From: a virus | Virus genome (UHGV): UHGV-0065784 | Strand: one strand, 5' to 3' | DNA length: 22,875 nucleotides | Shown here: positions 1 through 22,875 of the stretch, one piece after another | How the letters are laid out: each line of letters opens with the position of its first letter | Numbering within the stretch: position 1 is the first letter of the stretch | Notes under the pieces: model-generated | Database searches by the model: none | Seen by the model: only the letters and a program-made list of their open reading frames with translations | Told to the model about the DNA's origin: nothing | Translations under genes and position numbers: made by a program

Positions 1-259
1 CGAGCAACTTGCCCCCGCCTGTGACGCCGAAATGGTTGCCGATGTGCGCGTACTGGGGGCAATCGGCGTGGTCGAAACCACTCGTCCGGTGAATATGGCA
101 GCGCTGCAAAAATTCTTTGTCGAACAGGGTGTCTGGATCCGGCCTTTTGGCAAACTGATTTACCTGATGCCGCCCTATATTATTCTCCCGCAACAGTTGC
201 AGCGTCTGACCGCAGCGGTTAACCGTGCGGTGCAGGATGAAACATTTTTTTGCCAATAA
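1..259 (+). CDS. bioA: 3' end of adenosylmethionine-8-amino-7-oxononanoate aminotransferase gene, 5' part outside window
   Basis: Reading frame is open from window base 2 through the stop at 257-259; C-terminal peptide ...[20 protein letters not shown]...[31 protein letters not shown] matches my recollection of E. coli BioA; synteny with ybhB downstream. Confidence 0.85.
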
Positions 260-470
260 CGGGAAGTCAGCGTGAGGGTTTCTGGCTACACTTTCTGCAA
301 ACAAGAAAGGAGGGCTCTTGACGGCTCCCCGCCCTGAATGACGGGGATTCCCACTTCAACAAGCCGAACCTAAGCCGCGTGCTGCGATTCAGGGTTTACA
401 GGCTCTCCGTGGGCTAACACTGCCAGCCCGGCAGCTTTAATATTACGTGCCGCGTTAATGTCGCGATCAT
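260..470 (-). ncRNA. Predicted omega-RNA (right-end RNA) region of the TnpB element, overlapping tnpB 3' end and downstream right end; extent not determined
   Basis: Established TnpB biology places the guide-RNA scaffold at the 3' end of tnpB and the right end; region contains several short stem-loops (291-309, 327-346). No folding or covariance model was run. Confidence 0.3.
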
Positions 471-1500
471 GGTCTGCGCCGCATTCAGGGCAGTGCCATT
501 TACGAACATTAAGAGGCATTTTTTGCATGGTGAAACCGCAGCAACTACAGCATTTTGAGGACGGTAAATACTGGTCAATGGCGACCACTGACCGCCCGGC
601 CCATTTGCCTTTGTACTGGAGCTGGCGAACAAGTTCGCTCCAGCCTGCGTCAGCTATTGCTTTAGACAGCTTCGGGTTGCGGATCATGTTTTTCACCTTG
701 AGGGATTCGACGCAAACAACTTGGTTTTCGTTAATCAGTTTGCGGGACAACTTGTGCAGATTGTCCATCCGGCAATCGGCGATTTTCGCGTGGAGTCGGG
801 CGACCTTTAAGCGGGCTTTAATTCGGTTTCTTGAGCCTTTTTGCTTCCTGCTTAAACGTCGCTGTAGCAGCGTTAATCGCTTCGCATATTTAGCGGTGTG
901 GCGGGGATTGTCGGTTTTGAATCCGGTATCGGTGACGAATAAATCTTTTAAGCCCACATCAATGCCGACCGTTTTAGCGGTAACAGGCATTGATACAGGT
1001 TCAAACTCACACAGGCAGGAAACAAAGTACCTGCCAGCGCTATCTCTGGAAATGGTAACGGTTGACGGCGCAGATGGTAATTCTCGACTCCAGCGAACAT
1101 CCAGCGGCGACTTGCTCTTTGCTATATACAACTCGCCGTCACGGTGTTTAAACGCGCTGGCAGTGAACTCAGCCACCTGTTTGTGCCGTTTGCTTTTGAA
1201 AGCCGGATATGCAGCTCGTCCGGCAAAGAAGTTAGCAAAGGCGGCTTGTTGGTGGCGCAACGACTGCTGGAGGGGAACGCAGGAAACATCATTCAGCCAT
1301 ATGTATTCAGGCTCTTTTTTGAGCGCCGTAAGGCGAGCGTTGGCCTGTAGATAACCGATCTTTTCTTTTCGCTCGTAGTACGCATCGGTACGCCAACGAA
1401 GGATGGAATTGTAGACGAAGCGCACACAGCCAAACGTCTGAGCTAAAAGCTCAGCCTGCTCAGTTGTCGGGTAAAACCGGTATTTATATGCGCGTTTCAT
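370..1500 (-). CDS. tnpB: TnpB (IS605 OrfB-family RNA-guided nuclease, RuvC-like plus zinc finger)
   Basis: 376-aa ORF; N-terminal OrfB-type region, RuvC-I-like GIDVGLKD, RuvC-II-like VVCVESL, zinc finger CCSCCG...CPECG, RuvC-III-like HDRDINAARNI; catalytic D/E/D positions appear intact. Confidence 0.9.
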   Translation of the reverse strand: MKRAYKYRFYPTTEQAELLAQTFGCVRFVYNSILRWRTDAYYERKEKIGYLQANARLTALKKEPEYIWLNDVSCVPLQQSLRHQQAAFANFFAGRAAYPAFKSKRHKQVAEFTASAFKHRDGELYIAKSKSPLDVRWSRELPSAPSTVTISRDSAGRYFVSCLCEFEPVSMPVTAKTVGIDVGLKDLFVTDTGFKTDNPRHTAKYAKRLTLLQRRLSRKQKGSRNRIKARLKVARLHAKIADCRMDNLHKLSRKLINENQVVCVESLKVKNMIRNPKLSKAIADAGWSELVRQLQYKGKWAGRSVVAIDQYLPSSKCCSCCGFTMQKMPLNVRKWHCPECGADHDRDINAARNIKAAGLAVLAHGEPVNPESQHAA

Positions 1501-1608
1501 GTGTTCACATACTAAAGAGGAAAATGTGATTATGCAAAGTACAGTTAGTCGGAAAACCGCCTCCTTTCCTCCCCGGTCTGAAGGCCGAGGTTTCCCGGAG
1601 GCATTCTA

Positions 1609-2085
1609 ATGAAACTCATCAGTAACGATCTGCGCGATGGCGATAAGCTGCCGCATCGTCATGTCTTTAACGGCATGGGTTACGATGGCGATAATATTTC
1701 ACCGCATCTGGCGTGGGATGATGTTCCTGCGGGAACGAAAAGTTTTGTTGTCACCTGCTATGACCCGGATGCGCCAACCGGCTCCGGCTGGTGGCACTGG
1801 GTAGTTGTTAATTTACCCGCTGATACCCGCGTATTACCGCAAGGGTTTGGCTCTGGTCTGGTAGCTATGCCAGACGGCGTTTTGCAGACGCGTACCGACT
1901 TTGGTAAAACCGGGTACGATGGCGCAGCGCCGCCGAAAGGCGAAACCCATCGCTACATTTTTACCGTTCACGCGCTGGATGTAGAACGTATTGATGTCGA
2001 TGAAGGTGCCAGCGGCGCGATGGTCGGGTTCAACGTTCATTTTCACTCTCTGGCGAGTGCCTCGATTACTGCGATGTTTAGTTAA
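1609..2085 (+). CDS. ybhB: PEBP-family (kinase-inhibitor-like) protein YbhB
   Basis: 158-aa ORF with GGAGG 7 nt upstream of ATG; sequence matches my recollection of E. coli YbhB (MKLISNDLRDGDKLPHRH...), PEBP-like motifs. Confidence 0.9.
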   Translation: MKLISNDLRDGDKLPHRHVFNGMGYDGDNISPHLAWDDVPAGTKSFVVTCYDPDAPTGSGWWHWVVVNLPADTRVLPQGFGSGLVAMPDGVLQTRTDFGKTGYDGAAPPKGETHRYIFTVHALDVERIDVDEGASGAMVGFNVHFHSLASASITAMFS

Positions 2086-2093
2086 TCACTCTG

Positions 2094-2116
2094 CCAGATG
2101 GCGCAATGCCATCTGG
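2094..2116 (+). other. Perfect 9-bp-stem hairpin (ccagatggc-gcaat-gccatctgg) just downstream of ybhB stop
   Basis: Seen directly; not followed by a clear T-run, so terminator function is uncertain. Confidence 0.3.
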
Positions 2117-2175
2117 TATCACTTAAAGGTATTAAAAACAACTTTTTGTCTTTTTACCTTCCCGTTTCGCTCAAG

Positions 2176-2190
2176 TTAGTATAAAAAAGC
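2176..2190 (-). other. Lambda-type attachment site core (overlap region O) of an attR (P-O-B') junction
   Basis: ttagtataaaaaagc is the reverse complement of the lambda core GCTTTTTTATACTAA; the flanking ttcccgtttcgctcaag on the ybhB side matches the bacterial B' arm as I remember it; phage-derived sequence on the other side. Confidence 0.8.
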
Positions 2191-2330
2191 TGAACAAGAA
2201 ACAGTAAAAAACATTAATATCAATGTGTTATGAAGATTTTTGTCTAAATAATAGACTACATAATACTGCAAAACACAGCATGTGCAGTCACTATGAATCA
2301 ACTACTTAGATGGTATTAGTGACCTGTAAC
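2191..2330 (-). promoter_or_regulatory. attP P-arm remnant with Int arm-type binding sites (lambda-like)
   Basis: Reverse complement reads ...CTGTTACAGGTCACTAATACCATCTAAGTAGTTGATTCATAGTGACTGCA..., near-identical to the lambda P arm as I recall it; arm-type motifs GCAGTCACTATG (2284-2295) and AGGTCACTAAT (2315-2327); sequence nearer the core is more diverged from lambda. Confidence 0.7.
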
Positions 2331-2533
2331 AGAGCATTAGCGCAAGGTGATTTTTGTCTTCTTGCGCTAATTTTTTGTCATCAGAACATATCGCACTCCA
2401 GAGAAGCACAAAGCCTTGTGTGTCTCATAGGCTATGAAACAATCATTTTACATGGTTACTTCACTACTTCCGCACAATATGATATCGTTCACAATCTAAA
2501 AATATTAATAATTTATCCATTACCGCGGTTAAT

Positions 2534-2559
2534 GCCCGTCGCTTCCAACGGGCTTTTTT
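2534..2559 (+). terminator. Rho-independent terminator, likely the tI/sib-region remnant of a lambda-like b-region
   Basis: gcccgt-cgcttcca-acgggc stem-loop followed by TTTTTT on the plus strand; lies in lambda-like sequence beyond the P arm, where lambda has tI. Confidence 0.5.
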
Positions 2560-2705
2560 GTAAATTATATTTTTATTACCTTATATTAATATTGGTAATA
2601 TGTCTGCATGATGTTTTATATTTAATTTCGTTGACGTCAATATTTTTTGCCAATGTACTTACTTCTTTATGTGAGCAGTTCATATTTTTGACGCCAACGA
2701 AACAT

Positions 2706-5651
2706 TTAGTGCTTCCCTTCTATTAAGTCTAACCTAGCTTTTATTCTTTCTATTTCTCTGCGCTGCCATGCCGCCTCGATATAGAATAAGAGATCAGGTC
2801 TGACCCCCCATCTAGATCCTGCTGGCGTTATTTCAACGCGCTCAATGATGTCTTCCATTACCATCACTGGATTATCATCCTCATCAACAATGATGCTCCC
2901 GTCATTATCAGTCAGCGGCATTTCCCTTTGGCCAGTAATGACGTCATCATATACTGCGGGATAATCGTCATAGCAAAGAAAGGCATAGCGGCATGTTGTG
3001 CTTTCTTCTTCCATGAGTCCGTGAGAAATAAGAACATCACGAAGTTGCTGCGCGATTACACCATGATGTATCCTCGCCCCTTCTTCCCCCTTTATAGCGA
3101 CAGCGTTCAGCCATTTATAAGCGATATACCTGACGTCACCCCAGGCATCCAGCAATGCTTCGTCAGGAGAGACCGGCTCTGTCTTTAATGTTCCGTCACT
3201 GGTAATCACAGGATTGGAGCCAAGATAAACTGTCGAGAACCTGTTTCCCGGACCACCAAGAGCATTTACATTATCAAGATAAGGTTTAACATCTCCGTTC
3301 TCAAAAAGATGTTCGAGTGCGTTATATACCGCGCGACGTGGAGTACTGCTTCCGGAACCATGCAACGTTATCATTGCACCATCTGCTGAAGACGTTGTTT
3401 CACCTCCGCTAACGATTAATCTCTGAGCGGTAACATCATCAGACGGTACTTTCTTCGCAATAATGGCGTAATTACCCTCAAGTTTGACTTCCGCGCGAAC
3501 TTGTCCTGATGTACCTGCATGGACAGTCAGTGACTGGACGGCAACATCATCTGTGAAATCAACGGGTACAGGAACCGTCCTCACGCCTGACGTCGACATA
3601 AAAGTAGGAAGCGTTCTGTTAGGAGTGGCTCCGTAGACAAAATCCCTTGAAACAAATTCTTCCTGTTTAATTTTCACCCTGAAACAATACAAATCAGCCG
3701 GGTGACCATCGTGAACATAAGGATATTTTCTGTTGTTATCCCCTATGCTCCATGGGTTTAGAAAGTCTTCCCCACCGAAAATGTAGTACAGCCAGTTGTC
3801 TTTGATACAAACTGAACCAACACCAACCGCAGAGTTAACTATTCCGCCCTGATAAATCTGATCAGTAACATTAACCCACTCTACATTATCCAGACTCCAC
3901 TCATTGACGTTAACTCTGGTCATAAATGTTCTTGGATAATTTCCTGCATAACGGTTATCAGGTTCTCCTCCTTCCCACTCACCAAATGCGCGCTCACTGC
4001 CAAAAATAATCAGCTCATCGCCAACTTTGGCAAAAGGAAGGTTTGAGTGATGAACATTATTTGGGAAGCGAAGAGAATTCCATGATGTACCTAAATCAGA
4101 GCTTCTGTGCAATGAACTACCGGGTTGAGTACTTAATGTCCCCCTGGTCGTCAGATACAGAATGCCATCATAATATTTTACACATGGCTCAGATGCATTC
4201 GCCTCATATTCTACAGGTATGCGTCTGCGAACAAAGCTACCAGGAGAACCGAAAGCATCAGAGAAATAGAGTATCCCAAGCTCGCGTGGATCAATATCAC
4301 CATTATGGTAGCCAACAGCAAAACTGTTATCGCTAATCGTCGCAAAACTGTGAATCTCAGTAACAGGAGTGCTTCCGTCAACAAAAGAAGGAATAGTTCC
4401 AAGACTGGTTTTTCTCCATGGTGACGAGTGAAATGATGTACCAAAACTCCAGTATCTACCCTCGTTATTCTGATCCACATCCTGGGTATTTTGCGTCGTA
4501 ACTGTAAAAGTATTTTTATCAATAACAGTAGTCACCGTCATATTCCCGGTAACACCTGTAACACCAGAGTTTGAGAAGTTGACAAAATCACCAGCAAATA
4601 ATCCGTGATCAGTAATGCGAATATAAGCGACTTGCTGATTTGCTGCTTTCGTTATACCACCATAAACGCGAAGGCTGCGACTCATTGGGCGATCCCACAA
4701 CTCTGCAACCTGCAGTTTATTTCCGCTCACGGTCCGCGTCTCAATTACAGCAAAAAGGCGATTTCTGACAACCCCCATACTCATGCAGTGATAGTTAACT
4801 GTGGGATAGTTTTCATGTAAATCTGTAAGCCATTCCGGCGTTGTCCAGGTCTTCCCGTCATCTCCTGAGCGAACCCATGCAACATGGAGGTTATTTACAC
4901 CATGGCGGTCTCCAGCCATAAAAGGCGCATAGATGACATTGTCATATACAAACGTTTTATCCTGCGTCCAGGCGTTGTACCACGGTGTATCTGTAATTTT
5001 AAATAACTCTCCCTGGATAAAATCTTCAGAAGCATAAAAAAGAGGCTGACCCGGTATTCTCTCAAATAAAAAACGAGCATTTTTAAATCGACTGACATCT
5101 GGAAGAGTTGATACTTTAAAAGTAAGCCCTCGCCCATCTATCTTTTCACCACCTGTTGCAACAGAAAGTAATTCTGATAGAGCTGATGTGTCATCATGAA
5201 CACCATCACCAATAGCCCCCCAACCTCTTACATCATAACTGTCTCTCCATCTTGCTATCTGAAGTTTTGGGTATTTATTCGCTCCATCTGGGTCTTCTAA
5301 TTGCTGCCGTAACTGATCAGGATCATACTTCAGCACATTAGGAAAATAGAACTGCTGCGCACCATACGCATCATAAACAGCCATAGAATGGCCTTGCACG
5401 GTAACGAATTTGGCAATCTGTCCGTTATATACCGGATATCCAGCAGCGTTAATGATTATTGGTTGCGAAACAGGAATGTGAGAACCGTCTTCGTTCTCTA
5501 CATAAACCTGAATCTGGTTTTCAGGATTTACCGGGTCAGTGTCAATTTTACCGATATAAATTTTGCCATTGGCTACGGCTTTAAAAGAACGCGCCATAGT
5601 GAAGAGTTGCGAAGGCATACTCACTACAACATTGGCTGTAATGTCTGTCAT
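2706..5651 (-). CDS. Tailspike: P22-like N-terminal particle-binding domain, sialidase-like (Asp-box) receptor-degrading domain, C-terminal intramolecular chaperone (S74-type) domain; probable endosialidase
   Basis: 981-aa ORF; N-terminus [43 protein letters not shown]... closely resembles the P22 gp9 head-binding domain; Asp-box motifs SGDDGKTW and SSDLGTSW; C-terminal ~150 aa resemble self-cleaving chaperone domains of endosialidase-type tailspikes; GGAG RBS 8 nt before ATG. Confidence 0.85.
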
Positions 5652-5719
5652 TTAATTTGCTCCAGATACAAGGAATCGCCGCAGCATTGCCACAGTGATG
5701 CATTATTAATCAAACAAAG

Positions 5720-5734
5720 AGACCACTGTGGTCT
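5720..5734. promoter_or_regulatory. 15-bp palindrome AGACCACTGTGGTCT, candidate Mnt-type operator in the mnt/tailspike divergent region
   Basis: Perfect inverted repeat around a single central base, sitting between the divergent starts of mnt (5798) and tailspike (5651); similar in style to the P22 mnt operator as I remember it (GGTCCACGGTGGACC). Confidence 0.55.
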
Positions 5735-5797
5735 TATTGAGGATGCAACCAGCAGATAATAAGATGCCGATCCACTCACAAAAGCGAGGCATCAAGA

Positions 5798-6049
5798 ATG
5801 GGAAGAGATGACCCGCAATTTAATCTGCGGCTACCTTACGAATTAAAGGAAAAACTAAAACAGCGAGCCAAATCCAATGGCCGCTCTCTTAATTCAGAAT
5901 TAGTTCAGATAGTGACTGATGCTGTATCAAAGCCATCCAAAATTTCAGGCTATCGAGACGATGCGGAACGCATCGCTGATGAGCAGTCAGAGCTTGTTAA
6001 GAAGATGGTGTTTGATACGCTGAAGGATTTGTACAAAAAACCCACCTGA
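5798..6049 (+). CDS. mnt: Mnt-like ribbon-helix-helix repressor
   Basis: 83-aa ORF MGRDDPQFNLRLPYELKEKLKQRAKSNGRSLNSELVQIV...DEQSELVKKMVFDTLKDLYKKPT, highly similar to P22 Mnt from memory; GAGG RBS; divergent from the late genes as in P22. Confidence 0.9.
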   Translation: MGRDDPQFNLRLPYELKEKLKQRAKSNGRSLNSELVQIVTDAVSKPSKISGYRDDAERIADEQSELVKKMVFDTLKDLYKKPT

Positions 6050-6066
6050 AGGTGGGTTAATTTTTG
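6041..6066 (+). terminator. Rho-independent terminator overlapping the mnt stop codon
   Basis: cccacc-tgaa-ggtggg stem flanked by an A-run upstream and ttaatttttg downstream. Confidence 0.5.
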
Positions 6067-6148
6067 CATTTACCTGGGCCATATTGACTACTTATAAAAT
6101 GAGATCAATATTTAATCGCCCAATAACGGGTGTATGTTGAGGTATATC

Positions 6149-6328
6149 ATGGCGAAAAAACCAGGTGAAAACACAGGAAAAAACGGCGGAATATACCAAG
6201 AAGTTGGCCCACGCGGCGGTAAGAAAGACAATTTTGCAACCGTCAAGGACAACGAAAGGCTTCCACCAACAACAAAGCCAGGTCATGGCTGGGTATTGGA
6301 TAAGCGAACTCCAGACAGCAAAAAGTAA
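6149..6328 (+). CDS. Small conserved phage protein (59 aa), YjzC-like by motif
   Basis: ATG at 6149 with GAGG 7 nt upstream and a TTGACT -35-like hexamer at 6085-6090; peptide MAKKPGENTGKNGGIYQEVGPRGGKKDNFATVKDNERLPPTTKPGHGWVL... resembles a small-protein family I recall as YjzC-like; the ORF-track start at 6134 is probably a 5-codon over-extension. Confidence 0.6.
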   Translation: MAKKPGENTGKNGGIYQEVGPRGGKKDNFATVKDNERLPPTTKPGHGWVLDKRTPDSKK

Positions 6329-6335
6329 TAATCAA

Positions 6336-6356
6336 GCCGGGTCACTCCGGCTTTTT
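6336..6356. terminator. Putative bidirectional terminator between convergent genes
   Basis: gccgg-gtcact-ccggc stem followed by TTTTT on plus strand and AT-rich on the other side; overlaps the last codons of the minus-strand gene. Confidence 0.45.
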
Positions 6357-6707
6357 GATATGTCGCTCGCAGAACTCAACAAGCCTGCTCATTAAGTAGC
6401 AGTAAGTCTCGTTGGCTCTTCCTGGTTCAACATCAACACCTACCCTTGAGCAGATATCGAATGCCATGTGAGCGCACTCATGGGCAATAGTAGATAGTTT
6501 GCCATTGAACACGCCTATCACATGCAAAACACCATTCTCGCTACTCATTGTATGAGACGCTCCGTTGGCGTCCGAGTCATGCACGTCAACGCCAAGTTTT
6601 TGATGCAGGCGTTGCCATTCTGGAAAGTCTCTACAAAACACAATTGTACCGCTCTCAAAGAGCGGAACGAGCATCTTTGGTACGTTTCCAATGTTAACTT
6701 TTTTCAT
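6342..6707 (-). CDS. Small HExxH protein, possible ImmA/IrrE-like (M78-type) mini metallopeptidase
   Basis: 121-aa ORF with AGGA 4 nt before ATG; motif HECAH followed about 20 residues later by [13 protein letters not shown], reminiscent of the HExxH...E-x-N-x-FA...LL signature of ImmA/IrrE peptidases; family assignment is from motif memory only. Confidence 0.6.
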
Positions 6708-6737
6708 GGTATCCTGCGCAAAACTAAGGAGGTTGGT

Positions 6738-7232
6738 GTGTCTGATTCTATGAGTTACGCTGTGCTAGTTGCCGCAACTCTATTTCTGGGGATAGGGTTG
6801 CAGATTGCGTGGTTCTTTTTTTCTAGTTTTATTAAACGTAAAAGAATTGAATCAAGGATATCTGAGATTTCTATTGCTATAGGGAAAAATGCTGAAAATC
6901 CAGAGAATGAGGCCTGCGCACTGAATTACCTTAAAGAAAAGTTTTCCCCTGAAAAATTTGAAAACAGAATTACTGATGCTCTTGGATTGGTAATATCAGT
7001 AATTCATATGCCACTAAGTTTGCTGATAACAGTGTGGTACTTCGCCATGATCGCCGGAAGAATATTTGGTTTCATGAATATAGAGCCTGTAGTTCTTTGG
7101 GTTCCAATGATACTGCAATTGTTGTTAAGCGTTGCTATCTTTATTTTTTCTGTTTTTATAAAAATTGTCTTCGGAAGATACCCCGGAGAAGCGAAGGGAT
7201 TTAATAAAGAATTCATAAAAACTATAAAATAA
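6738..7232 (+). CDS. Inner-membrane protein with three predicted TM helices at the sieA position of P22-like phages (candidate superinfection-exclusion protein)
   Basis: GTG start at 6738 preceded by AAGGAGG (6726-6732, 5-nt spacer); hydrophobic segments [75 protein letters not shown]; AT-rich; opposite orientation to late genes, between gp16 and mnt as sieA is in P22. No sequence match to SieA could be checked. Confidence 0.65.
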
Positions 7233-7254
7233 ATGCCGTCCTTGGCTTACAGTG

Positions 7255-9096
7255 CTACTGCCGGGTAGCTTCGTTAACTAAGAGCGGGCGCACGGCAGTA
7301 GCCGCCTGATTTAGCGCTCTTTCATAAGCTGGCGTTCCAGCTTTAGTGTTTGCCAGACGTAAGAGCGCATTCCTTGCTGCTTTGGATTCATACAAGCGCA
7401 TCATTGCACCGAAACCAGCCTCAAGCCCCATTGATACGCCAAGAGTCGTAGTTGCGCCAATCGTCCTTATCCTGTTGGCTTGCGATTGCCCCGTCTGAGT
7501 TACTACATTTGCGGTGTCTGATCTTGCTGCTTGCTGTAGAACTTCATGAAGAGCATCAAGTTCTTTCATGTGCTTTCCAGAAAAAATAGTGTTGTAAATT
7601 TCACCGCCTGACTGAGATTTCAGCTTATTAACTTCAGTGATGAACTTGGCTGGAGAGTCACCGGCCTTTTCCGCTATTTTGCTGACGTAAGCTGCACGCA
7701 TAGCATCTTTCCCTTTATCATCAAGTGCGCTCCAGATTCGTTTCACGTCAGATGGTTTTCTGCTTAATACAACGGTATTTATAAGTTCAGGACTGGCTTC
7801 ACTGCTTGCCTTGTTGAGCTTGTTAGCAATGTTTTTATTAAGCACCTTATTATAAACGTTTGCATAATCGGAATTTGCTTTAAGGTATTTTGCTGCGTCT
7901 GAAGCACCGAGGTTTTTGGCAACTGCGTTACGAAGGTCTTTTGACATTGCATTCTCTACCATATTGGTAGCTGCTTTTGCCTGGTTGGGGAAGACCATGG
8001 CATCTCCCTGAACATTAGATCTAAATGCTGTTCTGTGCTGGCGCAAGAGATCAAACGTAACATCCAAATCAGTTGCAGGGTTTGCTAATTCTTCACGTAG
8101 GTTACGCAAGGATGTAAGCAGGTTTTGATTGGCAGAAGTCCCAAGCCGTTCCTGTCTTGCGATCGCTGTATTCAGAGCATTCATGGTATTTGTGGTATCA
8201 ACTGCGGCATTACCCATTTTATTGGTGACGTCATTGATAACAGCGCCAGCGGCATCCTTCCGTCCCCTTAACGTGGTGGTCAGAGATCTCACCACATCAT
8301 CAGGGTTGTACTCACCAAAACGGTCAAAATAATTGCTTACCAGCTTACTACGCGTTGCATATTGCTCCGCTCGCTTTGAGCCTGTCCCGAGCAAAGCCCC
8401 CTCAGCATCTTGAGTAAGTCCGCGAGTGAAAGCATTTTTCGGCGGGATAACATCAGATGTCATTGGTGTCACGCCCATCGATTCTGATGTGGCAATTTTC
8501 TTTGCCACTTCTGGCGCAATATCACCTTTTATAGCCGTTATTCCACGCCCTATTCCCTTTGCTGCTGCGGAAAGAACACCCTGAGCGGCAAGGTTAACTC
8601 CGGCATTTTTAGCTGCATTTTGTGCGAAATCACCTTTCTGATTTGCGGCCTCTGCCAGTGATCCAATAGCCATGCTTCCTGCCGTTCCAACTCCTGGAAC
8701 TAAATACCCGCCAATTGTTTCTCCAGCTTGAGCGTAGGGGTCTGTCGGTCTGTCTACTGGACGATAAACATCATCCAAAACCTTGGGGCCACCAAGCCCC
8801 GGACTGATTGCATTAATCAGACTTGCGCCGCCCTGTAATACGTCAAATGGTATGTTTACCAGACCACGACCAGCCTGTTCTGCAATTTGCCCTGCACTTT
8901 GACCACCAGTGAGCCAATCGCCAGCTTGTTGCATCAATGATGGTTCTTCCCGTGTTGGTGCATTATTGGCCTGATTAACTGTTTGTTGCTGAACAGCCTG
9001 ACCAGCAAAATACTCATCAATGGCGGTGCCAATATCTTCCGTGCTCGTACCATCAGGGAAGGTAAATGTCTTACCGTTTGCAGTTACTTTCATCAT
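7255..9096 (-). CDS. Ejection (injection) protein, P22 gp16-like
   Basis: 613-aa ORF; N-terminus [30 protein letters not shown] resembles P22 gp16 from memory; last gene of the ejection-protein trio; 4-nt overlap with upstream gene. Confidence 0.8.
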
Positions 9097-10469
9097 TCCA
9101 CCGTAAATTGAATGCCTGATTTTGACGTGTAGCTACCTCCTGCTGATTGCTGAGTAGCTGGCTGTTGCCTTGATGATTTCTTCCCGCCATTACCGACATT
9201 AACGTTATATTGCTGGTTGTAATTGTCGGTATATTGCTGAATGTCGCGCATTGATTGTTGCAGTGCTTCAGGGCTTGAGAAATCAACCTGTGGCATACCT
9301 TGAAAATACATCTTTGCTTCTGCAACGGTGTTGATACCGGATGCCCCCATGTCTCTGGCTGCTGCAATGCCCTGATTCTGCATCTTTCCTTGGATTCGCT
9401 GTGCAGCGTTGTATAGTTTCCTCTGATCACCACCAGATGCACGGCTACGAATATCTGCACCAAGAGCAGGAGAACCTGAAGAGCCTGTAATGCCAGTCAT
9501 GAAGCCAAGATCGTCAATTGATGCACCAGAAATTGCATCAAGATCTTTCTTCATTGCGTAATTCTGCGCGCTTGCTGCCGATGTAGCCGGAGCGGCAATA
9601 GAACCAGCAGGAACGCGAACCATATTCCCCTCGTTGTCGATACCTTCGTAGAACGCATTAGCCCCAGCGCCGTGAAGCTTCCCGCCTACCGTTACAGTTC
9701 TGCCATCTGCTAACTGAACTGTACGCTCATTATTCCCAACCGCCCCTTTCATTGATGCTCTCTGCATCGATAAATCCTGACCGCGCATCGTGATATTCTG
9801 ACCACGCGCTGTTAGCGCCTCGCCAGCCTGATTGCTGCGGATTGTCTCTGCCAGTCTGCCTCGGTCAATCTCACGACCAGCTATCTTGTCCTGAACATTG
9901 AAGTAATCAATCGGACCAAGTGCAGCCATTCCAAGGTGATCAACAAACTCTGTGAAACCTTGTGGATTTTGCTGATACATTTTCGCCACATCCAGAGGGT
10001 CTACTCCGGCACGAGTAAGCTCAGATGAGTTGTTCTGCAACCATGACATCATGGCTTCTGGAGATGAAGCTGCGAGTCTGGCACTTGCTGCCAGTGTACC
10101 GACAGTGGAACGCTGGTCTTCATCGACAAATTTCATGCCGTTTCTTACAGCGTCAAGCTGCTCAGGATACTGTGATGCCAGCTTTCGCATTGCATCGCGG
10201 TCACCAGATGTATATGCATCAGCATAAGCCTGCTGAAACTCTTGCTGTCGCTTCTGCTGATCCATCTGCTTATACATATCCATGACAGATGAAATGCCCT
10301 GTAAAGCCTGCAAGCCAACGTTATTACGTCCTGAACGCTCCATCTCGTTATTCTGTCGAATGTATGCAAGCGTGGCGTCTGCATCACTTGCTCTTGGAGC
10401 GTTGGAGTTCATGCCGCCTAACCCGGCAAGAAGCGCGCCTGAATTACCAGCCTGTTGCCATGTAGCCAA
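9093..10469 (-). CDS. Ejection protein, P22 gp20-like
   Basis: 458-aa ORF in the gp7-gp20-gp16 position; size close to P22 gp20; translationally coupled to gp16. Confidence 0.75.
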
Positions 10470-10481
10470 GAGACACCTCCA

Positions 10482-11135
10482 TTAAAAAAGTGAACCAAGA
10501 AGACCGACGCCAGCACCAATTGCTGTACCCCAACCAGGCATGATTGCAGTACCTGCAGCTGCACCTGCTGCCGCTCCACCCAAGGCGCTCTGAAATCCTG
10601 ATGGTTTATTCGCATTAGCCGCAGATGCTGCCGCCTGCTGTTGATACAATTGGCTGACGTTGTTGGCATAGTTCTGCCCGGCGTTTGCCTGACCTGTAAG
10701 AGCGCCAAGGCCGATATTTGCCAGATTGTTGTAGTTGTTCATCTGACCTGACAGCCAGTTTTGACCGAGTGTAGGTGCGATTGCTGCTAACTGGTTTCCT
10801 GTTGCTGTAGAGCCTAATCCACCAGTTGCCTCTGCTGCTGCCAGACTCTGATAGCGCGCCTGCCCTGCAAGGTCTTTATACTGCTGAGAGTTGTAATACT
10901 GGTTAAGCGCCTGACCTTGCCCCTGAAGAGAGGAAAGATTCTGCAACTGTGATACGTACTGCTGAGCGAGTGGCGTGAACGGTGCAAGGTTTTGCATGTT
11001 CGTCTGCCACATTTCACGCTGCAGTTCGATGCCCTTTTCAGTTGCGCGGGCCTGCTCTTTTGCTCCGCTATCACTGCCACCTTTGCAGTAAACAGCTTTG
11101 CTGAGGTGCTTATTGGCAATCTGGAAAATTAACAT
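10482..11135 (-). CDS. Ejection protein, P22 gp7-like
   Basis: 217-aa ORF with GAGGAG RBS 7 nt upstream; Q/N/A/G-rich low-complexity sequence and hydrophobic Gly/Ala-rich C-terminus typical of gp7; position after gp14. Confidence 0.7.
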   Translation of the reverse strand: MLIFQIANKHLSKAVYCKGGSDSGAKEQARATEKGIELQREMWQTNMQNLAPFTPLAQQYVSQLQNLSSLQGQGQALNQYYNSQQYKDLAGQARYQSLAAAEATGGLGSTATGNQLAAIAPTLGQNWLSGQMNNYNNLANIGLGALTGQANAGQNYANNVSQLYQQQAAASAANANKPSGFQSALGGAAAGAAAGTAIMPGWGTAIGAGVGLLGSLF

Positions 11136-11592
11136 TCGTTAGCTCCTCGTATTTTGAGCGCGGTAACTGATAAATCGTGATGCCTACAGGCTTTCCATTG
11201 CTGGTATAAGCATCATCAAGGTGACCAACACGGGTAGCGCCAAGCAAACGGATAATTGCCCGTCCGTATTTCGTGGTGTCAGGAACCATAGTGATGCTGT
11301 TAAGGAATGGTGAGTTTTCGAGAAGCCATTTGCAGAATAATCGATGCCCTTGCAGTGCATATTCGCCACGGAATCCGGGGTCGTACACCGCATGGCATTC
11401 AACAACGCTATGCCAGAAGTTACGCACTTCATGCACTCCGACCAGCATCAGTCCTTCGTAGATGCCGAGGTATACCGCATCAGGCTTGATGTAGTATTTG
11501 TCTCCACTGTCTACGATATTTCCCGTGTTTGCCGGGTTGTTGAGGAATTCTGCAAGCTTCACCGGATTATCGATGAGCTTTATTTCCATCAC
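11110..11592 (-). CDS. Internal head/ejection-associated protein, P22 gp14-like
   Basis: 160-aa ORF; size and position between the needle gene and gp7 match P22 gp14 (161 aa); ATGA overlap with the needle gene. Confidence 0.65.
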
Positions 11593-12437
11593 TGCTCCGC
11601 AATGATTTTGATGGTTGTGGCAGTAAACGCCGCACCATTAGACTGAATGGTTAACGTGCTGCCATTTGTGGCAAGAAAGCCGTCTTTATCAACGCTGAAG
11701 AACGTAGCTAACAAGATGTTATCGGTTGTTGTCGCCGAGTTGCGACTGCTTACCAGTGTGTCAGGAACAGAGCCGGAAAAGGTTAGCTGCATTGACCTGT
11801 TGGCGGTTCCGCTGGGCCACGTCCCGACGATCGACAGCTTGAAGAACAAGGTTTTGTTCTCGTTGAACACAACCATCTTGTTGTTAACGGTGTCGAAGAA
11901 TGGTGCCAACGTGCCGGATGATGGCGTGAGCGTTTTCAGCAGGCTAACAAGGTTGGTCGGCGCTGTCGGGATGGTTACAGATACACCAGAGTAAACAACC
12001 TCTGACTTTTTGCGAGTAGTGGCATACTCCAGAGCATCGATGCGCGTTTCATGGTCTGAAACCTGCGATTCCAGCGACTGAACTCTGGTATCAAGCGAGG
12101 CAATATCGCTTTCATTCTGAGCTATTCGTGTTTCATGTTCCTGAAGAGTTGATTCTGCCTGGCTGATTCGCTCCTCATGATTAACAAGCGTTGCTTCCGC
12201 AGCAGAAATTCGCTGCTCATGGTCAGCGAGAATCACATCCTGCTCATCGTTCCTGACCTGTGCATCATAAGCGCCCTGACCAGCCTGATTTGCCTTCCCG
12301 GCGATTGCACCGACATCAGCTCCCTGATTTATGACATATAGTAGGTAAGACTGGCTGAATATATTGCGTGGCAAAATTGAAGCATCAAGGCGCGTAGCCT
12401 GAACCACAACAGGATCATTCAGTGATGAATCAACCAT
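11589..12437 (-). CDS. Tail needle (P22 gp26-like) with C-terminal knob extension
   Basis: N-terminus [68 protein letters not shown] closely resembles P22 gp26; coiled-coil heptads (HE.RI repeats); extra ~100-aa C-terminal domain as in Sf6/HK620-type needles; TAATG stop/start overlap with gp10. Confidence 0.85.
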
Positions 12438-13855
12438 TACTCAATCCTTATCTGGCAGCCAGACAGAGTGACAGGTGACTTCGTGATAACGCGCAATTTG
12501 AAGCCGACATTTTTCCTGATGCGCCCGACTCGCTTCCACAAAACACGTTTGTCGTAAACGAACGGTTCATTCTGTTCAATCATCTGCTCACGTCCGTAAT
12601 TGATTCCGTCAGTGGTTGCAGAGAGGAACAGGCGGTCAGCGTACTGCGCAACGCCAGTTGAAGATTCAACCTCAAGGTCGAACACTCTTGCGTTATCCGC
12701 TTTGAACAACGGAGTAAACAACAGGTGTTCCTGTTGCTTGTCGTACTGGCTGCTGATATCGAACTGCAATTTGCCGATAACCGATTCCAGCTTATCGCCG
12801 CACGTTATCTGATTGCCTTCGTAAATGAAGTCGATAGCGCGGTACACATCGTCATACAGGCCTGTTTTCAACACACACCATTGCGGACCATTGGCGCTTG
12901 AAGATGCGTCGTATACGAGGACGTGGCGCGGAAGATGGATAATCAGCAACTCATGAGCATCAAACCGCAACGATTCCATCACGCCATCAGCCAGTTCATC
13001 AGCAGTGTAGGAGCGGAGGATTTTCTCAATGCTCGCGCTGGCGATTGGTGACACCTGACCGGAGCCGATGATGTATACAGACGGCGCACCTGTTGCCGGA
13101 TTGCTGATGAACGCATACGAATCAGCAAACGGCGTTTTGCAGTAGGTTCCGGCAATCCCTTTCTGCACCATCAGTGATGGCTGTGCGACATACAAAGCGG
13201 CACCAACGGTGGTTGCACCAGTCAGGGAGAAATATTCAATCGTCGATGAACCAAAGCAGACGATGAAGTCTCGCCATGTACCTATGCCGATGATGCCGTC
13301 CGGCTGCGATTCTGCGCGATATTGTGCGCTGTAACGGTCAGGATGCGATTCGTCTTCAAGGTCAGTGATAAACCATGAATCAGTACCGTCTTTTGACCAC
13401 GCATAACGCCCACGTAAACGCGTAATGTCACGGACCGAACCTAACTCATACTGCGTGAATCCGCTGTCTGCAGGCCAGTTTGATACGGTTTTAACCGTGC
13501 CATCATAGCGATACTCGACCAGTTGACCATTAACGCCTACCGCCTGTGATGTCCGACCATGCGCCATTGATACACGACCACTTCCGGAAACATCACCGAC
13601 TTCACTTTCTCCTTTGTAGAGCTTGCCACCACACACGCGATAAACAGCATTCTGCGCCATGTTGTACTCGACTCCGCGCGATACACCGTTTACATCAGAG
13701 CGTTTGGCAATGCCCGGGAATGAGCGAAGATATCCGCTGATGTTAAGGATTTCTTTGGGGGTTGCCAGCATATTCACTGGCAGATAGTCGATATAGTCGG
13801 CGTTTCGAAAGTCTTTGCCGACACCTTTCATAAGCGGAAGTTGCTGAATAGGCAT
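12437..13855 (-). CDS. Tail hub / tail accessory protein, P22 gp10-like
   Basis: 472-aa ORF, same length as P22 gp10 and in the gp4-gp10-gp26 position. Confidence 0.8.
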
Positions 13856-13863
13856 TTATTCAC

Positions 13864-14346
13864 CTATGCGTTTGGGATATCGCCATCAATCAGAGGGAGA
13901 TCGCCTGGATAATATCGGTCAGATGTAAACACGTCATATTTATTACCCTGTCCTACAGGAAAATCTCCACGTCGTCGCATTGAAGGAACAACCAGAGTGT
14001 CGGTCATCAAGGCATCATATGAGCGTTGGGCGTTACTGAGAACTTGCGAAGTTGGCTCAAGGCTGTAATCAGATAGCATTCTCAGCAATAACTGATAGCC
14101 TACTGCGTGTTTGTATTTTCTTGGAAGACCTGACTCATCATCAGGTAATGGCTGCTCATCTCCAGTTGCGAAAGCGTAACCAATGTCGCCGGGGTTAATC
14201 ATCCACTCGGACATCATATCTTCCAGATCATTTACACCATCTTCAATTGATTGCGGCTCAACATCAGTCAGCGATGCATTAGAAGCAATAGCAAACTTAC
14301 GAAGCGCAAAAAGGACGATCTCACCCTTTGTCAGTACTGTTGCCAT
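13864..14346 (-). CDS. Head completion / tail adaptor protein, P22 gp4-like
   Basis: 160-aa ORF; motifs SLTDVEPQS and DLEDMMSEW resemble P22 gp4 from memory; AAGG RBS. Confidence 0.8.
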   Translation of the reverse strand: MATVLTKGEIVLFALRKFAIASNASLTDVEPQSIEDGVNDLEDMMSEWMINPGDIGYAFATGDEQPLPDDESGLPRKYKHAVGYQLLLRMLSDYSLEPTSQVLSNAQRSYDALMTDTLVVPSMRRRGDFPVGQGNKYDVFTSDRYYPGDLPLIDGDIPNA

Positions 14347-14506
14347 TGTCTGCCGCCTTACTACCTCGCTTACTGGTCGGTTTCAATTCATCAACTGAGG
14401 CAACAAAGCCCAACTTTTCGAAAAACTGGAAGTCTTTTTCTGCGATAACGGCCTGTACATGTCCTGATTCGTTATCTGCGGCAAGGAATACACTCATGCG
14501 ATCCAT
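14321..14506 (-). CDS. Small hypothetical protein between coat and gp4
   Basis: 61-aa ORF with AGGA 6 nt upstream of ATG, immediately after the coat terminator; overlaps the gp4 start by 26 nt. Confidence 0.45.
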   Translation of the reverse strand: MDRMSVFLAADNESGHVQAVIAEKDFQFFEKLGFVASVDELKPTSKRGSKAADNGNSTDKG

Positions 14507-14524
14507 ATTGTTTCCTTAAAACAT

Positions 14525-14544
14525 AAAAGGGGCGTAAGCCCCCT
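14525..14544 (-). terminator. Rho-independent terminator/attenuator after the coat gene
   Basis: GC-rich 8-bp stem aagggggc-gtaa-gccccctt; on the minus strand it is followed by ttttatgttttaa, just 3' of the coat stop. Confidence 0.5.
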
Positions 14545-14549
14545 TGTTA

Positions 14550-15821
14550 TTACGGATTACCGAAGAACTGACCGCCCATGTGAGGGTTAAAGCACACATA
14601 TGCAGGCAGTAAGTCGAAGCGCATTTTTTGCACGTTGGCATCGCCATCTGCGTATTTATGTACGCGGATGGAGAAACCTTCATATGTTGCAACAGCAGAA
14701 TCAATACTGTGCAGTTTCGGTAGTGGGATAGAGCCAAGTCCACAGAAGAACTTGTTATAGAACAGGTTTGGCTTCATTGTCTGGCTAGCAGTGCCTCCCA
14801 CAGATACGGCATCGCCTGCCGCTACCTGACGACTTACAGAGTTGTACTGCGGGTTTGTAGTGTCATAAATCGGAACACCAGAAAGCGTAACCGTCACATC
14901 GCCACTGCTGTCTGAATTAGCATCAGCAGTAACCGTTGCAGTGAAGCTAATTGGTGTGGCTCCGTTATACAACGCCTGTTTGGTCTGCTGTTGCAGCCAG
15001 TAGGTATTGGTGAATTTAACCTGATCACCAGCTTTCAGAAAACCTGTAACGCTGGCTGTCGCTCCGGTCAATGTTACAGTGAACTGGTATGAGTCTTTAA
15101 CTGCGTTATAGGTAACAGTTGGCTGTGTTTTGACTGTCAGTGTTCCGCCAAATGCCCCCTGCGTACGAGAGGCAAGCCCATTAGACATCAGTGCGCGAAT
15201 GCCGCCAAAATTGGTTGGAATCTGCGCATTCTCCCATGCAGTACGAACCAATTGATCTGAAGCGTGCAAACCAGTCTGCGCATCAGCAAGTCGCTGTGCA
15301 GACCATGGATCCATTACAGCATAGTTTTCACCTTCATTAACGCCGAGGTCTTTCAGGAAAGATGCCGTCTGCGCAACATCAGACCATTTGGTGATTGGAG
15401 TATTGGGGCTACCAAGTGACAACGCACCGTTATTCATCATGAAGTGAGCAAGCTCTGTTTCAAGGTCGGTAACGATTCGCTGGCGAACCGGCGCGAGAAT
15501 TTCTTCCAGTTGGTTAAGCTTGATCGCTTCCTCCAGTTGCTGATATTCAACAGCAACAGTGATGTAGTTACCTACACGCCCCGTAGCTTTACCTGAGATC
15601 AGGTTGTTTTTATTTTGCCCTGAAATATCACCAGTGGGAGTACGGAGGGATGAGAATTGATGCGGACGTTTAAAGCTAACGCTATCGCCAGTGCTGGAGT
15701 TGATTTCACCTGCCAGCAACTGACGGTCTACGGTTTTCGCCAGAACTAAATCTGACATAAAACCCGGAAGGAATTTTTTCAGAACGATTTGACTGACGTT
15801 ACTGTCGAGATTGTTAGGCAT
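14550..15821 (-). CDS. Major capsid (coat) protein, Sf6/P22-group
   Basis: 423-aa ORF directly after the scaffold gene; length matches the Sf6 coat protein as I recall; strong hairpin terminator follows. Confidence 0.85.
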   Translation of the reverse strand: MPNNLDSNVSQIVLKKFLPGFMSDLVLAKTVDRQLLAGEINSSTGDSVSFKRPHQFSSLRTPTGDISGQNKNNLISGKATGRVGNYITVAVEYQQLEEAIKLNQLEEILAPVRQRIVTDLETELAHFMMNNGALSLGSPNTPITKWSDVAQTASFLKDLGVNEGENYAVMDPWSAQRLADAQTGLHASDQLVRTAWENAQIPTNFGGIRALMSNGLASRTQGAFGGTLTVKTQPTVTYNAVKDSYQFTVTLTGATASVTGFLKAGDQVKFTNTYWLQQQTKQALYNGATPISFTATVTADANSDSSGDVTVTLSGVPIYDTTNPQYNSVSRQVAAGDAVSVGGTASQTMKPNLFYNKFFCGLGSIPLPKLHSIDSAVATYEGFSIRVHKYADGDANVQKMRFDLLPAYVCFNPHMGGQFFGNP

Positions 15822-15832
15822 TTATCTTTTCC

Positions 15833-16717
15833 TTATTCGATTTTTGCGCCGGGGCATAATTTGTTGAATTCGTCTTGTTTCGCATCAGCACCGCCACCAC
15901 GTACTTCCGGCTCTGGCTTGATGGCTTTCTTTGGTTTTGGAGCAAGGCTTACCTGTTTGCTAATCTGCCCCAAGAGGAATGCTGCGCGAATTGGATCTGT
16001 CTCAGCGGCTACACGCTGGCGTAATTGCTGGCTCTTACCTAAGCCATAGGCGAGTAGTTCAGAGCCTTCGTCTGCACAGTGAATGATGATTTCCTGCTGA
16101 ATTGGTGGTAGCTCACTAAGAACAATGGCCTCCATTTCCTGATAATCTTTCACAGGAAGTTTTGCTGCCCGTTGTTTATGCGCTTCTACCCTTTGCTGGA
16201 AACGCTGTTGGTATTCCTGTTGCTGACGTAGTTTTTGTTGCTGCTGCTGTTCGACACGGCCTTTTTTCTCATGCCAATCAGTCAATGCCTGTTCAAACGC
16301 CTGTTCGTCATAATCACACGACTCAAGAGTCGGTTTTGGTGGAATAGCGTCTGGTTGTGGTTGCTGATGTTCCGCAGGCTTGGCTAATGCTTCCTCAAGC
16401 TGGCGGCGCAACTCACGGTTTTCTTTCTGTGTTTCTTTGAAGCCTTTGCGAAGATCTTTCACCCATTGCGGTGCAGGTTGCCCGTCAATGTGATCATCAT
16501 CGTCAGCGTTAAGCTGAATTTCTTCATCACCAATACGCAAGGCGTAATCTTCTGGTGTCTCTTCGGTTTTTTCAGGCTCAGTTGCCACCTCTTTACCGTT
16601 GTCATCCTGGCTTTCATTCTCAGGCTGTGACTCTGTTTGGATGATGGTTTCTTCTGCATTTTCCTGTGTTTCAGACAGGCCAATAACCTGACCGTCGATG
16701 ATCAGTTCGTTTTCCAT
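15833..16717 (-). CDS. Scaffolding protein
   Basis: 294-aa acidic, Q/E-rich coiled-coil protein between portal and coat, as P22 gp8. Confidence 0.75.
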   Translation of the reverse strand: MENELIIDGQVIGLSETQENAEETIIQTESQPENESQDDNGKEVATEPEKTEETPEDYALRIGDEEIQLNADDDDHIDGQPAPQWVKDLRKGFKETQKENRELRRQLEEALAKPAEHQQPQPDAIPPKPTLESCDYDEQAFEQALTDWHEKKGRVEQQQQQKLRQQQEYQQRFQQRVEAHKQRAAKLPVKDYQEMEAIVLSELPPIQQEIIIHCADEGSELLAYGLGKSQQLRQRVAAETDPIRAAFLLGQISKQVSLAPKPKKAIKPEPEVRGGGADAKQDEFNKLCPGAKIE

Positions 16718-16730
16718 TGATTACTCCTGG

Positions 16731-18857
16731 TTAACTCGGCATTAAGTCTGCCGGAGACTGTGGTGGTGACTGGAATTGCTGTTGTTGTGACTCGGCGACA
16801 TCTTTCAGAAGGCGTATTACCTCCATCACTGCTTTGTCATCGATGTTTCTGGCTTGGGCCAGTTTATAGACAGTGTTTGCCTGACTCTCCATCGCATCCT
16901 GCTGGGCAGTAAATGCTTTGATTTGAGTTTGAGCAGTTTCGTTAGTTGCTTTTTGCGCTTCTGCCTGCGCTGCTACCATTTGCGCCTGAGCGAGAACCAT
17001 TTCAGGATTTGGCTGGCTTTGTGCTGCCATTTGCGCCTGTTGAACAATCTGCTGATCTTTCTCATTGCGTGGTTTTGCAATACCAGATATCAGCAGTTGG
17101 TTTCGGTTGTACTCTTTGAAGTCATCAAGGCCTTCGCCATCGATATTGTCCAGAATAATACCCTGAATTGCCGGGCGCATTGGGTCTGTTGGAAGCATAG
17201 AGCTAAGGACATTTGTCAGTACAGAAACCGTTGCATCACGTCGTGCTGTGTAGCTTGGTCCAACATCAACCGTCACATCGTATCGACCGACAGAAAGGTC
17301 ATTTAACGCAACAACAGCCCCTGTTTGCCTGTCAACAACCTGTGCGCTCAGGACAGCGATATCATCACTTCCATCTTCGTTAACGATGCGCACTTCACGT
17401 TCTGAACCGTACACTTCACGCGCCATTGACAGCCATACTTCACCAGCGCGTTTAAGACTTTTCGCCATATTGTCCAGATAGATAAACGAAGCCATATCTG
17501 CTCTGTTCATCAAGTTGTTAACCGTTTCCTGAGCAATATTACTTGGCATCTGCTGCATGGCCTGACTGCCGCCTGTAACCTCCTGAATATCAGCACTGGT
17601 TTGCTGTAGTAATGCAGCCAATGCCTGATTCATAACCGCAGGCTGTGTATATCCTGCCGGGGTAGCTCCAGCGATGATGTTGCCAGATTTATCTCTCACT
17701 TCGCGCAACGGCAAGAACGCTGGTCGTTTCTTGTTGCGAGCCTCCCAGTGCTTCTCAAGTCCACGTATTTGCTCCATGCCAACTATAGGGATCTGACCGG
17801 GGTCTTGCGCTGCAGTATCAGCCAGCATTGATACCTGAAGGTTGTACAAACGCTGTGGATCCATTGCTTTTGCAATATGTCCTTCGACACGCTCAATGTC
17901 ATCAATGAACCAGCGTTTTCCATAAACCGGGATGAGGGGGATATGCTCACCAGGAATACGTCGAGGTTTCTCAAGGAAACCATCACCATCCACTACTGAT
18001 ACATACACACGACGCCGCTTCACTGAGCGCCTTGCAACTTCCTGAAATCCAGCTATTGCCAGTTCATCTTCAATATCTTCGACCTGATCACTGTCGTATG
18101 TTGCAATCTCTCCAGTGATTGAATGTCGATAACTGATAACGTCAACAGACTCTTTACGAACTTCGTAATACTTCGCTATGTAAATAACATCTGCATCAAA
18201 CCAGTCATATTCCCAACTGGTCATAGACGTTACATCCAGAGAAGCAGGAGGTTTCTTTCCGTATTCAGCCTCATATTTTTCAGGTGACAACGAATACATG
18301 CAGAACGCCCACAACGCGTCAGATTTGTCGTACTTCTTAGCGTCAGGGTCAAACCACACAGAGCGCGACGGGTCGTATATTGGTTCAATAGCAATACGCT
18401 GACGATCGTCCATGGGGTCGTATTCATTGACCAGCATCGACGTCAAACGGAAGCAACCGAAACCACCAGTAGCAGCGTCGTCAAATGCATTATCGCAAGC
18501 CTCACCGCCATCAGTTTCTTCGTAGTCAGCACGGAACAGACCATTTAATTTATTGGCTAACTCTTCGCTTGCCTCTCTGTCACCAGGACGAAACTTAACG
18601 GTGATTCTGTTATTGCGGTATTCTGCAATGATGCGGTTAAGTTCAGTTGCTACCTTATTGATTTCAAACTTAGGATACTTCTCGAACTGCTCATCAAGCT
18701 TAGTTCCAGCCGCCGTTGCTCCTTCCCATTGACCTCCGGGGACACGAGCAAACCTCGTAGCTTCAATGCACTTTTCGCGCACTTCCTGCTGTGGAGAATA
18801 GGCGCGGTCAAACCTGAGCATGATCCGCTCATGTTTTTTCTCTAATGTCTCTGCCAT
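16731..18857 (-). CDS. Portal protein, P22 gp1-like
   Basis: Segments such as GEHIPLIPVYGKRWFIDDIERVEGHIAKAMDPQRLYN resemble P22 portal; start placed at the internal ATG (MAETLEKK...) 2 nt after the TerL stop rather than the ORF-track start at 18929. Confidence 0.9.
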   Translation of the reverse strand: MAETLEKKHERIMLRFDRAYSPQQEVREKCIEATRFARVPGGQWEGATAAGTKLDEQFEKYPKFEINKVATELNRIIAEYRNNRITVKFRPGDREASEELANKLNGLFRADYEETDGGEACDNAFDDAATGGFGCFRLTSMLVNEYDPMDDRQRIAIEPIYDPSRSVWFDPDAKKYDKSDALWAFCMYSLSPEKYEAEYGKKPPASLDVTSMTSWEYDWFDADVIYIAKYYEVRKESVDVISYRHSITGEIATYDSDQVEDIEDELAIAGFQEVARRSVKRRRVYVSVVDGDGFLEKPRRIPGEHIPLIPVYGKRWFIDDIERVEGHIAKAMDPQRLYNLQVSMLADTAAQDPGQIPIVGMEQIRGLEKHWEARNKKRPAFLPLREVRDKSGNIIAGATPAGYTQPAVMNQALAALLQQTSADIQEVTGGSQAMQQMPSNIAQETVNNLMNRADMASFIYLDNMAKSLKRAGEVWLSMAREVYGSEREVRIVNEDGSDDIAVLSAQVVDRQTGAVVALNDLSVGRYDVTVDVGPSYTARRDATVSVLTNVLSSMLPTDPMRPAIQGIILDNIDGEGLDDFKEYNRNQLLISGIAKPRNEKDQQIVQQAQMAAQSQPNPEMVLAQAQMVAAQAEAQKATNETAQTQIKAFTAQQDAMESQANTVYKLAQARNIDDKAVMEVIRLLKDVAESQQQQFQSPPQSPADLMPS

Positions 18858-18859
18858 GT

Positions 18860-20272
18860 TTACCAACCGGAGGATGAGGGAACGTATATTTCTGTTTCTT
18901 CGCGGACCAATGCCGGGCAATGCATACACATCATCAGCGCATCAGCCAGGTTAGGAGATGGAATACCGAGCTTCTGCTTCATTTCGACCTTAGTCATAAG
19001 CTCCAGCTTCCCGTTGTTATTGAATTTGCGCTGAATCTGCGTAAGTTCTGCAAACAGCTTCTCCAGCATCTTCTCGCCTATCGCTTCTTTGTCGAAACTC
19101 AGCATGTCGTCTGGGTCTGCATACTCACCGTGAACAACCGCCCGATATGTCAGATACAGCCTGTCAGCCAGCGCGTAATAGAATTGCGCTCGCTTATTGC
19201 GGAATACATCGCCAATAGTGCGAACGTTGTCGCCATGTACGACTTCATCAGCCCATGCTCCGGCCTGATAAGGCGCATCTTCATCGAATGGCGATTCGCT
19301 GCCCTTAAACATCGTGGCGGTGATTTTCTTACCGGAGAATGCTTCCGTTGTCTGTCTGCGTAGCCCGGCACCAACACCATCACCATCCCACAGGTAATGG
19401 TCAGCACCGTCTTCAATCGCCAGCGAAGTAGCCCAGTCAGCACCCTCGTTGATGTCCATCAGCAGACCTTCGGCAATGCGCTTAACCACCGAACCGTGAC
19501 GCGATGCGTAACCTTTAGCATCTGGCCCTGTATCTGACGGGTCATGTGCAGAAACAACAGCGCCTTTCGCTTTCCATCCGAGTTTCTTGTGCACATCGGT
19601 TGCGGCTTCAAGCCATTCACGTTTGATGATTGCCATATCACTTGCGCTTACTGGCTCACCAAGCCAGATATGACGATACAGTGTCGGATTTCTGCGTTTG
19701 CACTCTTCCATCTCCAGACGGAGAACTTCAGGAAAGTGCGGGTTGTCGGTGTAGTTCACCGTCAGCAGACAAATATCATCGGGAGGATTTACGACGAATC
19801 GCTGATAGGTATCGTCGAGTATGTTCTTCGGGTTAAAGCTCACCCATATTTCGGAAAACGGCTTGCGGATGGTTGGTATCAGGATATCCCATGATTCCTT
19901 CGTTACCGCTTCCGCTTCTTCCACCCAGCAGATATCAATACCTTCGAGCGATTTAATCTTCGTCGGGTTGTTTTTGATGCCGTAGAACATGAATTCAGCA
20001 TTCGTTCCTAGATGACGAATCATTGAACGCTGAATTTCAAACTCAGCCGAATACCCTTCCCGCTCTATGGTGTCTTCAAGCAACCGAATTACCGAATCGC
20101 TGATACTGTTTTGCAGCTCACGAGCGCAAAGTATGCGCACAGGCTGCCGACGCGCCGCTTCAACAAGCAGCCTAGCAATTGCCCATGACTTACCGCTACC
20201 TCGACCGCCTTTGGCGACTTTGTAGCGATGCGCCTCAATGAACGGTTCAAAGATAGGATTAATCGAGGTCAT
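18860..20272 (-). CDS. Terminase large subunit
   Basis: 470-aa ORF; Walker A KGGRGSGKS near the N-terminus; nuclease-domain acidic residues; ATGA overlap with TerS. Confidence 0.95.
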   Translation of the reverse strand: MTSINPIFEPFIEAHRYKVAKGGRGSGKSWAIARLLVEAARRQPVRILCARELQNSISDSVIRLLEDTIEREGYSAEFEIQRSMIRHLGTNAEFMFYGIKNNPTKIKSLEGIDICWVEEAEAVTKESWDILIPTIRKPFSEIWVSFNPKNILDDTYQRFVVNPPDDICLLTVNYTDNPHFPEVLRLEMEECKRRNPTLYRHIWLGEPVSASDMAIIKREWLEAATDVHKKLGWKAKGAVVSAHDPSDTGPDAKGYASRHGSVVKRIAEGLLMDINEGADWATSLAIEDGADHYLWDGDGVGAGLRRQTTEAFSGKKITATMFKGSESPFDEDAPYQAGAWADEVVHGDNVRTIGDVFRNKRAQFYYALADRLYLTYRAVVHGEYADPDDMLSFDKEAIGEKMLEKLFAELTQIQRKFNNNGKLELMTKVEMKQKLGIPSPNLADALMMCMHCPALVREETEIYVPSSSGW

Positions 20273-20694
20273 TTTCCGAATAGAGTGCTCATCGGTGATG
20301 TTTCAATCTGGATTGCGCCGCCGTCCTTACCGACAAGCTCGTTAGTTACCTTGTCGCCATACTTACGGGGATTCATTCGGGCCAGCGCCCATTTGCGGGT
20401 ATCAACGCGAAGTCTTGCCTTTGCCACCTCAGCAGCATCTGGAATCGCAGTGTCAGCAATTTCGAATATCTCTTCGAAAATAGAATCAGCTCGTGCCTCA
20501 GTTGCCTTCGCGTACTTGTCTCTAAATTCGTCATGCTCTGACAGCCAGCGAAATACAGTAGCCTTTGCTGGCATGCCGGGGCGCTTGCAAACCTTAACCA
20601 GACTTTCCCCGGAGGCAAGCAGCGCACAGATATCATCAGCCACCTCCGGCAGGTAATCCGAAGGGCGACCGACATTCTTTTTCTCAGTCGCCAT
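20269..20694 (-). CDS. Terminase small subunit, Sf6 gp1-like
   Basis: 141-aa ORF MATEKKNVGRPSDYLPEVADDICALLASGESLVKVCKRPGMPAKATVFRWL..., very close to my recollection of Sf6 gp1. Confidence 0.9.
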   Translation of the reverse strand: MATEKKNVGRPSDYLPEVADDICALLASGESLVKVCKRPGMPAKATVFRWLSEHDEFRDKYAKATEARADSIFEEIFEIADTAIPDAAEVAKARLRVDTRKWALARMNPRKYGDKVTNELVGKDGGAIQIETSPMSTLFGK

Positions 20695-20699
20695 ATTGA

Positions 20700-20771
20700 T
20701 TATTTCCCTTCTGCTTGCTTATCCCATTCATCGCGGAATTTGGATGGGTTGTCGAAACCTTGAGTTGCCAT
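20700..20771 (-). CDS. Candidate 23-codon micro-ORF (MATQGFDNPSKFRDEWDKQAEGK) wedged between the 80-aa gene and terS
   Basis: ATG 2 nt after the upstream stop with GGAG 7 nt upstream; stop 5 nt before the terS ATG. May be a coupling artefact rather than a gene. Confidence 0.25.
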   Translation of the reverse strand: MATQGFDNPSKFRDEWDKQAEGK

Positions 20772-20773
20772 GT

Positions 20774-21016
20774 TTATGCTCCGGTAGTGAACAGATCTAA
20801 CGCTTCCTTCGATTTACGCACCGCTTCGATAGTTCGGGTCGTGATATCTGAATTAGCGCCACCTGACTGGAAGTGAATTTTGAATAGCTCAAGCTTCAAC
20901 TCGTCAGTGCCGATGAATTGAAATGCTTCTTCTGCGGCTGCGTTCTGGTTCATGACCAGCTTGTAAATCTCTAACTGGAATTTCTGTTCTTCAGTCATGG
21001 GGGTAATCTCTACCAT
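20774..21016 (-). CDS. Hypothetical acidic 80-aa phage protein
   Basis: ORF with GGAG RBS 6 nt upstream of ATG; no family recognised. Confidence 0.6.
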   Translation of the reverse strand: MVEITPMTEEQKFQLEIYKLVMNQNAAAEEAFQFIGTDELKLELFKIHFQSGGANSDITTRTIEAVRKSKEALDLFTTGA

Positions 21017-21119
21017 TGTTGGCTCCGTTTATCCGTTAAAAGGGATATCAGTTAAGTTATCCCGTGTAGGGTATAAGCCATTATCAAAGCCACTCAGTAA
21101 GGAATGGCTTTTGTAATAA

Positions 21120-21419
21120 CTACTGTTCGCTTAGCTTCTGCTTCAGCAAGTAACCTTCGAGCATCCAGATTTTGTTTACAGCATTCTGCCGGGCAATCTT
21201 CCGACCAATTTCTGCATCAAAGTTTTCCGGGCTTGCACAGGCACTCTCCCCGGTGACGGTGAAGCCATTCTTCAGCACCAGTACGCAGAAAGTGAGCAAC
21301 TTCAATGGTGATAAATCACGATCGCCTTCTTCTGGTTTTTCCCTGCCACAATATTCGTTGCTGGAAATGGCACCATTTCGTCCATCATAAGCAGTAAAGT
21401 AATGCTCGCTTTTAATCAC
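21120..21419 (-). CDS. Gp49-like (N4 Gp49 / Sf6 gene 66 family) protein; probable true start at ATG 21501 with an apparent frameshift in a T6/A6 run
   Basis: C-terminal region LTFCVLVLKNGFTVTGESACASPENFDAEIGRKIARQNAVNKIWMLEGYLL matches my recollection of this family; the frame is open and protein-like for 26 codons upstream of the GTG called by the ORF track. Confidence 0.65.
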   Translation of the reverse strand: MIKSEHYFTAYDGRNGAISSNEYCGREKPEEGDRDLSPLKLLTFCVLVLKNGFTVTGESACASPENFDAEIGRKIARQNAVNKIWMLEGYLLKQKLSEQ

Positions 21420-21734
21420 GTCTTCGATGTGCTGCGGGGTGATTCGCGGTGCCGTTTTGCCTTTCTCAACGATTTCTTTTTTCGATTTGATGGTTGTTCA
21501 TAATTATGACCCTGTAGAGTAGTTGCTTGATTAGGATGTCTTTCCATCAGTCCGCCACCACAAAGAATCTTTTTTGCCATAAGGCTGGAGGTTCATCTTT
21601 CAGTGGCTGCCAGTGTTATTTCCCCACTTACTGGCTTGGGTTGCTTCGTGGTACTGCCGTAACTGGTTGCCAAGAATAAATTCCGGTTTCATTATCAAGC
21701 CCACCCGTAGATGGGCTTTGTAATGCCTACATGG

Positions 21735-22214
21735 TTAAATGATTTGCCAGTCTTCAGCCATCAGGTCGCCAATGGATGGAACCCATGTAGCAAGGCGGCT
21801 CTGTGAGTTTTTCAATACAAGCGTGTCATTGAAAGTTGGCTCGCCAACATATTCGCCAAAGCCATAACCCAACGCAGACGCTAATTTTTCCCCTTTCACG
21901 AGATAAACAAACTGGTCTTTCCCATTCCATCCTGCCCGCTGCAAACTTTTGCCCTGTTTTAACGCTTCCATGGCAAGGCCGAAACTTAGTCCTGATACCG
22001 GACGATAAGCCTTTTCGAATACTTCTTTTGGACTCCAACTAACGTAGCCATCAAAGCGATCGGTGTTAGGTTTTCCGCCATCCAGATATTCAACCAGATA
22101 GCCTTCGTCCTCGCCGTTTTCTCCGGCAGGAAGCTGCCAGCCACGAAAATCGTTATATGCCTGTCTCGTCATCGGAAAGGCGTTAATCAGTTTTACGCCA
22201 ATATGCTGGGTCAT
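21735..22214 (-). CDS. Two-part protein whose C-terminal half resembles DUF2829 (Tad2-type anti-Thoeris sponge family)
   Basis: 159-aa ORF; C-terminal motifs FGLAMEALKQGKSLQRAGWNGKDQFVYLV and ...WVPSIGDLMAEDWQII resemble what I remember of DUF2829; located between the lysis cassette and terminase, a typical moron site. Confidence 0.6.
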   Translation of the reverse strand: MTQHIGVKLINAFPMTRQAYNDFRGWQLPAGENGEDEGYLVEYLDGGKPNTDRFDGYVSWSPKEVFEKAYRPVSGLSFGLAMEALKQGKSLQRAGWNGKDQFVYLVKGEKLASALGYGFGEYVGEPTFNDTLVLKNSQSRLATWVPSIGDLMAEDWQII

Positions 22215-22434
22215 AAAATTACCTATGGAGTTGGGAATAAAAAGCCCCGCGAATGCGAGGCTAAATCCTGGTTTTGTGATGACTGGCTCTTATCTCAACG
22301 CAGCCCCTTACCGCGCGCCAGATGCTCAATATCAAGCATCAGCAATGAGATATTTAATCTGGATTCACTCCAGAAGTGATCACCACCCTGTCTACAGAGC
22401 CAGATGTGAAGGATGATGAGTAAAATTATCGCTA

Positions 22435-22875
22435 TCATCGAAGGCATTGCGTCCTGATGTACTCCTGAAGCGTTCTCAGTGCTGTTTGGTCGCGGATAAT
22501 TCCGTCCCGGACACCGAGAACGTTTCGTCCAGCAACTGGAGAGAGTTCGACGGTGGCATCATTGCCCATGCCGGAGGCGCTGGAGGTTTCGGCTGAGGAT
22601 GGCACAGGGCATTTTCCTTTGACGAGCACCCTGCCACCATTATCAAGCTTGCGCCGAAGAGCATCATTTTCAGCTTTCGCATCAGCTAACTCCTTCGTGT
22701 ATTTAGCATCGAGTGCATCAGCAGTACGCTGGCGCTGCTGCATGTCAGTAATGGTGGCGGCCGCCTGCTTCAGCTCACTGACTTTTTTATCTCGCTGTTC
22801 TTTGTAGGCGATGGCGTTATCACGGTAGTGATTAACAGCCCATGACAGGCAAACGATGATGCAGATAACCAGAGC
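22435..22875 (-). CDS. Rz: Rz i-spanin, 5' end beyond window
   Basis: Frame is open to the window edge; peptide ...[33 protein letters not shown]... matches lambda Rz closely; N-terminal TM segment visible in translation of 22744-22875. Confidence 0.85.
22476..22682 (-). CDS. Rz1: Rz1 o-spanin lipoprotein, embedded in the +1 frame of Rz
   Basis: 68-aa [24 protein letters not shown]... with lipobox VAGC and proline-rich stretch [11 protein letters not shown], like lambda Rz1. Confidence 0.8.

Follow-up and report, generated by a model that had tools for sequence, protein, structure and literature searches.

Organization of the bioA-ybhB locus

The window, i.e. the whole 22.9-kb stretch of DNA that was analysed, begins with the 3' end of bioA, followed by a tnpB-carrying element on the opposite strand and by ybhB (Table 1). 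On its own strand, the element reads TAGAATGCC...GCCGTCAA, and its non-coding parts are the 108 nt of the left end up to the tnpB start and 52 nt after the tnpB stop codon. Both ends recur in relatives inserted at unrelated sites. Positions 260..317 correspond to the native bioA-ybhB spacer and lie outside the element. The preliminary description had proposed an insertion occupying the bioA-ybhB gap from 260 to 1608, with its right end facing bioA and about 110 bp between the tnpB and bioA stop codons. The insertion, its orientation (right end at 318, bioA ending at 259), the distance (111 nt) and the boundary at 1608 are all confirmed, but the other boundary has to be moved from 260 to 318; moreover, the name of the element, its abutment on the ybhB ATG and the exchange of ribosome-binding sites had been missed.

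Table 1. Coordinates, in the window, of the features found at the bioA-ybhB locus
Feature	Position	Strand	Remarks
bioA, 3' end	1..259	+	Untouched by the element
Predicted guide template	298..317	-	5'-GAGCCCUCCUUUCUUGUUUG-3'; directly 3' of the right end
Displaced native Shine-Dalgarno of ybhB, AGGAGG	308..313	+	Now 1.3 kb from the ATG
Single-base difference beside the right end	315	+	C when filled (GAG on the - strand), T when empty (GAA)
Element, probable ISEc42 copy	318..1608	-	1291 bp; from comparison of filled and empty sites
Omega-RNA-like scaffold	318..435	-	118 nt; six helices, including the right-end hairpin
tnpB	370..1500	-	ORF of 376 aa
RuvC codons in tnpB	D181 958-960; E265 706-708; D347 460-462	-	
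Left end	1501..1608	-	108 nt; subterminal imperfect hairpin CCTCCGG...CCGGGGAGG (DNA fold)
Promoter-like site facing ybhB	1504..1533	+	TTCACA-18-GATTAT with upstream TG; weak candidate
Replacement Shine-Dalgarno-like GGAGG	1597..1601	+	7 nt before the ybhB ATG (1609); read from sequence
TAM TTCAT (core TCAT)	1609..1613	-	5' of the left end
ybhB	1609..2085	+	Coding sequence intact

Empty sites read ...GGAGGGTTCATG..., and the comparison of empty (GTTTCAT/GAACCC) with filled sites (GTTTCAT/IS/GAGCCC) reveals no target-site duplication. The TTCAT motif pre-exists in the empty site, where its complementary strand reads ATGAA, i.e. the start codon of ybhB plus two bases. In the family, 37 independent insertions have the core motif TCAT on the 5' side of their left end. 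Terminal inverted repeats are absent, and both ends fold as DNA into subterminal imperfect hairpins. The left one is conserved across relatives and the right one (helix 6 of the scaffold) shows compensatory changes among them. Filled and empty alleles also differ by one base of the flank, next to the right end. No ancestral empty site with GAG (CTC on the + strand) was found in 5426 genomes, the best full-length matches having one mismatch. The change to GAG is peculiar to filled alleles, and drift is its simplest explanation.

Identity of the element

OrfB domains, lack of tnpA, hairpins at the ends and insertion 3' of a fixed motif, which define the IS1341 group, were all found here; by contrast, the tnpA-tnpB pair of an autonomous IS605-type element was not. 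ISEc42 is listed with a protein of 376 aa, TCAT/TCAA cleavage motifs and a length of 1294-1295 bp (Table S1, PMC9956272). It shares with the present element a TnpB of 376 aa without tnpA, TCAT at the left and TCAA at the right. The 1291 bp delimited here plus the 4-nt motif account for the listed length. Both are essentially single-copy, the share of E. coli genomes that carry them being about 6-7%, and no difference between them was found. The identification is based on these matched attributes and not on a direct alignment with the ISfinder sequence. In all likelihood, we are dealing with a copy of ISEc42, which is a non-autonomous IS1341-type element of the IS200/IS605 family; the nuclease and guide of this copy would be stranded at the locus. 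The element itself is already known, being a catalogued insertion sequence at a polymorphic site, and its kind has been inventoried in thousands of genomes. Our literature search on ISEc42 retrieved inventory mentions alone, and the published entries mention neither the bioA-ybhB site, nor the abutment on a start codon, nor an omega-RNA.

TnpB and the missing transposase

The protein matches the Pfam domains HTH_OrfB_IS605 (E 8.8e-22), OrfB_IS605 (6.8e-26) and Cas12f1-like_TNB (2.5e-23), and aligns end to end with the structures of ISDra2 TnpB (8exa/8h1j, E 9e-75). In this alignment, D181, E265 and D347 correspond to D191, E278 and D361 of ISDra2, i.e. the RuvC D-E-D triad is present. The CCSCCG and CPECG motifs align with C331/C334 and C351/C354 of the CxxC...CxxC zinc finger, and the C-terminus is full length. 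Furthermore, dN/dS values of 0.07-0.14 against relatives indicate that the TnpB family is under strong purifying selection. No gene for a Y1 transposase (tnpA) was detected in the window by tblastn, using a query that did detect the control, a Y1_Tnp according to Pfam, in an Endozoicomonadaceae locus (L081). Pfam, the ISDra2 alignment and the tblastn search thus agree with the first reading of the ORF as an intact-looking TnpB of 376 aa without tnpA, and its active site is intact. Among 150 related loci, a complete tnpA lies beside tnpB only in the distant locus L081. Another locus (L040) has a weak partial match at a contig end, and none was found within 2 kb in any Enterobacterales relative.

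No tnpB promoter passes the consensus scan, and the promoter and terminator scans gave site counts no higher than in shuffled sequence. A candidate promoter picked by eye (TTGCAT-17-TAGTAT) lies 8 nt before the ATG and would therefore imply a leaderless mRNA.

Omega-RNA-like scaffold and predicted guide

An RNA structure covering the 3' end of tnpB and the right end had been anticipated, and covariation supports it. The scaffold covers the entire non-coding right end and extends into the 3' end of tnpB by 66 nt. Its consensus, computed with RNAalifold on 29 sequences of relatives, comprises 30 pairs with 95.7% of cells paired, 19 of these pairs having changed on both sides. None of 500 shuffles reaches the observed value, and slid controls have at most 49% of cells paired. 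Folding the present copy alone gives the same helices, with all 30 pairs retained. Synonymous divergence is lowered over the last 123 nt of tnpB. An Rfam scan of positions 1..2400 at E values up to 1 returned no omega-RNA family, only a chance snoRNA match inside tnpB; the scaffold is defined by covariation instead.

Reading of the guide from the flank is established TnpB biology (Karvelis 2021, PMC8612924). Since the right end stops at 318, a guide of 16-20 nt would be read from 317 to 298. Situated 39-58 nt past the bioA stop codon (257-259), this template is native spacer, namely the old leader of ybhB with the complement of its Shine-Dalgarno sequence. The earlier proposal that the 3' end of bioA templates the guide does not stand: the exact right end (...GCCGTCAA) rules out a guide taken from bioA coding sequence.

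The tnpB transcript would be processed into an omega-RNA whose flank-derived 3' 16-20 nt are GAGCCCUCCUUUCUUG..., and the complex of TnpB with this RNA would cut DNA of the TTCAT-GAGCCCTCCTTTCTTG type, i.e. the empty bioA-ybhB allele, apart from a mismatch at position 3 of the guide. Cutting of the filled locus would be prevented by GTCAA, which occupies the place of the TAM there; this right-end junction is the only guide-like match in the window. The mismatch at position 3 falls in the seed next to the TAM and is common to all empty-site alleles; it could weaken cutting of the sole natural target of the guide. The TnpB/omega-RNA pair of carrier strains is native to E. coli and appears to be complete, and both its TAM and its guide are defined.

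Distribution, history and mobility in E. coli

Among 5426 complete E. coli genomes, 342 (about 6%) carry the insertion, always at the bioA-ybhB locus, and nearly all others have the empty site, which upholds the view of an insertion rather than an arrangement universal in E. coli. All 20 metagenomic copies occupy the same site. Carriers include Nissle 1917, 536, E2348/69, ATCC 25922-type strains and the ST1193 strain MCJCHV-1. In a previous inventory, 165 copies of ISEc42 were reported in 164 of 2467 genomes and 161 of the 165 were scored intact (PMC9956272). In our data, four of the 20 copies from metagenomes are broken, as is at least one copy from a genome, some of them by frameshifts.

The element probably entered single-stranded DNA 3' of the TTCAT opposite the ybhB start codon. 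Its insertion would have required a Y1 transposase supplied in trans, and the copy would then have passed by vertical descent through one set of E. coli lineages. Active mobilisation of ISEc42 by a resident Y1 transposase, e.g. that of IS609, ISEc41 or IS200, could be envisaged since neither the end hairpins nor the cleavage motifs are damaged, both agreeing with the consensus of the family, and since E. coli often harbours IS605-type elements that encode a Y1 transposase and have TCAA at their right end. However, the left cleavage motifs of the resident elements differ (TTAT, TTAG, CCAT). In addition, the chromosomal copies with at least 95% identity number 342, exactly as many as the genomes filled at this locus, no genome having more than two matching places, and the published ratio of copies to genomes points the same way. 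We thus consider present mobility to be very improbable.

More weight has to be given to the view that the copy is a decaying relic, i.e. a dead passenger that looks intact as its insertion is young and whose TnpB and omega-RNA are neither made nor active. Within E. coli, identity between copies amounts to 99.7-100%; recent ancestry, and not selection in this host, could therefore account for the intact ORF. The 16 intact metagenomic copies display only three distinct codon changes (two synonymous, one non-synonymous), too few for a test of selection. The frameshifted copies, the absence of a transposase, the single fixed site, the lack of a strong tnpB promoter and the seed mismatch with the empty allele are in line with decay too. 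On the other hand, the high proportion of published copies scored intact, the retention of all catalytic residues and all RNA pairs in the present copy, and the strong purifying selection across the family argue against it, and we regard a relic as unlikely. Most likely, judging from its sequence, the copy is a stranded but functional nuclease-plus-guide module. Having no transposase, the element cannot move; its nuclease module is therefore probably idle, save against the empty allele when the latter arrives by recombination or horizontal transfer. Carrier strains are convenient material for studying the role of a stranded TnpB in its own host.

Impact on ybhB and the start-codon pattern

The insertion cuts ybhB off from its native ribosome-binding site and from the 58-nt link to bioA; the native Shine-Dalgarno is deduced from the empty-site junction, which reads GAAAGGAGGGTTCATG. 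The replacement GGAGG is the complement of an arm of the left-end stem. Since the native ribosome-binding site is displaced and replaced, ybhB is the gene most directly affected, not bioA. In carrier strains, ybhB would be translated from a ribosome-binding site supplied by the transposon, 1.3 kb away from bioA, and expression studies of the bio-ybhB region in such backgrounds should allow for the insertion.

Such an arrangement could suggest that the host has recruited the left end, or TnpB and its omega-RNA, to control ybhB or bioA or to bar DNA carrying the empty allele. The near-ideal spacing of the new ribosome-binding site, the promoter-like site facing ybhB, the stable maintenance of the arrangement in several lineages and the match of the guide to the old ybhB leader would fit such a role. 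However, the RuvC site is intact, unlike that of TldR repressors, the chromosomal guide match has no TAM and 94% of E. coli genomes lack the insertion. Furthermore, elements with ends built in this way adjoin dozens of unrelated genes, so that the architecture belongs to the element, not to the bioA-ybhB locus. Co-option by the host is thus improbable, though less so than present mobility, and we keep to the reading of a stranded module.

At 32 of the 37 independent sites, against roughly 4-22% expected, the element abuts the ATGA start codon of a host gene, of which its flanking TCAT is the reverse complement. By our own count on the site sequences, 31 of the 37 have a GGAGG-type motif that precedes the host ATG by 6-8 nt. 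ATGA is a start codon and also a common 4-nt stop/start overlap in operons. Read on the strand of the host gene, the right end begins with TTGA, providing a stop codon for the upstream gene, and the left end finishes with GGAGG-N7, providing a ribosome-binding site for the abutted ATG. The ISEc42 family might thus be a start-codon-docking insertion sequence whose ends rebuild the operon junction, a proposal that we put forward tentatively and to which we give somewhat less than an even chance. Donation of a ribosome-binding site is not universal in the family: a subfamily with the TTTGCGCGAG left end (L025, L026, L028-L030 and L134) has no such motif. Four of its six sites (L026, L029, L030 and L134) are nonetheless on start codons. 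Neither this pattern nor the bioA-ybhB site was found described in our literature search.

The pattern might reflect recognition beyond the 4-nt motif, e.g. of an anti-Shine-Dalgarno CCTCC in the target that mimics the left-end stem arm. A fixed spacing between CCTCC and TCAT in targets would point to such extended recognition, but the spacing ranges between about 3 and 12 nt, like that of natural ribosome-binding sites, and therefore does not discriminate. The pattern could arise from targeting, from the persistence of those insertions that do no harm, or by chance from features of the hairpin sequence. If docking is true, it would offer IS200/IS605 elements a route into operons with little harm; if the habit is adaptive or mechanistic, it would be a new harm-limiting strategy in transposon biology.

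Comparison with known systems

Sister elements of the IS1341 group, namely ISEc90, ISSen18, ISSen20 and the copy carried by P1-like phage-plasmids, encode TnpBs of the same length that are 81-87% identical to that of the present element, and they share its right end and RNA structure. Some sister elements (loci L012-L014, L018, L019 and L022) have another TAM, TTAT/TTTAT, and so cannot sit on ATG. ISDra2 from Deinococcus radiodurans (8exa, 8h1j, 8bf8) is homologous over the full length of TnpB, with identical catalytic and zinc-binding residues, a TCAA right end and an omega-RNA overlapping the 3' end of tnpB. The 5-nt TAMs are alike in form (TTGAT in ISDra2, TTCAT here). However, ISDra2 is autonomous (tnpA and tnpB, 1.74 kb) and multicopy, whereas ISEc42 has no tnpA, spans 1.29 kb and occupies one site.

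The present element also resembles TldRs, which have the TnpB fold and a flank-derived guide and sometimes occupy a single locus without transposase (PMC10705468). TldRs have lost the RuvC catalytic residues and their guides target TAM-bearing host promoters (PMC10705468). Here, by contrast, the triad and C-terminus are intact and the chromosomal match of the guide lacks a TAM. Moreover, if the start-codon pattern is adaptive, the family would recall IStrons, i.e. fusions of an IS200/IS605 element with a group I intron that are removed from the mRNA by self-splicing (PMC4227781), in that an insertion is made harmless to the host gene. Unlike IStrons, the ends of ISEc42-family elements would do so by rebuilding the gene junction, i.e. 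the stop codon, the ribosome-binding site and the ATG.

Limits, identity and distribution of the element

The bioA-ybhB locus is empty in E. coli SF-468, where it reads ...AAACAAGAAAGGAGGG TTC ATG AAA CTC..., and filled in the window, where it reads ...GGAGGG CTC / TTGACGG......CATTCTA / ATG AAA CTC (slashes mark the ends of the element) or, on the element's own strand (minus), GAGTTTCAT / TAGAATGCCTCC ... GGGGAGCCGTCAA / GAGCCCTCC. Relatives at unrelated sites (P1-like phage-plasmid, Serratia, Citrobacter, Salmonella, Klebsiella and metagenomes) all share similarity that starts directly after a flanking TCAT and stops at GTCAA. Therefore, the element spans 318..1608 (1291 bp), inserted 3' of TTCAT without duplication. 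The preliminary description correctly saw an insertion but extended it to 260-1608, thereby including the native spacer. Single-strand insertion of IS200/IS605 elements predicts TCAT on the lagging-strand template, which is presumably where it lies at the bioA-ybhB map position, reasoning from K-12 coordinates. Beside the right end, position 315 is C in filled alleles (GAG on the element strand) and T in every empty allele (GAA). None of 5426 genomes has an empty site with the filled-type base, and GAG flanks the right end in 19 of 20 further copies from metagenomes.

Matching attributes identify the element as one already known and named, ISEc42. This member of the IS1341 group has no OrfA, an OrfB of 376 aa, a length of 1294-1295 bp and cleavage sites TCAT (left) and TCAA (right), with 165 copies, 161 of them intact, spread over 164 of the 2467 E. 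coli genomes (Table S1, PMC9956272). Every one of these attributes fits the element of the window (1291 bp becomes 1295 when the 4-nt motif is added). The frequency also fits, the site being filled in 342 of 5426 complete E. coli genomes. In other papers, ISEc42 appears only within mobile-element inventories, for instance of ST1193 isolates.

The 342 copies with at least 95% identity are those of the 342 genomes filled at bioA-ybhB. Since all E. coli copies occupy one site, ISEc42 is immobile in practice and vertically inherited. The copy of MCJCHV-1, an ST1193 strain, is 100% identical to that of the window; this strain and the carriers Nissle 1917, 536, E2348/69, NRG 857C and ATCC 25922-type presumably belong to phylogroup B2.

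The remaining matches, relatives with ~81% identity, are mostly carried by 43 plasmids. These E. coli plasmids are P1-like phage-plasmids such as pMB9880_2 (locus L003, NZ_CP103764.1, 2500-3770), where the relative is flanked by a hypothetical gene and by one for an NTP pyrophosphohydrolase, its left end adjoining the start codon of the latter. Furthermore, several hundred Klebsiella IncF plasmids carry tnpB-less fragments resembling the left end (61 nt, ~90% identical; for example MF150084.1, locus L167, 1501-1561) or the right end (71 nt, 93%) of ISEc42, which may be solo ends or mini-elements. A sister subfamily (loci L012-L014, L018, L019, L022, L130 and L155) encodes TnpBs ~80-83% identical but differs in its left end (CAATTTGCGCGTAAGACC...) and is flanked by TTAT/TTTAT; therefore, the transposon-adjacent motif (TAM) switched inside a group of closely related nucleases.

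Coordinates of the features (window positions unless a locus carrying an ISEc42 relative is named)
Feature	Position	Strand	Details
bioA stop codon	257-259	+	
Native bioA-ybhB spacer	260..317		
Predicted guide template	317..298	-	GAGCCCUCCUUUCUUGUUUG
tnpB	370..1500	-	376 aa; single long ORF in the bioA-ybhB gap
Promoter-like site	1504-1533		TTCACA-18-GATTAT with upstream TG, facing ybhB
ybhB ATG	1609	+	
Start-codon sites	1609-1613		Also L003, L008-L011, L015, L017, L020, L026, L029, L030, L078, L105, L110, L112, L113, L115-L117, L119, L120, L122-L124, L127, L131, L134, L139, L165, L166
Right-end-supplied stop codons	L165:2485-2488, L166:2482-2485		Also L009, L017, L112, L122
Lambda attachment core	2176-2190	-	GCTTTTTTATACTAA; once in window, directly after ybhB
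Endosialidase-type tailspike	2706..5651	-	981 aa

The attachment core is followed by a P22-like prophage (2300-12000) related to CUS-3, phiv205-1 and vB_EcoP-720R6. This prophage has no relation to ISEc42 and suggests a K1-capsule strain.

TnpB with predicted omega-RNA and guide

The intact-looking TnpB of the preliminary description is borne out. Its ORF carries the three domains of TnpB in Pfam (HTH_OrfB_IS605, OrfB_IS605 and a Cas12f1-like zinc-ribbon domain), is named "RNA-guided endonuclease InsQ/TnpB family protein" in RefSeq and aligns over its full length with the solved ISDra2 TnpB (8exa, 8h1j, 8bf8; E ~9e-75). Catalytic residues D191, E278 and D361 of ISDra2 correspond to D181, E265 and D347, and all four zinc-finger cysteines are kept. 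Compared with relatives, overall dN/dS of tnpB is 0.07-0.14. The reported lack of tnpA also holds: tblastn with an IS200 TnpA sequence found no Y1 transposase gene in the 22.9-kb window, and the same query detected a genuine one in the distant relative L081 (Pfam Y1_Tnp, E 1.6e-41). That gene (L081:1557-1922, Endozoicomonadaceae genome, TnpB ~67% identical) is the only complete Y1 transposase gene found beside a relative's tnpB; no Enterobacterales relative has one within 2 kb of tnpB.

No Rfam family matches the predicted RNA of the element. We aligned its last 223 nt with 28 relatives, and RNAalifold restricted the structure to columns 106-216 (window 435..323). The predicted omega-RNA has 30 pairs in six helices, with 95.7% of cells paired and compensatory changes on both sides at 19 pairs. 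None of 500 shuffles reached these values, and sliding the 3' partners by 1-3 columns left at most 49% paired. The window's sequence folded alone gave the same helices. Two of them fall within the tnpB coding region, including CCCAC/GUGGG, which three sequences replace as a whole by CUUGU/ACAAG. Moreover, synonymous divergence falls from 0.66-1.64 in the first 900 nt of tnpB to 0.24-0.48 in its last 123 nt, consistent with an additional constraint there.

In TnpB systems, the transcript runs on past the right end, and the 16-20 nt read from this 3' flank serve as the guide (Karvelis 2021, PMC8612924). As previously described, the right end faces bioA; however, the predicted template is not the bioA 3' end but the former ybhB leader, Shine-Dalgarno complement included, and stops 39 nt before the bioA stop codon. 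The sole TAM-plus-guide-like sequence in the window is the right-end junction, with GTCAA in place of TTCAT; thus, the filled locus is no target. The predicted target is the empty allele, the guide's only natural one, to which the guide is mismatched at position 3 through the C/T difference at 315.

Arrival of this non-autonomous element would have needed a Y1 transposase in trans, which it now lacks. By analogy with ISDra2 and with Geobacillus elements (PMC10055086), TnpB and its guide would cut the empty allele, so favouring retention of the element; without excision, this role would be mostly idle. Such immobility would suit a relic, a reading that we consider unlikely given the preserved catalytic residues and RNA pairs. 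Judged from sequence, the nuclease-plus-guide module looks complete, and ISEc42 is very probably stranded but structurally functional.

Effect on bioA and ybhB

The insertion leaves bioA intact; the gene most directly affected is ybhB, whose ribosome-binding site was displaced. Its ORF is retained, with the native AGGAGG (308-313) now 1.3 kb distant and a GGAGG (1597-1601), the complement of the left-end stem arm, 7 nt before its ATG. The promoter-like site is a lead only, because the scan overall gave no more sites than shuffled sequence. In the empty site, the genes are separated by a 58-nt spacer that lacks any terminator-like hairpin, and they are presumably co-transcribed in K-12. On the bioA-to-ybhB strand, a hairpin with a T-run at 420-434 (+), complementary to omega-RNA helix 1, has a weak terminator-like score and could attenuate bioA read-through into the element.

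Insertion at start codons among ISEc42 relatives

The TAM in the window is the reverse complement of ATGAA, the ybhB start codon plus two bases. The same holds widely: at 32 of 37 independent TCAT-type sites (the window, the P1-like plasmid, 15 from one-genome-per-species contigs, 18 metagenomic and two from annotated plasmids), an ORF (at least 116 aa, or open to the contig end) begins with the TAM in reverse complement (ATGA) and runs away from the left end, divergent from tnpB. According to Pfam and record annotation, these ORFs are genuine genes and start at their true N-termini. N-terminal domains (including GST_N, Tex_N, NAD_kinase, TauD, Cation_efflux, Y_phosphatase3, Phage_tail_U and DUF805) match from profile positions 1-3 onwards, starting in the first residues, and the annotated start codons of traW, traX and the NTP pyrophosphohydrolase gene lie exactly against the left end. 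Right-end flanks carry, at variable spacing, CCTCC- or CTCC-type complements of displaced native ribosome-binding sites. By comparison, among the remaining TCAT sites of these flanks, just 22% open an ORF of 100 aa or more, and a cruder gene model has predicted start codons at 3.8% of the non-disruptive TCAT sites. With 32 of 36 non-disruptive sites, the pattern is far beyond chance, even against a back-of-envelope expectation of ~20% for E. coli.

On the host-gene strand, the right-end TCAA reads TTGA. At six of the 29 sites whose right flank can be read, this TGA terminates the co-directional gene upstream and so restores an ATGA-type stop/start overlap; the gene preceding traX keeps its protein sequence, as expected from the reconstructed overlap. 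At eight more sites, the upstream stop codon is at most 60 nt away, so many insertions lie inside operons. As counted from the sequences, 31 of the 37 sites have a GGAGG-type motif, supplied by the left end, 6-8 nt upstream of the host ATG; one left-end subfamily without this motif still has four of six sites on start codons. The pattern may result from targeting, from survival of harmless insertions or as a by-product of the hairpin sequence.

Our literature search found no paper describing this pattern. The ISEc42 copy itself is of low interest, and the family-wide by-product is moderately interesting. The transposase-bearing ISEc41, ISEc89 and ISSen6 from E. coli and Salmonella have CCAT as left motif (Table S1, PMC9956272). 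A start codon is likewise present in its reverse complement, ATGG, and these elements might share the habit.

Follow-up and report, generated by a model that had tools for sequence, protein, structure and literature searches.

The gene at positions 2706..5651 of the window, by which we mean the whole stretch of 22,875 nucleotides that we analysed, encodes a CUS-3-type tailspike that is predicted to digest the polysialic acid capsule of E. coli K1. We are highly confident that a P22-like temperate phage (Lederbergvirus) targeting E. coli K1 uses it as its receptor-destroying tailspike. The protein combines a P22-type head-binding domain with an endosialidase module and a C-terminal intramolecular chaperone. 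Gene and ribosome-binding site lie as follows:

2706..5651, minus strand: tailspike gene, 981 amino acids (aa), ATG start, stop codon (2706-2708) included, from the list of open reading frames (ORFs)
5660..5663, minus strand: GGAG ribosome-binding site, 8 nt upstream of the tailspike ATG, read from the sequence

According to the ORF list, the gene is intact and forms a single uninterrupted frame of 2,946 nt; the computed mass of the precursor is 109.3 kDa. The exact 981-aa protein corresponds to RefSeq WP_187210376.1, which is labelled just 'phage tailspike protein', and is found identically in at least 23 public contigs. Since 970 of its 981 residues are identical to the characterised CUS-3 enzyme and the exact sequence is already present in RefSeq and in contigs, nothing in the tailspike is new. 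It is an ordinary and well known object of an already characterised type.

The N-terminal part of the protein is formed by the following domain:

5313..5651, minus strand: P22-type head-binding domain, aa 1-113, with YDPDQ at its end (Pfam PF09008)

The Head_binding model (PF09008) matched aa 1-113 over its full length (model positions 1-113 of 113, E 1e-66), and 86 of the 113 residues (76%) are identical to P22 gp9. This bears out an earlier reading of the sequence alone (the sequence-only reading), which had called the first ~110 residues P22 gp9-like. For this domain, PDB searches returned the N-termini of the P22 and Sf6 tailspikes with E-values from 1e-45 to 1e-65. The tailspikes of P22 (gp9), Sf6 (gp14) and HK620 have this domain in common with the protein studied here, including the YDPDQ hinge, and in each case the gene follows the ejection-protein and immI-like region. 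Their receptor part, however, is a right-handed beta-helix O-antigen endoglycosidase without a detachable chaperone, whereas here a sialidase propeller and a chaperone predicted to cleave itself off stand in place of the beta-helix.

The joint between the modules is sharp (YDPDQ|L): P22-like homology stops at Q113 and K1F-like homology starts at L114. Had two genes been misread as one ORF, or had motifs matched by chance, the chimera would be an artefact. This explanation has practically no chance of being correct, as the switch at Q113/L114 is in frame within one uninterrupted ORF of 2,946 nt, and CUS-3, RefSeq genomes and many contigs carry annotations of the same 981-aa protein. The ORF list, the CUS-3 alignment and the identical protein in contigs thus refute it, and we treat the gene as a genuine fusion.

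Residues 114-817 constitute a complete endosialidase module, built from a beta-propeller of six blades with a beta-barrel nested in it, two Asp-boxes and a stalk:

5016..5312, minus strand: start of the endosialidase module, aa 114-212, consisting of a linker (114-145) and End_N_terminal (146-212; PF12218)
3666..5015, minus strand: catalytic beta-propeller, aa 213-662 (Pfam PF12217)
4845..4868, minus strand: Asp-box 1, SGDDGKTW, aa 262-269, a regex match aligned to SGDDGQTW of endoNF
4434..4682, minus strand: beta-barrel nested in the propeller, aa 324-406 (Pfam PF12195)
4080..4103, minus strand: Asp-box 2, SSDLGTSW, aa 517-524, a regex match aligned to SRDIGQTW of endoNF
3201..3665, minus strand: stalk (End_tail_spike), aa 663-817 (Pfam PF12219)

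All four Pfam models matched at full length: End_N_terminal (aa 146-212, E 9e-37), End_beta_propel (aa 213-662, model positions 1-367 of 367, E 8e-233), End_beta_barrel (aa 324-406, 1-83 of 83, E 1e-46) and End_tail_spike (aa 663-817, 1-160 of 160, E 9e-78). BLASTP aligned aa 114-980 with the K1F endosialidase endoNF (gp17) at 63% identity, beginning at 114/214 (L114 = endoNF L214), and tblastn matches to K1F-like phages also begin at aa 114. PDB entries of endoNF (1v0e, 3gvl) were matched with E = 0, and the identity to matching solved structures was 63-70%. We take the phage endosialidase family of this tailspike to be CAZy GH58. Two Asp-box motifs had already suggested a sialidase-type propeller before any alignment was made. 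Both were recovered by regex, and their alignment with the two Asp-boxes of endoNF shows them to be homologous rather than fortuitous. Furthermore, the catalytic and substrate-binding residues listed for endoNF, H350, R549, E581, R596 and R647 (PMC12632334), are conserved in five of five cases, as H250, R456, E488, R503 and R554 in the alignment.

Beyond these residues and the Asp-boxes, K1F endoNF (PDB 1V0E, 3GVJ-L, 3JU4; chaperone 3GW6) shares with this tailspike the propeller with its nested barrel, the stalk, the chaperone and the Ser-Lys cleavage dyad. The two proteins differ in the N-terminus that attaches them to the particle, which is T7 gp17-like in K1F (aa 1-213) but P22 gp9-like here. 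In addition, the propeller of this tailspike carries a 7-residue insertion (aa 423-429), and its chaperone insert (aa ~900-945) is 8 residues longer than that of endoNF and more divergent.

Comparison with siaK1 of phage CUS-3 (ABQ88383.1 / CAJ29292.1) revealed a protein of 981 aa as well, with the same three-part architecture, which aligns without gaps and is identical in 970 of 981 residues and in 99.1% of nucleotides. The flanks of both genes are common over 47 bp upstream and ~92 bp downstream. Eleven substitutions separate the proteins (I9V, T43P, V59I, T121P, V207A, G454D, A480V, R767G, I807T, V816I and T832A), none of which falls on a catalytic or dyad residue. G454D is located two residues before the catalytic R456 at a variable position (A in K1F), and the D454 allele is common to 720R6 and MS20659. 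The CUS-3 GenBank record refers to PMID 16689790 (Stummeyer et al. 2006) for direct-assay (IDA) evidence of endo-alpha-sialidase activity, and the CUS-3 tailspike has been reported as a modular P22-type/endosialidase protein with endo-N-acetylneuraminidase function (PMC5380687). With 970 of 981 residues identical to this assayed enzyme and all five catalytic residues kept, the polysialic acid (K1) specificity that the sequence-only reading had predicted is probably correct. That reading named CUS-3 only as an alignment check, next to K1F. Our alignments to the two gave 970/981 and 63% identity, respectively, and the protein is essentially the CUS-3 tailspike itself. The modular arrangement of P22-type head-binding domain, endosialidase and chaperone has been known for CUS-3 since 2006; it serves as a textbook example of how tailspikes exchange modules. 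For annotation, the comparison implies that the RefSeq protein could be named a K1-capsule endosialidase with high confidence.

Specificity might still be shifted relative to endoNF, such that O-acetylated polysialic acid is preferred or blocking, or that a K92-type polymer with alternating alpha-2,8/2,9 linkages is recognized; 'K1' would then be an incomplete description. We consider such a shift unlikely. It would fit the identity to endoNF of just 63%, the 7-residue propeller insertion at aa 423-429 and M760, which presumably takes the place of the endoNF stalk-site residue Q853 and which we count for this explanation. Deep mutational scanning showed that stalk and barrel loops tune the discrimination among K1 strains (PMC12632334), and neuO, a gene of the parent phage CUS-3, brings about O-acetylation of the capsule and thereby lowers killing by another K1 phage (PMC13001214). 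However, identity to the CUS-3 enzyme, reported as an endo-N-acetylneuraminidase, reaches 99%, and all catalytic residues of the propeller are conserved. Such a shift would refine the explanation as a K1 capsule-digesting tailspike and would not replace it.

Downstream of the stalk, the protein ends with a chaperone:

2709..3200, minus strand: intramolecular chaperone / Peptidase_S74, aa 818-981, 18.7 kDa (Pfam PF13884)

The Peptidase_S74 model (PF13884) matched aa 818-878 (E 2e-10), and this match begins exactly at the predicted cleavage serine, S818. The tailspike C-terminus also matched the solved endoNF chaperone 3gw6 (E 1e-94), whose S911A position corresponds to S818. In the alignment, both residues of the endoNF dyad S911/K916 are conserved as S818/K823; G864 corresponds to G956, and D819 occupies the N912 position. 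The Ser-Lys dyad of endoNF and the need for N912 and G956 have been described previously, as has MYRF, which has an aspartate (D579) at the N912-equivalent position that is required for its processing (PMC3742443). R773 and D902 represent the endoNF residues R866 and D994 (PMC12632334) and are conserved as well. Solved endoNF chains end at T910, which aligns with T817. Cleavage is thus predicted between T817 and S818, with a mature product of 90.6 kDa and a released one of 18.7 kDa. These matches, together with the conserved dyad, support the chaperone of endosialidase type that had been proposed for the C-terminus. Peptidase S74 domains of K1F endoNF, the GA-1 neck appendage, T5 pb1 and MYRF have the Ser-x4-Lys dyad and the conserved glycine in common with this chaperone. 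It also contains a long insert of endosialidase type, absent from most other Peptidase S74 members, as was noted for the K1F chaperone (PMC3742443).

The gene stands where gene 9 belongs in a complete P22-like late module, which extends from terminase to gp16, sieA and an Arc/Mnt repressor, and all late genes within the window are intact. Among them, PHROG matches identified three P22-type tail hub genes:

13864-14346: head-tail adaptor Ad3
12437-13855: head closure Hc3
11589-12437: tail needle

Based on domain architecture and gene context, we propose that the 109-kDa precursor would trimerise, guided by its C-terminal chaperone domain, which would then remove itself by Ser818/Lys823 autoproteolysis between T817 and S818 to leave the 90.6-kDa mature subunit. 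The P22-type domain (aa 1-113) would anchor the trimer in the tail hub, which consists of the homologues of gp4, gp10 and gp26 encoded nearby. The beta-propeller (H250, R456, E488, R503, R554) would cleave alpha-2,8-polysialic acid, while beta-barrel and stalk would act as extra polymer-binding sites, allowing the virion to penetrate the K1 capsule and reach the outer membrane. Three polysialic acid binding sites are known from endoNF, with the beta-barrel among them (PMC12632334). For this particular allele, activity, cleavage and assembly are what we infer.

Although the tailspike is of CUS-3 type, the prophage is distinct from CUS-3, with virion genes nearer to HK620 and Sf6, integration at the lambda attachment site and no neuO. 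The best matches of 5652-22875 were HK620 (96% identity over 64%) and relatives, and the 15 best matches did not include CUS-3. Apart from the tailspike block, similarity between CUS-3 DNA and the window is confined to short patches. CUS-3 has an ant gene upstream of the tailspike, whereas this prophage has none. In CUS-3, the int/att module adjoins neuO and the tailspike; here, a lambda att core and a lambda-like P-arm are found next to ybhB. Of the CUS-3-type int, a ~100-bp remnant is present in related prophages and none in this window. King et al. in 2007 reportedly placed the CUS-3 integration site at argW.

Between the tailspike gene and the chromosome, we found the following elements:

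2405..2705: CUS-3-type sequence downstream of the tailspike gene, ~300 bp, from the alignment to CUS-3
2614..2624: motif of 11 bp, TAAATATAAAA on the tailspike-sense strand, present once; the neuO-empty junction
2534..2553, plus strand: GC-rich hairpin with a T-run behind it, resembling a terminator, within the segment that comes after int in CUS-3
2191..2418 (approximate limits): P-arm of a lambda-like attP, forming the phage side of attR, with 90% identity to lambda 27499-27742
2176..2190: lambda att core TTAGTATAAAAAAGC (15 bp), reverse complement of GCTTTTTTATACTAA, the prophage/chromosome junction at attR
1609-2085: ybhB, flanking the att core on the chromosome side
32-259: 3' end of bioA, flanking the att core on the chromosome side

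Window positions 2614-5698 are 98.9% and positions 2405-2624 are 99.5% identical to CUS-3. In CUS-3, the neuO cassette is inserted within the sequence equivalent to 2405..2705 and is flanked by two copies of TAAATATAAAA, 853 bp apart. This 853-bp neuO unit is absent from the window, where the 11-bp repeat forms a clean junction. The P-arm at 2191..2418 matches the HK106/HK630 attP as well. From established knowledge of lambda att, we take 2176..2190 to be the att core; its position next to ybhB agrees with the attR call of the sequence-only reading. The same reading held that the gene directly abuts a b-region remnant. Lambda-like DNA is indeed nearby, but ~300 bp of CUS-3-like sequence lie in between, and the lambda-like stretch is mostly attP arm with at most a few tens of bases of b-region. 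Positions 2086-2705 had no exact match among complete E. coli genomes; a JGI metagenome contig of 20,790 bp, equal to window positions 2086-22875, was the single match at 100%. The P-arm (2196-2359) holds nearly all differences from otherwise 99.9%-identical prophages, and a ~100-bp segment that related prophages keep is missing here.

We analysed the capsule (kps) locus in three complete genomes that carry a near-identical prophage at the same site. The K1 kps/neu locus is intact in FDAARGOS_1251; MS20659 has one too, with neuE annotated as frameshifted. The capsule region of strain 998, which carries the same prophage, is non-neu (kps region 2); its two region-2 proteins had no Pfam match and are not neu products. 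Thus, the K1-encapsulated host that the tailspike had suggested was found in two of three lysogens, but not in strain 998. The inference is therefore probabilistic, and carrying the tailspike gene is no proof of a K1 host. A K1 host is likely, not certain, and the tailspike flags the host lineage to the same degree. Once the capsule has been switched, a prophage tailspike can be a misleading guide to the capsule of its host.

Strain 998 also bears on the question whether the prophage is defective or domesticated and carries the gene along as a relic that looks intact but has no present function, its product never becoming part of infectious particles. If strain 998 switched to its non-K1 capsule, the tailspike would be useless for reinfection there. 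The window stops at 22,875 in the lysis region, with the early region and int of this copy outside it, and the differences in the attR P-arm (2196-2359) and the missing ~100-bp segment may be read the same way. However, the ORF is unbroken, the protein is identical in at least 23 contigs, and the late genes in the window are all intact. Moreover, FDAARGOS_1251 contains the same prophage at full length between ybhC and ybhB, 99.94% identical over 20 kb, with a full gene set. It runs from int and xis to the tailspike with repressor, replication, lysis and virion genes all present, and its integrase lies at the far end, adjoining ybhC. The related vB_EcoP-720R6 has been deposited as a phage genome record, though a partial one with flanking host bio and uvrB genes. 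We therefore regard a relic as quite improbable and favour a tailspike in service of a temperate phage.

Tentatively, and with slightly more doubt than confidence, we suggest that this phage belongs to a distinct K1-specific temperate lineage and is not a CUS-3 copy. Its features would be an HK620/Sf6-like virion, a lambda-type att module at gal-bio, the lack of neuO and a CUS-3 tailspike cassette gained by recombination at the YDPDQ hinge and at flanking boundary sequences. If so, the intact tailspike in the non-neu strain 998 would record a capsule switch after lysogeny, and the prophage would be a marker of the former K1 state of its lineage. The lambda-site attachment, the clean absence of neuO and the one non-K1 lysogen add modest detail on cassette movement between P22-like backbones.

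A promoter scan of the 146-bp region upstream of the tailspike gene gave no convincing sigma-70 site, and Rfam and tRNA scans of the whole window gave no matches. An ORF of 138 aa (2310..2726, plus strand) that overlaps the 3' end of the tailspike gene was rejected as probably spurious, because it spans the attP arm and an AT-rich intergenic region and has no RefSeq call. At its position and on its strand, a 351-nt (116-aa) hypothetical protein is annotated in the 720R6 record.

The tailspike is encoded by a single open reading frame, for which the sequence-only reading had proposed a head-binding domain of the P22 type fused to a sialidase-like domain and a C-terminal chaperone. Six Pfam matches were obtained along the protein, all full-length and either non-overlapping or properly nested.

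2706..5651, minus strand: tailspike gene, single ORF with ATG start, 981 codons (ORF list)
8 nt 5' of the ATG, minus strand: ribosome-binding site GGAG (sequence reading)
aa 1-113: Head_binding (Pfam)
aa 146-212: End_N_terminal (Pfam)
aa 213-662: End_beta_propel (Pfam)
aa 324-406: End_beta_barrel, nested within End_beta_propel (Pfam)
aa 663-817: End_tail_spike (Pfam)
from aa 818: Peptidase_S74, the intramolecular chaperone (Pfam)
aa 262-269: Asp-box 1 (motif search)
aa 517-524: Asp-box 2 (motif search)

In pairwise comparisons, P22 gp9 shared 76% identity with aa 1-113, the likeness stopping at ...YDPDQ, and K1F gp17 shared 63% identity from L114 (L214 of endoNF, the K1F endosialidase) through the C-terminus. 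Since the junction between both modules is exact, the chimera is real. It is the published architecture of the CUS-3 tailspike, which has been cited to illustrate how tailspike modules are exchanged (PMC5380687). Searches against solved structures gave analogous results: aa 1-118 matched the Sf6 and P22 tailspike N-termini, aa 145-817 matched endoNF (1V0E, 3GVL and others, E = 0) and aa 698-979 the endoNF chaperone complex 3GW6 (1e-94). Both Asp-boxes aligned column for column with the two of endoNF and are therefore inherited rather than chance motifs. The earlier observation is confirmed and its interpretation supported.

A nucleotide search of a phage collection revealed that CUS-3 carries the gene at 99.1% identity. 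The CUS-3 homologue bears the name siaK1 and the product 'endosialidase tailspike protein', an annotation for which direct-assay evidence is cited (PMID 16689790), and 970 of its 981 residues are identical to ours without gaps. None of the 11 differences falls on a catalytic or autocleavage residue; G454D lies two residues before R456, but K1F has A at position 454, and D454 is common to the alleles of the related phage 720R6 and of strain MS20659. An identical 981-aa sequence has already been deposited as RefSeq WP_187210376.1 and occurs in at least 23 contigs (those read, from 38 index blocks). The protein was known and experimentally characterised before; here it is carried by a mosaic prophage that differs slightly, and the gene itself shows no sign of anything unexpected. 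At the nucleotide level, 15 of the 27 differences from CUS-3 lie in the part coding for the head-binding domain, clustered in the gene's first 175 nt (window 5618-5628 and 5477-5535; gene nt 24-33 and 117-175). This cluster fits a recombination boundary at which the cassette met a different P22-like backbone.

Functional residues were mapped by full-length alignment with K1F and then each checked directly. The endoNF catalytic residues H350, R549, E581, R596 and R647 (PMC12632334) correspond to H250, R456, E488, R503 and R554 and are all conserved. Together with the match to siaK1, this supports the predicted specificity for K1 polysialic acid. R866 and D994 of endoNF, also noted as conserved (PMC12632334), are R773 and D902 here. 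Solved mature endoNF chains stop at T910, and the 3GW6 construct bears S911A; these residues align to T817 and S818, the predicted cleavage site, and the Pfam S74 model likewise starts at aa 818. Autocleavage of endoNF employs a Ser-Lys dyad and requires N912 and G956 (PMC3742443). The dyad is present as S818 and K823, G956 as G864, and N912 is replaced by D819; MYRF has D at this position, where it is needed for processing (PMC3742443). The precursor has a predicted mass of 109.3 kDa (a review table gives 109 kDa for the CUS-3 tailspike, PMC5380687); cleavage would yield a mature chain of 90.6 kDa and release a chaperone of 18.7 kDa.

The gene lies in a CUS-3-like block (2614-5698, 98.9%) that extends from 47 bp 5' of the ATG to 92 bp beyond the stop codon, and a second such block occupies 2405-2624 (99.5%). 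In CUS-3, the O-acetyltransferase cassette neuO sits between the two blocks, whereas it is absent from the window (2405-2705 compared with 9028-9891 of the CUS-3 locus). An 11-bp motif, TAAATATAAAA, occurs in CUS-3 as two copies 853 bp apart flanking neuO, and as one copy at 2614-2624 in the window. Phage 720R6 has a different junction, in which about 21 nt from upstream of neuO are kept. This junction is clearly a deletion, which suggests that neuO loss is recurrent.

Outside the tailspike block, CUS-3 DNA matched the window in short patches only. The remainder comprises a complete P22-like late module, in which the tailspike gene holds the gene-9 position and the docking partners of its N-terminal domain are encoded beside it.

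7255-22743, minus strand: late-module genes for Rz, small and large terminase, portal, scaffold, coat, gp4, gp10, gp26 needle, gp14 and the ejection proteins gp7, gp20 and gp16
after the late module, plus strand: sieA and an Arc/Mnt-type repressor gene

The best matches for 5652-22875 were HK620 (96% identity, covering 64% of this stretch), Sf6 and relatives, and CUS-3 was absent from the best 15; on these alignments the backbone is not that of CUS-3. In the complete genome FDAARGOS_1251 the prophage is complete and 99.94% identical over 20 kb; its int and xis adjoin ybhC, and its tailspike gene adjoins ybhB. A 146-bp region (5652-5797) separates the tailspike gene from the divergent Arc/Mnt-like gene (5798-6049, plus strand) and holds a perfect 15-bp palindrome, AGACCACAGTGGTCT, at 5720-5734, which we take to resemble the P22 Mnt operator. 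Since neither ant nor arc lies between these two genes, an immI-type promoter and operator may directly face the tailspike gene. Between sieA and the Arc/Mnt-like gene, the small immI-region genes are set apart by two strong hairpins (6039-6058 and 6334-6353) that have 8-bp stems and T-runs and look like terminators on either strand.

CUS-3 and neuO have been tied to K1 strains (PMC3046976, PMC13001214), and a K1-encapsulated host had been predicted from the tailspike. The sole exact match to the window was a JGI metagenome contig (Ga0495776_161335, 20,790 bp, sample 3300045988), identical over its entire length to 2086-22875 and ending one base past the ybhB stop codon, and the window probably comes from a metagenome. 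We therefore analysed complete lysogen genomes in which this prophage occupies the identical site and the host flank differs at only one position (window 1-2190). The K1 locus (kpsFEDUCS, neuS, neuE, neuC, neuA, neuB, neuD, kpsTM) is intact in FDAARGOS_1251; MS20659 carries it too, but with neuE annotated as a pseudogene with a frameshift (NZ_CP082073.1; L006, 11065-12214), which could either inactivate the capsule or reflect a sequencing error. Strain 998 (NZ_CM132938.1) carries an intact 981-aa tailspike gene (locus record L017, 3007-5952), but two unrelated genes (1169 and 329 aa) replace neu between kpsT and kpsS (L015, 27800-42053). A Pfam search of these two proteins gave no matches, and the surrounding island is unchanged compared to the other lysogens. 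Strain 998 is a non-K1 lysogen and, on the simplest reading, probably switched capsule after lysogeny. Thus, the host prediction is good, but not guaranteed.

The tailspike gene had also been described as abutting an attR-proximal b-region remnant. The attR assignment was correct, but 'b-region remnant' was overstated: about 300 bp separate the gene from what is essentially an attP arm. Beyond 2405 the DNA resembles the attP P-arm of lambda, with 90% identity to lambda 27499-27742, and is followed by the core and bacterial genes.

2176-2190: 15-bp lambda att core (sequence reading)
after the core, in order: ybhB, a lone IS605-type tnpB, the end of bioA

The lone TnpB (InsQ, IS200/IS605 family, 376 aa; 370-1500, minus strand) is inserted between bioA and ybhB, also in related lysogen genomes; no tnpA was seen, and there were no Rfam matches in the window. 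The prophages of FDAARGOS_1251, MS20659 and strain 998 are otherwise 99.9% identical to the window, and nearly all their differences from it fall in the attR P-arm (21 of 22 differing positions at 2196-2359, within 2196-2404). A segment of about 100 bp found in all three, part of which is a remnant of a CUS-3-type int 3' end, is also missing from the window. The pattern suggests either a local patch of recombination or another attP allele.

Follow-up and report, generated by a model that had tools for sequence, protein, structure and literature searches.

The stretch of DNA analysed here (the window, all 22,875 nucleotides of UHGV virus genome UHGV-0065784) carries a gene for the repressor Mnt, divergent from a tailspike gene, together with a palindrome that matches the known position of an Mnt operator. 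We consider it probable that protein and palindrome form a working repressor-operator pair of a natural specificity class unlike that of phage P22, that arc and ant have been deleted from beside it, and that the pair serves autoregulation together with a role in trans.

An orphan mnt gene next to the tailspike gene of a P22-like prophage

The window corresponds to the minus-strand late region of a P22-like (Lederbergvirus) prophage of Escherichia coli. Its ejection-protein genes are those for gp7 and gp20 homologs and, at 7255-9096, for a gp16 homolog assigned from its position and from comparison with P22 and ST160. The tailspike gene that ends the late operon is 99.6% identical to CUS-3 siaK1, with Pfam matches to Head_binding (E = 1.2e-66) and End_beta_propel (E = 7.9e-233); a neuO-type heptanucleotide repeat was sought near it and none was found. 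A PEBP-family gene and an IS605-family tnpB are found past the tailspike gene and so mark the prophage end. Between the gene 16 homolog and the tailspike gene are mnt, orf59a (6134-6328), hkcC (6342-6707) and a SieA-like gene, an arrangement like that of ST160, SE1 and Gally. This set of small non-structural genes with mnt, flanked by the homologs of genes 16 and 9 and devoid of arc and ant, is that of an 'ant moron' of the orphan-mnt type.

An earlier note on this DNA had placed the tailspike gene directly divergent from mnt, with 146 bp between the start codons and a perfect palindrome at 5720-5734. Both are as described: the gap is 5652-5797, and the palindrome AGACCACTGTGGTCT (AGACCAC-T-GTGGTCT) lies exactly there. 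Conservation in the gap was assessed by alignment and column scoring of 46 different sequences upstream of orphan mnt genes, from E. coli, Salmonella, Klebsiella and Serratia. Loci were gathered from IMG/VR with the protein (80), as divergent homologs in Salmonella, Serratia and Klebsiella, and by pattern search (120), which by construction returns exact operators only. The features of the region are as follows.

2706-5651, minus strand: tailspike gene, P22-type head-binding domain and endosialidase, CUS-3-like; last gene of the late operon
5652-5683, minus strand: tailspike leader and ribosome-binding site CTGGAGCAAATTAAATG; mean consensus frequency 0.89 in the 46 orphan loci
5684-5702: 'weaker site' GCATTGCCACAGTGATGCA, a remnant of the post-ant-terminator sequence of P22-type genomes
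5703-5718: hypervariable spacer, consensus frequency 0.70, with an 11-14 bp indel; the junction where arc-ant is missing
5719-5735: putative Mnt operator of the Gln6 class, GAGACCAC-T-GTGGTCTT; core 5721-5733, dyad centre 5727
5737-5742, plus strand: P_mnt -35 TTGAGG, assigned by positional homology (P22 TTGAGA); TTG invariant in the 46 sequences
5760-5765, plus strand: P_mnt -10 TAAGAT after a 17-bp spacer (P22 TATCAT); TAAGAT or TATGAT conserved
5798-6049, plus strand: mnt, 83 aa; N-terminal ribbon-helix-helix (RHH), then the Mnt C-terminal tetramerisation domain
5951-6400: P22-like stretch, 97% identical to P22 DNA (megablast; query position 652 is window position 5951)
6039-6058: bidirectional intrinsic terminator at the mnt end, 8-bp stem with T-runs on both strands

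The mnt-tailspike junction recurs at 97-99% identity in phages vB_EcoP-720R6 and Gally and at 98-99.9% in the best-matching complete E. coli genomes. A scan of species-representative genome contigs with the Mnt protein gave no match, and the pattern GACCACNGTGGTCTTATTG returned just eight chance matches in those genomes, all in unrelated MAGs; the species-representative genomes are thus evidently without this prophage.

The protein is an Mnt with glutamine at position 6

The N-terminal domain of the 83-residue protein matches Pfam Arc (PF03869, E = 2.8e-22) and its C-terminal domain Repressor_Mnt (PF11423, E = 2.2e-18). PDB entry 1mnt aligns over residues 3-77 (E = 2.8e-34), 29 of 31 residues are identical to the tetramerisation peptide 1qey, and overall identity to P22 Mnt is 76%, bearing out the earlier assignment as a clear Mnt homolog. 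Public records already list this very protein as Mnt, and the gene carries the same annotation in SE1, ST160, Gally and vB_EcoP-720R6. By its C-domain and its position it is clearly Mnt and not Arc. P22 Arc has the RHH fold in common with it, but has 53 residues, no tetramerisation domain and another N-terminal arm. The sole likeness of the window protein to Arc is the strand PQFNLR (PQFNLRW in Arc, PQFNLRL here). No Arc-operator sequence accompanies the window protein, and the 21-bp P22 Arc operator, ATAGTAGAGTGCTTCTATCAT, which lies between the hexamers of P_ant, is unrelated to the window operator save for a possible common AGA. As a lead only, we note that Arc has the very strand of the Gln6 class, PQFNLR, and that the Gln6 half-site gains AGA, like the TAGA boxes of Arc.

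The base-contacting residues of Mnt are said to be Arg2, His6, Asn8 and Arg10 (Knight and Sauer). Alignment with P22 Mnt and with the PDB entries shows Arg2, Asn8 and Arg10 kept and position 6 occupied by Gln, where P22 has His, the residues being those given in the earlier note. Two further differences from P22 lie in the same strand region (Phe9 to Leu and Met11 to Leu).

Comparison with the orphan copy of ST160 gave a dN/dS of 0.095 at a dS of 0.51, and mnt is under purifying selection. The orphan module has also been kept in Serratia, where identity of Mnt is down to 63% and the flanking DNA is unrelated.

A palindrome homologous to O_mnt, with conserved arms

The P22 operator, read from AF217253, is AGGTCCACCGTGGACCT, and the half-site GTCCAC given for it in the earlier note is correct. 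Set against this operator, the window palindrome is the O_mnt homolog, with identical position and spacing: it ends 1 nt before ATTGAGG, as P22 O_mnt ends 1 nt before ATTGAGA. It forms an odd-centred 17-bp dyad beside the -35 of P_mnt, the geometry found at 3274-3290 of the P22 locus (L001), and the ST160 counterpart reads AAGACCACGGTGGTCTT-ATTGTGG...TATGAT. Arms of 7+1+7 arose in 0.74% of shuffles of the gap, and the whole window has just two palindromes of this kind. No second copy of the core GACCACNGTGGTC was found in the window with up to two mismatches, and the operator scan of the complete Gally genome, at the same tolerance, returned a single site and no other.

In the 46 orphan upstream sequences, the GACCAC half-site agrees with the consensus at 99.3% and the GTGGTC half-site at 98.6%, and TTATTG is invariant. 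The centre base shows maximal variation (T in 8, G in 13, C in 14 and A in 11; 1.97 bits), the two outer bases on the left side of the operator are variable, and the 16-bp spacer toward the tailspike gene, with its 11-14 bp indel, is the least conserved stretch; positions 5710-5720 are missing from 14 of the 46. A random centre between invariant arms points to a selected dyad site whose centre is uncontacted; shared ancestry alone would not give it. Operator point mutations or mnt stop codons occur in a few relatives (L035, L043, L064 and L069), which indicates that the module can decay.

A predicted P_mnt is retained and P_ant, arc and ant are lost

The hexamers of P_mnt predict a start near 5772, which would centre the operator at about -45, in agreement with P22. 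The promoter matches the consensus at 8 of 12 positions, under the threshold of the promoter scanner, and P_mnt is presumably functional on the strength of its homology. At the positions homologous to P_ant, the window has TCGGCA for the -35 (TTGACA in P22) and TGCATC for the -10 (TATATT in P22); the latter is without the key A2 and T6, and the ST160 type reads TGTATC. The P22 Arc operator is replaced by unrelated sequence, and a promoter scan of 5400-6800 found no sigma-70-like promoter toward the tailspike gene. Judged by these hexamers, P_ant is destroyed in the window.

The absence of arc and ant reported earlier was borne out by phmmer: four Arc and six Ant/Bro/Rha queries, drawn from P22, CUS-3 and other loci, matched nothing but Mnt itself among all open reading frames of the window. 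No arc lies divergent from mnt as in immI, the gap running straight into the tailspike gene, and no ant under a P_ant overlapped by O_mnt was found within the window. The P22 arc-ant intercistronic region, source of the sar antisense RNA, is absent as well.

The tailspike leader sequence also stands upstream of gene 9 in P22, HK620 and CUS-3. Next to it, a weaker site related to the operator had been proposed around 5688-5702. Its letters are there (CCACAGTGA lies literally at 5690-5698), but as an operator-like site it is not conserved. The mean consensus frequency of 5684-5702 in the 46 sequences is 0.73, the CCAC/GTG letters vary, and CCACAGTG becomes CCGCAGTG, CTACGGCA, CTGCAGTG and others in relatives. 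More than two mismatches separate the site from the operator core, and it is homologous to GGCTACGGTGAATTTT, found behind the ant terminator and ahead of gene 9 in the ant-carrying phages P22 (twice), HK620 and CUS-3. We therefore rejected a second operator here; on this homology, 5684-5702 is to be read as one edge of the arc-ant deletion. At the other end of mnt, the minus-strand face of the terminator at 6039-6058 meets late-operon transcription bound for the tailspike gene, and the homologous site in HK620 is annotated tMNT.

Operator and Mnt residues vary together

Four classes of Mnt N-terminus were found, each with its own operator.

MARDDPHFNFRMP (His6, Asn8; the P22 class): AGGTCCAC-N-GTGGACCT (GGTCCAC); arc-ant always present
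MGR(D/E)DPQFNLRLP (Gln6, Asn8): xxGACCAC-N-GTGGTCTT; adjoins the tailspike gene
MARDEPKFTFRMP (Lys6, Thr8): AAGGTCAC-C-GTGACCTT (AGGTCAC); with arc-ant, in Salmonella and Serratia
MMYSKYDEAQFHLRLT (no Arg2 arm): TACC-N5-GGTA with the same centre; orphan

The pairing was also examined from the operator side, by scanning IMG/VR for each palindrome and then seeking an adjacent RHH gene. Sites of the AGACCAC type adjoined 99 Gln6/Asn8 proteins and one Gln6/Lys8 protein, GGTCCAC sites 79 His6 proteins and AGGTCAC sites four Lys6/Thr8 proteins. No cross-pairing of residue class and operator was found across about 180 loci, two apparent Gln matches at P22-type sites being the neighbouring arc gene. 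The co-variation suspected earlier, His6 to Gln together with GTCCAC to GACCAC, is thus without exception in these loci, and the third and fourth classes extend it. As the change at residue 6 is paired with an operator change in every relative, the window protein appears to be a specificity variant and not a case of lost function. The co-variation comes from few independent lineages, each of the three main classes being probably monophyletic for the N-domain.

All three main classes keep the innermost CAC and the G at -6, while operator positions -4, -5 and -7 vary with Mnt residues 6 and 8. Arg2 of Mnt reads the operator centre, and the class without Arg2 has lost the inner CAC, which fits that role. 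We take residue 6 to be the one behind a known change of Mnt preference at operator positions 16 and 17. According to a secondary source, a change of one Mnt residue moves the preference at two adjacent operator positions (PMC1184061).

The Gln6 class arose before arc and ant were lost

The change of specificity and the orphan state of the gene proved to be unlinked. Three contigs (L099, L152 and L163) have a MARDDPQFNLRMT... Mnt, the operator GAGACCACCGTGGTCTT and a good P_ant (TTGACA-17-CATCAT), followed by arc and ant; two others (L092 and L093) have a half-degenerate version of the operator. Since a Gln6 Mnt occurs with the same operator in complete mnt-arc-ant cassettes, the class existed before those two genes were lost. 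Over 75% of the length of L163, identity to the Salmonella siphophages S107 and SPN3UB is 82%. Erwinia phage Midgardsormr38 and SPN3UB, the annotated phages closest to the L152/L163 cassette, were set aside as they have different RHH proteins and operators. A search of E. coli genomes for a Gln6-class ant cassette matched just the ant C-terminus, at 89%.

The C-terminal domains attached to the Gln6 N-domain are of at least five kinds. In the window, a mosaic junction lies near mnt codon 51, at the domain boundary: relative to P22, the C-domain (residues 53-83) is 90% identical with a dS of 0.17, whereas the N-domain is just 67% identical, with synonymous sites saturated (pS 0.86). A junction at the domain boundary, together with the variety of C-domains, marks promoter, operator and RHH domain as the unit of inheritance.

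Function of the orphan pair

By homology, the Mnt tetramer would place one RHH dimer on each GACCAC half-site of the operator centred at 5727, which abuts the -35 of mnt's own promoter at the P22 distance. Comparison shows the N-terminal arm and beta-strand (Arg2, Gln6, Asn8 and Arg10), the operator and P_mnt to be one specificity module, which co-varies and passes on as a unit. In P22, Mnt at O_mnt reportedly represses P_ant and raises P_mnt only indirectly (Vershon et al., 1987). Since P_ant is gone and the phage genome offers no further site, what Mnt does locally would shrink to autoregulation of P_mnt, positive or negative; the single operator in Gally likewise makes any role in cis a local one, and leftward transcription to the tailspike gene would suffer at most incidental hindrance. 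Most likely, Mnt would act in trans in the lysogen by silencing the ant promoter of incoming or co-resident phages with the same operator class, which would shield the prophage from anti-repression. The loss of P_ant leaves the site free to decay unless binding matters, and this favours autoregulation with a role in trans. Phages with both a Gln6-class operator and ant exist among enterobacterial siphophages (the L099, L152 and L163 contigs); as none was found in E. coli genomes, the case for the trans role comes from enterobacterial relatives only.

A wider reading seems to us possible, though we hold it tentatively. Natural Mnts may form an allelic series of at least four to five operator specificities, set by residues 6 and 8 and the N-terminal arm, with promoter, operator and RHH domain swapped together as one cassette that ends at the domain boundary. 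In that case the orphan Gln6 module, which four genera retain under strong selection although it has no antirepressor to control, might have an undescribed stand-alone function, either heterotypic 'anti-antirepressor' immunity to other phage families or control of tailspike or late transcripts.

Expression data from the relative Gally bear on the readings that involve the tailspike gene. RNA-seq showed Gally mnt to be transcribed in the lysogen, its RNA being at background in stationary LB and 40-fold up in macrophages, and deletion of mnt left the survival of LF82 in macrophages, the only phenotype assayed, unchanged (PMC9928086). Tailspike RNA rises alongside mnt RNA while gene 16 stays at background (PMC9928086). 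That the two RNAs rise together speaks against Mnt as a simple repressor of the tailspike gene, and leaky termination after the strongly expressed, co-directional GALLYPH_14 explains the tailspike RNA better than gating by Mnt does.

Mnt on its operator, the terminator at 6039-6058 and the convergent P_mnt could instead act as a roadblock or insulator that, in the lysogen, restricts how much leftward transcription reads on into the tailspike gene, and may tune late transcription in the lytic cycle. Late transcription does cross mnt antisense and the operator before it reaches the tailspike gene, the operator is conserved despite the loss of P_ant, and the ant moron has been suggested to affect P_late read-through into gene 9 (PMC2629481). 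However, blocking of elongating polymerase by Mnt is a supposition, antiterminated late transcription is normally resistant to such blocks, and Gally tailspike RNA rises when mnt RNA is 40-fold up. We regard this as unlikely.

Still less probable is the proposal of the earlier note that Mnt, bound to the palindrome, represses a P_ant relic that now drives the tailspike gene and so gates its expression. It draws on the overlap of O_mnt with the P_ant start in P22, where gene 9 is downstream of ant, on the suggestion in the ε34 genome paper that the ant moron may influence tailspike levels (PMC2629481), and on the presence of tailspike RNA in the Gally lysogen with gene 16 at background. Yet the homologous -35 is TCGGCA and the -10, TGCATC, is without A2 and T6, there is no promoter-like site toward the tailspike gene in 5400-6800, and no part of the gap is less conserved than the operator flank on the tailspike side. 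On the hexamer comparison and the promoter scan, the relic was rejected as the tailspike driver, and the parallel Gally RNAs fit read-through from GALLYPH_14 better.

It is very improbable that the pair is a non-functional remnant of a degrading immI, its palindrome surviving through recent common ancestry alone: the phage L genome paper raises this for its own mnt-like gene, mnt and ant of HK620 are in advanced decay, and the mutated relatives (L064, L069, L035 and L043) and the silent Gally deletion, with its sole phenotype, would fit, but the low dN/dS between well-diverged orphan copies, invariant half-sites around a saturated centre base beside a spacer full of changes, retention in Serratia and the transcribed and regulated mnt of Gally all speak against it.

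Relation to known systems

Nearest to the window pair among known systems is P22 Mnt/O_mnt of the mnt-arc-ant immI region. The two have in common the two-domain protein with Arg2, Asn8 and Arg10, the 17-bp odd-centred dyad 1 nt before the P_mnt -35 and the location between genes 16 and 9; they differ in half-site (GGTCCAC in P22, (A)GACCAC here), in residue 6 and in the lack, in the window, of arc, ant, sar, the Arc operator and intact P_ant hexamers. The orphan-mnt 'ant morons' of ST64T, ST104, L, SE1, ST160 and Gally share with the window an mnt directly divergent from the tailspike gene, the Gln6 N-domain and the operator core (AAGACCACGGTGGTCTT in ST160), and Gally and vB_EcoP-720R6 are 97-99% identical to it. 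Such morons differ in the tailspike (an endosialidase here), in the genes downstream of mnt (orf59a, hkcC, sieA-like, P22-type) and in the spacer, which is 11-14 bp longer in the window type. The CUS-3 prophage of E. coli K1 (CP000711) has the same tailspike gene (99.6%) and the same P22-like type of late region, but carries ant and then an operon of two RHH genes, the second of which encodes a His6 Mnt that lacks O_mnt, in contrast to the orphan Gln6 module of the window. CUS-3 was accordingly rejected as the window's origin, since its ant moron is of another type despite the matching tailspike gene.

An orphan mnt between genes 16 and 9 has been described in ST64T, ST104 and Para1 (PMC2629481), and the arrangement also appears in bioRxiv 10.1101/2020.10.05.325894 and in PMC9928086; the authors of the phage L genome asked whether its mnt-like gene is a remnant or has a new function. 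The literature searched, which has few subscription journals, gave no description of the orphan operator or of natural Mnt specificity classes. The arrangement is known, then, and what is new is the matched specificity variant and the evidence of selection on it.

The window Mnt belongs to a well-studied family, is unremarkable within it and sits in an arrangement already known, and it offers a clean natural example of co-variation; the advance is incremental and largely expected. Mnt and Arc are textbook models of DNA recognition by beta-sheets, and in the laboratory Mnt has been re-targeted by changes of single residues. The natural matched pairs (Gln6, His6, Lys6/Thr8 and others) could directly test and extend the Mnt recognition code. 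The strong conservation of an orphan repressor together with its single operator argues that the 'remnant' mnt genes, which are common among P22-like prophages, are functional, and the role of these orphan genes is now directly testable.

Mosaic structure of mnt

The mnt gene, which encodes the Mnt repressor homolog, is a mosaic whose junction coincides with the boundary between its two protein domains. From position 5951, inside mnt at about codon 51, rightward to 6400, the window DNA is 97% identical to P22, a stretch that takes in the mnt C-terminal domain, orf59a and hkcC. The part encoding the N-terminal domain, together with the promoter and operator, belongs to a lineage that is saturated at synonymous sites relative to P22.

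The mnt 5' region is flanked by a perfect 6-bp inverted repeat, GATGCC...GGCATC (window 5763-5768 and 5788-5793), the right arm of which overlaps the Shine-Dalgarno GAGG of mnt. The left arm overlaps the mnt -10 hexamer and may therefore fall outside the transcript. Nearly all orphan loci (mnt beside the tailspike gene without arc or ant), those of Serratia included, keep this repeat, but neither P22 nor the complete mnt-arc-ant cassettes with a Gln6 Mnt have it.

Decay of the module in relatives

In some relatives the module has undergone decay. Residue 53 of Mnt is a stop codon in two IMG/VR loci, L064 and L069, and in L064 the right operator half-site is also mutated, to GTGATC. Five further relatives (L035, L043, L026, L055 and L013) carry a single half-site change but an intact mnt gene.

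Other features of the window

Further genes of the window are:

370-1500, minus strand, IS605-family TnpB (OrfB_IS605 and Cas12f1-like TNB domain)
1609-2085, plus strand, PEBP-family gene
6522-7232, plus strand, SieA-like ORF of 236 aa (PHROG match)
21735-22214, minus strand, ORF whose product has a Pfam hit (E 1.5e-21) to a Tad2-like domain (Thoeris anti-defence 2)

The TnpB and PEBP-family genes lie just past the tailspike end of the prophage; no neuO-type heptanucleotide repeat was found in this region, in contrast to CUS-3, which has one. The SieA-like ORF overlaps hkcC (6342-6707, minus strand) on the opposite strand. Since its PHROG match is limited to residues 73-236, sieA itself probably begins near 6738. 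Besides the operator, the only 7+1+7 palindrome of the window (TTACGAACTTCGTAA, 18154-18168) lies within a coding region and is probably due to chance.

Other layouts and specificity classes

CUS-3 proper (L219, CP000711, 6505-7534; also L070-L073) has the control of ant laid out differently: ant is followed by a two-gene ribbon-helix-helix (RHH) operon, preceded by direct repeats GGTACGCAT, in which gene 1 encodes another RHH protein (MSDRKYKNPQVNLRLP) and gene 2 a His6 (P22-type) Mnt that lacks an upstream Mnt operator. In L154 (IMG/VR 2597490351), whose context is not P22-like, a perfect 17-bp palindrome (TAGACCACCGTGGTCTA, 4391-4405) lies upstream of the gene for a distant RHH protein (MSREDPQMKIRLPAEL) with residues Gln6, Lys8 and Arg10; this gene is divergent from another small one. 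Finally, upstream of 2501 in the E. coli locus L094 (Logan SRR800461), an orphan Mnt has a P22-like C-domain, but its N-terminal arm and strand differ (MMYSKYDEAQFHLRLT); its partner site, TACC-N5-GGTA, keeps the dyad centre of the other classes and adjoins ATTGTTG. Protein and site together represent one more specificity class.

Follow-up and report, generated by a model that had tools for sequence, protein, structure and literature searches.

The segment between gene 16 and mnt of an Escherichia coli prophage most probably represents the sieA–hkcC–orf59a part of the P22 'ant moron'

Does the stretch between the last ejection gene and mnt of a P22-like prophage hold an accessory module of a new kind, or genes that phage P22 already carries? 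The question is raised by positions 6050-7254 of a 22,875-nucleotide stretch of DNA from the virus genome UHGV-0065784 (the whole stretch is hereafter called the window), which a sequence-only reading had described as an AT-rich island lying where P22 carries sieA, with three compact genes, including a divergent pair encoding a HExxH protein and a membrane protein, in a combination that it did not recognise as a named system. We found instead that the segment is already known, having been named and described in the literature, and is not a new island. Very probably, it is the sieA–hkcC–orf59a part of the immI-adjacent 'ant moron' of P22, located in a P22-like, CUS-3-type prophage of E. coli, with sieA, mnt plus orf59a, and hkcC as separate transcription units. 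The features on which this reading draws are listed here in order of position.

5798-6049, plus strand: mnt, Arc/Mnt-family ribbon-helix-helix repressor at the left border (Pfam Arc 2.8e-22, Repressor_Mnt 2.2e-18; 76% amino acid identity to P22 Mnt)
6039-6058, tail to about 6066, both strands: hairpin and T-run ('tMNT' of HK620), with an 8-bp perfect stem overlapping the mnt stop codon
6084-6112, plus strand: predicted sigma-70-like promoter match, TTGACT-N17-AATATT, upstream of orf59a (consensus scan; sequence identical in P22)
6149-6328, plus strand: orf59a (HkcD of HK620), 59-aa basic protein of the YjzC family, predicted to be all-beta
6334-6353, tail to 6356, both strands: bidirectional intrinsic terminator (P22 'mnt terminator', HK620 'tORF59A'), common to orf59a and hkcC and overlapping the 3' end of hkcC
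6342-6707, minus strand: hkcC, 121 aa and ~13.6 kDa, predicted minimal zincin with HECAH at residues 76-80, on the late-operon strand
6677-6707, plus strand: putative PsieA, transferred from the P22 annotation via alignment, inside codons 1-10 of hkcC
6738-7232, plus strand: sieA (type A), 164 aa from a GTG behind AAGGAGG, three-TM inner-membrane superinfection exclusion protein
7255-9096, minus strand: gene 16 homologue, ejection/DNA transfer protein at the right border (75% amino acid identity to P22 gp16)

The identity of the locus was established by comparison with phage genomes. Megablast of positions 5650-7300 aligned 5951-7300 with positions 13268-14617 of P22 (BK000583) at 96.5% nucleotide identity over 1350 bp and also matched dozens of P22 relatives, and a pairwise alignment with P22 showed near-identical DNA from the middle of mnt through the end of gene 16. 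Order and orientation in BK000583 are identical to those in the window, running through mnt, orf59a, the 'mnt terminator', the sieA promoter, sieA (described there as 'superinfection exclusion of infection by other phages') and gene 16. The three open reading frames reported earlier were recovered at the same coordinates and on the same strands, as was the 164-aa product with three hydrophobic segments, but the view that they are other genes in the place where P22 carries sieA was mistaken, as P22 has exactly these open reading frames here. Nor is the combination a nameless one, since sieA, orf59a and mnt have annotations in P22, the record of HK620 has hkcC, HkcD and tORF59A, and the interval from gene 16 to gene 9 of P22-like phages has been termed the 'ant moron' (Villafane et al. 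2008, PMC2629481). The AT-rich character proved to be restricted to sieA (35.6% GC) and the spacer between mnt and orf59a (35.4%), and does not extend to orf59a (46.7%) or hkcC (46.2%), which are close to the window mean (47.4%).

The surroundings are those of a P22 relative. The virion module of the wider window is P22-like (gp20, gp7, coat and portal), and the sieA locus lies between the gene 16 homologue and the tailspike gene (gene 9 homologue, 2706-5651), whose product combines the head-binding domain of P22 with endosialidase domains, an architecture that points to a CUS-3-like, K1-specific prophage. The immI set is incomplete: only mnt was found by alignment with P22, with no counterpart of the P22 arc/ant/sar segment, and just 146 bp separate mnt from the start of the tailspike gene. 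A search of Rfam gave no RNA family within positions 5400-7500.

By its sequence, the 164-aa membrane protein is SieA of type A. It shares 92% amino acid identity with P22 SieA, the profile phrog_7745 ('SieA-like') matches residues 1-164 of 164 (E 7e-109), and RefSeq names the same protein in E. coli 'superinfection exclusion protein A'. Three hydrophobic segments were delimited by Kyte-Doolittle windows of at least 1.6, at about residues 5-32, 78-113 and 112-150, and the protein's length of 164 aa, its lack of an N-terminal extension and its three predicted TM segments agree with the published description of type A (PMC10883804). Its translation also contains a 13-residue match to FxRYPxEAxxFNK, a cytoplasmic motif near residues 145-157 that is conserved among SieA types (PMC10883804). 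In P22 as in the window, the sieA frame has no stop codon for some distance ahead of the GTG (here back to 6522), which yields a 236-aa plus-strand open reading frame (6522-7232) overlapping hkcC; this was considered as a longer SieA and rejected on the grounds of 2 synonymous vs 30 nonsynonymous polymorphisms upstream of 6738.

The function of SieA has been studied experimentally in P22. When sieA was present as a single chromosomal copy preceded by no more than 85 bp of its upstream sequence, the plating of P22 dropped by at least 10^7-fold (Leavitt et al. 2024, PMC10883804), and the same construct reduced lysogenisation 10^5-fold and abolished K+ release (PMC10883804). P22 SieA was located exclusively in the inner membrane, with DNA entry blocked; escape required as many as three substitutions, which mapped to the C-terminal portions of gp16 and gp20; and the protein was active in E. 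coli (EV36, a K1 host), from which CUS-3 was excluded with an efficiency of 10^-8 or less (PMC10883804). Because the 85 bp that suffice hold only the first 18 codons of hkcC, both hkcC and orf59a are dispensable for exclusion. From the 92% identity to P22 SieA, we infer that the protein encoded here would likewise exclude P22-like phages. By the mechanism demonstrated for P22 SieA, it would, on its own, keep incoming P22-like phages from passing their DNA through the inner membrane, probably through interference with the gp20/gp16 ejection conduit.

These results bear directly on the proposal that the divergent HExxH and membrane genes form an unnamed accessory module that replaces sieA and act together in exclusion, abortive infection or anti-repression, a proposal that we now regard as very improbable. 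That the module replaces sieA is refuted, as the membrane gene is sieA itself. The geometry behind the proposal was reproduced, in that the hkcC ATG (6707) and the sieA GTG (6738) are 31 nt apart and the putative sieA promoter lies inside hkcC, so that transcription of the two genes could interfere, and the site is a known moron site (PMC2629481). However, the companion idea that each promoter lies within the other gene held for putative PsieA only, and a promoter for hkcC on the minus strand was not found. Superinfection exclusion was the right suggestion for the membrane protein, but SieA works alone with its 85 bp of upstream DNA (PMC10883804), and no Ant-like or Abi-like domain was found that would speak for abortive infection or anti-repression.

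Gene content across related loci argues in the same direction. Among closely related viral contigs that keep hkcC (99-100% identity), type A sieA is present at only about 16 of 80, and in the other loci (about 64 of the 80) hkcC stands beside a ~160-aa lipoprotein, a Rap1a-like protein or small TM proteins at the divergent position of sieA; HK620 similarly has hkcC and hkcB and no sieA. Of 5426 complete E. coli genomes, 35 carry type A sieA and 132 the orf59a-hkcC block. A comparison across P22-like prophages had been suggested with the proposal, and it shows hkcC persisting where genes of unrelated kinds stand in for sieA; such swapping fits the published high-flux moron site and argues against the HExxH/membrane pair as one system. 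A search of PADLOC-DB 2.0 gave no match at E ≤1 for any of the four proteins, SieA not being among the models of that library.

How might the genes of the segment be transcribed? Terminator-like sites are abundant in the region (9 vs 1.6 expected from shuffles), and promoter-like sites are not enriched (2 found vs 3.3 expected). Both of the hairpin terminators noted earlier were found again, as hairpins followed by a T-run on both strands at 6039-6058 and 6334-6353, the P22 version of the former carrying two mismatches, and the -35-like TTGACT belongs to the promoter match at 6084-6112, one base off the position first given for it. For sieA, the promoter is termed 'putative' in the literature (PMC10883804), and our consensus scan did not pick up this position as promoter-like. 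The same scan revealed no minus-strand sigma-70-like site between gene 16 and hkcC, nor was any terminator-like site seen on the minus strand between 7255 and 6707, those listed being at or below 6353. In the arrangement that we propose, mnt and orf59a would be read rightwards in the lysogen, ending at the bidirectional terminator, and sieA would be transcribed separately, from the putative PsieA within the first codons of hkcC. As for hkcC, it shares its strand with the late operon, and neither a dedicated promoter nor a terminator after gene 16 was detected, which suggests that antiterminated late transcription, heading to the tailspike gene, most likely reads through hkcC and so expresses it, an expectation drawn from its orientation only.

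The status of hkcC itself deserves scrutiny, as the gene is left unannotated in BK000583, NC_002371 and AF527608 and faces the 236-aa sieA-frame open reading frame on the opposite strand in both the window and P22. One might therefore suppose that the 121-aa HExxH open reading frame is no gene and merely mirrors, in antisense, the sieA promoter region or the 236-aa frame. The pattern of polymorphism makes this hardly credible: among 37 distinct alleles out of 82 loci, we counted 29 synonymous vs 3 nonsynonymous changes in the hkcC frame, with 26 of the 28 variable positions at codon position 3, whereas the part of the sieA frame that precedes 6738 shows the 2 vs 30 already mentioned. Moreover, P22 carries an intact hkcC with one amino acid difference (99% identical), HK620 hkcC is 99.2% identical over 121 aa (tblastn; annotated there as 'unknown'), and full-length homologues down to 43% identity occur in Klebsiella, Rosenbergiella, Xenorhabdus, Proteus and Morganella, and more distant ones down to 23-43% retain invariant residues of catalytic type. 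The profile phrog_1365 matches HkcC (E 1.7e-39), the gene is annotated by HK620, PGAP and many phage records, and a profile run against 1.84 billion cluster representatives recovered 514 relatives, of which 142 had E ≤1e-10 and almost all were 110-130 aa long. We conclude that hkcC is a genuine gene that evolves under purifying selection, and the profile search places its product in a large uncharacterised family of ~120-aa proteins.

Conserved residues and predicted structure give hints at what HkcC may do. Across 40 members of the family (23-43% identity), only G49, H76, E77, H80 and E100 are invariant, so that the HExxH is followed by a Glu 20 residues past the second His, in an N-E context. 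We take this HExxH with a Glu at +20 in an N-E context to be gluzincin (thermolysin-type) spacing. The AF2 model is confident (pLDDT 89.3, pTM 0.83) and predicts a b-b-a-b-b sheet, the HExxH helix and a C-terminal helix, and Foldseek relates it, with TM scores of 0.7-0.8 and up to 0.82, to many uncharacterised small phage proteins, a few of them labelled SprT-like; its best fold matches to known structures are weak and include several zincins. Profile searches had been recommended for all three proteins, and they succeeded for SieA and with phrog_1365 and phrog_3202, but they assigned HkcC to no significant family in Pfam, NCBIfam or PADLOC, and searches of PDB sequences with HkcC-family profiles gave nothing significant, yielding active-site-helix matches to myroilysin/BMP1 only (E about 0.02). 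Matches of HkcC to lantibiotic proteins (E 0.026-0.14) were dismissed as noise around the HEC...C stretch. We regard HkcC as a soluble protein with a putative zinc site of gluzincin type, which would probably make it a small metallopeptidase or else a binding protein that depends on zinc.

We also considered an ImmA/IrrE (M78)-like role, in which HkcC would cleave Mnt. It was rejected on several counts: there was no Pfam or NCBIfam match to such proteins at E ≤1, the neighbours of hkcC are orf59a and sieA, Mnt is a ribbon-helix-helix protein, and hkcC is found without a Mnt or HTH neighbour in siphovirus contexts. The gene and its relatives are co-oriented with late genes in P22-like contexts and with tail genes in siphovirus prophages, and a paralogue, orf129 (38% identical), occurs in L/ST64T/epsilon34 in the late operon, after Rz/Rz1.

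The third gene, orf59a, is 98% identical in P22 and belongs, as judged from its homologues, to the very conserved YjzC family. The profile phrog_3202 matches its product (E 7e-31). The initial label of a YjzC-like small protein was upheld, as homologues (44-49% identity) carry PF14168 and UniRef names the close ones 'YjzC family protein', though the Pfam YjzC score of Orf59a itself (E 1.3e-3, 19.4 bits) falls under the gathering cut-off of 25, and Pfam, NCBIfam and PADLOC return no significant family for it. Orf59a has a pI of 9.9 and is modelled by AF2 as three strands (pLDDT 86.6), and a fold search with this model gave no informative match. Our literature search found no functional study of hkcC, orf59a or YjzC.

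Do hkcC and orf59a belong together? Their association across phages suggests a cassette, although each can do without the other. As a tail-to-tail pair whose 3' ends are separated by 20-43 nt, they have been kept in nine independent diverged contexts, where hkcC is 43-63% and orf59a 61-86% identical to the window proteins; among these are prophages of siphovirus type in Klebsiella and Rosenbergiella, together with a metagenomic contig, where the pair sits between tail tube/chaperone and tape measure genes, as well as a Xenorhabdus locus and P22-like prophages of Morganella and Proteus. The siphovirus-type prophages with the pair have neither sieA nor mnt nor gene 16. The two genes always lie on opposite strands, hkcC running along the late operon and orf59a against it, and the single exception to tail-to-tail pairing among the diverged contexts examined is a partial copy in Arsenophonus. 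Overall, orf59a is present at 79 of 93 hkcC loci.

These observations could be taken to mean that the two genes form a functional cassette that moves between phage types independently of sieA and mnt. We hold this to be possible but rather unlikely, as several facts weigh against it. A 74-aa membrane protein replaces orf59a at 10 of the 93 loci, orf59a occurs alone in Salmonella bongori prophages and environmental contigs, distant hkcC relatives (≤38% identity) never adjoin it, and PADLOC gives no match. In addition, the genes are only 13 nt apart, and because one terminator hairpin is common to both, block inheritance would be sufficient for their linkage. A more specific version of the idea seems to us improbable, namely that a late-expressed minimal gluzincin, HkcC, cleaves or is checked by a lysogen-expressed, ~6-kDa Orf59a, or that the pair confers a defence/counter-defence phenotype. 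If true, a coupled cassette would provide the first function for a pair of P22 genes listed as 'unknown' for over 20 years, and would also give a function to a family of small phage zincins comprising more than 500 clusters.

Under the reading that we prefer, that of the sieA–hkcC–orf59a part of the 'ant moron' with three separate transcription units, an identification that none of our results contradicts, the exclusion function of the locus is already explained by SieA alone. There nevertheless remain, in P22, one of the best-studied phages, two conserved genes at this place without an assigned function, one of which, hkcC, is missing from the curated record. It offers a well-defined target in a very tractable system, and the question that it poses is genuine but modest.

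Set against known systems, HkcC resembles the gluzincins in its invariant HExxH and downstream Glu, and may do so in its predicted arrangement of beta-sheet, active-site helix and C-terminal helix, but differs from gluzincins and SprT-like zincins in having no significant Pfam or PDB sequence match and in consisting of 121 aa with no other domain. HK620 (AF335538, Clark et al. 2001) likewise carries HkcD (= orf59a) as the convergent partner of hkcC, with the bidirectional terminator in the matching place between genes 16 and 9. Its record runs from gene 16 through hkcB (-), hkcC (+), the 'bidirectional terminator; tORF59A' and a possible HkcD, which it calls 'similar to Bacteriophage P22', to gene 9, before which mnt and ant survive as remnants only; unlike the window, it has hkcB in place of sieA on the divergent side. 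P22 is the closest counterpart, with the same genes, order, orientations, terminator and putative promoter, and with SieA, Orf59a and HkcC 92%, 98% and 99% identical, respectively. The window departs from P22 in its host (E. coli instead of Salmonella), in the missing arc, ant and sar, which leaves mnt abutting the tailspike gene, in the N-terminal half of Mnt and its operator-like palindrome, in gp16 (75% identical) and in its endosialidase tailspike. The window presents a version of the same variable, independently expressed gene set that is inserted in the late operon between gene 16 and the tailspike gene and has been described as the 'ant moron' (PMC2629481); its version has mnt but neither arc nor ant, which is not the arrangement of P22 itself.

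The reading frame of the superinfection exclusion gene sieA remains open upstream of its start codon in both the window and P22, which yields a 236-aa ORF:

6522-6737, + strand, upstream extension of the sieA frame, 72 open codons before the GTG start

A longer SieA made from this ORF was considered and rejected, as polymorphisms in the sieA frame of the extension comprised 2 synonymous versus 30 nonsynonymous changes. We therefore conclude that the extension is an antisense shadow of hkcC, the gene of the predicted HExxH zincin. The position divergent from hkcC, held by sieA in the window, is occupied by other genes in other P22-like prophages (coordinates internal to each locus):

L021-L026, about 3481-4017
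L010, 209-562
L100, 3662-4015
L016, 3634-4017
L041, 3641-3970

The types found there include an ~160-aa lipoprotein (lipobox LLAGC), a Rap1a-family protein, and small single-TM coiled-coil proteins, and these substitutes may represent alternative genes for exclusion or immunity.

The most diverged pair of hkcC and orf59a (the YjzC-family gene) was found on a metagenomic contig, L006, at 43% and 61% identity, respectively, where the gene adjoining the pair encodes a second putative phage metallopeptidase:

L006 1330-1968, PF18894 "PhageMetallopep" protein, 212 aa

More distant members of the hkcC family, in unrelated phages, repeatedly lie directly downstream of a lysis cassette (Rz/Rz1, lysozyme R, or endolysin plus TM proteins), and in N4-like phages a member is located in the early region. 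The distant members include:

L110 2501-2890, phage L orf129
L112 3001-3585, mEp044
L115 3007-3276, Aeromonas phage Lolek

As judged from its domain make-up, the tailspike marks the prophage as CUS-3-like and specific for the K1 (polysialic acid) capsule, because it joins the P22 head-binding domain to endosialidase domains:

2706-5651, - strand, tailspike; P22 head-binding domain plus endosialidase N-terminal, beta-propeller, beta-barrel, and chaperone domains

Immediately past the tailspike end of the prophage are two further genes:

370-1500, - strand, IS605-family OrfB/TnpB (Cas12f-like TNB domain)
1609-2085, + strand, PEBP family

Two features around the repressor gene mnt differ from their P22 counterparts:

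6039-6058, hairpin over the mnt stop codon (P22 locus L001, about 1589-1608)
5720-5734, perfect palindrome AGACCACTGTGGTCT, in the spacer (5652-5797) between the tailspike start and mnt

The hairpin has a perfect 8-bp stem in the window, whereas three substitutions in the aligned P22 counterpart leave two mismatches; read-through from mnt into orf59a may thus be weaker than in P22, and orf59a may depend more on the TTGACT-N17-AATATT site (6084-6112). The palindrome occupies the place equivalent to the P22 mnt operator, AGGTCCACCGTGGACCT, with a different half-site, and Mnt itself (76% identical overall) differs from the P22 protein in its N-terminal, DNA-reading part, including Gln instead of His at position 6. 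Unlike P22, the window contains no arc, ant, sar, or arc operator. Together, these differences suggest that Mnt may be the direct regulator of a promoter whose transcripts run into the tailspike gene.

What the first reader, a model, noticed from the sequence alone, without database searches (positions are those of the whole stretch)
6342..6707. Mini HExxH protein with ImmA/IrrE-like signature: candidate protease anti-repressor or defense effector
The 121-aa protein carries HECAH followed about 20 residues later by [13 protein letters not shown], which resembles the HExxH...E-x-N-x-FA...LL core of ImmA/IrrE (COG2856) zinc peptidases that cleave repressors in mobile elements. It sits where P22 has its immI region, and the ant anti-repressor gene is absent from this prophage. 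A repressor-cleaving protease substituting for Ant, or a protease arm of a defense pair with the adjacent membrane protein, are both plausible. The family assignment rests on motif memory, not a search.
Basis: inference. Interest (0 to 1): 0.65.

Follow-up and report, generated by a model that had tools for sequence, protein, structure and literature searches.

The report
Conserved mini zinc-protease-like phage gene hkcC
The 121-residue protein is real and carries a strongly conserved zinc-protease signature, but it is the long-known, function-unknown gene hkcC of phages P22 and HK620, part of a large uncharacterised phage family, and it is neither an ImmA/IrrE repressor-cleaving protease nor a stand-in for the Ant anti-repressor.

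Summary
Window 6342..6707 (-) encodes a 121-aa protein with HECAH (aa 76-80) and [13 protein letters not shown] (aa 98-110). It is the only HExxH in 15,338 open-frame residues of the window.

H76, E77, H80 and E100 are invariant in 103 diverse relatives. The family has 546 clusters at 50% identity, almost all stand-alone proteins of about 120 aa. Synonymous differences outnumber non-synonymous ones 123 to 17. The AlphaFold2 model is confident (pLDDT 89), and its order of strands and helices fits a minimal zincin.

The interpretation mostly fails:
- No Peptidase_M78/ImmA-IrrE, NCBIfam or PADLOC match. Only sub-threshold SprT-like hits around the motif, and no significant match to any solved structure.
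- The gene is hkcC of HK620 (99% identical), listed as "unknown" in the literature. It is intact but unannotated in RefSeq P22, where it sits alongside arc and ant.
- In 80 prophages it occurs with or without ant and with or without sieA.
- It lies on the late-operon strand (16 > hkcC > 9).
- Relatives usually lie between the lysis and terminase genes, and some occur in T7-like and N4-like phages.

Best reading: an accessory minimal gluzincin-like metallohydrolase with an unknown substrate.

The parts
6342..6707 (-). hkcC coding sequence (121 aa, ATG start, TGA stop); member of phrog_1365
   Evidence: ORF list. phrog_1365 E 1.7e-39. 99.2% identical to HK620 hkcC and to the unannotated P22 ORF. 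Purifying selection. AF2 pLDDT 89.
6468..6482 (-). Codons for H76-E77-C78-A79-H80, the HExxH motif: two presumed zinc ligands and the presumed catalytic base
   Evidence: Read from the sequence. H76, E77 and H80 are invariant in 103 relatives. The motif lies in the predicted helix 71-88.
6378..6416 (-). Codons for A98-V110 ([13 protein letters not shown]), with E100 (6408..6410) as the presumed third zinc ligand and Y104 nearly invariant
   Evidence: E100 invariant; Y104 and L105 conserved in at least 90%. E100 begins the predicted helix 100-116. The spacing matches thermolysin E166.
6712..6715 (-). AGGA Shine-Dalgarno-like sequence 4 nt upstream of the hkcC ATG
   Evidence: Upstream sequence GCGCAGGATACC-ATG on the - strand.
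6677..6707 (+). sieA promoter as annotated in RefSeq P22, 31/31 identical here. It lies on the opposite strand inside the first 10 codons of hkcC.
   Evidence: P22 NC_002371 feature 13861..13891; identity checked.
6334..6356 (.). Hairpin overlapping the hkcC stop codon. It is annotated as the mnt/orf59a terminator in P22 and as the 'bidirectional terminator tORF59A' in HK620. The T-run follows it only on the + strand.
   Evidence: 23/23 identical to P22.
6738..7232 (+). sieA (superinfection exclusion, type A). It is a divergent neighbour and not a functional partner. The start is GTG 6738 or ATG 6750.
   Evidence: phrog_7745 E 2.8e-106; P22 annotation; co-occurs in only 13/80 loci.
6149..6328 (+). 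orf59a homologue (unknown function), convergent with hkcC
   Evidence: phrog_3202 E 1.3e-31; P22 annotation.
5798..6049 (+). mnt (Arc/Mnt ribbon-helix-helix repressor), present without arc or ant
   Evidence: Pfam Arc 2.8e-22 and Repressor_Mnt 2.2e-18; ant and arc absent.
7255..9096 (-). Gene 16 (ejection protein), the upstream late-operon gene on the same strand as hkcC. No terminator-like site was found on the - strand between them.
2706..5651 (-). Tailspike (gene 9 homologue), the downstream late-operon gene on the same strand as hkcC
   Evidence: Pfam Head_binding plus endosialidase domains. Late transcripts read through the 'ant moron' into gene 9 (PMC2629481).

Best explanation
The ORF is hkcC, a real accessory phage gene. 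It encodes a cytoplasmic, stand-alone protein of about 13.6 kDa from a large uncharacterised phage family (phrog_1365).

The family's only invariant residues are His-Glu-x-x-His on one helix and a Glu 20 residues after the second His, at the start of the next helix. The most likely biochemistry (inferred, not shown) is a minimal gluzincin-type zinc metallohydrolase. H76, H80 and E100 would hold the zinc, E77 would act as the general base, and the nearly invariant Y104 could help stabilise the transition state.

In P22-like and other lambdoid phages the gene lies on the late-operon strand in accessory slots. In this window that slot is between ejection gene 16 and the tailspike. In most relatives it is between the lysis cassette and the terminase genes. 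By position, it is therefore made from the late transcript during lytic growth rather than from the prophage.

Its substrate is unknown. The most probable role is cleavage of a host protein, or less likely a phage protein, as a host-takeover or counter-defence function. It does not work through the prophage repressor or through SieA.
For: Real gene:
- 123 synonymous against 17 non-synonymous codon differences.
- 546 clusters at 50% identity with E<=1e-3, almost all 100-140 aa.
- Confident AF2 model, pLDDT 89 and pTM 0.83.

Catalytic signature:
- H76, E77, H80 and E100 are invariant; Y104, G49, P15, G90 and L105 are conserved in at least 90%.
- The spacing equals that of thermolysin, with a weak in-register alignment to neutral protease and thermolysin over aa 48-115 (E 0.09-0.7).
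- A subfamily profile aligns the N-terminal half, up to HExxH, with the astacin-like myroilysin (E 0.011-0.022).
- The predicted order strand-strand-helix-strand-strand-helix(HExxH)-helix(E100) is what I expect of a zincin core (the comparison rests on my own knowledge of the fold).
- 28 of 103 members give weak SprT-like Pfam hits centred on the motif.
- BFVD structural neighbours are small phage proteins, three of them auto-named SprT-like or metalloprotease.

Late and accessory:
- Same strand as genes 16 and 9, with no promoter-like or terminator-like site on that strand upstream.
- P-late transcripts traverse this region into gene 9 (PMC2629481).
- In 93 diverse loci the usual order is endolysin, Rz, family gene, small terminase, large terminase on one strand.
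- That slot also holds Tad2-like and Acb2/Tad1-like anti-defence genes, including a Tad2-like gene in this window.

No dedicated partner: neighbours vary.
Against: - No curated family accepts it (Pfam, NCBIfam, PADLOC).
- The model's coordinates could not be inspected, so the geometry of the presumed zinc site is unverified.
- The broad family profile did not strengthen the thermolysin match.
- Expression timing is inferred from position only. In a phiKMV-like and an N4-like phage the gene lies among non-late genes, so late expression is not universal.
- There is no experimental information on zinc binding, activity, substrate or phenotype. The literature lists hkcC as unknown (PMC2629481).
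Confidence: 0.6

Rival explanations
1. ImmA/IrrE-type anti-repressor protease that cleaves the prophage repressor and replaces the missing Ant.
For: It has HExxH plus a downstream Glu in a small protein of a mobile element. arc and ant are absent from this window. The gene lies in the region that holds immI in P22.
Against: - No Peptidase_M78 match for the query, and the family is not among the 25 of 37 families listed for 103 relatives.
- No IrrE in the sequence searches at E<=10 or among the listed fold matches; models labelled IrrE match only marginally (E 0.04, TM 0.3-0.4).
- The gene is intact in P22 together with arc and ant.
- It occurs with ant in about 19 of 80 loci and without it in about 61.
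- It is never paired with an XRE/ImmR-like repressor gene; its neighbours are lysis and terminase genes.
- Homologues with the motif occur in N4-like and phiKMV-like phages, which I take from general knowledge to be virulent.
- It lies on the late-operon strand, so by position it would be made after induction, not before.
Confidence: 0.03
2. Protease arm of a two-gene prophage defence or exclusion system with the adjacent membrane protein SieA.
For: The two genes are adjacent and divergent, 30-42 bp apart, and the sieA promoter sits inside hkcC.
Against: [quoted passage not shown]
- P22-type sieA accompanies hkcC in only 13 of 80 loci. Other loci have hkcB or unrelated genes.
- Paralogues and distant relatives have no membrane-protein partner.
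- No PADLOC hit.
- hkcC points away from the prophage-expressed transcription unit, and no promoter-like site was found on its own strand.
Confidence: 0.04
3. SprT/Spartan-like DNA-associated protease that removes proteins bound or crosslinked to phage DNA before or during packaging.
For: - Weak SprT-like Pfam hits in 28 of 103 members.
- BFVD neighbours are named SprT-like.
- The gene is often next to terminase genes.
- Longer members carry Lys/Arg-rich C-terminal tails that could bind nucleic acid.
Against: - All SprT-like hits are below the gathering score, and most cover only about 18 residues around HExxH.
- The third conserved ligand here is Glu, whereas SprT, Spartan and Wss1 use His (my knowledge of that family).
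- There is no zinc-ribbon or other DNA-binding subdomain.
- The 121-aa form is mildly acidic (pI 6.4; family median 5.9).
- No Spartan or Wss1 appears among the listed PDB matches.
Confidence: 0.12
4. A zinc-binding but non-proteolytic protein: a pseudo-protease, binder or inhibitor, or a hydrolase of a non-peptide substrate.
For: The protein is very small for a protease. There is no match to solved zincin structures, and no recognisable substrate-binding C-terminal subdomain.
Against: The presumed general-base Glu (E77) is invariant along with the three presumed ligands. From my own knowledge, that pattern is typical of active enzymes, and soluble gluzincins of about 105-110 aa have been described.
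Confidence: 0.15
5. Not a gene: a chance ORF antisense to the sieA promoter region, as its absence from RefSeq P22 annotation might suggest.
For: It is not annotated in NC_002371 or AB426868.
Against: Purifying selection. Hundreds of diverged homologues keep the same length and motif. The structure prediction is confident. It is annotated as hkcC in HK620 and as a CDS in many P22-like records.
Confidence: 0.01

Closest known systems
hkcC of coliphage HK620 / unannotated ORF of Salmonella phage P22 (phrog_1365)
   Same: The same gene: 120/121 residues identical, in the same place between gene 16 and gene 9, on the same strand. It is listed as a gene of unknown function in the P22 'ant moron' (PMC2629481).
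   Different: Nothing of substance. This window lacks arc and ant and carries an endosialidase tailspike. The zinc-protease-like signature is not mentioned in PMC2629481 or PMC8022706, the two papers I searched for the term 'metallo'.
Paralogues orf-129 (ST64T, L), gene 70 (epsilon34), ORF47 (ST104) and mEp-phage homologues
   Same: Same family (38-40% identity), same motif, same late-operon orientation.
   Different: They lie between the lysis cassette and the small terminase gene instead of between genes 16 and 9. Some phages carry both copies. The mEp versions add an acidic and Lys/Arg-rich C-terminal tail.
ImmA/IrrE metallopeptidases (Peptidase_M78, COG2856)
   Same: A small HExxH domain with a downstream Glu ligand, common in mobile elements.
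   Different: There is no HMM or convincing fold match. The order around the Glu differs: A-N-E here against E-x-x-A-N in M78 as I recall it. There is no adjacent cognate HTH repressor. The gene lies in the late operon, and the family also occurs in T7-like and N4-like phages.
SprT-like / Spartan / Wss1 (PF10263 and relatives)
   Same: The local sequence around T-L-x-H-E-x-x-H-x-x-F gives weak Pfam hits. BFVD structural neighbours carry this name.
   Different: The hits are sub-threshold (at most 22.6 bits against a gathering score of 25.6). The third conserved ligand is Glu, not His (the His is from my knowledge of that family). There is no DNA-binding subdomain.
Thermolysin-type gluzincins (M4) and minimal soluble gluzincins ('minigluzincins', about 105-110 aa; recalled from memory, not retrieved here)
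   Same: HExxH-x19-E spacing with N-E at the start of the next helix. The size resembles that of minimal gluzincin scaffolds.
   Different: Sequence similarity is only marginal (E 0.09-0.7). No solved gluzincin appears among the listed structure-search matches. It lacks the thermolysin C-terminal domain.

Membership tests
ImmA/IrrE (Peptidase_M78, PF06114 / COG2856) | Significant match to the family profile | tested here: not met
   No such hit for the query at E<=10. The family is not among the 25 of 37 families listed for 103 relatives at E<=1. No NCBIfam hit.
ImmA/IrrE (Peptidase_M78, PF06114 / COG2856) | HExxH with a downstream Glu as third zinc ligand | tested here: met
   H76, E77, H80 and E100 are invariant. 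This feature is shared by all gluzincins and is not specific to M78.
ImmA/IrrE (Peptidase_M78, PF06114 / COG2856) | Gene paired with its cognate HTH repressor (ImmR/XRE-like) | tested here: not met
   Neighbours are sieA, hkcB or other genes and orf59a in P22-like loci. Elsewhere they are lysis and terminase genes.
ImmA/IrrE (Peptidase_M78, PF06114 / COG2856) | Fold similarity to IrrE/ImmA | tested here: not met
ImmA/IrrE (Peptidase_M78, PF06114 / COG2856) | Cleaves a repressor to induce the element | not testable with these tools
   Needs biochemistry or genetics. The family's presence in N4-like and phiKMV-like phages argues against it.
SprT-like (PF10263) | Score above the Pfam gathering threshold | tested here: not met
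   The best of 103 members scores 22.6 bits against a threshold of 25.6. Most hits cover about 18 residues around HExxH. The query itself has no hit.
SprT-like (PF10263) | Third zinc ligand is a His shortly after HExxH (from my knowledge of Spartan and Wss1) | tested here: not met
   There is no conserved His after H80; the conserved residue is E100.
Gluzincins (zincins with HExxH plus a Glu ligand) | HExxH on one helix and a ligand Glu on the following helix | tested here: met
   Motif positions. The predicted helices are 71-88 and 100-116. The four residues are invariant. The spacing equals that of thermolysin.
Gluzincins (zincins with HExxH plus a Glu ligand) | Zincin fold confirmed against solved structures | tested here: inconclusive
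Gluzincins (zincins with HExxH plus a Glu ligand) | Binds zinc and hydrolyses peptide bonds | not testable with these tools
   Needs metal analysis and activity assays with E77 and H76/H80 mutants.
phrog_1365 / hkcC family | Full-length match to the family profile | tested here: met
   E 1.7e-39 over residues 1-121. All 103 aligned relatives hit the same PHROG.
Known anti-phage defence proteins (PADLOC-DB) | Match to any defence-system model | tested here: not met
   0 families at E<=10.

The most novel reading that the evidence does not exclude
HkcC-family proteins are a widespread class of minimal phage metalloproteases of about 120 aa. During lytic growth they would cleave a specific host immunity or sensor protein, that is, a protease-based counter-defence. 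The model phage P22 has carried such a gene unannotated, and phages with two paralogues would target two different host proteins.
Probability: 0.2. Interest if true: 0.75.

Novelty: new variant of a known kind. Interest (0 to 1): 0.4.

Why it matters
P22 and HK620 are classic model phages. hkcC has been listed as "unknown" in the literature (PMC2629481, 2008) and is missing from the RefSeq P22 annotation.

Recognising it as a member of a large phage family with an invariant zinc-hydrolase signature gives a concrete, easily tested hypothesis: catalytic-Glu mutants, substrate trapping, and plating on hosts with different defence systems. The gene also sits in accessory slots that hold known anti-defence genes.

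Practically, the result also closes off the more exciting readings. It is not an Ant replacement, not an ImmA-type inducer and not a SieA partner.

Tried and rejected
- Pfam, NCBIfam and PADLOC scans of the query gave nothing meaningful. The only hits were chance lantibiotic matches on the 'HEC' stretch.
- phmmer and hmmsearch against PDB sequences gave only marginal protease hits.
- The precomputed Pfam column for 141 database homologues was empty for all 120 listed.
- Pfam scans of longer family members, looking for informative fused domains, found none. The extensions are low-complexity acidic and basic tails.
- Literature searches for hkcC, orf59a, SprT-like with anti-defence, and phage HExxH metalloproteases found no functional study of this gene.
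- The search for related loci with the broad alignment A3 failed for lack of a conserved stretch. The first viral scan returned only near-identical P22-like loci, so subfamily alignments were used instead.
- My first naive gene caller lost sieA because the long upstream-extended ORF overlapped hkcC. It was replaced by one that trims starts.
- A conserved partner gene was looked for and not found.

Full report
**What is there.** Window 6342..6707 on the - strand is a 121-aa ORF with an ATG start and an AGGA sequence 4 nt upstream. HECAH is aa 76-80 (window 6468..6482). [13 protein letters not shown] is aa 98-110, and E100 is encoded at 6408..6410. This is the only HExxH in 15,338 residues of open segments of at least 60 aa over all six frames.

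The neighbours are as follows:
- endosialidase tailspike, 2706..5651 (-)
- mnt, 5798..6049 (+)
- orf59a homologue, 6149..6328 (+)
- the target ORF (-)
- sieA, 6738/6750..7232 (+)
- gene 16, 7255..9096 (-)

arc and ant are absent from the window.

**It is a real gene and a known one.** The DNA is about 96% identical to P22. The same ORF is intact in P22, with a single H43Q difference, between orf59a and sieA and alongside arc and ant. It is not annotated in AB426868 or in RefSeq NC_002371. In those records only the sieA promoter and the mnt/orf59a terminator are annotated over it. The promoter lies inside its first 10 codons on the other strand, and the terminator overlaps its stop codon. Both are 100% identical in the window.

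HK620 annotates the gene as hkcC, "unknown". Villafane et al. 2008 list hkcC and 59a as the two genes of unknown function in the P22 "ant moron" (PMC2629481). Among 44 DNA alleles from 80 prophages there are 123 synonymous and 17 non-synonymous codon differences from the window, and all 17 are the same H43Q change.

**Family.** The protein matches phrog_1365 (unknown function) at E 1.7e-39. An exhaustive profile search found 546 clusters at 50% identity with E<=1e-3, nearly all stand-alone proteins of 100-140 aa. In a 103-sequence alignment (23-78% identity to the query) the only invariant residues are H76, E77, H80 and E100. P15, G49, G90, Y104 and L105 are conserved in at least 90% (independent alignment). 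All 103 members hit phrog_1365. None of the 120 listed database homologues carries a precomputed Pfam domain.

**Is it ImmA/IrrE?** No.
- Pfam gives no Peptidase_M78 hit for the query at E<=10.
- That family is not among the 25 of 37 families listed for the 103 relatives.
- NCBIfam and PADLOC give nothing.
- No IrrE appears in the sequence searches at E<=10 or among the listed fold matches.
- BFVD models labelled IrrE match only marginally (E 0.04, TM 0.28-0.41).

The closest curated family by sequence is SprT-like (PF10263). It is hit weakly by 28 of 103 members. All hits are below the gathering score, and most cover only about 18 residues around the HExxH motif.

**Is it a zincin at all?** Probably, but this is inferred.
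- The AF2 model is confident (pLDDT 89, pTM 0.83). Its element order is strand, strand, helix, strand, strand, helix carrying HExxH, then a helix beginning at E100. From my own knowledge, that is the order of a minimal zincin core.
- The H76-to-E100 spacing equals thermolysin H142-to-E166. phmmer aligns aa 48-115 in register with neutral protease and thermolysin (E 0.09-0.7).
- A subfamily profile aligns the N-terminal half, from the WP..V.V.LYGG stretch to HExxH, with the astacin-like myroilysin (E 0.011-0.022).

BFVD gave 26 hits with E<1e-3. All are small phage proteins, mostly unnamed, and three are auto-named SprT-like or metalloprotease.

**Context and expression.** hkcC is on the same strand as genes 16 and 9. 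No promoter-like or terminator-like site was found on that strand between gene 16 and hkcC. The literature states that P-late transcripts read through this region into the tailspike gene (PMC2629481). The divergent sieA and the convergent orf59a and mnt are the prophage-expressed units. By position, then, hkcC is a late-message gene.

Paralogues with 38-40% identity occur in ST64T (orf-129), L, epsilon34 (gene 70) and ST104 (ORF47). They lie between the Rz gene and the small terminase gene, again on the late strand. Some phages carry both copies.

I examined 93 further loci holding 66 distinct proteins, drawn from IMG/VR and from bacterial genomes. The usual arrangement is endolysin, Rz spanin, one or two small accessory genes, the family gene, small terminase, large terminase. 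Both flanking genes are on the same strand in 56 of the 93 loci.

That slot also holds DUF2560, gp49/66, Rha and KilA-N genes. Single loci hold Tad2-like, Acb2/Tad1-like and PF18894 "phage metallopeptidase" genes. In this window the same slot carries a Tad2-like gene.

Family members with the full motif also occur in an N4-like phage (phCDa gp24) and a phiKMV-like phage (Kurepalu-1 gp34), among non-late genes. I take these phage groups to be virulent from general knowledge.

*Ant substitute.* hkcC coexists with ant in P22. In 80 hkcC loci, ant is present in about 19 and absent in about 61. HK620 has hkcC with only remnants of immI. The relatives in T7-like and N4-like phages argue the same way.

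*Defence pair with SieA.* P22-type sieA is the neighbour in only 13 of 80 loci and hkcB in 8, with other genes in the rest. [quoted passage not shown] No conserved partner gene exists anywhere in the family.

**Most likely mechanism.** Shown:
- It is a conserved, selected, stand-alone protein of about 13.6 kDa, mildly acidic (pI 6.4; family median 5.9).
- It has an invariant HExxH...E signature.
- In lambdoid phages it lies on the late-operon strand in accessory slots.

Inferred:
- Zinc is bound by H76, H80 and E100, with E77 as the general base, giving hydrolysis of a peptide bond.
- The target is a host or phage protein, and the protein acts as a non-essential host-takeover or counter-defence function.
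- The absence of any signal peptide or transmembrane segment comes from my reading of the sequence, not from a predictor.

The substrate is unknown. One weaker alternative is a DNA-associated, SprT-like role. It is hinted at by proximity to the terminase genes and by Lys/Arg-rich C-terminal tails on longer members such as the mEp-phage versions.

**Novelty and score.** The gene itself is known, as an ORF of unknown function. The zinc-hydrolase signature is not mentioned in PMC2629481 or PMC8022706, the two papers I searched for it. No curated family covers it. I rate it a new variant of a known kind: a minimal, phage-specific HExxH...E family. It is of moderate interest because it sits in a model phage and is directly testable, but nothing so far points to an unusual mechanism.

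Noticed in passing
window 21735..22214 (-): A 159-aa protein with a C-terminal Tad2-like (anti-Thoeris) domain (PF11195, E 1.5e-21). It lies in the accessory slot between the Rz gene and the small terminase gene, next to a gp49/66-family gene (21120..21419) and a DUF2560 gene (20774..21016). hkcC paralogues occupy this same slot in other phages.
   Followed up: partly
window 2706..5651 (-): The tailspike combines the P22 head-binding domain with a complete endosialidase (beta-propeller, beta-barrel, tail-spike and S74 chaperone domains). The prophage is therefore a K1-capsule-specific P22-like phage of the CUS-3 type. Unlike the published description of CUS-3, it has no ant in the 16-9 region.
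   Followed up: partly
window 370..1500 (-) and 1609..2085 (+): An IS605-family OrfB/TnpB-like protein (OrfB_IS605, Cas12f1-like TNB and HTH domains) and a PEBP-family protein lie just beyond the tailspike, perhaps at or outside the prophage end. A further 138-aa ORF (2310..2726 +) has no Pfam hit.
   Followed up: no
window 5652..6049: mnt is present as an orphan. Only about 146 bp separate it from the tailspike start, with no arc, ant or sar. The ST64T/L-type regions described in the literature are similar. What Mnt regulates here is unclear.
   Followed up: no
L083 (P22 NC_002371 13861..14223) and L001 3392..3769: RefSeq and AB426868 P22 records do not annotate hkcC, although the ORF is intact and conserved. 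The annotated sieA promoter lies antisense within its first 10 codons, so late transcription of hkcC and prophage transcription of sieA run head-on through the same DNA.
   Followed up: partly
phage records (e.g. GQ422451 Phi75, GQ422450 UAB_Phi20, NC_011802 SE1, GU573886 ST160): Some P22-like phages carry two family copies: the hkcC type in the 16-9 region and the orf-129 type after the lysis genes. P22 has only the first and ST64T/L only the second. This suggests non-redundant specificities.
   Followed up: no
L086 4001..4585 (mEp044 gp72); P0263, P0116, P0133, P0150: Longer family members (about 175-195 aa) add an acidic stretch and then a Lys/Arg-rich C-terminal tail. In E. coli lambdoid phages the tail ends ...VPRVMSFKRG. 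It could be a nucleic-acid-binding or targeting tail. No Pfam domain was found.
   Followed up: partly
neighbour proteins of loci L090-L185 (alignment A6): In single loci the slot next to the family gene holds a PF18894 'putative phage metallopeptidase' (E 1.6e-43) or an Acb2/Tad1 hairpin-domain protein (E 1.1e-12). The output is aggregated, so the loci were not identified.
   Followed up: no
window 6149..6328 (+): The orf59a homologue (phrog_3202) gives a weak YjzC-like Pfam hit (E 0.0017, below threshold). It is conserved with hkcC in most P22-like loci, and its function is unknown.
   Followed up: no
L088 4007..4276 (Aeromonas phage Lolek gene 61): The T7-like phage Lolek has a family member as its last gene, after the lysis genes. 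It keeps HExxH but lacks the NE helix, so it appears truncated or frameshifted near the genome end.
   Followed up: no

Follow-up and report, generated by a model that had tools for sequence, protein, structure and literature searches.

Does the small membrane protein encoded beside gene 16 of a P22-like prophage belong to the family of SieA, the superinfection exclusion protein of phage P22, or is it another protein that has come to occupy the sieA position? We addressed this question in a stretch of 22,875 nucleotides (the window), where a sequence-only reading had singled out the gene as a candidate superinfection-exclusion factor with the caveat that it might be an analog rather than a homolog of SieA. 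Our analysis points to a sieA ortholog of an E. coli P22-like prophage, which would exclude P22-like phages by interfering with the conduit through which they inject their DNA; we assign this reading a probability of roughly 0.93. The features on which the argument is built are listed in Table 1.

Table 1. Features of the sieA locus and of the neighbouring prophage genes, with positions in the window
Feature	Position	Strand	Basis or remark
sieA coding sequence, type A SieA	6738..7232	+	GTG start, 164 codons plus stop
Shine-Dalgarno sequence AAGGAGG	6726..6732	+	5 nt 5' of GTG 6738; sequence
Putative PsieA equivalent	6677..6707	+	P22 annotation, record positions 13861-13891
Predicted TM helix 1, ~residues 6-30	6753..6827	+	Kyte-Doolittle up to 1.87; helical in AF2 model
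Charged loop, ~residues 31-80, predicted cytoplasmic	6828..6977	+	Begins KRKR
Predicted TM helix 2, ~residues 81-104	6978..7049	+	Kyte-Doolittle up to 2.17; AF2 helix 71-109
Predicted TM helix 3, ~residues 117-144	7086..7169	+	Kyte-Doolittle up to 2.47; AF2 helix 117-147
Motif FxRYPxEAxxFNK, residues 145-157, predicted cytoplasmic C-terminal tail	7170..7208	+	Sequence; motif per PMC10883804
hkcC homolog, 121 aa	6342-6707	-	phrog_1365; 99% identical in HK620 and P22
Mnt homolog	5798-6049		Arc and Repressor_Mnt Pfam domains
Tailspike, 981 aa	2706-5651	-	P22-type head-binding domain, full endosialidase domain set, S74 chaperone
Gene 16 homolog, ejection protein, SieA target class	7255..9096	-	phrog_770 'DNA transfer protein', E=7e-277; 75% identical to P22 gp16
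Gene 20 homolog, ejection protein, SieA target class	9093..10469	-	phrog_917, E=2e-206; 61% identical to P22 gp20

Extent and control region of the gene

We confirmed that a real gene is present at this position. The reading frame closes with a TAA stop codon at 7230-7232, as read from the sequence, and the Shine-Dalgarno sequence in front of it is identical to that of P22 and to that of the E. coli YP3 prophage, which carries hkcB. The GC content of the gene is low (35.6%, against 46-47% in hkcC and gene 16 and 47.4% in the whole window), as would be expected if a chance ORF had been picked up in an AT-rich spacer. However, stop codons are frequent in AT-rich DNA, so that a frame of 164 codons is unlikely to appear in it by chance. 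The strong ribosome-binding site, a full-length match to a protein family profile, conservation in both Salmonella phages and E. coli prophages and a dN/dS below 1 also speak against a chance ORF, for which the remaining probability is negligible.

The length of P22 SieA has been given as "162 or 164" residues, and its start codon has been called uncertain (PMC10883804). For the gene in the window, GTG 6738 is preferred over the upstream ATG 6522 on the basis of the P22 annotation and of a cassette breakpoint described below. Choosing the longest ORF gives a 236-aa frame from ATG 6522, which we rejected as an artefact: a ribosome-binding site is lacking, and the extension runs antisense to the conserved hkcC. 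ATG 6750, a start that would yield 160 aa, was rejected as well, lying 17 nt from the Shine-Dalgarno sequence.

The stretch corresponding to the putative promoter of P22 sieA lies inside hkcC, on the opposite strand, and all of its bases (31/31 in the DNA alignment) are shared by the window and P22. A simple scan for the sigma-70 consensus did not call this stretch, in which the consensus is not strong. In P22, PsieA is likewise termed "putative" and the transcription of sieA in lysogens is low (PMC10883804), which the weak sigma-70 match would fit. We retained PsieA as a putative promoter because of its 100% conservation with P22 and because of a published functional construct with 85 bp of upstream DNA: a unit made up of sieA, these 85 bp and 22 bp of downstream DNA suffices to exclude phages (Leavitt et al. 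2024, PMC10883804). Over the same flanks, the window differs from P22 at one upstream position (6718) and two downstream positions (7250 and 7253).

Sequence relationship to P22 SieA

Aligned with P22 SieA by BLASTP, the predicted protein shares 152 of 164 residues (93%), with 160 positives, no gaps and an E value of 3e-114. Its residues 1-164 also cover positions 1-164 of the profile phrog_7745, "superinfection exclusion SieA-like" (E=7e-109). A tblastn search of 50,697 phage records returned 41 matching records, all at 90-95% identity and all from P22 and P22-like Salmonella phages (92% for P22 and its relatives); many of them are annotated as sieA or as superinfection exclusion protein. The motif FxRYPxEAxxFNK, which is found at residues 145-157 of P22 SieA and is the only motif reported as conserved in each of the three sequence types of the family (PMC10883804), occurs at the same residues here and differs from its P22 counterpart only by N153K, at an "x" position.

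Scans of the protein against Pfam, NCBIfam and PADLOC-DB 2.0 gave nothing above threshold (for PADLOC, none at E<=0.01), and the Pfam matches at noise level included Kri1 and DUF6161 (E ~0.03). As these collections hold no family model for SieA, its membership is argued from PHROGs, pairwise identity and the literature. The empty scans, together with the functional diversity of small multi-helix phage membrane proteins, might be taken to favour a protein of another role, such as a holin-like protein, a toxin or an abortive-infection factor, that merely sits in the sieA position. However, a full-length identity of 93% to an experimentally characterised SieA rules out a separate family, and the lysis genes are located elsewhere in the prophage, away from sieA; such a role is very improbable.

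All four of the defining features of type A SieA that can be checked in a sequence are present. By these features, the gene belongs to type A and is an ortholog of P22 sieA, thus a homolog and not an analog. The earlier proposal, a membrane protein for superinfection exclusion in the sieA position, is in this way supported by full-length homology, and its caveat about an analog can be dropped in view of the 152/164 identity, the phrog_7745 match and the gene order and control region shared with P22.

Predicted architecture and topology

The sequence-only reading had also described a protein of about 164 aa, in which one N-terminal and two C-terminal hydrophobic helices surround a charged soluble segment, and hydropathy analysis confirmed this arrangement. 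Using Kyte-Doolittle values in 19-residue windows (mean >=1.6), we found three hydrophobic blocks (Table 1); the charged segment quoted earlier corresponds to residues 33-80. The first helix begins at residue 6, and the protein shows the three helices, without signal peptide or N-terminal extension, that characterise type A; the lack of an extension is what aligns it with type A, like P22 SieA.

The topology was predicted by the positive-inside rule. Residues 31-82, which span the charged loop, contain 10 K/R and 9 D/E, and the K/R residues elsewhere are distributed as none in residues 1-5, one in residues 105-118 and six in the C-terminal tail (141-164). Under the rule, this distribution would place the loop in the cytoplasm. 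From an N-terminus predicted to be periplasmic, the chain would thus pass to the charged loop in the cytoplasm, make a very short turn in the periplasm and end with its C-terminus in the cytoplasm. The arrangement agrees with the published topology of P22 SieA, in which the C-terminal motif is assigned to the cytoplasmic face (PMC10883804). A single-sequence AlphaFold2 model consists entirely of helices (residues 2-51, 57-68, 71-109, 117-147 and 152-163), which cover the three hydrophobic blocks, with only moderate confidence (pLDDT 67, pTM 0.43), and a sequence search of the PDB found no solved relative.

Genomic context in an E. coli prophage

The window comes from an E. coli chromosome and holds a P22-like prophage next to ybhB/bioA. 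Its genes follow the order gene 20 - gene 16 / sieA / hkcC / orf59a / mnt / tailspike, which is the same as in P22. The gene had been described as transcribed opposite to the late operon and directly beside gp16, and indeed it is convergent with the gene 16 homolog, the stop codons of the two being 22 bases apart. It lies between the gene 16 homolog and the tailspike gene, both on the minus strand. In E. coli prophages, type A or type B SieA is always encoded between the homologs of gene 16 and gene 9 (PMC10883804).

The prophage is mosaic, with HK620-like and Sf6-like phages as its best matches, which cover about half of the window. The part that is ~96% identical to P22 runs from the middle of mnt to the end of sieA. 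A 1.7-kb segment around the locus (5600-7300) is 100% identical to E. coli CUVET21-PYO5 and 99.8-99.9% identical to five more complete genomes. Among 5,426 complete E. coli genomes, 35 contain type A sieA DNA. The endosialidase domains of the tailspike point to specificity for the K1 polysialic-acid capsule; the prophage would be CUS-3-like in host range, and it also carries a P22-type sieA. In the host DNA that flanks the prophage end, ybhB is present at 1609-2085 (+), and a solitary TnpB/InsQ gene with OrfB_IS605 and Cas12f1-like TNB domains (370-1500, -) lies between bioA and ybhB.

Two neighbouring genes are worth mentioning. The hkcC gene is intact in P22 yet unannotated in the reference P22 records. 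Its product has an HExxH motif (HECAH), and its sole resemblance in the PDB, to thermolysin/neutral protease, is non-significant (E=0.09). The immunity I region (5652-6049) is reduced to mnt, and because arc and ant are absent, the control region of mnt abuts the tailspike gene. Upstream of mnt, the palindrome AGACCACTGTGGTCT (5720-5734) takes the place of the core of the P22 Mnt operator, GGTCCACCGTGGACC, and 20 residues of Mnt differ from P22, including H7Q. The altered palindrome and the differences in Mnt suggest an operator specificity that is different from that of P22.

A second gene in the same slot

In many P22-like prophages of E. coli, homology with the window ends at about position 6740. 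The prophage of E. coli YP3 (L005, 4541-4968) illustrates this. As in HK620-type prophages, its DNA is identical to that of the window over the promoter stretch, the ribosome-binding site and the start codon, and diverges right after the GTG. A breakpoint immediately behind this codon supports GTG 6738 as the true start of sieA.

The protein encoded in the slot of YP3 is HkcB, which is 97% identical to hkcB of HK620, has relatives at 49% identity in CUS-3 and epsilon34, and belongs to phrog_5962, a PHROG with no assigned function. It consists of 109 aa, with one N-terminal hydrophobic helix followed by a charged, coiled-coil-like remainder. HK620 hkcB thus resembles sieA in having the identical slot, upstream DNA, ribosome-binding site and GTG and in coding for a small membrane-anchored protein, and differs from it in its shorter length, its single helix and the absence of detectable similarity to SieA. 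DNA of the hkcB type is present in 117 of the 5,426 E. coli genomes, as compared to 35 for type A sieA. HkcB, rather than the protein in the window, is a candidate for an analog in the sieA slot, where it may serve as an alternative factor of exclusion.

Divergence from P22 and selection

The sieA DNA of the window is 95.8% identical to that of P22; 21 of 492 nt differ, through 12 nonsynonymous and 9 synonymous changes. The resulting dN/dS of 0.36, although calculated from small counts (12 vs 9), shows sieA to be under purifying selection. The substitutions from P22 to the window are L26F, N30S, L37I, V44I, K53E, Y60C, V61A, R73K, I85V, I91M, I132V and N153K; all are conservative or in the variable loop, and half of them (6/12) fall in the charged loop (~31-80). 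Two neighbours on the same recombinant segment have lower values, with 0.05 for hkcC, which is under strong purifying selection, and 0.06 for orf59a. Low GC content combined with faster evolution than hkcC and orf59a gives sieA a moron-like signature, based on few substitutions.

We also compared the resident ejection proteins with the positions at which P22 escapes from SieA, which are C-terminal changes in gp16 (G532W and P546S) and gp20 (T338I, T341I, A348T and G350D) (PMC10883804). The resident gp16 has G at the position of P22 G532 and T (residue 550) at that of P22 P546, and the resident gp20 keeps T338, T341, A348 and G350, so that five of the six escape positions are P22-like overall. 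The T at the P546 position was given no weight, because P546S by itself gives no escape in P22 (PMC10883804).

These differences could be read in another way, namely that the gene is a sieA ortholog whose target range has been altered, or whose activity has been lost, through the 12 substitutions or the E. coli context, for example by tuning to HK620-type gp16/gp20 or as a decaying moron. The dN/dS of sieA above those of hkcC and orf59a, the exchangeability of the locus and the T in resident gp16 at the site of the P22 escape allele P546S would all be in line with such a change. However, the substitutions are conservative and spare the family motif, the counts of changes are small (12 vs 9), and the ORF, the ribosome-binding site and the promoter stretch are intact. 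In addition, type A and type B SieA, which are only 24% identical to each other, have indistinguishable specificity (PMC10883804), so that a divergence of 7% is unlikely to matter. We consider an altered or inactive SieA improbable, and prefer an ortholog that would act as in P22.

Proposed mode of exclusion

A single chromosomal copy of P22 sieA cuts the plating of P22 by at least 1e7 and its lysogenisation by 1e5; the protein stops the potassium efflux that accompanies DNA entry, and in its FLAG-tagged form it was found exclusively in the inner membrane by membrane fractionation (PMC10883804). It is active against P22-like phages only and functions in Salmonella and in E. coli, including K1 hosts; in E. 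coli it excludes the K1 phage CUS-3 to <=1e-8, while HK620 largely escapes (PMC10883804).

By analogy with P22 SieA, we infer that the allele in the window is expressed, resides in the inner membrane and excludes phages in the same manner. Its expression in the prophage would probably be low and driven by a weak promoter of its own immediately upstream, and the 164-aa product would enter the inner membrane via its three predicted helices. An incoming P22-like phage would then adsorb and release its ejection proteins, and SieA would disturb the formation or the functioning of the DNA-delivery conduit, in which gp20 is the periplasmic and gp16 the inner-membrane component. The incoming DNA would be kept out of the cytoplasm, so that the lysogen would survive and the resident prophage would not be displaced. 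SieA presumably contacts the conduit directly, although contact with gp16 and gp20 is a model even for P22.

The observations on the slot invite a broader and more speculative proposal, which we regard as rather unlikely. The region behind gene 16 might be a plug-in slot, in which a fixed promoter, ribosome-binding site and GTG drive interchangeable membrane proteins that block injection (sieA and hkcB), each with its own target range; the specificity of the E. coli sieA, with its 12 changes and with T at the P546 escape position of the resident gp16, would then be shifted relative to P22 SieA.

Significance for annotation and phage immunity

The sieA gene of the window is already known, in that the mechanism, the diversity of the family and its occurrence in E. 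coli prophages have been published (PMC10883804). Several E. coli genomes in RefSeq list alleles with 98-99.8% identical DNA under the name "superinfection exclusion protein A", while the allele identical to that of the window is labelled "hypothetical protein", as it is in several genomes; the SieA annotation could be transferred to these entries. Other P22-like phages, K1-specific CUS-3-like ones among them, are probably unable to inject their DNA into an E. coli lysogen that carries this prophage, and the predicted immunity would be relevant to phage typing and therapy directed against K1 strains. Beyond correct annotation, the consequences are small.

Comparison with known exclusion systems

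T4 Imm is a membrane protein that blocks DNA entry after adsorption. HK97 gp15, Sie2009 of Tuc2009 and Ltp of TP-J34 are prophage or phage membrane proteins that act at the same stage (PMC10883804). These four proteins are unrelated to SieA in sequence and are not members of its family. They also differ in their targets, which are the tape-measure conduits of long-tailed phages or T4, as compared to the conduit of P22 gp7, gp20 and gp16 in the case of SieA.

Within the family, type B SieA (prophage HS1 of E. coli HS) and type C SieA (Providencia, Morganella and Proteus) share the locus, the exclusion phenotype and the C-terminal motif with type A (PMC10883804). They are only ~25% identical to type A and carry an N-terminal extension of 30-40 residues with a fourth helix, whereas the protein in the window has no such extension; it was set apart from types B and C by their published descriptions (PMC10883804).

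The closest relative is P22 SieA itself (Hofer et al. 1995; PMC10883804). The two genes agree in coding for 164 aa from a GTG start behind the same ribosome-binding site, in the three predicted helices and the C-terminal motif, in the identical putative promoter stretch, and in being placed, in the same orientation, between gene 16 and the immI/tailspike region. They differ in the 12 substitutions of the window allele and in their surroundings, as the window gene resides in an E. coli host, within a mosaic prophage that has a K1 endosialidase tailspike, lacks arc and ant, and encodes gp16 and gp20 that are 75% and 61% identical to their P22 counterparts.

Follow-up and report, generated by a model that had tools for sequence, protein, structure and literature searches.

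With moderate confidence we favour the reading that the gene at positions 21735-22214 of the viral genome UHGV-0065784, here analysed as a window of 22,875 nucleotides, encodes a late-expressed phage counter-defence protein of two modules, in which a C-terminal Tad2 sponge is combined with an N-terminal accessory module (N-module) that dimerises. The gene lies where the original prediction had placed it, and the strand, which that prediction had not given, is the minus strand; the coding sequence runs from an ATG start to a TAA stop and is the longest open reading frame at the locus. The gene, its modules, its putative expression signals and its neighbours are as follows:

21735-22214, minus strand: complete gene of the two-module protein, 159 amino acids plus stop codon, with the N-module ahead of the Tad2 domain (open reading frame list, translation)
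21993-22214, minus strand: N-module, residues 1-74, beta-rich, sponge-associated, a homologue of the RyR-Tad (CB1 gp68) N-terminal domain
21735-21992, minus strand: predicted sponge domain of the Tad2 type (PF11195/DUF2829), covering residues 75-159 and the stop codon (Pfam, PDB homology)
22221-22224, minus strand: Shine-Dalgarno-like AGGT, 6 nt upstream of the ATG, read from the minus-strand sequence
22243-22262, minus strand: terminator-like hairpin of 8 pairs (6 G-C) followed by TTTTTATT (consensus scan)
22435-22875, minus strand: Rz i-spanin (PF03245, E=3.1e-22), with its start about 27 nt past the end of the window; length from an identical prophage
22476-22682, minus strand: Rz1 (PF06085, E=3.8e-21), embedded in Rz, at the end of the lysis cassette and upstream of the two-module gene
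21120-21501, minus strand: Acb4-family gene (PF13876, Gp49/Sf6 gp66; Pfam E=1.3e-31), frameshifted
20269-20694, minus strand: Sf6-type small terminase (PF20901, E=1.8e-44), the downstream edge of the accessory slot
18860-20272, minus strand: large terminase (PF04466, E=3.2e-41), following the small terminase

The original prediction had described the C-terminal half as a DUF2829/Tad2-like candidate anti-defense sponge on account of its motifs, and all the stretches that it quoted, MTQHIGVKLINAFPMTRQAYNDFRGWQLPAGENGEDEGYLVEY, EALKQGKSLQRAGWNGKDQFVYLV and DLMAEDW, are present in the translation. Residues 77-159 score 77.2 bits on PF11195 (cut-off 25, E=1.5e-21) over profile positions 2-73 of 73, and the C-terminal part alone gives E=8e-22. 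A phmmer search of the PDB retrieved SPO1 Tad2 (8SME, E=1.7e-25) in an ungapped alignment with 47% identity, and further Tad2 structures, ModTad2 (9EIB) and 8V3E, were matched at about 1e-17. In the AF2 model of the domain (pLDDT 90.6) the elements follow one another as alpha1 (residues 78-86), beta1 (91-93), beta2 (102-106), alpha2 (108-114), beta3 (131-135), beta4 (141-143), alpha3 (148-152) and beta5 (156-158), with pLDDT values of 83-94. Compared by the order of secondary structure, this topology agrees with the published description of Tad2, which comprises an N-terminal helix, a five-stranded antiparallel sheet and short helices in the beta2-beta3 and beta4-beta5 loops. The entire protein is 100% identical to RefSeq WP_106832620.1 from E. 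coli genomes and matches phrog_872 over its full length (E=5.9e-69). The phrog_643 "transcriptional regulator" was matched as well (E=7.9e-5), but only by the Tad2 domain and much more weakly than Tad2 itself, and this identity was rejected. A lack of DUF2829 similarity in HMM or structure, named beforehand as a ground for refuting the prediction, is clearly contradicted by these results. Judged by sequence, the C-terminal half is a further member of the known Tad2 family, which has thousands of members, and RefSeq already names the protein "DUF2829 domain-containing protein".

The residues that hold the ligand argue that the domain is also very likely to work as a signal sponge. In SPO1 Tad2, gcADPR is bound by W25, N26, W73 and D79, while S76 coordinates water (bioRxiv 10.1101/2023.05.01.538930). 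All five core positions are kept as W96, N97, W144, D150 and S147, respectively, and each is conserved in 73-75 of 75 two-module homologues, so that the original reading of this half as a candidate sponge appears to be the right one. By contrast, the peripheral adenine and water contacts are not kept, with L134, N136, Q138, A142 and G149 in place of SPO1 I63, T65, D67, H71 and T78, the last of which hydrogen-bonds the adenine (bioRxiv 10.1101/2023.05.01.538930). The N-Q-G state of the pocket rim is a discrete minority, seen in 11 of the 75 homologues, against 32 with T-D-T. Such peripheral contacts are not a family-defining feature of Tad2. Since Tad2 relatives bind His-ADPR, N7-cADPR, cUMP or cyclic dinucleotides, the rim changes T65N, D67Q, H71A and T78G may reflect an altered ligand specificity; gcADPR rather than His-ADPR or N7-cADPR nevertheless seems the likely main ligand. 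The beta2-beta3 insertion is 24 residues long, as it is (24-26 residues) across most of the subfamily, and because it is short, a cyclic-dinucleotide pocket of the HgmTad2 type is disfavoured and inhibition of CBASS by that route would not be expected.

The host element is a P22-like E. coli prophage, in which genes for the Q antiterminator, holin, endolysin, Rz, the two-module protein, an Acb4-family protein, DUF2560 and terminase follow one another on one strand. The gene thus occupies, as originally described, a site between Rz/Rz1 upstream and the Sf6-type small and the large terminase downstream. The consensus scan returned no promoter-like site on the minus strand, and the terminator-like hairpin between the small post-Rz open reading frame and the two-module gene is a pattern match only, three such sites having been found where 2.1 are expected by chance. 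In lambdoid phages Q antitermination lets late operons read through terminators. Since the gene shares the strand of the late operon, is flanked by lysis genes on one side and head genes on the other, and has no promoter-like site of its own, its product is probably made alongside the structural proteins under Q antitermination.

The location had also been taken as a common slot for accessory genes, which holds for the position, while the content of the slot can be described more closely. PF13876 corresponds to Acb4 (bioRxiv 10.1101/2024.12.30.630793), and because the neighbouring Gp49/Sf6-gp66 gene belongs to this sponge family, the slot is by its gene content a small anti-signalling islet and not the site of a lone accessory gene. 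A separate Acb4 or Sequestin gene was found nearby in 32 of 80 related viral loci. The reading frame of the Acb4-family gene is shifted by +1 at a stretch of six A residues (21477-21482), at which phage Huey has five in the alignment, so that the longest intact open reading frame (21120-21419) starts with GTG and codes for 99 residues. Deletion of one A in silico brings the frame back to 126 residues, 124 of which are identical to an intact 126-residue RefSeq homologue; the frameshift may stem from an error in sequencing, or the protein may genuinely be shortened to 99 residues.

The N-terminal 70 or so residues had been called an extension that makes the protein about twice the usual size. 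That they form a separate part is correct, and the protein is indeed long relative to the 89 residues of SPO1 Tad2; however, the two-domain form of about 160 residues is itself common, with nearly all of the best 120 database clusters measuring 154-170 residues at full coverage, and the N-terminal part is a discrete, autonomous and widespread module rather than an idiosyncratic extension. Modelled alone, residues 1-74 give a pLDDT of 95.3 and a pTM of 0.81, with a five-stranded beta-sheet (strands 2-5, 9-14, 38-43, 57-62 and 71-72) and two helices. Pfam has no match to these residues, but they align over their full length with the gp68 N-domain (residues 1-74 in hhalign, with 97.1% probability and E=5.3e-11; BLASTP 34% identity, E=8e-6), sharing the motifs K-x3-A-x-PM, EGYLV-Y and Y-SWSP-x2-F. 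A profile search found the module in 2,856 representative clusters, counted at 50% identity, from phages of Proteobacteria, Bacteroidota (crAssphage) and Clostridia (Firmicutes). Almost no variation is seen at about 30 of its 74 positions, among them R17, R24, N21, N50, W26, W60 and several tyrosines, and with a mean identity of 68%, versus 55% for the Tad2 domain, it is the more conserved and slower-evolving half.

The N-module is either encoded alone or joined to Tad2, Sequestin, Acb4, RyR-Tad, Lockin or Acb2/Tad1, and almost never to other partners. A census of 145 representatives counted 49 fusions to Tad2, 40 to Sequestin, 16 to Acb4 and one to an Acb2/Tad1 hairpin; RyR and Lockin fusions also occur, and in triple fusions, for example Acb4-Nmod-Sequestin or Nmod-Sequestin-Tad2, the module is one bead of a string. 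It is likewise present, unremarked, in the published homologue tables of Sequestin, Acb4 and Lockin. Free-standing genes encode 73-78 residues. One, in Erwinia phage phiEaP8, lies in the N4-like anti-signalling hotspot adjoining the vRNAP gene; another is found among genes for ribonucleotide reductase, glutaredoxin and PhoH, and a third follows an endolysin gene, with no sponge neighbours seen at the latter two loci. Two seemingly free-standing copies in IMG/VR proved to have C-terminal partners, and a search for recurrent new partners among 50 unassigned segments yielded mostly singletons or frameshifted fragments of Tad2 or Acb4.

Several identities were considered for the N-module and rejected. 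Loosely parallel RGW and W-x-P-helix motifs had prompted the idea of a cryptic Tad2 duplicate, but the best Foldseek match in the PDB, SPO1 Tad2, reaches only E=1 with a TM score of 0.37, and profile-profile comparison gives a probability of 1%. Lockin is reported to be absent from INPHARED genomes and to form elongated hexamers, TadIV-1 is a helical dimer confined to Straboviridae, and the RyR repeat is the C-terminal and not the N-terminal domain of gp68; Acb5 was also discarded. A fold search with the N-module matched no known sponge, and DUF1653, its closest solved fold, has no sequence or profile similarity to it.

By analogy with SPO1 Tad2, the C-terminal module would form a homotetramer and, in pockets between its protomers, enclose alarm molecules that TIR proteins make from ADP-ribose, most likely 1''-3' and 1''-2' gcADPR; this capture would keep the Thoeris effector off. 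The N-domain of gp68 forms a strand-swapped dimer in which beta1 is donated to the partner, and it is inactive alone against type I Thoeris (bioRxiv 10.64898/2026.06.04.730250), for which reason the N-module is most likely a dimerising accessory module that would tie Tad2 protomers or tetramers together. It is likely, by this homology, to dimerise through a strand swap here as well, while it is possible but doubtful that dimerisation is its sole role: the free-standing genes, the higher conservation than in the sponge domain and the many invariant polar and aromatic residues speak against a purely structural module, as does the ability of Tad2, Acb4 and Sequestin to form oligomers in its absence.

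A further role could be that of a second sponge, with the N-module itself binding a small molecule, so that two immune signals and hence two pathways would be blocked at once, much as in the known fusions of Acb4 with Tad2 or with Sequestin. We regard this as rather unlikely, although the guilt-by-fusion logic by which Sequestin was discovered applies to a module fused almost only to sponge domains, triple fusions included, and although one of its free-standing copies sits in the phiEaP8 hotspot. The spread over phages of Proteobacteria, Bacteroidota and Clostridia is easier to reconcile with a universal ligand than with a host-specific protein, and the large share of near-invariant positions and the slow evolution relative to Tad2 fit a binding function. 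However, type I Thoeris was not counteracted by gp68_N, the sole homologue with an experiment, and in gp68 ligand density has been reported only for the C-terminal domain. The N-module has a net charge of -3, whereas known sponge pockets are positively charged; moreover, where the module is encoded alone, other sponge genes do not visibly cluster around it, and neither a fold match to known sponges nor profile similarity to Tad2 was detected. Alternatively, the module might mask sponges from Panoptes-type depletion guards, or bind a conserved host or defence protein as Tad3-Tad8 do. Sponges, among them the Acb4 of N4, trigger Panoptes and thereby create selective pressure for an add-on, and the N-module is found with sponges of unrelated structure, which would suit a generic accessory. 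This explanation is entirely inferential, and its host-protein version is at odds with the conservation across very distant host phyla, so that we consider it improbable.

Two other explanations concern the gene as a whole and appear still less probable than a masking or host-directed module. A decaying or non-expressed prophage remnant might be suspected from the frameshift in the adjoining Acb4-family gene, from the terminator-like hairpin just upstream and from the rarity of the gene, which 45 of 5,426 complete E. coli genomes carry. Yet the open reading frame is intact and 100% identical to copies elsewhere, 22 genomes carry it at at least 99% nucleotide identity, all functional residues and a Shine-Dalgarno-like sequence are kept, and Q antitermination carries the late operons of lambdoid phages through terminators, which makes an inert passenger very improbable. 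The least credible candidate is inhibition of type II-A CRISPR-Cas9 in the manner of AcrIIA7. The CRISPR systems in E. coli hosts of P22-like phages are of type I-E or I-F and are not known to be of type II-A. The idea draws on the annotation of the homologue Huey CDS0064 as an "anti-CRISPR protein" and on a weak similarity to AcrIIA7 chains (E=1.7e-5 over about 34 residues), which is confined to the shared DUF2829 helix and loop. According to two studies, DUF2829 proteins sequester gcADPR, and Cas9 inhibition was not reproducible.

The Tad2 half is ordinary, adding one more P22-like coliphage to the family, and the value of the protein lies in the N-module, the most frequent sponge fusion partner found, which is joined to six sponge families and is present in the model phages N4 and crAssphage. 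Fusion partners of known sponges have twice led phage sponge research to new families, and the one N-module experiment found in the literature, on one homologue and one defence system, was negative. We tentatively raise the idea that residues 1-74 represent a very large, unrecognised family of phage anti-signalling domains with a conserved target of its own, which could be a not-yet-assayed immune or decoy nucleotide or a component that senses sponge activity. If so, the protein described here, N4 gp49 and hundreds of entries in published tables listed as "Sequestin", "Acb4" or "Tad2" would be two-pronged inhibitors, and the N-module could serve as bait for further sponge families among the unidentified fusion partners. 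To decide between an oligomerisation device, a new sponge and a Panoptes shield would clarify how multi-target immune inhibitors are built, and it bears on engineered or therapeutic coliphages that face Thoeris- and CBASS-bearing hosts.

Among known systems, the closest counterpart of the C-terminal 85 residues is SPO1 Tad2 (Gp34.65; 8SME/8SMF/8SMG, 8WJE), the founding member of PF11195/DUF2829, with which they share the ungapped alignment, the order of secondary structure, a 24-residue beta2-beta3 insertion and the residues W25, N26, W73, S76 and D79. SPO1 Tad2 differs in lacking the 74-residue N-module, at the four rim positions given above and in its setting, since SPO1 is a lytic myovirus of Bacillus, whereas the present gene belongs to the late operon of a temperate P22-like phage of E. 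coli. HgmTad2, SptTad2 and MoTad2 fall into the same Pfam family and have the same gcADPR-site architecture. However, HgmTad2 and SptTad2 bind cyclic dinucleotides via an insertion of 35-41 residues between beta2 and beta5, as compared with 24 here and in SPO1 Tad2, which has no such insertion domain. MoTad2 binds His-ADPR and cUMP, and ModTad2 is more distant (E=8e-18).

With regard to the N-module, RyR-Tad, which is gp68 of Pectobacterium phage vB_PatP_CB1 (bioRxiv 10.64898/2026.06.04.730250), likewise places a homologous module ahead of a gcADPR-type sponge domain, but this domain has an all-helical RyR-repeat fold instead of Tad2, and RyR-Tad is a dimer, while Tad2 proteins are tetramers. 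The gp68 module is also a short-loop variant without the GGKPN loop, so that its properties may not transfer to the N-module of the present protein. In multi-sponge fusions, such as Acb4-Tad2 of Pasteurella phage Pm86 and Acb4-Sequestin of Pseudomonas phage Ab09 (gp59), small anti-signalling domains are similarly strung together in one polypeptide, and the N-module occurs inside such strings; in the Pm86 and Ab09 fusions every domain is a proven sponge, whereas the N-module has no known ligand. The architecture of the present protein recurs in phage N4 gp49 (ABK54417.1, 160 residues), for which the literature searched holds no functional study and which combines an N-module with PF11195 (E=8e-24) at 47% overall identity. 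Although the N4 slot is an N4-like anti-signalling hotspot beside the vRNAP gene and the gene order is reversed, gp49 also adjoins a PF13876/Acb4 gene, whose product, gp48, is an experimentally validated sponge.

The ORF predicted between Rz/Rz1 and the terminase genes (21735-22214, minus strand; no longer ORF lies in that stretch) contains every motif string originally quoted for it and has AGGT 6 nt 5' of its ATG. It encodes an N-terminal module (residues 1-74, "N-module") and a Tad2 domain (residues 75-159), and the same-strand gene order agrees with the proposed location:

22435 onward, minus strand: Rz/Rz1, the start of Rz lying just past the window end
22295-22447, minus strand: conserved 50-aa hydrophobic ORF (phrog_11822, E=3.9e-38), overlapping the end of Rz and followed by the Tad2 gene
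22262-22243, minus strand: terminator-like hairpin of 8 pairs (6 G-C), then TTTTTATT, directly 5' of the Tad2-fusion gene (pattern match only)
22214 (ATG) to 21735 (TAA), minus strand: N-module-Tad2 ORF, 159 codons
21768-21809 region, minus strand: rim residues 136, 138 and 149 of the Tad2 domain
between the Tad2-fusion gene and the Gp49/Sf6-gp66 gene, minus strand: two tiny ORFs
21120-21419, minus strand: Gp49/Sf6-gp66 family gene (PF13876, Acb4 family)
20774-21016, minus strand: DUF2560 gene (PF10834, E=9.8e-44)
20269-20694, minus strand: Sf6-type small terminase
18860-20272, minus strand: large terminase

RefSeq lists the phrog_11822 ORF as a hypothetical protein, and in phage Kapi1 it is labelled a signal-peptide protein. 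A scan of the minus strand from Rz to the terminase genes gave no sigma-70-like site, and the terminator-like hairpin, located inside the expected late operon, may serve in the lysogen to insulate the accessory genes. The gene order is unchanged in an E. coli chromosome that carries a 100% identical copy, where the Q antiterminator, holin and endolysin come first. The remainder of the window holds a P22-like virion module, whose tailspike is an endosialidase, and two left-end genes described below, and the nearest phages belong to Lederbergvirus (Huey, Kapi1, IME10, HK620 and Sf6). Since the N-module-Tad2 gene is rare among complete E. coli genomes (45 of 5,426) compared with the neighbouring Gp49/Acb4 gene (1,263), the fusion is sporadic cargo of this slot.

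The Acb4-family gene (21120-21501, minus strand) carries a +1 frameshift, with A6 at 21477-21482 instead of the A5 of Huey and the closest E. coli prophages. Translation from ATG 21501 stops after 11 codons, and the longest intact ORF begins with GTG at 21419, without the first 27 residues. Deletion of one A yields a 126-aa protein, 124/126 identical to the intact WP_000999674.1; the extra A may stem from a sequencing error in the homopolymer, or the gene may really be inactivated or truncated. The DUF2560 gene lies in the accessory slot too, between the sponge genes (sponges being phage proteins that sequester bacterial immune signal nucleotides) and the small terminase, has conserved counterparts in Sf6, HK620 and many relatives, and because of its neighbours is a candidate for another counter-defence gene. 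The tailspike (2706-5651, minus strand) combines a P22-type head-binding domain with a complete endosialidase (beta-propeller, beta-barrel, stalk and S74 chaperone), and the prophage therefore targets a polysialic-acid (K1-type) capsule; the 138-aa plus-strand ORF at 2310-2726 overlaps the 3' end of this gene by 21 nt. Past the tailspike, the left end of the window holds two genes that may belong either to prophage-end cargo or to flanking host DNA:

370-1500, minus strand: IS605-family OrfB/TnpB-like gene (OrfB_IS605 and Cas12f1-like TNB domains)
1609-2085, plus strand: phosphatidylethanolamine-binding-protein (PEBP) gene

Four ORFs of 121-613 aa had no Pfam match: 2310-2726 (plus), 6342-6707 (minus), 6522-7232 (plus) and 7255-9096 (minus).

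The DUF2829/Tad2 similarity claimed for the C-terminal half was recovered by HMM search, with residues 77-159 spanning the whole PF11195 profile ("Thoeris anti-defense 2-like") at 77.2 bits (E=1.5e-21; cut-off 25 bits). The top PDB-sequence matches are the SPO1 Tad2 depositions 8WJE and 8SME (E about 1.7e-25), followed by ModTad2 (9EIB) and 8V3E (about 1e-17), and the alignment with SPO1 Tad2 is ungapped over 85 residues at 47% identity. Structure prediction concurs, as the Tad2 part of the AF2 model (pLDDT 90.6) has its helices and strands in the order published for Tad2. The beta2-beta3 segment comprises 24 residues, as in SPO1 Tad2, whereas a 35-41-residue segment creates the cyclic-dinucleotide pocket of HgmTad2 and SptTad2. 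In SPO1 Tad2, W25 and W73 make van der Waals contacts to 1''-3' gcADPR, N26 and D79 make polar ligand contacts, T78, I63 and T65 contact the adenine, and D67, H71 and S76 coordinate water (bioRxiv 10.1101/2023.05.01.538930). When the two proteins are aligned, the core ligand positions are identical (W96, N97, W144, D150 and S147 in the window protein; conserved in 73-75 of 75 full-length homologues), and the remaining contact positions are L134, N136, Q138, A142 and G149. Across the 75 homologues, rim positions 136/138/149 co-vary as discrete states, among them T-D-T in 32 sequences (the SPO1 state) and N-Q-G in 11 (the window state), a pattern that suggests sub-clades differing in ligand preference. 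Because the core residues are kept, the fold order is the published one and the beta2-beta3 segment is short, the domain is placed in the Tad2 family and predicted to be a gcADPR-type sponge, and it is very probably a working one. The ligand prediction is qualified by the range of ligands shown for Tad2 relatives (His-ADPR, N7-cADPR, cUMP or cyclic dinucleotides) and by the N-Q-G state of the rim, which may signal altered specificity. The Tad2 half is thus a further member of a known family, already labelled DUF2829 in RefSeq. The anti-CRISPR label on the phage Huey homologue derives from AcrIIA7, whose Cas9 inhibition could not be reproduced.

The N-terminal ~70 residues, originally singled out as an extension, are indeed a separate part, which folds alone and occurs widely as an autonomous module. 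Residues 1-74 have no Pfam match, either alone or across 48 homologues, and are modelled by AF2 with pLDDT 95.3 and pTM 0.81 as beta-beta-alpha-beta-beta-alpha-(beta). Foldseek returned no solved structure resembling the module (best, SPO1 Tad2, E=1, TM 0.37), and profile comparison gave no sequence relationship to DUF1653 (0.2%) or Tad2 (1%). A profile search of 1.84 billion representatives retrieved 2,856 clusters with E<=1e-3, of which 1,355 reach E<=1e-10, with the module at the N-terminus, C-terminus or middle of 76-354-aa proteins. It is present in 137 deposited phage genome records, from coliphages, phages of Vibrio, Klebsiella, Pseudomonas, Rhizobium, Acinetobacter and Clostridium, and crAssphages. 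When the module alone was the query, the hits included true stand-alone genes of 73-78 aa as well as proteins in which it is fused to PF21825 or to another tail.

Most informative are the fusion partners. PF13876 (N4 Gp49/Sf6 gp66) is the Acb4 family of anti-CBASS sponges (bioRxiv 10.1101/2024.12.30.630793, one of two 2024-2025 papers), and PF21825 (crAss001_48) is Sequestin, an anti-Thoeris sponge family discovered through its fusion to Tad2 and Acb4 (2024-2025 papers). Among 145 module-bearing representatives from the best 150 of the 2,856 clusters, a sample skewed towards sequences closely related to the query profile, Pfam partners were Tad2 (49), Sequestin (40), Acb4 (16), the Acb2/Tad1 hairpin domain (1) and the non-sponge domains WDGH, AP2 and HNH (1 each). 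Within the same census, iterated HMMs built in this analysis resolved 151 sequences as follows.

Architectures of N-module (Nmod) proteins
Nmod-Tad2: 42/151
Nmod-Sequestin: 24/151
Nmod alone: 12/151
Nmod-Acb4: 5/151
Nmod-RyR: 1/151
Nmod and unassigned tail: 30/151

Triple strings such as Acb4-Nmod-Sequestin and Nmod-Sequestin-Tad2 were also seen, and many of the unassigned tails resemble fragments of Tad2 or Acb4 that have undergone frameshifts. Independently, a BFVD fold search recovered the module from a Yersinia phage protein labelled with a ryanodine-receptor domain; PHROG 9467 and prototype crAssphage gp41 are both N-module plus Acb4. The module's motif occurs, without comment there, in 94 entries of the published Sequestin homologue table, 37 of 1,331 published Acb4 homologues and 2 published Lockin homologues, and is absent from the tested-candidate table and the supplementary files examined from the 84-sponge screen. 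A literature search found no paper noting the module across sponge families; Tad3-Tad8 lay outside the comparison, and identity with one of them is possible.

The analysis directly establishes that the core pocket of the Tad2 domain is intact, that the separate N-module has a homologue which dimerises by strand swapping, and that the gene lies on the late-operon strand adjoining an Acb4-family gene, a pairing that recurs in phage N4. The protein would be made late under Q antitermination, alongside the structural proteins; a 2026 preprint, the one that names the N4-like anti-signalling hotspot, mentions the capsid as an implicated trigger of type I Thoeris. Its Tad2 domains would form tetramers sequestering gcADPR-type signals, and its N-modules would pair via strand swap. 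It is doubtful that pairing is the whole function of the module, and a solely structural role is held only tentatively. That the module is a second sponge, binding something itself, seems rather unlikely, but this alternative stays alive because in the same 75 proteins the module is more conserved than the adjoining sponge domain (mean pairwise identity 68.2% vs 54.9%; higher in 81% of 2,775 pairs), almost no variation is seen at about 30 of its 74 positions, many of which are polar or aromatic, and free-standing copies exist. Against it, the module has a net charge of -3, and in RyR-Tad (gp68 of Pectobacterium phage vB_PatP_CB1) gp68_N (1-86) is apparently inactive against type I Thoeris, whereas gp68_C suffices alone (bioRxiv 10.64898/2026.06.04.730250). 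A shield or protein-binding role is very improbable.

In a metagenomic phage contig (4001-4222) a free-standing copy lies between class II ribonucleotide reductase and glutaredoxin, and in crAssphage (1-1950) a module-Acb4 fusion adjoins two thioredoxin genes and a DUF1653 gene; these repeated redox/nucleotide-metabolism surroundings may be coincidence. Of 80 related viral loci, 32 have a separate Acb4 or Sequestin gene. In Erwinia phage phiEaP8 a free-standing module occupies the slot adjoining the vRNAP gene, named the N4-like anti-signalling hotspot in the 2026 preprint.

To our knowledge, the module-Tad2 architecture has been characterised nowhere. It is shared with phage N4, whose gp49 (160 aa) is N-module plus Tad2, as in the window gene, and adjoins gp48, an Acb4 protein that has been validated experimentally:

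2109-2962 of phage N4 EF056009.1 (GenBank record): gp49/gp48 region

The naming is a trap, in that the PF13876 (Acb4) protein of N4 is gp48 despite the Pfam name "N4 Gp49". In the gp68 crystal the N-domain is domain-swapped, beta1 completing the partner's five-stranded sheet and aiding dimerisation (bioRxiv 10.64898/2026.06.04.730250). The window module is a homologue of this N-domain (hhalign 97.1%, E=5.3e-11; BLASTP 34% identity), which is a short-loop variant without the GGKPN loop of the window module.
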